Origin: Deltaproteobacteria bacterium
GTDB lineage: Bacteria > Desulfobacterota > Desulfobacteria > Desulfobacterales > C00003060
Length of the DNA stretch: 28,030 nt
NCBI GenBank assembly: GCA_019309245.1
Contig: JAFDGP010000003.1
Coordinates: 1 to 28,030 of the forward strand
Direction: 5' to 3'
The notes under the pieces are model-generated. The model had not been told where the DNA came from, did no database searches, and saw only the letters and a program-made list of their open reading frames with translations. A program made the position numbers and the translations under genes. Positions within the stretch are counted from its first letter, which is position 1, and every line of letters starts with the position of its first letter. Of the stretch, positions 1 to 28,030 are shown piece after piece.

Positions 1-116
1 AACAAAACTTCATCGCCAATCGTAGGGTGGATGCCGATCTCCAGGTAGATGAAAAGATGCTATTCGAACAGCAATGCGCTGGAGCCGCACAACAATACGG
101 GGTCACAGTACCTTGA
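1..116 (+). CDS. 3' end of an upstream gene (partial, product unknown)
   Basis: Frame +3 is open from the window edge (QNFIANRRVDADLQVDEKMLFEQQCAGAAQQYGVTVP) to TGA 114-116, 5 nt before the likely TTG start of the next gene. There is no recognisable motif. Confidence 0.4.
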   Translation, partial: QNFIANRRVDADLQVDEKMLFEQQCAGAAQQYGVTVP

Positions 117-121
117 CCGTA

Positions 122-1078
122 TTGAAAACAAATACAAAAAACGTTGAGCCATCCTTGATCCAACGATACAGCCGCAATCCGATCCTGACCAAACACGACG
201 TGCCCTATCCGGTGGAGACCGTGCATAATGCCGGTGTGGTCAAGCACGACCGCAAATACGTGATGCTCTTCAGGTCGCACCTCAGGAACGGGCGCTCGAT
301 TATCGGGCTGGCGCAAAGCGAGGATGGCTTTCATTTTCGCGTTCACCCGGAGCCGTTCTTGACACCGGCTCAGGACGGCCCTTTTGCACCCTACGAGGAA
401 TACGGTGTGGAGGACCCGCGTGTGTGCGCTTTAGACGGCACCTATCTGATCACCTACAGTGCGTACTCAAGATACGGGGTCAGGGTGGCTCTGGCCAAGA
501 CCGCAGATTTTGGGTCTATAAAACGGGTGGCCCTGGTGACCCAGGCGGACTGTCGCAACATTGTTATTTTCCCGGCACGGTTTTCCGGCCGGTACGCCCG
601 GCTGGACCGGCCTCATTCGGAGATCTGTCCCTGGTCGATTTGGGTCTCCTATTCCCCGGATTTGATCCACTGGGGCGACTCAAAGGTCGCTATTACGCCG
701 CTGGCCTATCATTGGGACGAGATGAAAGTGGGCCCGGGCGCGACTCCCATTCAAACCTCACGGGGTTGGCTCAACCTCTTTCATGGTGTGTTTCAGACCA
801 TGGACGGCGCTGTTTACAGGCTTGGCGCGGCTCTTCATGATCTTGAGGACCCGGGCAGGGTCCTGGGGGTGGCTGATGAGTGGATTCTGCAACCCGAGGA
901 TCCCTGGGAGGTGAGTGGTTACGTCCATAACGTGGTCTTTTCGTGCGGGGCGGTGGCCGAACCGGACGGGATGCTCAAGGTCTACTGGGGCGGTGCTGAT
1001 ACCGTGATTTGCGCAGGGACCGTCGAAACGGAGGCCCTGGTTGATTTGTGCCTGACCCGGTCCAGACCCCCGATCTAA
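122..1078 (+). CDS. Glycoside hydrolase family 130 protein (mannoside phosphorylase-like, 5-bladed beta-propeller)
   Basis: Motifs RYSRNPIL, HNAGVV, GVEDPRV (catalytic Asp region), KVGPGATP and YVHNVVFSCG, plus VYWGGADTVI. The ORF track starts at ATG 74, which overlaps the upstream ORF, so in-frame TTG 122 is preferred. The start is uncertain. Confidence 0.88.
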   Translation: MKTNTKNVEPSLIQRYSRNPILTKHDVPYPVETVHNAGVVKHDRKYVMLFRSHLRNGRSIIGLAQSEDGFHFRVHPEPFLTPAQDGPFAPYEEYGVEDPRVCALDGTYLITYSAYSRYGVRVALAKTADFGSIKRVALVTQADCRNIVIFPARFSGRYARLDRPHSEICPWSIWVSYSPDLIHWGDSKVAITPLAYHWDEMKVGPGATPIQTSRGWLNLFHGVFQTMDGAVYRLGAALHDLEDPGRVLGVADEWILQPEDPWEVSGYVHNVVFSCGAVAEPDGMLKVYWGGADTVICAGTVETEALVDLCLTRSRPPI

Positions 1079-1304
1079 TTGCCCTGCGGCAATCGCCGAT
1101 TTGCCGATAAGGTTGCCGGTTGCCAGCTTTCGGGGTATTGCGCGCCGGATGCCGGGGAAAAGCGCCCCGATTCGGATCTTCTCATTTGACCTTGTCATTA
1201 TGTGTTTCCCTCTCGTTCCGAACGGTTCATAATCCAAAAATCTTTTTTATAACAATAGGATATTCGTTTAATGAATTTCGGGGCGGGAGTATTTTCAGTC
1301 GGCT

Positions 1305-1320
1305 TGGCATATGCGTTGCT
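1305..1320 (+). promoter_or_regulatory. sigma54 (RpoN) -24/-12 promoter of the acs operon
   Basis: TGGCATATGCGTTGCT versus consensus TGGCACGNNNNTTGCW, with GG and GC at exact spacing. It lies 74 nt upstream of the acs ATG and is preceded by an AT-rich tract (about 1229-1277). Confidence 0.8.
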
Positions 1321-1393
1321 TAATGTCATGTAGACCCCGACTAGGCCGTGCGGAGCGGCTCGGGGAATGCCGCAAGGAAGGAGGAGAACCCAT

Positions 1394-3346
1394 ATGGAAG
1401 TTGTTGCAATGAAAAAAAAGGACAAGGAAAGCCAACCTGAGCGGGAAACCACTGAGGCCTTGCTGGCGGAGGGCCGGGTATTTCGGCCGTTGCCCGAGCT
1501 GGTGGTGGATGCGAACTTGAACCCGAACGATTATGAAGAGGCGGTTCAAAAAGCCCGGCACGATCTGGAAGGCTTCTGGGAAGAGGCTGCCGAGGACCTG
1601 CACTGGTTCAAGCGGTGGGACAAGGTGCTGGATCGCTCTGAGGCCCCTTTTTTCAAGTGGTTTGTGGGGGGAAAGACCAATATCGCCTACAATGCGCTCG
1701 ACCGCCACATCACCACGCACCGCAAGAACAAGGTGGCCATCATTCACGAGCGCGAGGATGGTTCTCGGGAGCGGTTGACCTATTATGATCTGTACCGGGA
1801 AGCCAACCGTTTCGCGAACGTGCTTAAATCACTTGGGATTCAAAAAGGAGATCGGGTGGCCATATACCTGCCGAACATTCCCGAGATCGCCATTGTGATG
1901 TTGGGTTGTGCCAAAGTCGGTGCGATTCACAGCGTGGTCTACGCAGGGTTTAGTGCCGCAGCGCTTCGAGAACGCATCAACCATGCGGAGGCGAGGCTGG
2001 TCGTTACCGTGGACGGGTTTCAGAGAAACGGCAAGACCATCAGACTTAAGGAAGTGGTAGACGAGGCCATGACCGCGTGTCCCAGCGTGGAGACGGTGAT
2101 CGTGATTCAACGTATGGGCGTGGAAGTGGACATGAGCGATGGGCGCTACCTGTGGTTTCACGATTTGATGAAAGGGGAACCTGCCAGCTTCGAGACCATG
2201 GCCATGGACGCGACTGATCCTTTGTATATCCTGTACACATCAGGCACCACAGGCAAACCCAAGGGTGTGGTCCACTGCCATGGGGGCTACGGTGTCGGCA
2301 TCACCCGGACTCTCAAGTGGGTCTTCGACATCAAGGAAACGGACATTTTCTGGTGTGCCGCCGATCCCGGCTGGGTTACGGGTCACAGTTACATTGTGTA
2401 TGGCCCGTTGTGTGCCGGGACGACCACTGTGATGTACGAAGGCCATCCCCTGTTTCCCGGGCCGGATCGGATGTGGCAGATCATCGAAAAATACGGCATT
2501 AACATCTTATATACAGCCCCGACGACCATCCGGATGCTCATGCGGTTTGGGTCGCAACATCCGAAGAAGTATGATCTTTCTACGCTCAGGATCCTGGGCA
2601 CGGTGGGCGAGCCGATCAATCCGGAGGCCTGGGTCTGGTATTATGAAAACATCGGCAACCATAACTGTCCCATCATGGATACTTGGTGGCAGACGGAAAC
2701 CGGTATGTTCATGGTGACCCCCACGCCCTGCAACGTCTTGAAGCCCGGCTCAGCATTCAAACCTTTTCCCGGGGTGCACGTGGATGTTGTGGACGCCCAC
2801 GGGGAGCCGGTCCAGGCCGGAAAAGGGGGATACGTGGTGGTGAAAGAACCGTGGCCGGCCATGCTGCAAGGATTGTACAAAGATCCTGAAAAGTACAAGG
2901 AAGTGTACTGGTCCAAGATACCCGGGATGTATCTGGCCGGAGACATCGCCACCAAGGACGAAGACGGCTATTTCCGCTTCCAGGGGCGCTCGGATGACGT
3001 ATTAAACACGGCCGGGCACCGGATCGGGACCGCCGAGGTGGAAAGCGCACTGGTCAGTCACAAGTACGTGGCCGAGGCCGCATGCATCGGTGTGCCCGAC
3101 AAGGTCAAGGGTGAGGTCGCCAAGTTGTTTGTGACCCTCAAGGAGGGTGTGGAAGAAGACGAGGCCACCCTGGTCAACGAGCTCAAGGCGCACGTTCGAA
3201 AAGAGCTGGGGCCGATCGTGGTGATCCGTGAAATTTCCTTTGAAAGCAAGTTGCCCAAGACGCGAAGCGGCAAGATCATGCGACGCGTTCTTAAGGCCAG
3301 GGAACTGGGGCTTTCAGAGGGCGATCTATCGACACTTGACGACTAG
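1394..3346 (+). CDS. acs: Acetate--CoA ligase (AMP-forming acetyl-CoA synthetase)
   Basis: P-loop YTSGTTGKPKG, FWCAADPGWVTGHSYIVYGPL, DTWWQTETG, GRSDD and PKTRSGKIMRR (acetylatable catalytic Lys). A strong SD (GGAGGAG 1380-1386) precedes ATG 1394. Confidence 0.96.
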   Translation: MEVVAMKKKDKESQPERETTEALLAEGRVFRPLPELVVDANLNPNDYEEAVQKARHDLEGFWEEAAEDLHWFKRWDKVLDRSEAPFFKWFVGGKTNIAYNALDRHITTHRKNKVAIIHEREDGSRERLTYYDLYREANRFANVLKSLGIQKGDRVAIYLPNIPEIAIVMLGCAKVGAIHSVVYAGFSAAALRERINHAEARLVVTVDGFQRNGKTIRLKEVVDEAMTACPSVETVIVIQRMGVEVDMSDGRYLWFHDLMKGEPASFETMAMDATDPLYILYTSGTTGKPKGVVHCHGGYGVGITRTLKWVFDIKETDIFWCAADPGWVTGHSYIVYGPLCAGTTTVMYEGHPLFPGPDRMWQIIEKYGINILYTAPTTIRMLMRFGSQHPKKYDLSTLRILGTVGEPINPEAWVWYYENIGNHNCPIMDTWWQTETGMFMVTPTPCNVLKPGSAFKPFPGVHVDVVDAHGEPVQAGKGGYVVVKEPWPAMLQGLYKDPEKYKEVYWSKIPGMYLAGDIATKDEDGYFRFQGRSDDVLNTAGHRIGTAEVESALVSHKYVAEAACIGVPDKVKGEVAKLFVTLKEGVEEDEATLVNELKAHVRKELGPIVVIREISFESKLPKTRSGKIMRRVLKARELGLSEGDLSTLDD

Positions 3347-3370
3347 AAGAAGCGAAGGGAGGAAATCAGG

Positions 3371-5278
3371 ATGAGCGCAGGTGTTTATTGGTTGTTTGCA
3401 TTTGTTTTGGCGTATTGGGCATACTGCATTACCTGGGGCGTCAAGGGGGCGATTCGCGCGAAGACCGCGTCGGACTATTTTATTGCCGGCCGTCAGATCA
3501 ATGTCTGGGTCTTTGTGCTGGCCGCCACGGCTACGTCTTTTAGCGGCTGGACCTTTGTGGGGCATCCGGCGCTGGTATGGCGCGATGGGTTTCCGTATGC
3601 CTATGCGTCGTTTTACGCGATTACCATTCCTTTTACCGGGGTGATCTTTTTGAAACGCCAGTGGCTGCTCGGGAAGAAATACGGCTTCGTCACTCCGGGG
3701 GAGATGTTTTCCACCTATTTCAAGAGCGATACCATGCGGATTCTCACGGTGATCGTGGCCCTGTTTTTCAGCATTCCCTACCTGGGTGTGCAATTGCGGG
3801 CTTCGGGGTATTTGTTTAATATCCTGACCGATGGGCTGTTCTCCGTCGATGTCGGGATGGTCCTTCTGGCCGTGGTGGTGACGATTTACGTGGCCTTGGG
3901 CGGGCTGCGCTCGGTGGCGTATGTGGATACGGCCCAGTGCATCCTGCTGGCTTTCGGCATTGTTGCCTTGGGCATCATCACGCTTTCTTTTTGCGGTGGA
4001 TGGGAAGGCCTGACCCAGGGAATTGCCAAGATCACCATGGCCGACAGCAAACTGACCCCGGAGGGCTACAGCCACTATATTGCCATCCCGGGGGTCATTC
4101 AATGGGTGCCGTCGGCAGGAAAGGCGGTCGGCGGGGTCTGGACCGGCGTGATGATCCTGACCTATATGTTTGCCTTAATGGGCATCCAATCGGCGCCGGC
4201 CTTTTCCATGTGGGCCTTTTCCAACAAGGACCCCAGGCCGTTTCCCTTGCAGCAGGTATTCGCCTCATCCATGGGGATCGGTTTTATCCTCATGGTCTTT
4301 ACGGCCATCCAGGGTATGGGTGGTCACGCCCTCATGGATGCCAATATTATTCCGTCGCTGGCCGGGGGCAAGCAGGGCAACCTGGTTCCTTGGCTCATCC
4401 ACTTGCTGGGCGACCACTGGCCGGTGCTGGTCGGGCTCCTGGCGGTGTGCGCGTTGGCGGCCATGCAGTCTACCGGCGCGGCCTATATGTCCACCGCAGC
4501 CGGCATGCTCACCCGAGACATTTACAAGCACTTCATGAACAAAGAAGCCACGCACAAGCAGCAGAAATTTTTCGGGCGTATTTTGGTCCTTCTTGTGGTG
4601 TTTGCCGCCCTGGTCGTGGCGGTGACCTCCACGGACGCCCTGGTGCTTCTGGGAGGACTGGCGGTATCCTATGGATTTCAGATGTGGCCCGCGCTGATCG
4701 CCATCTGTTATGTGCCCTGGTTTACCAAACAGGGGATCGTTTCAGGACTGATCGCCGGTTTGGTAGGGGTTACACTGACCTACAAGTTCAAATTCGGACT
4801 TCCCTGGGGCGCCTATCCCCTGACCATTCACAGTGCCGGCTGGGGAATTTTGTTCAACCTGACCTTTGCTATCCTCGTCAGTGCGGTGACCCAGCCCGAC
4901 AGGAAGGAATTCGCCAGGCGGTTTGAATTCCACAAATTCCTGCGCCAACATGCCGGCCTGCCGTCTGCCAAGAAGCACCTGAAACCCATCGGTTGGATTA
5001 TTACGGTGTTGTGGTTTATCTTCGCTATCGGCCCGGGTGCGGTGATCGGCAACACAATTTTCGGTGATCCCAAGGCGCCGTCCACGTGGTTTCTTGGGAT
5101 GCCGTCCATCTGGATCTGGCAGCTGTTGTGGTGGGCCCTCGGGTGTTATATGATGTATTTTCTGGCCTTTAAGCTCGAGATGTCCACGAATATCACTGGA
5201 GAGGTCGAGGTCTTGGCCGAAGATATCGGGGATGTTCGGGTCTCTGATGGAAAGCCTATTCCGGAGGTGGCCGGCTAG
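3371..5278 (+). CDS. Sodium:solute symporter (SSS/SLC5) family transporter with a C-terminal membrane extension; probable acetate/monocarboxylate uptake
   Basis: Hydrophobic 635 aa protein with SSS signatures DYFIAGR, ATSFSGWTFVGHP, GGLRSVAYVD and AAMQST. It starts 24 nt after acs. The substrate is inferred from context only. Confidence 0.9.
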   Translation: MSAGVYWLFAFVLAYWAYCITWGVKGAIRAKTASDYFIAGRQINVWVFVLAATATSFSGWTFVGHPALVWRDGFPYAYASFYAITIPFTGVIFLKRQWLLGKKYGFVTPGEMFSTYFKSDTMRILTVIVALFFSIPYLGVQLRASGYLFNILTDGLFSVDVGMVLLAVVVTIYVALGGLRSVAYVDTAQCILLAFGIVALGIITLSFCGGWEGLTQGIAKITMADSKLTPEGYSHYIAIPGVIQWVPSAGKAVGGVWTGVMILTYMFALMGIQSAPAFSMWAFSNKDPRPFPLQQVFASSMGIGFILMVFTAIQGMGGHALMDANIIPSLAGGKQGNLVPWLIHLLGDHWPVLVGLLAVCALAAMQSTGAAYMSTAAGMLTRDIYKHFMNKEATHKQQKFFGRILVLLVVFAALVVAVTSTDALVLLGGLAVSYGFQMWPALIAICYVPWFTKQGIVSGLIAGLVGVTLTYKFKFGLPWGAYPLTIHSAGWGILFNLTFAILVSAVTQPDRKEFARRFEFHKFLRQHAGLPSAKKHLKPIGWIITVLWFIFAIGPGAVIGNTIFGDPKAPSTWFLGMPSIWIWQLLWWALGCYMMYFLAFKLEMSTNITGEVEVLAEDIGDVRVSDGKPIPEVAG

Positions 5279-5282
5279 CTTC

Positions 5283-5816
5283 ATGAAGAGCGGTTTGTTG
5301 AAATGGATAGCCCTGGCAGTGGTCTTGTGCCTCTGCCAGGGCTGTAACAGCCAGAAACGCCCTGAAGAAAAACGACAAAAGGCTTATAAGAAACTGTTGA
5401 TAGAGGGGGCGGACCTCCTGAAACGGCAGAAATTCCAAGATGCCTTCGATATGTTCGACAGAGCTGTGACCAAGATGCCGGAAGCTGCCGAAGGCTATTT
5501 GAATCGTGGGATAACCCGGGTCCTGCTCAAAGAATACGAAAAGGCTGTGGGCGATTTCACGGAGGCCATCAAACGGGATGACAAGCTGGCCATCGCCTAT
5601 GCCGACCGGGGGATTGCCTATGATCATCTGGGCCAGCAGAAAGAGGCCCTCTCCGATTACAAGAAAGCCCTTGCCATAGACCCCAACCAGATCAAAGGTC
5701 CCGGGTTTTTGGAGCGTTTCATGTACAAAAAGCCCAAAACCCCTGATGTAAGAGAGCGAGCGGTCTTTCTGGAAAAGACAATGCGTTCGAAAGACTCAAG
5801 AAATGACCCTTCCTGA
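5283..5816 (+). CDS. TPR-repeat lipoprotein
   Basis: Signal peptide with lipobox-like LCQGC after ATG 5283 (4 nt after the symporter stop). About 3 TPR units (AEGYLNRG..., A...FTEAI, AYADRGIAY...A..DYKKALAIDP). Confidence 0.8.
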   Translation: MKSGLLKWIALAVVLCLCQGCNSQKRPEEKRQKAYKKLLIEGADLLKRQKFQDAFDMFDRAVTKMPEAAEGYLNRGITRVLLKEYEKAVGDFTEAIKRDDKLAIAYADRGIAYDHLGQQKEALSDYKKALAIDPNQIKGPGFLERFMYKKPKTPDVRERAVFLEKTMRSKDSRNDPS

Positions 5817-5878
5817 CATAACCCGCCGGATATTCTCTACGCACCATCCATTGTCCCCCGTGTTTTTTATTCTTCGCC

Positions 5879-5908
5879 TTGAAATTATTGTTCAAACCGT
5901 GGTAAATT
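5879..5908 (+). promoter_or_regulatory. Candidate sigma70 promoter of the DUF294 gene
   Basis: TTGAAA (5879-5884), 18 nt spacer, TAAATT (5903-5908) with an extended -10 TG at 5900-5901, in an AT-rich intergenic region. Confidence 0.5.
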
Positions 5909-5977
5909 AATAGTTTAAAATTCGCTGCCTTTTTGTTTACACTGGCCGGGTGCCGACAAATTTGTAATGGATGAACC

Positions 5978-7915
5978 ATGACCAAGGTCCACGACATCAA
6001 TGCTGTCGAATTCTTGCGAGAAATTATCCCGTTCAACAGCCTTCCCGAGGAGGTGATCCTGGAAATTTGCGACCAGCTCCGGATTCAGGAATTCCCGAAG
6101 GACAGCCTGATTTTCCAACAAGATGGCCCTCCCTGTGAATACCTTTACATGATCCGGCGGGGGGCGGTTATCAAGTCCGTGCAAAGGGACGGGGCCGATG
6201 TCTTGTTTGATTTCAGGACGGAAGGGGAGGTGTTCGGCAGCGCGTCACTCGTCGCAGGAACGGGCCCTGCATTCAGCGTCCGTGCCTATGAGGACACGGT
6301 ATGCTACCTGCTTCCAAAGGCAGCCTTTGATGCCCTGATGCAAAACCACGTGGGGTTTCACGAGCATTTCGCGATACGGGTTTCTCGTCTTTCGGATCGG
6401 CTCAAAAAGGCCCAGTCTGGCATCTTTTCCCTGCCTTCCGGTTCCGATGTCCTGGTCTTGCAGGAAGGGAGGCCGTTATTTGGCGGGGTCTCAGCCGGTG
6501 AATTGATCAAAAGTAAACCAGTGACCTGTTCCCCGTACCATGAAGCGACTTACGTGGCCAAGTTGATGGCCCGCCACCAGATCGGGGCCGTGGTGGTGGT
6601 TGATTTGCGAAACCGGCCTCTTGGTATCGTGACCAAGACGGATATGACCAACAAGATCCTCGCGGCGGAAAAGACCGGGGCAGAACCCGTCAGAACCATC
6701 ATGAGTGCACCGGTTATCGGGGTGTCACCGGAAGAGCCGGCCTTCAATGCCTTGCTCAAAATGGCCGGCAGAGGATTCCATCACGTGTGTGTCGTGGTTG
6801 GAGAGATGCTTCTTGGTGTGATTTCTCAGCACGACTTGATCACCCTCCAGGGGGCAGACCCACTGGCTGTGATTAATCGGATCGAAGCTCAAGACACACT
6901 CGATGGGCTCGTCGAGCCTGTTCAATCCCTGGACGCGCTCGTGGAACATCTTTTGGAGGCCGGCGTTGAGGCAAAACAAGTCGCGGGTTTTATATCGGAA
7001 TGCAACGACCGTCTGACCCGCCGCATCATCGCGCTGTCCCAGGAGGCCATGCTGGAGGAAGGTCTGGGAGCGGTTCCGGGGCCCTATTGTTGGCTGGCCC
7101 TGGGCAGCGAAGGCCGAAAAGAACAGGCCCTGCGTACGGATCAGGATAACGCCATCATCTATGCGGACCCGGAACCCGGGTCGCAGGATCGGGTGCAAAC
7201 GTATTATTTGGAACTTGGCCGACGCGTGGTCTCAGGCCTTGAACGCTGCGGATTTCCGCTGTGTAAGGGAGAAATCATGGCCAGCAATCCGCAATGGTGC
7301 TGTTCAGAGACGGCGTGGAGGACTTATTTTTCGAAGTGGATTAACGACGCATCCCCTGAGGATTTGAGGAAGTGCACGATTTTTTTTGATTTTCGCGGCC
7401 TGGAAGGGGTTACCGGGCTGGCCGACGGGCTCCGCGATTTCTTGCACGGTCAGATTGAGGCAAACCGGGCTTTCCTGAGACATTTAACCACGAACGCGCT
7501 GTACAACGGACCGCCGTTAGGGTTTTTGAGATCTCTTGTTGTGGAAAAAAAAGGGGTTCACAAGAACAAACTCAATTTGAAAATGAGCGGACTCGTCCCG
7601 GTAGTAGATGCCGTGAGGGTCTTTGCCTTGAGCCGAAACATTGACGCAACCAACACCCTGAAAAGGCTGGATCTTGTTCGTCGCAGCCACCTATTGTCCC
7701 ATAACATGGCCGCAGATGTCCAAGAGGCCTTTAGTTTTATCATGCTGCTGCGGATGAACCGCCATTTGAGTCAAAAAAAACAGGACCTGGCCCCGGATGA
7801 CTATATCAATCCGGAGGAATTGCCCAAGTTGCAGAAAAGGTCGCTGATTGAGGCATTTCATGTGATCCGGGACCTCCAGGGCGAAATGGCGGCCCGGTTC
7901 CCGGAGAGCCTGTAA
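5978..7915 (+). CDS. cNMP-binding + tandem CBS + DUF294 nucleotidyltransferase-like + substrate-binding domain protein
   Basis: N-terminal cNMP fold (LYMIRRGAV...EGEVFG), CBS pair (GAVVVVD...GIVTKTDM; GVISQHDL), GlnD/GlnE-like motif LGSEGRKEQALRTDQDNAI, then CKGEIMASNPQW, IFFDFR and NLKMSGLVP. Confidence 0.92.
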   Translation: MTKVHDINAVEFLREIIPFNSLPEEVILEICDQLRIQEFPKDSLIFQQDGPPCEYLYMIRRGAVIKSVQRDGADVLFDFRTEGEVFGSASLVAGTGPAFSVRAYEDTVCYLLPKAAFDALMQNHVGFHEHFAIRVSRLSDRLKKAQSGIFSLPSGSDVLVLQEGRPLFGGVSAGELIKSKPVTCSPYHEATYVAKLMARHQIGAVVVVDLRNRPLGIVTKTDMTNKILAAEKTGAEPVRTIMSAPVIGVSPEEPAFNALLKMAGRGFHHVCVVVGEMLLGVISQHDLITLQGADPLAVINRIEAQDTLDGLVEPVQSLDALVEHLLEAGVEAKQVAGFISECNDRLTRRIIALSQEAMLEEGLGAVPGPYCWLALGSEGRKEQALRTDQDNAIIYADPEPGSQDRVQTYYLELGRRVVSGLERCGFPLCKGEIMASNPQWCCSETAWRTYFSKWINDASPEDLRKCTIFFDFRGLEGVTGLADGLRDFLHGQIEANRAFLRHLTTNALYNGPPLGFLRSLVVEKKGVHKNKLNLKMSGLVPVVDAVRVFALSRNIDATNTLKRLDLVRRSHLLSHNMAADVQEAFSFIMLLRMNRHLSQKKQDLAPDDYINPEELPKLQKRSLIEAFHVIRDLQGEMAARFPESL

Positions 7916-8113
7916 CCCCAGGGCCTGGTGGCTGGGCTTGCTTTTTGGGCCCTTGGCCCTGTATGAAAAAATAGCGGAGGGCTGGCCCGGTATCTCGCGG
8001 AAAGCTCTGGCCGTGGCCGACGGGGCGGCTTTGGGGCAGGATACGGTGCCGGCATGAGGGCGGAATTCTAAGGAATGTTATCATCAGACTGACGTGAAAT
8101 ACCGGAAGACACC

Positions 8114-8887
8114 ATGGCGAAACTGTCGAAAAAGGAACGCGAGCTGGTCTGCCTGGAGCGTTTAAAAGCAACAGAGCGGGTAGCCAGCGAGATTGCCCAT
8201 GAACTCAACACGCCCCTGGGCGGTATCCTGATGTACAGCCATCTGTTATTGGAAGATTTGGCGGATGACGATCCGAATCTTGAAAATGTTTTGAAGATCA
8301 ACAAGTTGGCGCATCGCTGTAAAATGATTGTGCAGGGCCTATTGGACTTCGTCCACGACGACAAACCCAAATACGAACTCTTGCAGGTTAATGACATTAT
8401 TCATGAGGTCTTGGGATTTCTAGAAGACCATGTATTGTTGCGGGGGATTCGTATTGAAATCCGGTCGGGGGCGAATCTTCCCAGAGTCCGCGGGGTGGCG
8501 GATAAGCTGGAACAGGTTTTTGTTAATTTAATTACAAATGCGGCACAGTCCATGGATGGCCGGGGGACGCTGCAGCTTCAGACCACCTTTGAGCCAAAGC
8601 TTGGTCGGATTCGTATTACGTGTTCGGACACCGGGTGCGGCATTCCGGAAGACGAGCTGGAACGGGTATTCGAGCCGTTTTTTACCACTAAGGGTGAGGG
8701 GGCTGGCATGGGATTGGGGCTTTCGATTTGTCATGGAATCGTGGAACAACACGGAGGCACCATTACGGTACAGAGCAAGTCGGGTGAAGGCACGGTGTTT
8801 ACAATCCTGTTGCCGGCGGCTACAAGACGGTCAGACGAAATAGAGGTTCCCGCGGCGGCTCATAAGAGGGGCTGTCGGGCTTGCTGA
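8114..8887 (+). CDS. Histidine kinase (HisKA + HATPase_c) with no sensor or TM domain
   Basis: H-box IAHELNTPL at about residue 29, N-box QVFVNLITNA, G1 DTGCGI, F-box FEPFFTTK, G2 GMGLGLSI. In-frame stops at 8090 and 8069 prevent any long N-terminal extension. Confidence 0.9.
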   Translation: MAKLSKKERELVCLERLKATERVASEIAHELNTPLGGILMYSHLLLEDLADDDPNLENVLKINKLAHRCKMIVQGLLDFVHDDKPKYELLQVNDIIHEVLGFLEDHVLLRGIRIEIRSGANLPRVRGVADKLEQVFVNLITNAAQSMDGRGTLQLQTTFEPKLGRIRITCSDTGCGIPEDELERVFEPFFTTKGEGAGMGLGLSICHGIVEQHGGTITVQSKSGEGTVFTILLPAATRRSDEIEVPAAAHKRGCRAC

Positions 8888-8909
8888 AAAACCATTTTGA
8901 AAGAGGATT

Positions 8910-10268
8910 ATGGAACGAACTTACGACATTTTGGTGATTGATGACGACGCGTTCATGCGGGATGCCTGTCATCAGGCGTTGTCCAGGAAAGGCCATACAA
9001 CCGCCTTGGCAAAAAGCGGCAGGGAGGGATTGGCCCTGCTGGAGGAGTCTGCGTATGACCTCGTGTTGCTGGATTTGAATCTGCCCCGAGAGGATGGGTT
9101 GTTTATCCTGGCGAAGATCAAGGACATTGACCCCGATGCCGTGGTGGTGATGATATCAGGTCGCGGTTCTATTGAGACAGCGGTTCAGGCGATCAAGCTG
9201 GGGGCCTTTGATTTTATTGCCAAACCGTTTACACCGGAAGAGCTCATCAATTTGGTCTACAGGGCTCTGAGGAACCGAAGGGCCACCCGGGTTGGAAAGG
9301 GGCGGCGGCGTTATGCAGTGCGGAGGTCCAAACCCGTCAAGATCATCAGTCAGAGCGCGGCCATGGAAAGAGTAAAGGAGATGGTGGAGATGGTCGCTCC
9401 TACCGACAGCACCGTCTTGCTGGAGGGGCCGAGCGGCACGGGAAAAGGACTTGTGGCCCGAAAGCTCCATGAATTGAGCCCTCGCCGCAGCCGACCGTTT
9501 GTGGCCGTGGACTGTGGTTCCCTGGTGAAGACCTTGTTTGAAAGCGAACTCTTTGGCCATGTCAAAGGGGCCTTTACCGGGGCGGACTCGACCCAACAGG
9601 GCAAATTTGAAATGGCACGGGGCGGGACCCTCTTTTTTGATGAGATATCTAATATCAACCTGGAAATCCAGGCCAAGCTTTTGAAAGCAGTTGAAGAGAA
9701 ACGGATTTCCAAAGTGGGGGATCATAAGGTTGTCGACGTGGATGTCCGGATTATCTCCGCGACAAACGGCAATCTCAAGAAGGCCATCTCCAAAGGGCTT
9801 TTTCGGGAAGACCTTTTCTTTCGTCTCAACGTGGTCTCCATTCATCTTCCCCCCCTAAGAGAGCGCGGAGAGGACATTCCGCTTCTGGCGGAACATTTCT
9901 TGAGAATTTCATGCAATGAGCAAGGAAAATCCATTGAAGGTTTTTCGCCGAACGCGATGAAAGCGCTTTGCCAGTACACCTGGCCGGGCAATGTTCGCGA
10001 ACTTGAGAACACAGTGGAACGCCTGGTGGTCTTTGCTCAAGAAGACGTCATATCGACGCGGGACCTGGTATACTCGAACACCGTGCTTTCACGCATTGTG
10101 GATTCGGAACCGATCCGCCTGGAAGAGATGGAGCGGGAGCATATCACCAAGGTTTTGGCCAGCGTGAATGGAAACAAGACCCAGGCGGCCCAGTTATTGG
10201 GTATCGACCGCAAGACCCTCCGGATCAAGGTCAAAAAATATGGCATTGAGGAAACATCTGCTGCATGA
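8910..10268 (+). CDS. sigma54-dependent response regulator (NtrC/AtoC/ZraR-like: REC-AAA+-Fis HTH)
   Basis: REC (IDDD, LLDLNLP, FIAKPF), Walker A GPSGTGKG, ESELFGHVKGAFTGA, FFDEI, FREDLFFRLNV and C-terminal NKTQAAQLLGIDRKTL. SD AGAGGA is present. Confidence 0.95.
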   Translation: MERTYDILVIDDDAFMRDACHQALSRKGHTTALAKSGREGLALLEESAYDLVLLDLNLPREDGLFILAKIKDIDPDAVVVMISGRGSIETAVQAIKLGAFDFIAKPFTPEELINLVYRALRNRRATRVGKGRRRYAVRRSKPVKIISQSAAMERVKEMVEMVAPTDSTVLLEGPSGTGKGLVARKLHELSPRRSRPFVAVDCGSLVKTLFESELFGHVKGAFTGADSTQQGKFEMARGGTLFFDEISNINLEIQAKLLKAVEEKRISKVGDHKVVDVDVRIISATNGNLKKAISKGLFREDLFFRLNVVSIHLPPLRERGEDIPLLAEHFLRISCNEQGKSIEGFSPNAMKALCQYTWPGNVRELENTVERLVVFAQEDVISTRDLVYSNTVLSRIVDSEPIRLEEMEREHITKVLASVNGNKTQAAQLLGIDRKTLRIKVKKYGIEETSAA

Positions 10269-10337
10269 TTGGGGCATGGCTGCGACTAAATATAAGCTGA
10301 AGACTTGGGCAGCCCGTTGTTGAGCATTTCCTCGCAC

Positions 10338-10625
10338 TCACAGATTTGACCCACTGTCCTTTGTCGCCTTTTTTGCCTTTTCAATGAGTTCCAGCAGGGA
10401 GGTGATTTTGTCTTTGGGCCGTTGGTGACAGAAATTCTCCCACTGTTCTTTGCTAAGTTTGTGTCTCAGATAGGCTTCGACGGGAAACAAGAGGCGCCAG
10501 CAGGCGATGGCGCGTGCGCAAGGGAACTTGCCCGCTTCCTGGAGACAGTAAGAAAAAGGGACAGGCCCGCCCAGCTTGGGGCATCTTGTTTCCAGGTCCT
10601 CGTAGGTTCTGTCGTCTTTTTTCAT
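10338..10625 (-). CDS. Small hypothetical protein with clustered Cys (C-x11-C-x8-C-x5-CW)
   Basis: 95 aa protein-like ORF (RCPKLGGPVPFSYC...PCARAIACW...KITSLLELIEKAKK), co-oriented 66 nt downstream of trpB2. Confidence 0.72.
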   Translation of the reverse strand: MKKDDRTYEDLETRCPKLGGPVPFSYCLQEAGKFPCARAIACWRLLFPVEAYLRHKLSKEQWENFCHQRPKDKITSLLELIEKAKKATKDSGSNL

Positions 10626-10691
10626 CTTATATCGCCGCGTGAAACCCGTGCTCGCACCCCAATGCCCGGGATCTGTGGGTGTGCCTGCCGG

Positions 10692-12047
10692 CTACGGCTT
10701 TGGCAACCCCTCAATTGCCTTGAGTGCCCGGGTGATGTCTTCTTCGGGCATCTCATATTTTATCAGCTTTCCGGAAAGATAGGCGTCATAGGCAGCAAGG
10801 TCCACCACGCCGTGGCCGCTCCAGTTGAAAAGGATCACTTTTTCTTTACCTTCTTCCCTGGCGCGTTGGGCTTCATCCACAACAGCCGCAATGGCATGAT
10901 TGGTCTCCGGCGCCGGGATGAAACCTTCGCTTCGGGCCCAGTTTATCCCGGCCTCAAAGGTCTGGATCTGATCGTATGCCCTGGGCTCAACGATCTGTTC
11001 CTTGACCAGGTGACTGATGATTGGAGCCATCCCATGGTATCTGAGTCCACCGGCATGGATGGGTGCCGGCACAAAATCGTGTCCAAGGGTATACATGGCC
11101 AGAAGTGGAGTGGTCTGCGCCGTATCTCCGAAATCATAGGCATAGGGTCCCTTAGTCATGGTCGGACATGAGGTAGGCTCGGCCGCCACTACAGAGATTT
11201 CTTTCCCATTGATTTTATCCCGGACAAAGGGCAGACAAAGACCTCCGAAATTACTTCCTCCCCCGGCGCAACCGATCACCACGTCGGGATAGATACCGAC
11301 CTTTTTCAGTTGCTTTTGGGCCTCCAGTCCAATGACGGTTTGATGCAATAATACGTGATTCAATACACTTCCCAGGGAATACCGGGCATCTGGATCACCT
11401 ACCGCATCTTCAATGGCTTCACTGATCGCAATGCCCAGGCTACCCGGGGAGTCGGGATGTTCTGAGAGTATTTTTCTGCCTGCATGGGTCTGGTCGCTGG
11501 GACTGGGGATGCAGTTGGCCCCCCAGACCGCCATCATGAGTCCCCGAAAAGGCTTTTGCTGGTAGCTGACCTTCACCATAAAAACCCGGCACTCCAAGCC
11601 AAACATCTGGCAAGCCATACTCAGGGCACTGCCCCATTGACCCGCGCCGGTCTCTGTGGAGAGCCGTTTTACCCCAAAGGCCTTGTTATAATAAGCCTGT
11701 GCTACGGCTGTGTTGGGTTTGTGAGATCCTGGCGGGCTCACGCCTTCGTTCTTGTAAAAGATTTTGACCGGGGCATCCAGCAGCTTTTCGAAGTTTTCCG
11801 CCCGGCACAACGGTGATGGGCGCCACAACAGGTATTTGTCCAGCACCGCTTCCGGGATGTCGATCCATCGTTCGGTGCTGACTTCCTGTTCAATGAGATT
11901 CATCGGAAAGACTGGGGCCAGATCATCGGGACCCACCGGTTGTCCCGTTGCCGGGTGAAGGGGCGGGCTCATCGGCGAAGGCAGATCGGCCAGGACATTG
12001 TACCACCGAGTCGGAATTTCGCTGTCGTTTAAGAAAACTTTTTTCAC
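10692..12047 (-). CDS. trpB2: TrpB-like PLP enzyme (type 2 tryptophan synthase beta, TrpB2)
   Basis: GSHKPNTA (PLP Lys), [41 protein letters not shown] and LSGHG-like WSGHG. About 450 aa, typical of TrpB2. GTG start with SD AAGGAGG. No trpA is adjacent. Confidence 0.95.
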
Positions 12048-12406
12048 CAGAGGCCTCCTTATTAGGAATTTTGACGTGTTTTCCGTCCGTCAATCGCGCA
12101 TCGCGGACAGCTTTTCCGCTTTCCGGATGTCCGTTGATCGGTGCTGACAATCAACATTGGCGTTTCGAATGGGGGCAAAAACACAGGCGTCCACTGAGGC
12201 TTTGCCGTGCCCCCAAAATGTCATCTTAAGCCCGTGACATGGCAGCCATTGTTACCAGAGTGGGTGGTTGGTGTCAAGGACGCTGGATGGCCCGGATGCA
12301 CTGGAGGGGCCGAGGTACCAGTGTCACAGGGGGTTGAATTTCGGGGTTGCTATGCAGCCTCTGGGCCGTGACGGCGTCACAGCGGGACCGAAGCAACGCC
12401 CTATAT

Positions 12407-12422
12407 TGGCACGAAATTGGCA
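12407..12422 (+). promoter_or_regulatory. Candidate sigma54 -24/-12 promoter upstream of the glycan operon
   Basis: TGGCACGAAATTGGCA: perfect TGGCACG, GC at correct spacing, one mismatch in the TTGC box. Confidence 0.55.
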
Positions 12423-12450
12423 TGATTGCGACTATCGGAATAATACTTGT

Positions 12451-12479
12451 TTGACAAAGAATATGGTATATGTTATGAG
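12451..12479 (+). promoter_or_regulatory. Candidate sigma70 promoter of the wHTH regulator/glycan operon
   Basis: Perfect TTGACA (12451-12456), 17 nt spacer, TG-T-TATGAG (extended -10, last base non-consensus). Confidence 0.5.
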
Positions 12480-12494
12480 TAAATAAACTACTCA
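12476..12494. promoter_or_regulatory. Inverted repeat TGAGTA-N7-TACTCA, candidate repressor operator
   Basis: Perfect 6-7-6 inverted repeat overlapping the -10 and predicted start site, 16 nt before the regulator ATG. Confidence 0.55.
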
Positions 12495-12510
12495 AGATAG
12501 GGTTTTTGTC

Positions 12511-13059
12511 ATGAACGATCTGCTCTCCGGACTTATTGCCTCCAAAACACGGATCAAACTGCTGACGAAGTTTTTTTTCAATCCTGAAACACGCTCCTAT
12601 CTGCGAGAGTTGGCCAAAGAATTCAACCTGTCAACCAATGCGGTGCGCGAAGAGCTCAATCAGCTGACCAAGACGCAACTTCTCAAAAGCGAACGCAACG
12701 GCCGACAGGTGCTCTACCAGGCCAATAAACAACATCCCTTGTTTCCGGAGCTCAAGTCGATGGTGGGGAAAGTCATGGGAATCGATCGCGTGATTGATGG
12801 GATCGTAAATCGGCTTGGAGATTTGGAACGGGCCTATCTGATTGACGACTATGCCCAGGGGAAGGATTCCGGCATCATCGACCTGCTGCTGGTAGGCAAT
12901 ATCGATCACTATCACCTCAACGATTTGACCAGGAAAACCGAGCGGTATATCCATCGAAAAATCAGATCCCTGGTGGTGAGCCGCGCCGAATATGATGCGT
13001 TGCTTCCACAACTGCGTAATCGGCCCCGGGTGCTGATCTGGGAGGCAGGAAAAGGTTAG
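12511..13059 (+). CDS. Winged-helix (ArsR-like) regulator fused to a degenerate minimal nucleotidyltransferase-like domain
   Basis: N-terminal KTRIKLL...YLRELAKEFNLSTNAVREELNQL...GRQVLYQAN (wHTH with wing). C-terminal AYLIDDYAQGKDSGIIDLLLVG follows the hG[GS]-x9-13-DhD nucleotidyltransferase pattern with substitutions. Confidence 0.8.
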   Translation: MNDLLSGLIASKTRIKLLTKFFFNPETRSYLRELAKEFNLSTNAVREELNQLTKTQLLKSERNGRQVLYQANKQHPLFPELKSMVGKVMGIDRVIDGIVNRLGDLERAYLIDDYAQGKDSGIIDLLLVGNIDHYHLNDLTRKTERYIHRKIRSLVVSRAEYDALLPQLRNRPRVLIWEAGKG

Positions 13060-13131
13060 GTTGGAAGGGGTCGGCGGCCGCCGAGCGTGGCAACGCAACT
13101 GGCTTGAGCAGGTATTAAACAGGAGAACGGT

Positions 13132-14145
13132 ATGGACATACACGGCAAAAAATTTCTCGTAATCGGGGGGGCAGGGTTGATCGGCTCTCACGTGGTGGAC
13201 GAACTGAGGGAAGAAGATGTGGCGGAGATCCGCATTTTTGACAATTTCACGCGGGGAAGGGCGGAGAATCTCAAGGATGCCTTAAGCGATGATCGGGTTA
13301 GAATATTTGAGTTGGGCGGTGAGTTGCTGCATCGGGATATCCTGAACGCGGCGATGGAGGGCATTGATGGGGTGTTTCATTTGGCTGCATTGTGGTTGCT
13401 GCACTGTCAGGACTTTCCTCGCTCTGCTTTTGAGGTCAATATTGGAGGGACCTTTAACGTGGTGGAGGCCATGGTCGCCAACGGTGTCAGACGACTGGTT
13501 TTCTCGTCTTCCGCCTCGGTGTATGGTGATGCCGTGGAAGAACCCATGACCGAGTCTCATCCATACAACAACACCAATTTCTACGGTGCGACAAAAATCG
13601 CGGGCGAGCATATTTGTAGATCCTTGTACCATCACTTCAAGGGTACGGACAGGCATTTCGACTACGTCGGATTGCGATACATGAATGTGTATGGTCCGCG
13701 TCAAGACTATCATGGTGCCTATATCGCGGTGATTATGAAGATTCTCGACCGGCTGGACGCGGGCCTTGCTCCGGTGGTCTACGGAGACGGATCCCAGGCC
13801 TATGATTTTGTTTATGTTCAAGACTGTGCCAGGGCCAATGTCTTGGCCATGCAGGCGCAGACCACTGATACCTTTTACAATGTGGGAACGGGCAAAAAGA
13901 CGACCATCAAAGAGCTGGCTGAGATGATTGTGGAGGTCAGTGGTTCGAAGTGTAAAATTCAGTATGAACCCGGCGGCCAGACCTTTGTGAAAAATCGGGT
14001 GGGTTGCCCCAAAAAGGCGGAACAAGAGATCGGCTTTAAGGCACAGACATCCTTGGAAGAAGGCCTCAAGCGCCTCATTGCCTGGCGAAATGCCCACAAG
14101 GCGGAGGTGGCGCAACGTCGGCACAGAACCAGAGGCCAGTGGTAA
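13132..14145 (+). CDS. NAD-dependent nucleotide-sugar epimerase/dehydratase (extended SDR)
   Basis: GGAGLIG, VFHLAA, SSSASVYG, YGATK (YxxxK), LRYMNVYGPRQ and DFVYVQDCA. SD AGGAG is present. Confidence 0.94.
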   Translation: MDIHGKKFLVIGGAGLIGSHVVDELREEDVAEIRIFDNFTRGRAENLKDALSDDRVRIFELGGELLHRDILNAAMEGIDGVFHLAALWLLHCQDFPRSAFEVNIGGTFNVVEAMVANGVRRLVFSSSASVYGDAVEEPMTESHPYNNTNFYGATKIAGEHICRSLYHHFKGTDRHFDYVGLRYMNVYGPRQDYHGAYIAVIMKILDRLDAGLAPVVYGDGSQAYDFVYVQDCARANVLAMQAQTTDTFYNVGTGKKTTIKELAEMIVEVSGSKCKIQYEPGGQTFVKNRVGCPKKAEQEIGFKAQTSLEEGLKRLIAWRNAHKAEVAQRRHRTRGQW

Positions 14146-14171
14146 GCCTGTGGTAGGGGAACCGTGATCGC

Positions 14172-15284
14172 ATGAAAAAAATACCGCTCATACGACCTTA
14201 TATTACACAAGAGGTCAAGCAGGCCGTGTGCGATGTGCTTGAAAGCGGCCATCTTACGGAAGGTCCGATGACACAGGCCCTGGAGCAGGCGTTTAGGGAC
14301 TACATCGGCTGTGGGTACGCCATCGCAGTGACCTCCTGCACCACGGGCCTTGAAACCGCGCTCAGGGCTATCGGGATCAGCCCCGGGGACGAAGTGATTG
14401 TCCCGGACTATACGTATCCGGCTACGGCTTGTGCGGTGAGAATTGTAGGGGCGACAGTGGTGATTGTAGATGTCGATCCTGAAACCATGTTGATTGACTA
14501 TGACGCTATTGAAGGGGCGATAACCGACCGGACCAAAGCCGTAATTCCGGTGTCGATTTTCGGAAACCCTCTGGACTATGACCGCTTGAACCGGATCAAG
14601 GAGCGATTCGGGATCATTATTCTGGAAGACGCGGCGTGTTCCATCGGTGCCCGATATCGCGGGGTGTGCGTTGGAAACCTGGCGGACATCTCGGTCTTTA
14701 GCCTGCACCCGAGAAAATTCATCACCACGGGCGAAGGCGGCATAATTACGACCAACAACAAGGCCTGGGCCGAGTGGATTCAGTCTTATAAACATTTTGG
14801 TATGGGAAAGGCCGATTCACGTTTGAAGGCGCAGTTCAAACGTATCGGCACCAATTACAAGCTCAGTGATATCCAGGCGGCCGTGGGATTGGTGCAGATG
14901 AGGCATATTGAGGCACTTCTGGAAACGCGCATCAGGCTGTCTGAACGATACCATGAATTCCTGGAAGGCAGCCCCGGAATTTCCATTTCCCGTGTCACAG
15001 CAGGCGGGAGGCACTCCAGGCAATCGTTCTGTGTTTTTGTGGGAAATCGAGACGGGGTCATGACAAGGCTCAGGGAACAGAACATTGAAGTTCAAATCGG
15101 CACATACAGCCTTTCGCGACAGGCGGCATTTTCTCCAAGCAGCGTTTGCCGAATCGTTGGAGACATGGCTGGCAGCCTCTGGGCCTTTGATCATTGTCTG
15201 ACCCTGCCATTGTTCGAAGGGCTGGCCGCGGAGGATCAACAATTTGTTGTTGCACGTCTTTTGGAGGCGATGGAAGCCGTGTGA
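14172..15284 (+). CDS. DegT/DnrJ/EryC1/StrS family nucleotide-sugar aminotransferase
   Basis: SCTTGLETAL, IGISPGDEVIVPDYTYPATA, EDAACSIG, FSLHPRKFITTGEGG (PLP Lys) and GTNYKLSDIQAAVG. Confidence 0.94.
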   Translation: MKKIPLIRPYITQEVKQAVCDVLESGHLTEGPMTQALEQAFRDYIGCGYAIAVTSCTTGLETALRAIGISPGDEVIVPDYTYPATACAVRIVGATVVIVDVDPETMLIDYDAIEGAITDRTKAVIPVSIFGNPLDYDRLNRIKERFGIIILEDAACSIGARYRGVCVGNLADISVFSLHPRKFITTGEGGIITTNNKAWAEWIQSYKHFGMGKADSRLKAQFKRIGTNYKLSDIQAAVGLVQMRHIEALLETRIRLSERYHEFLEGSPGISISRVTAGGRHSRQSFCVFVGNRDGVMTRLREQNIEVQIGTYSLSRQAAFSPSSVCRIVGDMAGSLWAFDHCLTLPLFEGLAAEDQQFVVARLLEAMEAV

Positions 15285-15393
15285 CGCAGGGCGGAAGCTT
15301 GCGAATTGGCTCCCGGACGATTCAGCTTAGGGCGGATGCGGTCTCTTGGACGACAGCTGTCGAATTGGTTCTTGTTTGAGGAAATGATAGCTC

Positions 15394-17319
15394 GTGTGCG
15401 GCATTTGCGGAATATTTAATCTCAACGGTGAGACGGCGTCTCCGGCGGTGCTTCGCCGGATGACCAATGCCATCGCACATCGTGGCCCGGACGGGGAAGG
15501 CTTTTTTTTCGATAGCTTCATTGGATTGGGACACCGCAGGCTTGCAGTGATTGATCTGACCAGAGCTGGCCATCAGCCAATGCTCTCACAAGACGGTCAA
15601 TACGCCTTGACCTATAATGGCGAGATTTACAACTTCCAGGAACTGAGAAAAGAGCTCGAGGACCTGGGATACCGTTTCCGATCCCGAACGGATAGCGAAG
15701 TTGTCCTGTACGCCTACGTTGCATGGGGACCGGAGTGCGTTGAACGCTTTAACGGCATGTTTGCATTTGCCCTTTGGGACAAGGCCCGGGTGGAACTGTT
15801 TGTTGCCAGAGACCGTTACGGCATTAAACCCTTGTACTATACCTTGTCCGGGCCAAGTTTTATATTCGCGTCCGAGCAAAAGGCCATCCTGGAGCACACG
15901 CGGGTATCGCGTGCGGTGGACCTGGAAGCGCTACTGGAATATTTCACCTTCCAGAATCTTTTTACCGACAGGACCCTGCTCAAAGGCATTCGGCTCTTCC
16001 CGGCCGGATGTTGGGCAAGAATTCCCCTGGGCAATTCGGGCACAGGGTCTGCTGCATTGAAGATCCATCGGTACTGGGACTTCGACTTCCGCGATCCTGA
16101 GCGTCCGGCCTCCGAGCGGGAGTACATCGAGGAACTTGACCGACTTTTTCAACAGGCCGTCAAGCGGCAATTGGTGAGCGATGTGGAGCTGGGATGTTAT
16201 CTGAGCGGGGGGATTGATTCTGGATCCATCACGGCCGTTGCATCCAGGGGGCTGCCGTATATTAAGACATTTACGTGCGGCTTTGACTTGCACTCCGCAT
16301 CGGGGCTGGAGTTGGGATTTGACGAGCGAAGAAAATCGGAACGGCTGTCCTATCTTTTTAAGACTGAACATTATGAAATTGTTTTAAAGGCCGGCGATAT
16401 GGAACGCGTTTTGCCTGAAGTGGCGTGGCACTTAGAAGAGCCTAGGGTTGGCCAAAGTTATCCAAACTATTACATCGCGCGTCTGGCCAGTAAATTTGTA
16501 AAAGTTATCCTGGCCGGGACGGGAGGAGATGAGCTCTTTGGGGGATATCCCTGGAGGTATTACAGAGCGACCGAGAGCGCTGGATTTGAAGACTATATCG
16601 ATAAACACTACAGATATTGGCAGCGGCTGATTCCAAACCGCATTCTACGTAAGGTATTTAAACCCGTCTGGAAACAAGTGGAGCATGTCTGGACAAGAGA
16701 TATCTTTCGGGATGTATTTCTGAAGTGCCCCCAGAAAATCACAAAGCCGGAAGATTATATTAACCAATCTTTGTATTTTGAAGCGAAGACTTTTCTCCAT
16801 GGCCTGCTGGTGGTCGATGACAAGCATAGTATGGCTCATGGGTTGGAGGCACGGGTCCCCTTTCTTGACAATGATCTTGTGGATTTTGCCATGCAGGTGC
16901 CCGTCAGGTTGAAACTGAAAAATCTTACAGATTTGATTCGTCTCAACGAAAATGAGCCCGGCGCGTATGGAAGCAGGAGAAACGAGAAGGCAAGAGATGG
17001 CAAGCTGGTTTTGCGAAAAGTCATGGAGCGCTATGTTCCACAAGAGATTGCCAGAGCCCAGAAGCAGGGGTTTTCGGCGCCTGACGCTTCCTGGTTTAAG
17101 GGCGAGAGTATCGAATATGTACGTAAGGAACTCATGACGGATGACGGTCCGATTTATGACTATCTGGATCGGGAGGCGGTCCGTGGAATCATAAATGATC
17201 ACTTAAGCGGGAAAAAAAATCGGCGCTTGGCAATTTGGTCATTTCTGAATTTTCAATGGTGGCTGAGAAGATTCATTTTGCAGTCTGACGTACAGAGCGA
17301 TTTGGCTTCATTTGGGTGA
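15394..17319 (+). CDS. asnB: Asparagine synthase-like glutamine amidotransferase (probably amidates a sugar carboxylate)
   Basis: GTG-TGC start gives the N-terminal Cys of an Ntn amidotransferase (CGICG). Also HRGPDG, GHRRLAVID, YNGEIYN, SDSEV-like TDSEV, RDRYGIKPLY, LSGGIDS, GTGGDELFGGY and EARVPFLD. Confidence 0.93.
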   Translation: MCGICGIFNLNGETASPAVLRRMTNAIAHRGPDGEGFFFDSFIGLGHRRLAVIDLTRAGHQPMLSQDGQYALTYNGEIYNFQELRKELEDLGYRFRSRTDSEVVLYAYVAWGPECVERFNGMFAFALWDKARVELFVARDRYGIKPLYYTLSGPSFIFASEQKAILEHTRVSRAVDLEALLEYFTFQNLFTDRTLLKGIRLFPAGCWARIPLGNSGTGSAALKIHRYWDFDFRDPERPASEREYIEELDRLFQQAVKRQLVSDVELGCYLSGGIDSGSITAVASRGLPYIKTFTCGFDLHSASGLELGFDERRKSERLSYLFKTEHYEIVLKAGDMERVLPEVAWHLEEPRVGQSYPNYYIARLASKFVKVILAGTGGDELFGGYPWRYYRATESAGFEDYIDKHYRYWQRLIPNRILRKVFKPVWKQVEHVWTRDIFRDVFLKCPQKITKPEDYINQSLYFEAKTFLHGLLVVDDKHSMAHGLEARVPFLDNDLVDFAMQVPVRLKLKNLTDLIRLNENEPGAYGSRRNEKARDGKLVLRKVMERYVPQEIARAQKQGFSAPDASWFKGESIEYVRKELMTDDGPIYDYLDREAVRGIINDHLSGKKNRRLAIWSFLNFQWWLRRFILQSDVQSDLASFG

Positions 17320-17378
17320 GAACAAATACAAATTACAGATATCTTGGTCGATAAATGGCTTTTTGCTCGGAGCGGCAT

Positions 17379-18092
17379 GTGAAGGTAGGATTTGTTTCGG
17401 ACGCTCATGGGAACCCGCATGGCCTTAAAGTGTGTTTGGAGCATCTGCGAAGATTGGGCGTTAAAGATGTCTATTTCCTCGGTGATGCCGTGGGGTATTT
17501 CCCTGATGCCCAGAGAACTATCGACCTGCTTGAGGCGGAATGTGTGGCCTGTCTGATGGGAAACCACGAGGCAATGCTTTTGGGGGACCTCCCTGTAGAG
17601 CCGGGACATGATAGGGTTGCAAAGATTACGGAGACACGAGAACAAATTGGAAGTTCCTATCTGGAAAAAATAAGATCTTGGGAGCGTTTCAAAAAAATCG
17701 AGTTAGATGGCAGGGATATACTTTGCGTTCATGGCAACCCTTGGGACCCTTTAAACGGCTATGTGTATCCAGACTCAGACATTCAAGGATTTTCAGAGAT
17801 GCCCTTTGACGCGTTTTTCCTCGGACATACGCATCGGCCGTTCATTCGCAAAGTGGGAGCATCCATAGTAACAAATGTGGGTTCATGTTCGTTACCGCGG
17901 GATCAGGGAAACCTGGCGTCTTGTAGTGTCTATGACAGCACTGAGGATACGGTACAGGTCTTAAGAGTACCGTTCGATAAAGATAAAATTATAAGGTTGT
18001 ACGGCAATTGGGTCAGCTCGGAGGTTAGAGACACGCTCCTACGACAAGCTGACAAAGAAACGACGGGAGATATTGTCGAGAAGTTGCCATGA
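17379..18092 (+). CDS. Calcineurin-like metallophosphoesterase
   Basis: All five metal motifs are present: SDAHGN, GDAVGY, GNHE, VHG, GHTH, plus NVGS. GTG 17379 has GGAG upstream; ATG 17355 is the alternative start. Confidence 0.88.
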   Translation: MKVGFVSDAHGNPHGLKVCLEHLRRLGVKDVYFLGDAVGYFPDAQRTIDLLEAECVACLMGNHEAMLLGDLPVEPGHDRVAKITETREQIGSSYLEKIRSWERFKKIELDGRDILCVHGNPWDPLNGYVYPDSDIQGFSEMPFDAFFLGHTHRPFIRKVGASIVTNVGSCSLPRDQGNLASCSVYDSTEDTVQVLRVPFDKDKIIRLYGNWVSSEVRDTLLRQADKETTGDIVEKLP

Positions 18093-19165
18093 GAACGAAT
18101 ATAGCTGTTATGGTTACAGGAATAGGTGGCGGCGGACATGGAGAGCAGATTTTGAAGGCGTTGCGCATGAGTCCGACTTCATATGAGATTGTCGGATGTG
18201 ATATGTCTCCGTTAAGCAAAGGCCTCATGGAGGTTGACCATGCCTATGTGGTGCCGCCGGCCTCTGATTCGGCGTATGTGCCGCGACTTCTTGATATCTG
18301 CGGGAAACATCACGTGAAGGCCGTTTTTCATGGCTCAGAAGCGGAACTTGTCGTCATGAGCAGGGAAAGAGATAGATTTCGGAAAGCGGGTATACTGCTT
18401 CCGATAAACCCAAAGCGGGTCATAGATCTGTGTATGGATAAATGGGAGACGGCGAAATTCTTGGTGCAGAATGGTTTTAATTGCCCAAAAACCGTCCGAG
18501 TAGTTAGCCGGGATGACCTGAAGGAAATCGAGTTTCTACCTGCTGTTTTAAAACCATCGACCGGCACAGGGGGGTCGTTTAATACCTTTTTGGCCCAGAC
18601 CCGCCGGGAATTGTTACTGCTCGGAGAATATTTATTAAATTACCAGAATAACTTTATCGTACAACAATACATGGGAAGGCACGATGCAGAGTACACGGTT
18701 GGTGTTTTACTTTCCATGGAGGGACAACTGATCAATTCGATTGCTGTGAAAAGAAACCTTGATGCCAGCTTGAGCGTCCGAATGAAGGTCAGGAATCTGA
18801 CAGGAGATTCAAGCCTGGGCTCGATTCTGGCGATCAGCAGTGGCATTTCGCAGGGAGAGATAAAGCGGTTTCCGGAGGTGACTTCTTTTTGCGAGAAAAT
18901 CGCGGTTCGTTTGGGATGTCGCGGGGCGGTTAATTTTCAGTGCCGGCTGGTCGACAAGACGCCGTACGTGTTTGAGATCAATCCCCGATTTTCCGGAACC
19001 ACCTCGCTCAGGGCAATGGTGGGTTACAATGAACCCGATATCTTGATTCGGATGCATGTGCTTGGGGAAAACCCGAAACGCTGGTTCCATTACAGGGATG
19101 GAGTAATTTTAAGAGGGTTGCAGGAGTCGTTTGTCGAGATTGGAGAGCAAGAACTTTTGAGATGA
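18089..19165 (+). CDS. ATP-grasp domain protein (CarB-like single grasp with N-terminal Rossmann-like domain)
   Basis: VTGIGGGG, CMDKWET, VLKPSTGTGGS, IVQQY, EYTV and FEINPRFSGT. ATGA overlap with the upstream gene. Confidence 0.9.
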   Translation: MRTNIAVMVTGIGGGGHGEQILKALRMSPTSYEIVGCDMSPLSKGLMEVDHAYVVPPASDSAYVPRLLDICGKHHVKAVFHGSEAELVVMSRERDRFRKAGILLPINPKRVIDLCMDKWETAKFLVQNGFNCPKTVRVVSRDDLKEIEFLPAVLKPSTGTGGSFNTFLAQTRRELLLLGEYLLNYQNNFIVQQYMGRHDAEYTVGVLLSMEGQLINSIAVKRNLDASLSVRMKVRNLTGDSSLGSILAISSGISQGEIKRFPEVTSFCEKIAVRLGCRGAVNFQCRLVDKTPYVFEINPRFSGTTSLRAMVGYNEPDILIRMHVLGENPKRWFHYRDGVILRGLQESFVEIGEQELLR

Positions 19166-20361
19166 TTAGACAGGGTGCCTTGGAAGATATAGAGATGGAG
19201 GCGTATGAATGTGCGGTTTGTGGATCAAGGGACCTGGAGCCTCTATATCCATCGGGCTATCAGGGAATGGGGGTCTGTTCCGATTTCAGGTTGATAAATG
19301 GCGTGAGAGTCGAAAACAGAATATGTCGTCAGTGTGGATTGATTTTCAACGCCGAGGGTATACGGGGCAATACGAAACGCTTTTATAACGCTACTTATAG
19401 CTTAATGCGATTTAAAGACGATGCCGCGATCAGACATTTTTCGGAAACGAGGCAGATTTCCCAGGCAGAGCAGACCCGCGATGTGTTTTTCAGGCTTTTG
19501 TTTCCAAAGAAAAAGGGCAGGCTCCTTGAAGTAGGGGCCGGCAAGGGAGATTTCTTGAGGTGTTGCCGCGAAGCGATCTCCGGGTGGCGCATTACCGTAT
19601 TGGAACCCGGGGAATCTTTTTCATACCTTGTTCACAAACTTAGAGGTGTCGAGGCTCATCGTAGCGATTATAAAGATTACGATATTGAAAAAGGCACCTA
19701 CGATATCATTGTTGCCCTGGGAGTTCTGGAGCATGTGGAGAACCCTCTTGATATGCTTCAATGGGTTCATAGAGGATTAAATGACGGTGGCGCCGTGTTC
19801 CTGCGTGTTCCAAACTTCGAGAAGAACCCGAATGATCTGTTTTGCGTGGACCATTTGTCAAAACTTACGGTAGCCACCTTACATGGGCTTGCGGAGAAAG
19901 CGGGGTTTGCGGTTATGGACGTCGAAAGTGCAGGGGTGCCTGTTTTTGCAGTACTGAAAAAAGAAAAAAGAGTTATGCCCAACGACGATGAGCACACCTA
20001 CAACACAAACATGAAAATCGCGGGTGCGAATGCTGTTTTTGCCGAAAGGGCCATCAAAGCGATTCTTAAAGCGAGAGAGACCGCCGCTCGAAAGAGGGAG
20101 CCTTTCGGCATTTTTGGCCTGGCAATGTCTGGAATTTTTGCACCGATTTTTAGTGGATTCAGCCCATCCGATATTGCGGCTTATATAGACGAAAACAAGA
20201 GTTTCTGGGGGTTGAGAATCCATGGCAGGCCTGTGGAAGGGCTGGGCGCGATCGAAGAAAAGAAGATTCGCCATATTGCCCTTACGATTAGCCCCGTATA
20301 TGTGAAGCAGGTCAAAGAAAAACTGAGTAGGTTTCGGGGATTAACTGTGTATGTTCCATAG
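19162..20361 (+). CDS. Class I SAM-dependent methyltransferase with Zn-binding N-terminus and Rossmann-like C-terminal domain (NDP-sugar C/O-methyltransferase-like)
   Basis: CAVC...CRQC, motif I LLEVGAGKG, VLEHVENP, C-terminal IFGLAMSG...AYIDEN...GRPV. ATGA overlap with the upstream gene. Confidence 0.85.
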   Translation: MIRQGALEDIEMEAYECAVCGSRDLEPLYPSGYQGMGVCSDFRLINGVRVENRICRQCGLIFNAEGIRGNTKRFYNATYSLMRFKDDAAIRHFSETRQISQAEQTRDVFFRLLFPKKKGRLLEVGAGKGDFLRCCREAISGWRITVLEPGESFSYLVHKLRGVEAHRSDYKDYDIEKGTYDIIVALGVLEHVENPLDMLQWVHRGLNDGGAVFLRVPNFEKNPNDLFCVDHLSKLTVATLHGLAEKAGFAVMDVESAGVPVFAVLKKEKRVMPNDDEHTYNTNMKIAGANAVFAERAIKAILKARETAARKREPFGIFGLAMSGIFAPIFSGFSPSDIAAYIDENKSFWGLRIHGRPVEGLGAIEEKKIRHIALTISPVYVKQVKEKLSRFRGLTVYVP

Positions 20362-20407
20362 GTCGAACGGAGAGAGACAACTCCGAGGGGAAAAGCCGTC
20401 AAATAAG

Positions 20408-21106
20408 ATGATTGTATTAAGCTTCGACAGTGATTGGGCGCCTCAATTTGTAATAGATTACGTCGCGGGAAAGCTGGAGGCAGCCGGTGTTAGCGCAACG
20501 TTCTTTCTGACATCACCTTATGTTATGCATGATCGTGCCGATATTGAAATAGGAATTCATCCGAATTTTATGTCTGATTCTACCCAGGGCAATACCGAAA
20601 ATGAGGTTCTGACCACGTTAAAACGTTGGCATCCCAGTGCCCTGGGATCAAGGTCCCACCGATTCTATTGGCACAGTAATCTCTCGGACAGGTTGGCTGA
20701 CAGTGGGATCTTATATGACAGCTCCATATTCATGCCTTATCAGTCCTTTTTGATGCCTTTTAAGGTGGGCCGCATAATGCGAATTCCTGTTTGGTGGAGT
20801 GATGGCTTACATCTGCTCAGTGAAATGCCGTTTAGGGTCTCGGAGCTGCCGAACTTGGAAAAGCCCGGACTGAAGGTTTTTAATTTTCATCCTATTCATA
20901 TTTACCTGAACACAAGAAGCCCAAACGGATATCGCGAAAAGGTAAAAATGATCAATCCCCTTTTTGAGGCGGACCCGGAAGCGCTTTTAAGGCTTAAAGA
21001 AAACGGATTCGGCATCGGGACTCTATTTGCCGATCTTCTGGAATATGTGGCCAGACAAGATGATAACTCAATGAGGCTAAAGGAGATATGCCGAAGCGGC
21101 TGGTGA
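20408..21106 (+). CDS. Polysaccharide deacetylase-like protein (NodB/WbmS-like)
   Basis: LSFDSDWAP, SATFFLT, EIGIHPNF, GSRSH, YDSS and FNFHPIHIYLN. ATG 20408 is preferred over the track start at 20351, which overlaps the previous gene. Confidence 0.82.
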   Translation: MIVLSFDSDWAPQFVIDYVAGKLEAAGVSATFFLTSPYVMHDRADIEIGIHPNFMSDSTQGNTENEVLTTLKRWHPSALGSRSHRFYWHSNLSDRLADSGILYDSSIFMPYQSFLMPFKVGRIMRIPVWWSDGLHLLSEMPFRVSELPNLEKPGLKVFNFHPIHIYLNTRSPNGYREKVKMINPLFEADPEALLRLKENGFGIGTLFADLLEYVARQDDNSMRLKEICRSGW

Positions 21107-21118
21107 CAAGAGGACGTT

Positions 21119-22228
21119 ATGTTTGATATTGGCGAGGAAAGACGGATCAATAAGGCCATACTTGAATACATTGATTATTATTCTTTGAATCTTGAGCATC
21201 TGGTTGTGTATACCGAAGTCGGCTCCGGTTATTATCAATTCACGCCCATGATTTGTGTCATTGCAGGGGCCCAGAAGGTCTATGCAGTGACAAGAGATTC
21301 CAATTGGGGGAAGGCCGATGAGATCAAAAAGGCCACCTATGACATCATAAACCGATGGGACCTTCGTGATTGCGTCGAAGTAGTAGAGGAAAAAAAGGCG
21401 AAAGATGTTTCAAAATGCGACATTATAACGAACCTGGGTTTTGTGAGGCCTATCGATTCGGAAATGATTTCGTGGATGAAAGCGACTGCGGTGATTCCAT
21501 TGATGTGGGAAGCATGGGAATTCAGACCCAACGAGATCGACATGTCGGCGTGCAAGAAAAGAGGAATTCTTGTCCTGGGAACAGATGAGCACAAAAACAG
21601 CTTTATCAAATATGCGGGCTATGTTGTTTGGAAGCTTCTCTTTGAAAGTAACATTGAGATTTTCAAGAATAGGTTTTTGGTCATGAGTTCGGATCCCGTA
21701 GCCAGAGTGATTAATGAGCTGTTTTACAATAACGGGATTGATTTCATGTGGACGTCTTTTCACGAAAATATACAAGGAAAATACAGGCCGTTCCATATTG
21801 ATCGTCATGATCGGAGCACGCTGTTGGACTTTATTTCAAGGTGCGACGCGGTGATCTGTGATGAAAAAGTATTCGATCGGCCCCTTATCCACTCTCGCGG
21901 CCTCATAACGCCTGAGGACCTGAAGGAAGCCAATGATTCGATTGTTGTTATTGTTAGAAGTGGGGTGATTGACCACGAAGGACTAAGGCGGTGCGGAATC
22001 CGAGTCTATCCCGAAACACAAGTACCTTTTGGATATTCCACAACGTGTTCATATGCTCTAGGGCCACGACCTGTCATTGAGCTCCATGTCGCAGGTTTGA
22101 AAGTCGGTGAAGCGATGGCCCGTGCTCGGTTGGCCGGACTTGGTGTGGTGGAAGCCGCACGCCAGGCAAGGCAACAATCGCTCGCGCAGGACTTTGAAGG
22201 AGATCTGGCATGGATAAAAGACCTCTGA
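21119..22228 (+). CDS. Hypothetical protein, partly resembling a 2-hydroxyacid-dehydrogenase substrate-binding/Rossmann fold
   Basis: 369 aa ORF tightly packed in the operon. DIITNLGFVRPID...IDMSACKKRGILVLGT recalls the 'DL.AA..RGI.V.N' segment of D-2-hydroxyacid dehydrogenases. There is no confident family call. Confidence 0.75.
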   Translation: MFDIGEERRINKAILEYIDYYSLNLEHLVVYTEVGSGYYQFTPMICVIAGAQKVYAVTRDSNWGKADEIKKATYDIINRWDLRDCVEVVEEKKAKDVSKCDIITNLGFVRPIDSEMISWMKATAVIPLMWEAWEFRPNEIDMSACKKRGILVLGTDEHKNSFIKYAGYVVWKLLFESNIEIFKNRFLVMSSDPVARVINELFYNNGIDFMWTSFHENIQGKYRPFHIDRHDRSTLLDFISRCDAVICDEKVFDRPLIHSRGLITPEDLKEANDSIVVIVRSGVIDHEGLRRCGIRVYPETQVPFGYSTTCSYALGPRPVIELHVAGLKVGEAMARARLAGLGVVEAARQARQQSLAQDFEGDLAWIKDL

Positions 22229-22986
22229 TCCTGCCGGACTTTTTGATCATCGGCTCCGGCCGTTGCGGGACTTCTTTCCTTTATGAATGTTTGAAACAAC
22301 ACCCCGAGATCTACCTGAAAGATTCCAAGACTCCCGAACCACATTTTTTTCTGAGAGACAGTGAATACGAAAAAGGGCTAGCCTACTATTCAGAGAAATA
22401 CTTTTCCAGATGGCGTGGAGAAAAAAAAGTGGGAGAGGCCTCGGTAAACTATCTGTTTTTTGAGCGTGCTGCGGCGCGAGCACACCGTGACATCCCGGAT
22501 GTGAAACTGATTTGCATGGTCAGAAACCCGATTGACAGGATCTTTTCGGCCTACTGTCGATCCGTTGAAACGGGCTGGGAAGATTTGAGCTTCGAGCGTG
22601 CCCTGGACAAGGAACAGGAGCGGACCCAAAACCCACCGGACGAATACCACCGGCAATTCGAGCCCAGGGCCTATACGAAAAAGGGATTCTATCTCCGCCA
22701 TATCGAAATGTGGTTGAACTATTTCGATCGAAGCCGGTTGTTCGTAGGTGTTTTTGAGGAGATGGTCCGTTCCCCAATGGCCGTGATAAAGGAAGTCTTT
22801 CGCTTCTTGCAGGTGGATGAGGATTTTGTGCCGATTTTCCCGCGTCGAAAGGTGAACGCATCGGCCCTGCGTGATGAAATCAAAATGAATCCTGAGACCA
22901 GACGGGCTCTGAAAACCATGTTTGAGGCTGAGAACAAGAGATTGGCCAAATTCCTCGGGCGTTCCCTGGATATCTGGGAAAACTGA
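22210..22986 (+). CDS. PAPS-dependent sulfotransferase (heparan-sulfate-sulfotransferase-like bacterial family)
   Basis: PDFLIIGSGRCGTSFL (5'-PSB loop), KTPEPHFF, GEASVNY, RNPIDRIFSAY (3'-PB) and KGFY. Confidence 0.9.
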   Translation: MDKRPLILPDFLIIGSGRCGTSFLYECLKQHPEIYLKDSKTPEPHFFLRDSEYEKGLAYYSEKYFSRWRGEKKVGEASVNYLFFERAAARAHRDIPDVKLICMVRNPIDRIFSAYCRSVETGWEDLSFERALDKEQERTQNPPDEYHRQFEPRAYTKKGFYLRHIEMWLNYFDRSRLFVGVFEEMVRSPMAVIKEVFRFLQVDEDFVPIFPRRKVNASALRDEIKMNPETRRALKTMFEAENKRLAKFLGRSLDIWEN

Positions 22987-23074
22987 AAACGCGTATTGTT
23001 CTCAATGCGTAAGCCGCAACTTCAAATGGTTTTCTTAAGAGGGTAAACAGTGCTGATTGGGTGGGTTTTAGTCC

Positions 23075-24622
23075 ATGGTATTTGAAATAGCAGCAATAAT
23101 GGGGTTGGCGTTTTGCACACGGTTTTTATTCCTGTGTTCCGAAACATCGGACTACTATGTGCACCTGTGGCTTATCAAGCTTTTCAAGCAAGGAATTTCT
23201 CTAAGAAAAAAGGAGGTCAAAAACGCACTAAACAAAGGGATTATAGGGGCACCACCACTTCCTTATTGTGTTATTGCAAAATTTCCGGAGAGATACTGGA
23301 TTCCCATCGGACTCATTGGAAATATCGTCTATGATGTGGTGACTACATTGGCTTTTTACGTGATGTGCAGGGCGATTCTGGGCAGTGCATCACAAGATGT
23401 TCTCGGATGCAGTGCAGCCTTTGTCACCACATTGCTTTATACTACTACCCCGATCCTGCACCCCACAACTGCACGGCTCAAAACAATCGGGGCCAGAACA
23501 CTGGGGAACCTTTTTTGTTTTCTGTATTTCACCTGCCTGGGATATTTCATGATTGCCGGTGACGGCAGGACGCTGATAGGATGCGGGGTGTTCGGCCTGC
23601 TCATTGTATTGTCTTCCAAGTTTGCGCTTCAGGTGCTGGTGTTTCTGTCGCTTGGGTTGTCCGCGTTTTATTGGAGCGTTTGGCCGATATTGGTGTGCAT
23701 GGCCGTGCTATTGACTGGTGTCCTGATCGTGCCCCTGGGGGTATGGGAGTACCTGAAGACAAGACTGTATCACTTCAAATGGTACTGCAAAAAACTTCCG
23801 GGAAGAACTATTGATGACAGGAACTCTTTTCGTATCCTTTTGGCTCTTCCCCGGCTTTTTTTGACAAATCCGGCCCGGAGCATTCGTTTCGTGTTTGACA
23901 AATGCACGCCGGTGATATTGCTCTATTCGGTGCCTGTGTTGCCGTTTGTCTTGTACTGGGCATGCTTTTCACCTACAGATGTTCGCATCACACAAAGCCC
24001 CGTGCTCTATTTTTGCTTGGCGATCACGCTAACGGCTCTCGCCGTGTTCGTGCTCACATCCACAAGGCCGTTCCTGTTTCTGGGGCAAGCGGAAAGATAT
24101 TTTGAATATGCACTTCCGGCTGCCATGATCATTTTTTCGAGTGTGTGCATCAACAGCGGATACATTGCATTAATGGTATATATGGGCGTTTTCAACATCG
24201 TGTTTGTGTTGCTGGGCTTTATTTACAGCAATCATCGGGCATATGCAGCAAAGTTGGCACGGGAGCACGAAGAGTCGTTTGAGATGTTAATCGAATACCT
24301 CAAGACATGCGGGTTGCACAACATCGCTACAGTTCCCACAAAACTCAGCAACAAGCTGGCTACATATCTACCGCAAGATTACAGGTTTTACTTCTACAAT
24401 ATCCATGAAAAAGGACGTGGATTGAACCATATCCTGGAAAATCATATCGCCCATCATCTGTTCCATCCGGATCTGAAAAGGATCGGGAAAAAATTCCAGA
24501 TAGAGCTCGTCGTCGTCATGAAGGAAGCCCTGGAGTTGTACCCGATCTACGGCTATCAAAAGCCTTTTGGGGGGTATGAAAAGCGATACGAAAACGACCG
24601 TTATGTGGTTTTTGGAACCTGA
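23075..24622 (+). CDS. Polytopic membrane protein with soluble C-terminal domain, GT-C-like
   Basis: Many hydrophobic segments in residues 1-385 and a polar C-terminal ~130 aa. Acidic first loop (SETSDYYVH) and a late ERYFEYALP motif. The functional call is inference. Confidence 0.7.
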   Translation: MVFEIAAIMGLAFCTRFLFLCSETSDYYVHLWLIKLFKQGISLRKKEVKNALNKGIIGAPPLPYCVIAKFPERYWIPIGLIGNIVYDVVTTLAFYVMCRAILGSASQDVLGCSAAFVTTLLYTTTPILHPTTARLKTIGARTLGNLFCFLYFTCLGYFMIAGDGRTLIGCGVFGLLIVLSSKFALQVLVFLSLGLSAFYWSVWPILVCMAVLLTGVLIVPLGVWEYLKTRLYHFKWYCKKLPGRTIDDRNSFRILLALPRLFLTNPARSIRFVFDKCTPVILLYSVPVLPFVLYWACFSPTDVRITQSPVLYFCLAITLTALAVFVLTSTRPFLFLGQAERYFEYALPAAMIIFSSVCINSGYIALMVYMGVFNIVFVLLGFIYSNHRAYAAKLAREHEESFEMLIEYLKTCGLHNIATVPTKLSNKLATYLPQDYRFYFYNIHEKGRGLNHILENHIAHHLFHPDLKRIGKKFQIELVVVMKEALELYPIYGYQKPFGGYEKRYENDRYVVFGT

Positions 24623-24739
24623 CGACATGATGGCCTTTCGGGTCTTAGACACCGCTTTTGAAACAATGATGTGGGAGCAGAACACGGAAAGTCTTGGTGT
24701 TGGGACGATTCCGAGGATGGAACGGGATATTTAGCTGTA

Positions 24740-26176
24740 ATGATGTCAAAAAAGAGGCTCGCATATCTTGGTGGAATCTATTCGATCGGCTCATTGTTTG
24801 AGAACAGCCTTGCGTTTTTTTTCATCCCCATCTACACGGCCTATCTTGGTACTACGGATTATGGGATTATCGGCCTGATGTCAGTGGCTGTGGGGTTGAT
24901 GTCAAAATTAATCGCTCCTCCGGTCATCAGCGGGTTTTCCCGACACTATCATGCCCCGGAATATATGGAGAAAAAGGGTCTTGTCTTGTTCAACAGCTTC
25001 TTGTTTTTGGTTGCTGGAGCGCTTTTTCTTGCCATCGTTCTTTATCAGGCCAAAGGCTCGGTGAGTGCGATTGTTCTGGACGATCCTGCTCTTGAACATA
25101 TTGTTGAGACCTATGCAGCGATCCTGTTCTTCTTGCCCCTTTCAGAGTTTATGCTGGCCCTGTTGAGGCTGGAGGAACGGGCGGGATTGTTTGTTGGAAT
25201 CTCGTGGCTAGCGCTCATTTACGGGCAACTGGCCGGCCTTGGGTTCACGGTCTTGTGTGTTTTTCCCGTATTGTGGCGTCGTTGCGTGCCAAGGCTTTCA
25301 TTGATGGTTTTAGCGCCTTTACTCCGGTACGGTTACCCGATGATCCTGCAAGGATTTGCAGTCCTGCTTATTCAGAGCGGTGACCGATATGTACTCAGAA
25401 TGTTTTCCAGTGTAGCCGTTGTCGGGTTGTATAGTTTTGGGTACAAGTTTGCCGGTGTGATGAACATTGTCATGGTCGCACCTCTTAAATACGCCCTCCA
25501 ACCGATCGTTTTAAAGCAGGAAGCAACGCCGGCCAGGCTCAGGGCGTTTGTCAGCACCAGCTGCACCTATTGTTACCTGGCGGGAACGCTATTGTGGCTG
25601 GCGGTTACGCTGTTTGGAAAGGATGCCCTGAATCTCATGGCCAGGTCTGCCGAGTTTCGCAAAGCCTGGGTTGTTGTGCCGATCATTGCCTTTTGTCTTT
25701 TGCAACACGGCATGGGAAATTTCTTCAACTGGGGCCTCACCATGGCAAAAAAACCCTACCATATCAGCGTAAATGTGGCAATCGCAGCTGGGGTCAACAT
25801 TGCGTTAAATTTCGTTCTGGTTCCCGTTTTGGGAATCATTGGGGCCGCAGTCGCAACACTGATATCATATGTGATCTGGAACGGATTGAAGATTCACTAT
25901 TCTGCGAAATTCTACGATTTGCATTTTGAAATCGGACGCATTTTACATATCACGCTGATTGGTCTCTCATTGTATGCCCTTTCCATGGTGGCTGCGTCCA
26001 CCGCGTCGTCTTTGTTGAATATCCTGGTGAGGATCGTCATTATCTTGGCCTATTTGCCGGTGTGTTTCCTTACTGGTTTTTTTTCTGTCGAGGAAAAAGC
26101 GTATTTCCGAGAGTTCGCAGAATTGGTGCGGCGCTGCGGGTTGAAGCAGGCCATTGTCAAACATCAAGGCCTCTGA
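24740..26176 (+). CDS. Wzx-like oligosaccharide flippase (polysaccharide biosynthesis / MOP family)
   Basis: GGIYSIGS...FFFIPIYTAYLGTTDYG, LLRYGYPM, SGDRYVL, VGLYSFGYKF and NIALNFVLVPVLGIIGAAVATLISY. ATG 24740 is preferred over track GTG 24671. Confidence 0.9.
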   Translation: MMSKKRLAYLGGIYSIGSLFENSLAFFFIPIYTAYLGTTDYGIIGLMSVAVGLMSKLIAPPVISGFSRHYHAPEYMEKKGLVLFNSFLFLVAGALFLAIVLYQAKGSVSAIVLDDPALEHIVETYAAILFFLPLSEFMLALLRLEERAGLFVGISWLALIYGQLAGLGFTVLCVFPVLWRRCVPRLSLMVLAPLLRYGYPMILQGFAVLLIQSGDRYVLRMFSSVAVVGLYSFGYKFAGVMNIVMVAPLKYALQPIVLKQEATPARLRAFVSTSCTYCYLAGTLLWLAVTLFGKDALNLMARSAEFRKAWVVVPIIAFCLLQHGMGNFFNWGLTMAKKPYHISVNVAIAAGVNIALNFVLVPVLGIIGAAVATLISYVIWNGLKIHYSAKFYDLHFEIGRILHITLIGLSLYALSMVAASTASSLLNILVRIVIILAYLPVCFLTGFFSVEEKAYFREFAELVRRCGLKQAIVKHQGL

Positions 26177-26178
26177 AA

Positions 26179-27225
26179 ATGAAGCAAGTCGCTTTTCTAT
26201 GTTACATAAACCGGTCCGGTTCAACGTTTTTGGCCAAGTTGCTGGATGAATACGCGCAAATCGGCGTAACCCCGGAGGCCCGAATTCCCGACGGTATCGC
26301 CTATGGTGGGCCGGTACGGCTTAACGGCAGATCCGATCTGGAGAGGTTTATGGATCGCCTGTATGCTGACTATAAGTTTCGGGCTTGGGGGATCTACCGG
26401 GACCGGTTGAAAGAACGAATTTCCAAGCAGGGGTTTCCCGTGGCAGCACCCGTATTGTTGCCGGTGATTTTGTCGTGCTATTTTAAAGAGAGTTTGCCAC
26501 ACACGGTAATATACAAATGTTCGTATATCCGGCATTTGGAGGCCGCCTCCAAGGTGTTCCCGGAGGCAAAATTTATTGTTCTTATCAGAGATCTTCGGGC
26601 GGTATATAGTTCTCAAAAAAGATCCATCGACAGTACGAGCGGCAGACCCATGGCCGATAATCCCGTCACTCTGGCGGCTCTTTACAATCAGATTCAGGGG
26701 GCTATTGAAAGGTTAGGAACACGGGCTCACATTTGTGTTGTACGATATGAAGACCTTGTGGCGGATACCGAACAAACATTAAAACGGTTGCTCAAATTTT
26801 TGGGTGTAGATCCCAAGAAGACGAAGGTAGGCACAGGCACAGACTATGTAGATAAGATTGTACCCGAACAGAAGCACCTGCATTCGCATGTCACGTCTCC
26901 ACCTATACCACAGAGAATTGATGCATGGAGGCACGAACTGAGCCGGCCGGAAATCCTGACCCTTCAAAAGGTGTCTCAGGATCAGCTGATAAAAAATGGA
27001 TATGCCTTGATCCCGATGGGGGACTGGGGCTTTTTAGATCATATCTTCTATGGCTGGCAGTGGATTAGACATTATAGCCGGTTCTTGAGGCAGCTGGGCG
27101 TTGCGGTCAGGATGGCCTGGCATGAATCCAATGGGTTAAAGCGCGGCCGAGTGGATCTGATCGCCCCGAACCTTTGGCGTAACCTTTGTGCCGTGGGTCG
27201 GCGGTTGCGTCCGGGAGGCAGATGA
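26179..27225 (+). CDS. Sulfotransferase family protein (Sulfotransfer_3-like)
   Basis: NRSGSTFL (5'-PSB), FPEAKFIVLIRDLRAVYSS (3'-PB) and VRYEDLV. ATG 26179 lies 2 nt after the flippase stop. Confidence 0.88.
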   Translation: MKQVAFLCYINRSGSTFLAKLLDEYAQIGVTPEARIPDGIAYGGPVRLNGRSDLERFMDRLYADYKFRAWGIYRDRLKERISKQGFPVAAPVLLPVILSCYFKESLPHTVIYKCSYIRHLEAASKVFPEAKFIVLIRDLRAVYSSQKRSIDSTSGRPMADNPVTLAALYNQIQGAIERLGTRAHICVVRYEDLVADTEQTLKRLLKFLGVDPKKTKVGTGTDYVDKIVPEQKHLHSHVTSPPIPQRIDAWRHELSRPEILTLQKVSQDQLIKNGYALIPMGDWGFLDHIFYGWQWIRHYSRFLRQLGVAVRMAWHESNGLKRGRVDLIAPNLWRNLCAVGRRLRPGGR

Positions 27226-27243
27226 GTCGATTTGTTATGCCGA

Positions 27244-28030
27244 TCAGGTATGTGCCAGGCCCAGGGAAAAAAAGACCCCACGCCATTGCTGTGCTACTCT
27301 CTCACATGTGCTTTTTGAAAGAAGCTCTGCGGCCGCCGCACGGGCCTTTTCGGACATACTCAGACGCAGTGACCGGTCCTGGAGCAACCGATGCACGGCC
27401 GCCGTTGCCGAGCGAACATCGCCGGTATTAACAAGAAAGCCATTGTCTCCGTGCTTGACCAGATCGGGGATGTCGCCGACCTTAGTTGAGACCACAGGTA
27501 CACCGGCAGCCATGGCCTCGACGAGAACCATCGGCAGCCCTTCCCAGCGGCTGGTCAGCAAGAAAACCCGGGCTTGGGCGTAGTGTCTGTCCAGGGGCTC
27601 TCCATAAAGGGGGCCTGTAAATTCGACGTCGCTATCAATGCCCAATCGTTCGGTCAAGCGACGGATGTGGCAATTGGGCTTGTCGCCGACCATGACTGCC
27701 CTGACTTTTCCTCTGTGGCGCTTCACCTCCGCCACAGTTTTAAGCCATGCGCCGATATTTTTGTAGCCTGCCAGAAACCCAACGTACAATATGTCGATGG
27801 ATTTCGGCACAGCGGCCACGGGACGTGGTGGCTCCCAGACGTTTTGAGGCACGAACAGGATCTTGTTTGATCCGTGTGTTTTGGAAAACTGATTGAGCGT
27901 GGTGTGTCCTCGAAAGCCGATTGCCTGTGCTTTCCGAAGGGCCCACCTGCACAAAGGGTTCTTTTCGATCCATGCCGGGTCCGTAATGGTCAGCTGTACA
28001 ACGGGCCTGCTTCCCAACAGCCCGGCCACC
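27244..28030 (-). CDS. GT4 (GT-B, group 1) glycosyltransferase, 5' part beyond the window
   Basis: ILYVGFL...KN, VEFTG, LLTSRWEGLPMVLVEAMAAGVPVVST (E-x7-E) and DNGFLV. Confidence 0.92.
   Translation of the reverse strand, partial: VAGLLGSRPVVQLTITDPAWIEKNPLCRWALRKAQAIGFRGHTTLNQFSKTHGSNKILFVPQNVWEPPRPVAAVPKSIDILYVGFLAGYKNIGAWLKTVAEVKRHRGKVRAVMVGDKPNCHIRRLTERLGIDSDVEFTGPLYGEPLDRHYAQARVFLLTSRWEGLPMVLVEAMAAGVPVVSTKVGDIPDLVKHGDNGFLVNTGDVRSATAAVHRLLQDRSLRLSMSEKARAAAAELLSKSTCERVAQQWRGVFFSLGLAHT

Follow-up and report, generated by a model that had tools for sequence, protein, structure and literature searches.

A conserved transmitter-only histidine kinase and an NtrC-type activator at an acetyl-CoA synthetase locus of Desulfobacterales

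The window analysed here is a stretch of 28,030 nucleotides, positions 1 to 28,030 of contig JAFDGP010000003.1, from a 2.97-Mb Desulfobacterales assembly (GCA_019309245.1; hereafter G000). All of the features described below lie on its plus strand. An AMP-forming acetyl-CoA synthetase gene, acs, occupies positions 1367 to 3346 (NF001208, 923 bits, above the cut-off), and its start may be the ATG at 1394, which is preceded by a GGAGGAG ribosome-binding site. The next gene (3371 to 5278) encodes a stand-alone sodium:solute symporter (SSS) recognised by Pfam, probably a carboxylate (acetate) importer as judged from its context. Pfam has no match in residues 464 to 635, beyond the SSF domain; this part contains hydrophobic segments that resemble TM helices and an acidic tail of 36 residues. 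It is followed by a gene (5283 to 5816) for an exported TPR protein, a probable lipoprotein by its signal-peptide-like sequence MKSGLLKWIALAVVLCLCQGC, which probably starts at M18 of the ORF whose listed start is 5232. A TPR gene also follows the SSS gene in G008, G009, G010, G015, G002, and G050. The fourth gene (5978 to 7915) encodes a protein with a cNMP-binding domain, a CBS pair, a DUF294 nucleotidyltransferase domain, and a DUF294_C domain by Pfam; DUF294-type paralogues come after acs in other genomes. A weak terminator-like hairpin with a T-run lies at 7921 to 7949. A histidine kinase (HK) gene (8114 to 8887) begins 198 nt after the DUF294 stop codon, and a response regulator (RR) gene (8910 to 10268) begins 22 nt after the kinase gene. 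The RNase_T exonuclease gene which relatives (for example G009 and G050) have between the DUF294 and HK genes is absent here, and tblastn found no remnant of it. RNA folding of the spacer between DUF294 and HK gave an ordinary result (z = 0.5), and no recognisable promoter was found ahead of the kinase gene at this locus. The gene content thus agrees with the initial annotation, which had listed acs, an SSS transporter, a CBS/nucleotidyltransferase protein, and a sigma-54 activator after the kinase.

The kinase is a protein of 257 amino acid residues with an NtrB/AtoS/ZraS-like core. Pfam recognised only HisKA (residues 22 to 80, E = 4.5e-10) and HATPase_c (residues 128 to 236, E = 1.1e-29), which correspond to the DHp and CA parts of a transmitter. 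In an alignment of 50 orthologues, the phospho-acceptor His29 in the H-box HELNTP is invariant, and the N box (N138/N142), the G1 box (D172-x-G174-x-G176), the F box (F186/F190), and the G2 box (G198-x-G200-x-G202) are invariant or nearly so. T33, the His+4 residue of the HE-x-x-T motif, is also invariant. Since this motif supports phosphatase activity in HisKA kinases, the protein is probably a bifunctional kinase/phosphatase. Neither Pfam nor hydropathy analysis detected an input module N-terminal to the transmitter, be it a TM/periplasmic, PAS, GAF, HAMP, Cache, REC, or similar domain. The maximum Kyte-Doolittle value in a 19-residue window is only 0.78, and thus the kinase has no TM segment. 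Only 27 to 28 residues precede the phospho-His. Because in-frame stop codons are present upstream of the ORF (TAA at 8069 and TGA at 8090) within the 198-nt gap, no upstream sensor exon is possible. The initial annotation had already described a kinase with complete boxes, without TM, PAS, or other input domains, and with the two stops excluding a missed sensor. An AlphaFold2 model (pLDDT 79.6) has a single helical hairpin (helices 6 to 48 and 56 to 80), an alpha/beta CA domain (88 to 234), and then a disordered tail. The closest solved structure is a 244-residue cytoplasmic construct of ZraS (9jfj; E = 1.7e-34, query residues 10 to 241).

Is the short form a truncation? Of 37 genomes of the genus, 28 carry the kinase orthologue, each as a single copy, and its length is always about 240 to 275 residues. 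In 27 orthologues the short frame is bounded by stop codons, and the phospho-His lies at residue 28 or 29 from the conserved start. More than 100 metagenomic clusters of the short form share 56 to 92% identity with the kinase, while the nearest sensor-bearing kinases, proteins of at least 451 residues, share 51% at most. In an exhaustive search, the orthogroup formed one 50%-identity cluster clearly apart from the remainder, and a search of the genome contigs with the kinase protein alone returned only generic paralogues (best 45% identity). Two apparent exceptions were dismissed: the partial kinase of G001 is not a degraded gene, as a run of N interrupts the sequence, and the HK-RR fusion of G023 is not real, as a stop codon lies between both genes. 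Thus, as far as comparative sequence data can tell, the sensorless form is a conserved state of the kinase and not a truncation or an assembly artefact. The initial annotation had asked whether close homologues keep this form or all carry an N-terminal sensor, and the former was found.

The RR is an NtrC-family sigma-54 enhancer-binding regulator. Its Pfam matches are Response_reg (2.4e-29), Sigma54_activat (2.4e-65), and HTH_8 (5.7e-14), the last being a Fis-type HTH. The acceptor Asp55 of the receiver lies within LLDLNLP, and the GAFTGA motif of the AAA+ domain is at residue 220. The protein falls below all of the NCBIfam equivalog cut-offs compared (NtrC 409 of 559 bits, AtoC 402 of 714, and ZraR 394 of 760). 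The RR gene directly follows the HK gene wherever the contig permits, at about 27 loci. In addition, one sublineage has a clade of duplicated, kinase-less RRs (support 98/94), whose genes immediately precede acs in G008, G010 (two copies), G016, and G048; these duplicates retain both the acceptor Asp and the alpha-1 surface of the receiver. The recognition helix of the Fis-type domain is conserved, yet it is generic for the family. G000 encodes rpoN (441 bits, above the cut-off), and ackA is also present.

The initial annotation had placed acs under a sigma-54 promoter, and this was substantiated. The element TGGCAT-N5-TTGCT at 1305 to 1320 provides the -24 and -12 motifs upstream of acs, and it is conserved at no fewer than 11 of 16 acs orthologues and at none of 7 acs paralogues. 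Two candidate UAS palindromes of the form CGGGG-N7-CCCCG precede it. The distal one, CGGGGTATTGCGCGCCG (1131 to 1147), matches at 9 of 10 positions and begins 174 nt before the -24 motif, and the proximal one, CGGGGAAAAGCGCCCCG (1153 to 1169), matches at 10 of 10 positions and begins 152 nt before it. Tandem sites about 21 to 22 bp apart, about 156 and 135 nt before the -24 motif, were found at fixed offsets in G013, G020, G009, G004, and G050, and the closest relative, G051, has a near-identical proximal palindrome. By shuffling, the palindrome gave p values of 0.0005 or less in 7 of 12 scorable loci. In the whole of G000, the palindrome at 1153 to 1169 is the only GGGG-N7-CCCC sequence located 60 to 260 nt upstream of a sigma-54-like site. 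Across the genus, the composite of enhancer and sigma-54 site occurs at 11 loci versus 1 in the reversed control. These 11 include eight loci at acs or probable acs (that of G004 is cut by the contig end) and one further locus that is an acs-type promoter disrupted by an IS. The composite was not found in five well-assembled genomes that lack acs while keeping HK-RR. The sublineage that carries orphan RRs has a degenerate palindrome (6 to 8 of 10 positions). Two other sequences considered as the enhancer, TGACCTTGTCA at 1187 to 1197 and the GGTTGCC repeats at 1101 to 1124, are conserved in no other acs promoter.

How far is the HK-RR pair associated with the acetate genes? The array acs-SSS-TPR-DUF294-(exonuclease)-HK-RR is shared by G000, G009, G017, G042, and G050, and probably by G015, and arrays running from acs to HK-RR occur on both deep branches of the RR tree. 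Synteny with acs is therefore found elsewhere, a point on which the initial annotation had made its proposal depend. An acs orthologue is present only in genomes that contain the RR (19 of 19 versus 0 of 6). In most genomes, HK-RR is unlinked from acs and flanked by varied, unrelated genes, and about 12 genomes hold the pair without an acs orthologue; thus, the pair must have other or additional targets. The co-occurrence with acs, SSS, and DUF294 anticipated in the initial annotation stood as far as the shared array is concerned, but not for the genus as a whole, where the SSS orthologue is present in 9 and the DUF294 orthologue in 10 of the 37 genomes versus 28 for the kinase. Taken together, genome comparison supports a link of the HK-RR pair to the acetate genes. 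Since the sigma-54 promoter is conserved, tandem UAS precede it, and RR duplicates sit directly upstream of acs, the pair most likely controls the promoter at 1305 and the neighbouring acetate operon, as the initial annotation had supposed.

The best explanation is the following. The kinase would phosphorylate the NtrC-type activator encoded 22 nt downstream, and the phosphorylated RR would bind the tandem palindromes at 1131 to 1169, a binding which I infer. Via DNA looping, the RR would then open the sigma-54 promoter at 1305 and drive an operon for acetate activation and uptake, comprising acs, the symporter, the exported TPR protein, and the DUF294 protein. The system would be a functional deltaproteobacterial counterpart of CrbS/CrbR with its origin in a different kinase and regulator family. 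This explanation as a whole, in which the 257-residue protein is a complete, functional histidine kinase consisting of a transmitter alone and the HK and RR form a cognate pair, is given a probability of roughly 55%. The kinase input is most likely intracellular: the protein lacks any ligand-binding module, the acs enhancer does not serve for its autoregulation, and the kinase occurs much more widely than the symporter and the DUF294 protein. Such autoregulation was rejected because neither a sigma-54 promoter nor a palindrome was found upstream of the kinase gene in 27 loci. The leading guess, reached by elimination and speculative, is that the metabolic state sets the phosphorylation of the RR: the adenylate ratio may act on the balance of a bifunctional kinase/phosphatase, and/or acetyl-phosphate may act on the receiver. 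The sequence shows no feature specific for adenylates or acetyl-phosphate.

Several other explanations may be considered. The adjacency to acs might be incidental, with HK-RR being a general or otherwise targeted sigma-54 system and some other activator driving the acs promoter. Another activator could indeed use the acs enhancer, because G000 encodes about 27 sigma-54 AAA+ activators; moreover, roughly 12 genomes have the pair but no acs orthologue, with no enhancer signature in the five well-assembled examples searched, and the pair mostly has neighbours other than acs. I nevertheless regard this explanation as unlikely, since linkage to acs recurs on both deep branches of the tree, RR duplicates have moved directly upstream of acs, acs orthologues are confined to RR-containing genomes, and the enhancer plus sigma-54 signature is almost exclusive to acs. 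Alternatively, as the initial annotation proposed, the separate symporter or the GlnD-like DUF294 protein may signal to the kinase in trans, the locus being an unfused acetate-sensing module. Co-sensing has precedents in DctA-DcuS and BceAB-BceS, the GlnD-PII-NtrB cascade is a precedent for a nucleotidyltransferase input, and the control of a transmitter by a separate protein is well established, NtrB-PII being an example. NmpS is another kinase under trans control, exerted via its receiver domain (PMC6211767). The kinase gene directly follows DUF294 or DUF294-EXO, and lies downstream of SSS, in five and probably six genomes, and the DUF294 protein combines cNMP and CBS ligand-binding modules with a nucleotidyltransferase domain. 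However, the co-occurrence counts (28 versus 9 and 10 of 37 genomes) give this proposal no support, unrelated genes flank HK-RR in most genomes, and the transporter family is stand-alone and found in phyla without this kinase. In addition, the kinase is soluble, lacks a docking module, and has only 27 residues before its phospho-His, and the TPR protein is exported. In Pseudomonas fluorescens, the equivalent of the DUF294 protein belongs to the outputs of the acetate two-component system, and deleting it produced no phenotype (PMC5715377). A trans input of this kind is quite improbable, though it may apply in genomes in which these genes occur together.

It may also be asked whether the bare transmitter is itself the metabolic sensor, its kinase/phosphatase balance responding directly to the adenylate or acetyl-phosphate state, or whether it is under covalent control and the neighbouring GlnD-like DUF294 enzyme, ancestrally linked along with its exonuclease partner, nucleotidylylates the kinase, the RR, or an adaptor; this pair of options is a long shot. 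If nucleotidylylation by DUF294 were true, the locus would be to carbon/acetate what the GlnD-PII-NtrB-NtrC cascade is to nitrogen, and the widespread, uncharacterised cNMP-CBS-DUF294/exonuclease pair would gain a first function. A redox input is a slim prospect. In RegB, disulfide formation at Cys265 inactivates the kinase (PMC3000548). Here, Cys69 of the DHp helix does not vary within the orthogroup; it has Arg and Lys as neighbours and sits after the phospho-His and before the CA domain. A Cys also occupies this column in 98 of the 120 closest homologues with a sensor and in 90 of 145 sequences representing 50% clusters; thus, Cys69 is a family trait and was rejected as a special redox feature of the sensorless form. 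The organism is also an anaerobe with a reducing cytoplasm. The least credible explanation, raised by the initial annotation and given hardly any weight, is that an SLC5/STAC transporter-kinase like CrbS or CbrA was literally split in evolution into a symporter gene and a kinase gene. Its appeal is a functional parallel only, a two-component system adjoining acs and a symporter, together with the fact that CbrB is an NtrC-type activator (PMC9100948, PMC8871633). No SSF domain was found among the best 120 long kinase relatives, which have PAS or Cache/HAMP sensors instead, and no HisKA or HATPase_c domain among the best 120 SSS-transporter clusters (lengths of 349 to 1112 residues searched). 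All of those 120 clusters are stand-alone SSF proteins of about 645 to 670 residues. The kinase offers no room for a STAC domain, because only 27 residues precede the phospho-His, and three genes separate the transporter gene from the kinase gene. CrbR-dependent promoters, moreover, are of the RpoD type with a different inverted repeat (PMC5715377). With no transporter-fused relatives among the best 120 on either side and no STAC-sized stretch in the kinase, the suggestion of a split is not supported.

The preferred explanation, a bare transmitter acting through an NtrC-type activator, can be compared with known systems. CrbS and CbrA are SLC5-STAC-PAS-kinase fusions, and CrbS is also a hybrid kinase, whereas the kinase here is a bare transmitter and the symporter belongs to an unrelated stand-alone SSS family. 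[quoted passage not shown] The present pair probably controls a similar gene set, and the synteny and the sigma-54 promoter with its UAS at acs are consistent with this. The P. fluorescens CrbS/R regulon contains acs, actP, and the cNMP-CBS-nucleotidyltransferase gene, and CrbR activates RpoD-type promoters via the 'ACTU' repeat (PMC5715377), in contrast to the sigma-54 promoter and CGGGG-N7-CCCCG palindromes found here. The partner of CbrA, CbrB, resembles the present RR in being a sigma-54 activator. It thus appears that two-component control over a set of acs, a carboxylate symporter, and a cNMP-CBS-DUF294 protein evolved at least twice, with kinases and regulators from unrelated families. 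In the literature searched, no sigma-54 two-component control of acs of this kind was described, and the paper on the D. vulgaris sigma-54 regulome describes no acs regulator. For sigma-54-dependent expression of acs, the locus offers a candidate regulator and a candidate enhancer motif, in an uncultured lineage annotated as Desulfobacterales/Thermodesulfobacteriota.

Genome catalogues contain many kinases that lack a recognisable input domain, but a defined output is known for hardly any of them, and their regulation is therefore poorly understood. By its sequence, the present kinase is a tidy, real example of an input-less kinase and not a piece of a broken-up CrbS/CbrA transporter-kinase. 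It is also a compact case: a 257-residue kinase, a partner activator, one candidate promoter with two conserved candidate sites, and an interpretable acetate target. NmpS, ExsG, and RegB (through Cys265) are examples of kinases whose output is set by means other than a ligand-binding sensor domain of their own (PMC6211767, PMC3000548). The input module of NmpS and ExsG is a receiver domain at the N-terminus, and RegB has a membrane quinone-binding domain; the kinase here has neither, and its conserved Cys is typical of the family.

NtrB/NtrC (GlnL/GlnG) shares with the present pair an HPK4/NtrB-like transmitter and a REC-AAA+(GAFTGA)-Fis-HTH activator, as well as a sigma-54 promoter with tandem palindromic activator sites, here candidate sites, more than 100 nt upstream. 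Since NtrB is controlled mainly through its transmitter by the separate protein PII, a transmitter alone can be regulated. NtrB, however, has an N-terminal PAS domain, its target is glnA and not, as probably here, acs, and the RR stays at 409 bits under the NtrC equivalog cut-off of 559. AtoSC controls short-chain fatty-acid catabolism through sigma-54. The kinase core has its best NCBIfam match in AtoS (184 bits, far under the cut-off of 646) and its third best in ZraS (159 bits, far under 479), also the closest solved transmitter; both AtoS and ZraS possess input regions of the membrane/periplasmic and HAMP/PAS kinds. These matches span only the last 230 or so residues of AtoS and ZraS, which are not orthologues of the kinase described here.

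The first part of the window (1-10300) carries on the + strand the GH130, acs, symporter, TPR, DUF294, kinase, and response regulator genes in that order. The GH130 gene lies ahead of acs (1367-3346), which is followed by genes for a 635-aa sodium:solute symporter (SSS; 3371-5278), a TPR protein (ORF 5232-5816), a cNMP-binding/CBS/DUF294/DUF294_C protein (5978-7915), a 257-aa kinase (HK; 8114-8887), and an NtrC-type response regulator (RR; 8910-10268). The kinase has HisKA and HATPase_c as its sole domains, its phospho-His is residue 29 in HELNTP, and no hydrophobic segment was found in its 257 residues. The gene starts 198 nt after the DUF294 stop codon, and its frame is closed upstream by in-frame TAA (8069) and TGA (8090) codons. 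The initial annotation of a sensorless kinase was correct in every detail. With 50 orthologues as input, AlphaFold2 (pLDDT 79.6) gave a helical hairpin and a CA domain, followed by a disordered tail, and the kinase aligns end to end with an engineered cytoplasmic construct of ZraS.

Is this short form conserved? A single-copy orthologue was found in 28 of the 37 species genomes of the genus, and partial copies at contig ends or gaps in two more. In each of the 27 readable copies, a stop codon closes the frame upstream and the phospho-His is 28-29 residues from the conserved start. More than 100 clusters of 204-302 aa with 56-92% identity consist of the transmitter domains alone; the best proteins of at least 451 aa reach 51% identity at most (237 bits) and have PAS or Cache/HAMP sensors. 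These results answer in the affirmative the conservation check proposed earlier. When 1.84 billion cluster representatives were searched exhaustively with HMMER, the kinase orthogroup came out as one 50% cluster (297 bits), and the next match scored 250 bits. Other short kinases (~39-44% identity) make up ~7% of the top 150 matches, and thus input-less kinases arose repeatedly. In 16 other families of the same order, only paralogues of at most 41% identity, in long open frames, were found.

The RR gene comes next after the kinase gene wherever the contig permits, which is in ~27 loci. The flanks of the pair beyond the RR are variable (metallophosphoesterase, Smr-GidB, xylose-isomerase-like TIM barrel, PilZ, and others), with a flagellar rod gene and MarR among the further neighbours. 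An acs-SSS-TPR-DUF294-exonuclease (RNase_T)-HK-RR array is also present in the relatives G009, G017, G042, and G050, and probably in G015, interrupted by contig ends. The window has this array without the exonuclease gene: by comparison with L013:4866-5594, L107:6556-7281, and L108:11449-12174, the RNase_T/DnaQ-like gene (~242 aa) is absent from 7916-8113 with no detectable remnant. It lies between the DUF294 and kinase genes in G009, G017, G042, and G050, and directly after the DUF294 gene in G008, G010, and G015. Contig C54 of the window's own assembly (G000) has a paralogous DUF294 (30% identity) and exonuclease (38% identity) pair.

In a maximum-likelihood tree of 38 RR copies, acs-linked arrays occur on both deep branches, and kinase-less RR duplicates form one clade (support 98/94). 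These orphan RRs are the immediate upstream neighbours of acs in G008, G010 (two copies), G016, and G048 (L105:1108-2457, L106:1731-3068, L155:7463-8812, L158:2202-3557, and L120:3673-4770). The duplication occurred in one sublineage of the genus, and G010 has three RR copies in total. Since the acceptor Asp is retained in the orphan RRs and their receiver alpha-1 surface is nearly identical, the single short kinase could serve them too. The acs on G010 contig C74 (L106:3952-4680), beside SSS-TPR-DUF294-exonuclease genes, aligns to residues 3-226 and 633-659 alone of the window protein and appears to be internally deleted or misassembled; another acs, on contig C21, is intact and is accompanied by an RR and a palindrome of its own.

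At least 11 of 16 acs orthologues share an upstream sigma-54 element (1305-1320 in the window; TGGCAT-N5-TTGCT), which is absent from all seven examined copies of a ~50%-identical acs paralogue. Farther upstream are 17-bp palindromes (CGGGG-N7-CCCCG) at fixed offsets of ~156 and ~135 nt before the -24, in tandem and about two helical turns apart. In the window, these candidate enhancers are at 1131-1147 (9/10 match) and 1153-1169 (10/10). The palindrome is perfect or 9/10 in G000, G051, G013, G020, G009, G004, G010, and G050, with shuffle p ≤0.0005 in 7 of 12 scorable loci. Near the orphan RRs of G008, G016, and G048 it is degenerate (6-8/10 positions). Other enhancer candidates at the acs promoter were ruled out as not conserved. 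The whole G000 assembly, in which rpoN is present, has 66 sigma-54-like sites and 58 GGGG-N7-CCCC palindromes, and the sole pair in enhancer geometry is at acs.

Across the genus, the composite pattern was found at 11 loci versus one for the reversed control. Eight of the 11 are acs or probable acs promoters, with a G004 site, cut by a contig end before any readable gene, counted as probable. One is an acs-type promoter now ahead of a transposase-like gene (L166:1500-3172, G042 contig C43). The actual G042 acs is on another contig (C15; L116:1-414), where repeated sequence and a -24/-12 match that is no more than weak precede it; promoter and gene may have been separated by a mobile element. 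The three remaining matches, which precede an ammonium-transporter-like gene, a gene for a secreted CxxCH-motif protein, and no detected ORF, look coincidental. The acs orthologues are confined to genomes with the RR family (19/19 versus 0/6 RR-less), these genomes being related and the samples not independent.

Sequence comparison thus supports well a regulatory link of the HK-RR pair to the acs promoter. As to the co-occurrence of the pair with acs, raised in the initial annotation, the arrays recur on both deep RR branches, but in ~12 genomes the pair is kept and an acs orthologue is missing. Neither the composite signature nor a palindrome excess was found in five well-assembled acs-less genomes (90-93% complete), so the pair must act on different or further targets. 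Because of these acs-less pairs and the ~27 sigma-54 activator paralogues encoded in G000, that this RR acts at the candidate enhancer is a strong inference.

Where does the signal enter? It was speculated that the pair is a split form of CrbS/CbrA, the SLC5/STAC transporter-kinase fusions, with acetate input in trans from the symporter or the DUF294 protein. The split reading fails on homology: none of the 120 closest long homologues of the kinase bears an SSF domain, and the symporter belongs to a stand-alone family (~645-670 aa) with SSF as the sole domain. The family keeps 65-69% identity across proteins labelled as Nitrospirota, Gammaproteobacteria, and Desulfobacterota-type lineages, unusually high for such distant phyla. 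The symporter has extra C-terminal hydrophobic segments past SSF and reaches the cut-off of no curated NCBIfam family. The phyletic profiles (kinase 28/37, SSS 9/37, DUF294 10/37) also argue against either protein as a required trans input. In P. fluorescens, the equivalent cAMP-binding/CBS/nucleotidyltransferase protein belongs to the CrbS/R regulon with acs and actP, and its deletion gives no phenotype (PMC5715377), which suggests that DUF294 is cargo of the acetate regulon, not its sensor. In genomes without the window-type DUF294, acs is still directly followed by a DUF294-type paralogue of 28-33% identity (L117, L119, L121, L124, L126, and L134); thus, the acs-DUF294 association is more general than the kinase association. 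The acs enhancer does not drive the kinase gene, since no sigma-54 promoter or palindrome precedes that gene in 27 loci.

Cys69, invariant in DHp helix 2, is reminiscent of the redox cysteine of RegB (PMC3000548). It was rejected as a feature peculiar to the short kinase, because 98 of the 120 closest sensor-bearing relatives also have Cys at this position. By elimination, I speculate that the input is intracellular. It might be intrinsic to the transmitter/receiver pair, as the adenylate ratio or acetyl-phosphate (considered because ackA is present); alternatively, an unlinked protein partner might provide it.

Mechanistically, the pair is like NtrB/NtrC: the transmitter is of HPK4 type, the activator is an AAA+ protein with GAFTGA, and the sigma-54 promoter has tandem sites upstream. 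Its predicted function is like that of CrbS/CrbR, whose targets are acs and the genes for a carboxylate symporter and a DUF294-type protein. The pair is not orthologous to NtrBC, AtoSC, or ZraSR, with every score below the curated cut-off, and the kinase is not a member of the SLC5/STAC kinases.

The listed acs start is ATG 1367, yet it is the in-frame ATG 1394 that has a strong ribosome-binding site (GGAGGAG) ahead of it, and many orthologue alignments start several residues in. The TPR ORF overlaps the symporter gene end, and its likely true start is Met18 (nt 5283). From there, the protein has a signal-peptide/lipobox-like N-terminus (MKSGLLKWIALAVVLCLCQGC) and is probably an exported (lipo)protein within a cytoplasmic acetate operon. 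Downstream of the RR, a convergent PLP-dependent enzyme gene (PALP domain; 10692-12047, - strand) accompanies the HK-RR pair with strong conservation, also in genomes with acs unlinked (84-89% identity in G009, G011, G020, G022, and G051); its sigma-70-like promoter match is at 12277-12248. Another sigma-54-like site close to consensus (TGGCACGAAATTGGC; 12407-12421) is intergenic, upstream of a 182-aa wHTH gene that is the first of a glycan operon, and is overlapped by a sigma-70-like match (12417-12444).

Follow-up and report, generated by a model that had tools for sequence, protein, structure and literature searches.

A putative autorepressor of surface-glycan loci that joins a winged helix to a predicted pseudo-nucleotidyltransferase

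We propose, with a probability of about 70%, that the gene at the head of a cluster of surface-glycan genes encodes a domesticated antitoxin whose HEPN partner is gone and which now serves the glycan operon as a local autorepressor. The regulator gene (12511-13059, forward strand; P0001) is an ORF of 182 amino acids in a window comprising the whole 28,030-nucleotide stretch of DNA that was analysed. Its product has 5423 homologues in 90% clusters at E <= 0.001 and 3343 cluster representatives at 50% clustering, and orthologues are about 80% identical across orders. One of the orthologues, with 75% identity, belongs to the cultivable strain NaphS2. Literature searches found no characterised member of this family, in agreement with an earlier note on this DNA, whose author knew of no characterised regulator of such type. 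A keyword search of the available text of HEPN-MNT comparative-genomics papers likewise returned no protein of this architecture (winged helix-turn-helix, wHTH, joined to a minimal-nucleotidyltransferase, MNT, domain) acting as a regulator at glycan loci. The family therefore appears, from sequence comparison, to be an unstudied yet widespread putative switch for surface-glycan loci.

Domain architecture and antitoxin ancestry

The AF2 model of the regulator (pLDDT 94) and the profile matches together indicate an ArsR-like winged helix joined to an MNT fold. The N-terminal part, residues about 5-75 (12523-12735, forward strand), is assigned to the ArsR/SmtB-like wHTH from NCBIfam and Foldseek matches. 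All of the ArsR/SmtB-type profile matches fall under the curated cut-offs, including HTH_metalloreg (E 2.5e-8) and NF033788 (33.6 bits against a cut-off of 55); the Foldseek matches of this half are SqrR, HlyU, CzrA and SmtB. The recognition helix spans residues about 42-54, of which E48 and L49 are invariant in the family. With the ArsR/SmtB repressors the regulator shares the winged-helix fold and a palindromic candidate operator over the promoter, but it scores under the cut-offs of that family and its C-terminal extension is an MNT fold rather than an alpha-5 dimer helix. A reading of the protein as a metal-sensing ArsR repressor was rejected. The translation contains no cysteine, and consequently no Cys-based site for sensing metal or persulphide; the Cys/His sensing sites of the ArsR/SmtB metalloregulators (alpha-3N, alpha-5) were not found, and in the model linker helices and the MNT domain take the place of the alpha-5 region.

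The MNT-like domain occupies residues about 100-178 (12808-13044, forward strand), as placed by Foldseek and the family profile. When the C-terminal half of the model was compared with known structures by Foldseek, residues 86-177 matched MJ0604 (TM 0.75 by hit, rmsd 2.6 Å), and chains of 2rff and MntA were also matched. Searched against solved MNTs, the family profile reached E 8e-6 for 2rff and E 0.015 for MntA, a weak homology. MntA and the archaeal MNTs 2rff and MJ0604 have the minimal nucleotidyltransferase fold in common with the regulator. The earlier note had described a fusion of a wHTH to a domain of nucleotidyltransferase type, and both the structural matches and the profile homology to 2rff and MntA bear this out.

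Motif residues were mapped from the family-profile alignment to 2rff and MntA. The segment YLIDDYAQGKDSGIIDLL corresponds to residues 109-126 and the later strand RKIRSLVV to residues 149-156. The position of the G-S motif is taken by D112-D113 (family consensus G-D) and that of the DxD motif by I122-I123-D124. Among 94 family representatives the first DxD position is non-acidic in 92, mostly hydrophobic, and GS plus DxD are retained in only two. The strand that carries the third carboxylate in other MNTs reads R149-K-I-R152 in the regulator. Here R152 falls on the Asp of the corresponding strand in MntA and 2rff (VDL/VDY), and the REIN of HEPN-linked relatives aligns to K150-I151-R152. Neither Pfam NTP_transf_2 nor Polbeta matches the regulator even at E <= 10, and both are present in P0221, a motif-intact relative. 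The comparison with MntA of the Shewanella type VII HepT-MntA system (PDB 5yep, 6m6w, 7bxo) is instructive: MntA, an enzyme with AMPylating activity and a GS-X10-DxD motif, lacks a wHTH, whereas the regulator has DD for GS, I-I-D for DxD and a K-I-R strand. These are the three lost signatures that the earlier note had read from the letters, and by all of them the nucleotidyltransferase site of the regulator is predicted to be dead.

The origin of this architecture can be traced by homology. The PADLOC model PDC-M05A (PDLC04368) matches residues 5-164 of the regulator with E 3.4e-28, and it matches P0221, which has a HEPN gene directly downstream, with E 2e-57. In sister genomes, four of eight motif-intact paralogues are directly followed by a HEPN gene and the other four show no HEPN by Pfam; HEPN was found next to motif-intact relatives only. 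One branch of the tree, with an SH-aLRT of 100, parts 36 dead from 9 intact sequences, these groups being defined by motif columns that sit within the alignment. The intact relatives also carry their own upstream palindromes, of an architecture similar to that described below. PDC-M05 has been described as a pair of nucleotidyltransferase and HEPN proteins, with an antiviral role that is unconfirmed (PMC12988326). Taken together, the wHTH-MNT architecture and the full-length homology point to descent of the regulator family from the wHTH-MNT antitoxins of MNT-HEPN pairs (PADLOC PDC-M05A), and the architecture of the operator was probably inherited along with it.

A significant match to PDC-M05A might also mean that the protein is still a working component of a toxin-antitoxin or defence system, with its HEPN partner encoded elsewhere in a genome whose assembly is 87% complete. 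This we consider extremely improbable and have rejected. No HEPN gene adjoins the regulator gene in this metagenome-assembled genome (MAG), the neighbours being a TrpB-like enzyme upstream and an SDR epimerase downstream; neither GS nor DxD nor the third carboxylate is retained, in contrast to PDC-M05A; and the dead clade is separate from the HEPN-linked clade. Moreover, at about 100 loci the regulator gene is always followed by other genes, mostly glycan genes; it heads glycan loci, in contrast to PDC-M05A, which sits in mobile two-gene modules. The earlier note had listed an active toxin-antitoxin component among the outcomes that would count against its reading; the missing HEPN neighbour and the missing catalytic motif speak against such a role.

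A conserved palindrome over the promoter of the regulator gene

Directly upstream of the regulator gene lies a predicted sigma-70-type promoter on the forward strand, whose -35 hexamer TTGACA (12451-12456) was read directly from the sequence. It is followed, after a spacer of 17 nt, by the hexamer TATGAG (12474-12479), which together with a TG (12471-12472) and one intervening base forms an extended -10 element (12471-12479). TATGAG is without the usual final T of a -10 hexamer, and a consensus scan for promoters passed this one over. In orthologue loci the palindrome is preceded, with unchanged spacing, by TTGACA or a hexamer close to it, and TGTTATGAG is almost invariant over 77 aligned loci.

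The left arm of the candidate operator overlaps this -10 element. The candidate operator is a 10-5-10 palindrome (12473-12497) that reads TTATGAGTAA-ATAAA-CTACTCAAGA, and its core is an exact 6-7-6 inverted repeat formed by TGAGTA (12476-12481) and TACTCA (12489-12494). Within a single window such a repeat is weak evidence, because 11 pairs of 6-bp inverted repeats occur in 291 nt. Comparison across genomes, in contrast, places the palindrome far beyond chance. Of 80 orthologue upstream regions, 63 contain GAGTA-N7-TACTC without a mismatch and 77 with at most one, against one exact and nine near matches in 729 kb of flanking DNA. The family consensus, TTATGAGTAG-AAWAA-CTACTCATAA, is palindromic over 10 bp per arm. 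In the orthologue loci the palindrome ends 13-17 nt before the start codon, and its right arm, at a fixed 15 nt from that codon, abuts the Shine-Dalgarno sequence.

The distribution of the site follows that of the protein. The palindrome is single-copy in its own genome, an 87% complete MAG in which a second site may sit on a missing contig. Six of the seven exact matches in 41 related genomes lie at the regulator's own promoter, and related genomes without a regulator homologue have no exact copy. Of 17 Bacteroidota-type loci, 15 have the same core, again lying across the core promoter or right next to the start codon; the proteins of this class are only about 45% identical. The earlier note had placed a palindrome on the gene's own TTGACA promoter, and the conservation of this arrangement substantiates it. 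We conclude from these alignments that the palindrome is a real conserved site on the promoter of the regulator gene, maintained across phyla; part of the conservation of the left arm may reflect promoter function and not protein binding.

Further upstream on the forward strand, the sequence TGGCAC-N5-TGGCA (12407-12422) is an exact match to the sigma-54-type -24/-12 pattern TGGCAC-N5-TKGCW and could be a second promoter. A box of this kind lies at a fixed 90-98 nt ahead of the start codon in six of the 80 orthologue loci, against a background of 11 matches in 1.45 Mb. Upstream of it, the palindrome TGAC-GGC-GTCA (12369-12379, forward strand) is a tentative site for an enhancer-binding protein. 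The whole window has just two copies of TGAC-N3-GTCA (1187 and 12369), and both are followed downstream by a sigma-54-like box; two or more matches were found in six of 100 shuffles. An NtrC-type activator is encoded at 8910-10268.

Since the right arm lies so close to the start codon and both arms would be contained in transcripts from the sigma-54-type box, we considered whether the palindrome acts in the RNA, folding into a hairpin of the 5′ leader that controls stability or translation, rather than as a DNA operator. Several observations make this very unlikely, and we rejected it. The left arm overlaps the -10 element, and sigma-70 transcripts would therefore be without it. The three GAGCA variants among the orthologue loci (L076, L079 and L101) all disrupt the stem, since C there faces A. 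In addition, the palindrome occurs strictly together with a DNA-binding protein, and the recognition helix of this protein has been conserved between phyla. Rfam has no match in the window, and it gave nothing credible for the conserved leader of some Bacteroidota-type loci.

Downstream glycan genes and the direction of control

The regulator gene is the first of 13 co-directional ORFs (12511-27225) separated by gaps of at most 109 nt. The other twelve (13132-27225, forward strand) were assigned to glycan metabolism from Pfam and NCBIfam matches, and encode an SDR epimerase, a DegT aminotransferase, an AsnB-type amidotransferase, a phosphoesterase, an ATP-grasp protein, a methyltransferase, a WbmS-like protein, the product of an unknown gene, a sulphotransferase, a membrane protein, a Wzx-like flippase and a second sulphotransferase. 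Consensus scans found no terminator between the regulator gene and the epimerase gene, and nothing above chance inside the operon. The spacing suggests that the 13 genes are co-transcribed. A search for RNA data on the stretch gave a single run, of DNA, which contains 7% of its sequence words. GC content drops from about 55% to about 47% between 16 and 27 kb.

Glycan genes recur behind the regulator in other genomes. In 80 loci, the first two positions downstream of the regulator hold 127 genes, about half of which are recognisable glycan genes (17 for epimerases or dehydratases, 15 for Wzm, nine for Wzt and seven for Wzx, plus NDP-sugar enzymes), and the upstream neighbour is mostly unrelated. 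Bacteroidota-type loci follow the same pattern, and some of them contain NusG matches beside the regulator. No conserved partner gene was seen beside the regulator in the loci examined. Homologues that lead polysaccharide loci and have a similar palindrome, as the earlier note had suggested looking for, are thus found in at least two phyla.

These features are consistent with the following mechanism. The regulator, most likely as a dimer, would bind the 10-5-10 palindrome through its ArsR-like winged helix. The occupied site would cover the extended -10 element as well as the point where transcription is expected to start, downstream of the sigma-54-type box, and protein bound there would block RNA polymerase. 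The block would repress synthesis of the regulator itself and, through co-transcription, expression of the twelve glycan genes. DNA binding, dimerisation, repression and co-transcription are inferred here from sequence, and repression from the position of the site only.

The same protein might instead activate the operon by recruiting or remodelling RNA polymerase at the weak -10 hexamer TATGAG. The imperfection of this hexamer, which the consensus scan missed, would suit an activator, and the upstream sigma-54 box implies more than one input to the region. Nevertheless, a site that extends from the -10 element to about +15, behind a perfect -35 hexamer and a 17-nt spacer, is in the classical position for a repressor, and the Bacteroidota-type sites also lie over the core promoter or against the start codon. 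We therefore regard activation as unlikely and retain autorepression as the preferred reading.

The former active site and comparison with known regulators

What the dead MNT-like domain contributes to autorepression is less clear from the sequence, and ligand sensing by its pocket is plausible. Within this domain conservation is highest at the former active site (D113, A115, G117, D119, D124, K150 and R152), and among orthologues the domain as a whole equals the DNA-binding domain in conservation (82% versus 83%). It is possible, on present indications, that a small phosphate-bearing ligand acts there. The regulator would then be, in line with the reading of the earlier note, a one-component sensor in which the dead pocket binds an NTP, an NDP-sugar, PAPS or a second messenger and thereby frees the protein from the operator or locks it there, a proposal that we put forward tentatively. 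The concentration of conserved positions on the former active-site loop and strand favours it, and the conserved K150 and R152 on the third-carboxylate strand could contact phosphate without a metal. However, a structural role is just as conceivable for the conserved acids and bases, namely a network of salt bridges in place of the lost metal site. The pocket is also invariant while the sugar chemistries encoded downstream differ: since orthologues about 80% identical, with an invariant former active site, stand at the head of quite different pathways, an NDP-sugar specific to one pathway is unlikely to be the ligand. The pattern agrees better with a generic metabolite or with the absence of any ligand.

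Alternatively, the MNT-like domain might be only a scaffold for dimerisation or partner binding, which is again a possibility we hold loosely. The protein would in that case be a ligand-free homeostatic autorepressor, with the domain providing dimerisation, stability or a dock for a partner, and autoregulation would buffer the operon. Antitoxins autoregulate through such sites without small ligands, the intact relatives carry similar palindromes, and the regulator has no conserved partner gene beside it. On the other hand, a pure scaffold has no obvious need for former active-site residues that are the best conserved of the domain, and an identity of about 80% across orders is high for a scaffold; we accordingly offer this arrangement with some reserve. 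More speculative still is the proposal that the whole pseudo-nucleotidyltransferase wHTH family reads a universal nucleotide-type signal (NTP, UDP-GlcNAc, PAP(S) or a second messenger) at a metal-free Asp/Lys/Arg former active site, and couples hypervariable surface-glycan loci to it through GAGTA-N7-TACTC in Desulfobacterota, Bacteroidota and other phyla.

Sensor domains derived from enzymes are known from NrtR (wHTH plus Nudix-like), Bacillus subtilis PurR (wHTH plus PRTase-like) and the ROK repressors. The regulator follows the same design, in which a DNA-binding domain is joined to an enzyme fold of impaired catalysis, but its fold is a nucleotidyltransferase of the pol-beta type that comes from a toxin-antitoxin module and not from a metabolic enzyme. 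Long polysaccharide operons are controlled by UpxY/UpxZ and by RfaH/ops, whose NusG-like antiterminators act on elongation. In these systems, as here, hypervariable glycan loci begin with a regulatory gene or element that is itself conserved; the regulator differs from them in being a wHTH protein with a candidate operator on the core promoter. To our knowledge, detailed understanding of the control of O-antigen or capsule-type loci is limited to a few model groups, such as enterobacteria for RfaH/ops and Bacteroides for UpxY/UpxZ.

The regulator and its palindrome form a compact candidate control unit of one small protein and one 25-bp site. Hundreds of species of sulphate reducers and syntrophs have this unit in front of variable glycan loci, and it recurs with the same DNA core in Bacteroidota. 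The combination of palindrome and regulator can serve as a sequence flag for the boundaries of glycan loci in metagenomes. If the proposed descent and role are correct, the family would show clearly that the antitoxin of a toxin-antitoxin pair has been domesticated for a housekeeping role in regulation. Should the dead pocket bind a ligand, the pol-beta nucleotidyltransferase would join the short list of enzyme folds that have been recycled as sensors of transcription factors.

Architecture of the putative regulator operon and its proposed operator

The regulator ORF (12511-13059, forward strand; 182 aa) and a divergent gene for a TrpB-like PLP enzyme flank an intergenic region of 463 nt. Twelve co-directional genes then extend to 27225, with a largest gap of 109 nt, and encode an SDR epimerase, a DegT aminotransferase, an AsnB-type amidotransferase, a metallophosphoesterase, an ATP-grasp protein, a methyltransferase, a WbmS-like protein, a 369-aa protein without assignment, two sulfotransferases, a 515-aa membrane protein and a Wzx-like flippase. 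A single operon of all thirteen genes is plausible, because consensus scans gave no terminator between regulator and epimerase and no terminator signals above chance inside the gene row. GC content, ~55% in the flanks, is 45-50% (~47%) across 16-27 kb and climbs back to 56% at a convergent GT4 gene (27244-28029). The dip at 16000-27000 is a pattern typical of exchanged glycan cassettes.

An exact inverted repeat, TGAGTA-N7-TACTCA, occupies 12476-12494. On the forward strand, a -35 hexamer TTGACA (12451-12456) is separated by 17 nt from a -10 hexamer TATGAG (12474-12479), and a TG at 12471-12472 fits the position of an extended -10. The earlier note had placed this repeat over the -10 of a TTGACA promoter, a reading that is borne out by conservation of the site in orthologue loci. 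Such comparison matters because the 291-nt region contains 11 short inverted repeats, which makes a palindrome within a single window weak evidence. Twelve orthologue loci that belong to other families within the same order retain the promoter and the palindrome but not the remaining intergenic DNA. The regulators of 80 further orthologue loci (named Desulfobacterales, Desulfatiglandales, Syntrophales, strain NaphS2 and others) are 74-83% identical; 63 of these loci contain GAGTA-N7-TACTC exactly and 77 with at most one mismatch, against a background of 1 exact and 9 near matches in their remaining 729 kb. The operator ends 13-17 nt (mode 15) before the start codon. The aligned family consensus, TTATGAGTAG-AAWAA-CTACTCATAA and then AAGG, is a 10-5-10 palindrome, and since its arm symmetry reaches past the -10 hexamer, promoter function does not account for all of the conservation.

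The operator is single in the regulator's own genome (an 87%-complete assembly). The 12-base core has seven occurrences across 41 related genomes: six are at the regulator's own promoter, and none falls in a genome without a regulator homologue; a control with the reversed pattern gave seven scattered matches. A conserved, genome-unique palindrome spans -10 to ~+15 of the regulator's promoter, which heads glycan operons.

A sigma-54-type -24/-12 box is also present on the forward strand at 12407-12422, ~45 nt 5′ of the sigma-70 -35 hexamer. Six of the 80 orthologue loci (L035, L041, L042, L051, L075 and L083) have a similar box at a fixed position, 90-98 nt upstream of the start codon, which points to dual promoters in one sub-lineage (background, 11 matches in 1.45 Mb). 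The only two TGAC-N3-GTCA palindromes in the window (1187-1197 and 12369-12379) each lie 5′ of a sigma-54-like box, that of acs at 1305 and that of the regulator operon at 12407, the latter unusually near at 28 nt; at least two matches arose in 6 of 100 shuffles. An NtrC/AtoC-type activator encoded at 8910-10268 might serve both promoters. The divergent intergenic region additionally carries several GTGACA/TGTCAC-type half-sites (12231-12383) and 9-nt inverted repeats at 12231/12322 and 12365/12375.

Conservation across phyla and at glycan loci

Homologues with ~45% identity, which their sources name as Bacteroidetes, Rikenellaceae and Bacteroidales, occur in one class, where 19 of 101 sampled genomes have a single copy each. 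At 15 of 17 Bacteroidota-type loci the 200 nt upstream contain the same core, mostly in the form TTGAGTA-N7-TACTCAA (background, 7 near matches in 185 kb), and the earlier note's question of whether homologues carry a similar palindrome is thus answered affirmatively in both lineages. The shared core fits the conserved recognition helix, whose consensus is S-T-N-x-x-R-x-E-L-N-R-L with E48 and L49 invariant across the family. Left arm and spacer together read TAnnTTTG in five Bacteroidota-type loci, a sequence that we take to be the Bacteroidetes -7 promoter element; if so, operator and core promoter would overlap in both phyla, even though their promoter grammars differ.

At five Bacteroidota-type loci (L141, L145, L146, L151 and L153) the operator lies 50-100 nt 5′ of the start codon, with a conserved leader motif between, roughly GACTGACGTGGCGAAGC then Y-R-TG. 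An Rfam search with this motif gave no matching family; a structured leader and a second site for a protein are both conceivable. At L088 the contig is labelled 'Bacteroidales bacterium' and the orthologue (77% identical), like its promoter and operator, is of the Desulfobacterota type; this may reflect mis-binning or recent transfer.

That homologues might lead polysaccharide loci was examined by a Pfam scan covering the first and second ORFs downstream of the regulator in the 80 orthologue loci (127 proteins), about half of which are recognisable glycan proteins, with content varying between loci. Matches include NDP-sugar epimerases/dehydratases (17), ABC-2 Wzm (15), ABC ATPases with a Wzt C-terminal domain (9) and Wzx-type flippases (7), as well as nucleotidyltransferases, GFO/IDH/MocA oxidoreductases, DegT proteins and cytidylyltransferases. 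On the upstream side, the closest gene is unrelated at most loci (GAF-ANTAR, dehydroquinase, sigma-54 activators, proteases) and is GT2, PMT or epimerase at about a quarter. In the Desulfobacterota-type lineage, therefore, the regulator marks the upstream edge of a variable block, and on two long contigs it has GT2/PMT/TPR genes on one side and Wzx or Wzm/Wzt blocks on the other. In Bacteroidota-type loci it is placed within capsule-type loci, with Wza, Wzc and NusG-like genes upstream and epimerases, UDP-glucose dehydrogenase, Wzm/Wzt and NeuB downstream.

PIN-domain genes (7) and AbiEii-type toxin genes (3 downstream, 4 upstream) also adjoin the regulator in the 80 loci; mobile toxin-antitoxin genes seem to collect at this edge. 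In some relatives (L029-L032, the contigs with P0061), regulator and glycan block lie just 3′ of pilS-pilR, a pilin gene and PMT/TPR/GT2 genes, which hints at pilin or protein glycosylation. The glycan block of the window is not in a pilus locus.

A probable former nucleotidyltransferase with antitoxin-like relatives

By sequence, the N-terminal half of the regulator gives ArsR/SmtB-type matches that are all sub-threshold. An AlphaFold2 model built with 37 diverse homologues (pLDDT 94.2, pTM 0.84) matches SqrR, HlyU, CzrA and SmtB over residues ~5-96. Residues 86-177 match the archaeal minimal nucleotidyltransferase (MNT) MJ0604 (TM 0.75 by hit, rmsd 2.6 Å), the putative nucleotidyltransferase 2rff and the MntA antitoxin, in agreement with the fold proposed earlier for this half; from sequence alone, the family profile detects 2rff (E 8e-6) and MntA (E 0.015). 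Profile alignment to 2rff/MntA also upholds the three active-site substitutions noticed at first reading: the G-S motif aligns with D112-D113, D-x-D with I122-I123-D124, and the Asp of the VDL/VDY strand with R152 in R149-K-I-R152, so that the RKIRSLVV strand carries two conserved basic residues, K150 and R152, in place of a third carboxylate. GS plus DxD is kept in only 2 of 94 full-length cluster representatives, and catalysis has probably been lost. The best-conserved positions of the C-terminal domain (D113, A115, G117, D119, D124, G129, E144, K150, I151 and R152) are those of the former active site, and in close orthologues the two domains are equally conserved (83% and 82%).

The regulator matches PADLOC PDC-M05A models over its full length (E 3.4e-28). 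Its motif-intact relative P0221 matches them at E 2e-57 and has a HEPN gene directly 3′. PDC-M05 is described as pairing a nucleotidyltransferase with a HEPN protein in a toxin-antitoxin-like layout, with an antiviral role that is unconfirmed (PMC12988326). Eight distant paralogues in sister genomes (20-34% identity) all retain G-S ... S-D-(I/V)-D. Directly 3′ of every one lies an ORF of 90-196 aa, called HEPN by Pfam in four cases. Motif-intact genes occur at L014, L016, L017, L018, L023, L026 and L028 (sister genomes) and at L117, with HEPN detectable 3′ at L014, L016, L017, L028 and L117. In a maximum-likelihood tree one branch (SH-aLRT 100) splits 36 dead from 9 intact sequences, groups defined by a few columns that themselves belong to the alignment. 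Intact relatives have their own upstream palindromes in the same layout, with short arms that include GTA/TAC, an A/T-rich 5-nt spacer and often two copies; one example is TGTATGG-ACAAA-CCATACA. These motif-intact genes look like autoregulated PDC-M05-type toxin-antitoxin pairs. The simplest history would be loss of both toxin and chemistry from a DNA-binding antitoxin, which was then retained as a regulator.

Proposed regulatory mechanism

We infer that a regulator dimer binds the palindrome and occludes RNA polymerase, resulting in negative autoregulation of the regulator together with the co-transcribed glycan genes; bound regulator would also block transcripts begun at the upstream sigma-54 box (12407-12422). 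The evidence for this proposed switch is computational throughout. Database names for family members are only 'winged helix-turn-helix' or 'ArsR family' regulators, and full-text literature searches found no characterised member, in agreement with the earlier note.

The regulator is a homologue of PDC-M05A and shares the MNT fold. It lacks what defines an active MNT or an MNT-HEPN pair, and its likeness to ArsR repressors is limited to the fold. Its design recalls that of NrtR, PurR and ROK-type regulators, whose sensors are impaired enzyme folds; what differs is the nucleotidyltransferase fold and the toxin-antitoxin origin. The conserved Asp/Lys/Arg cluster of the former active site could bind a phosphate-bearing ligand without metal, or equally well form a structural salt-bridge network. 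Because near-identical pockets head chemically different pathways, the ligand, if any, would be a generic one and not the product of each locus.
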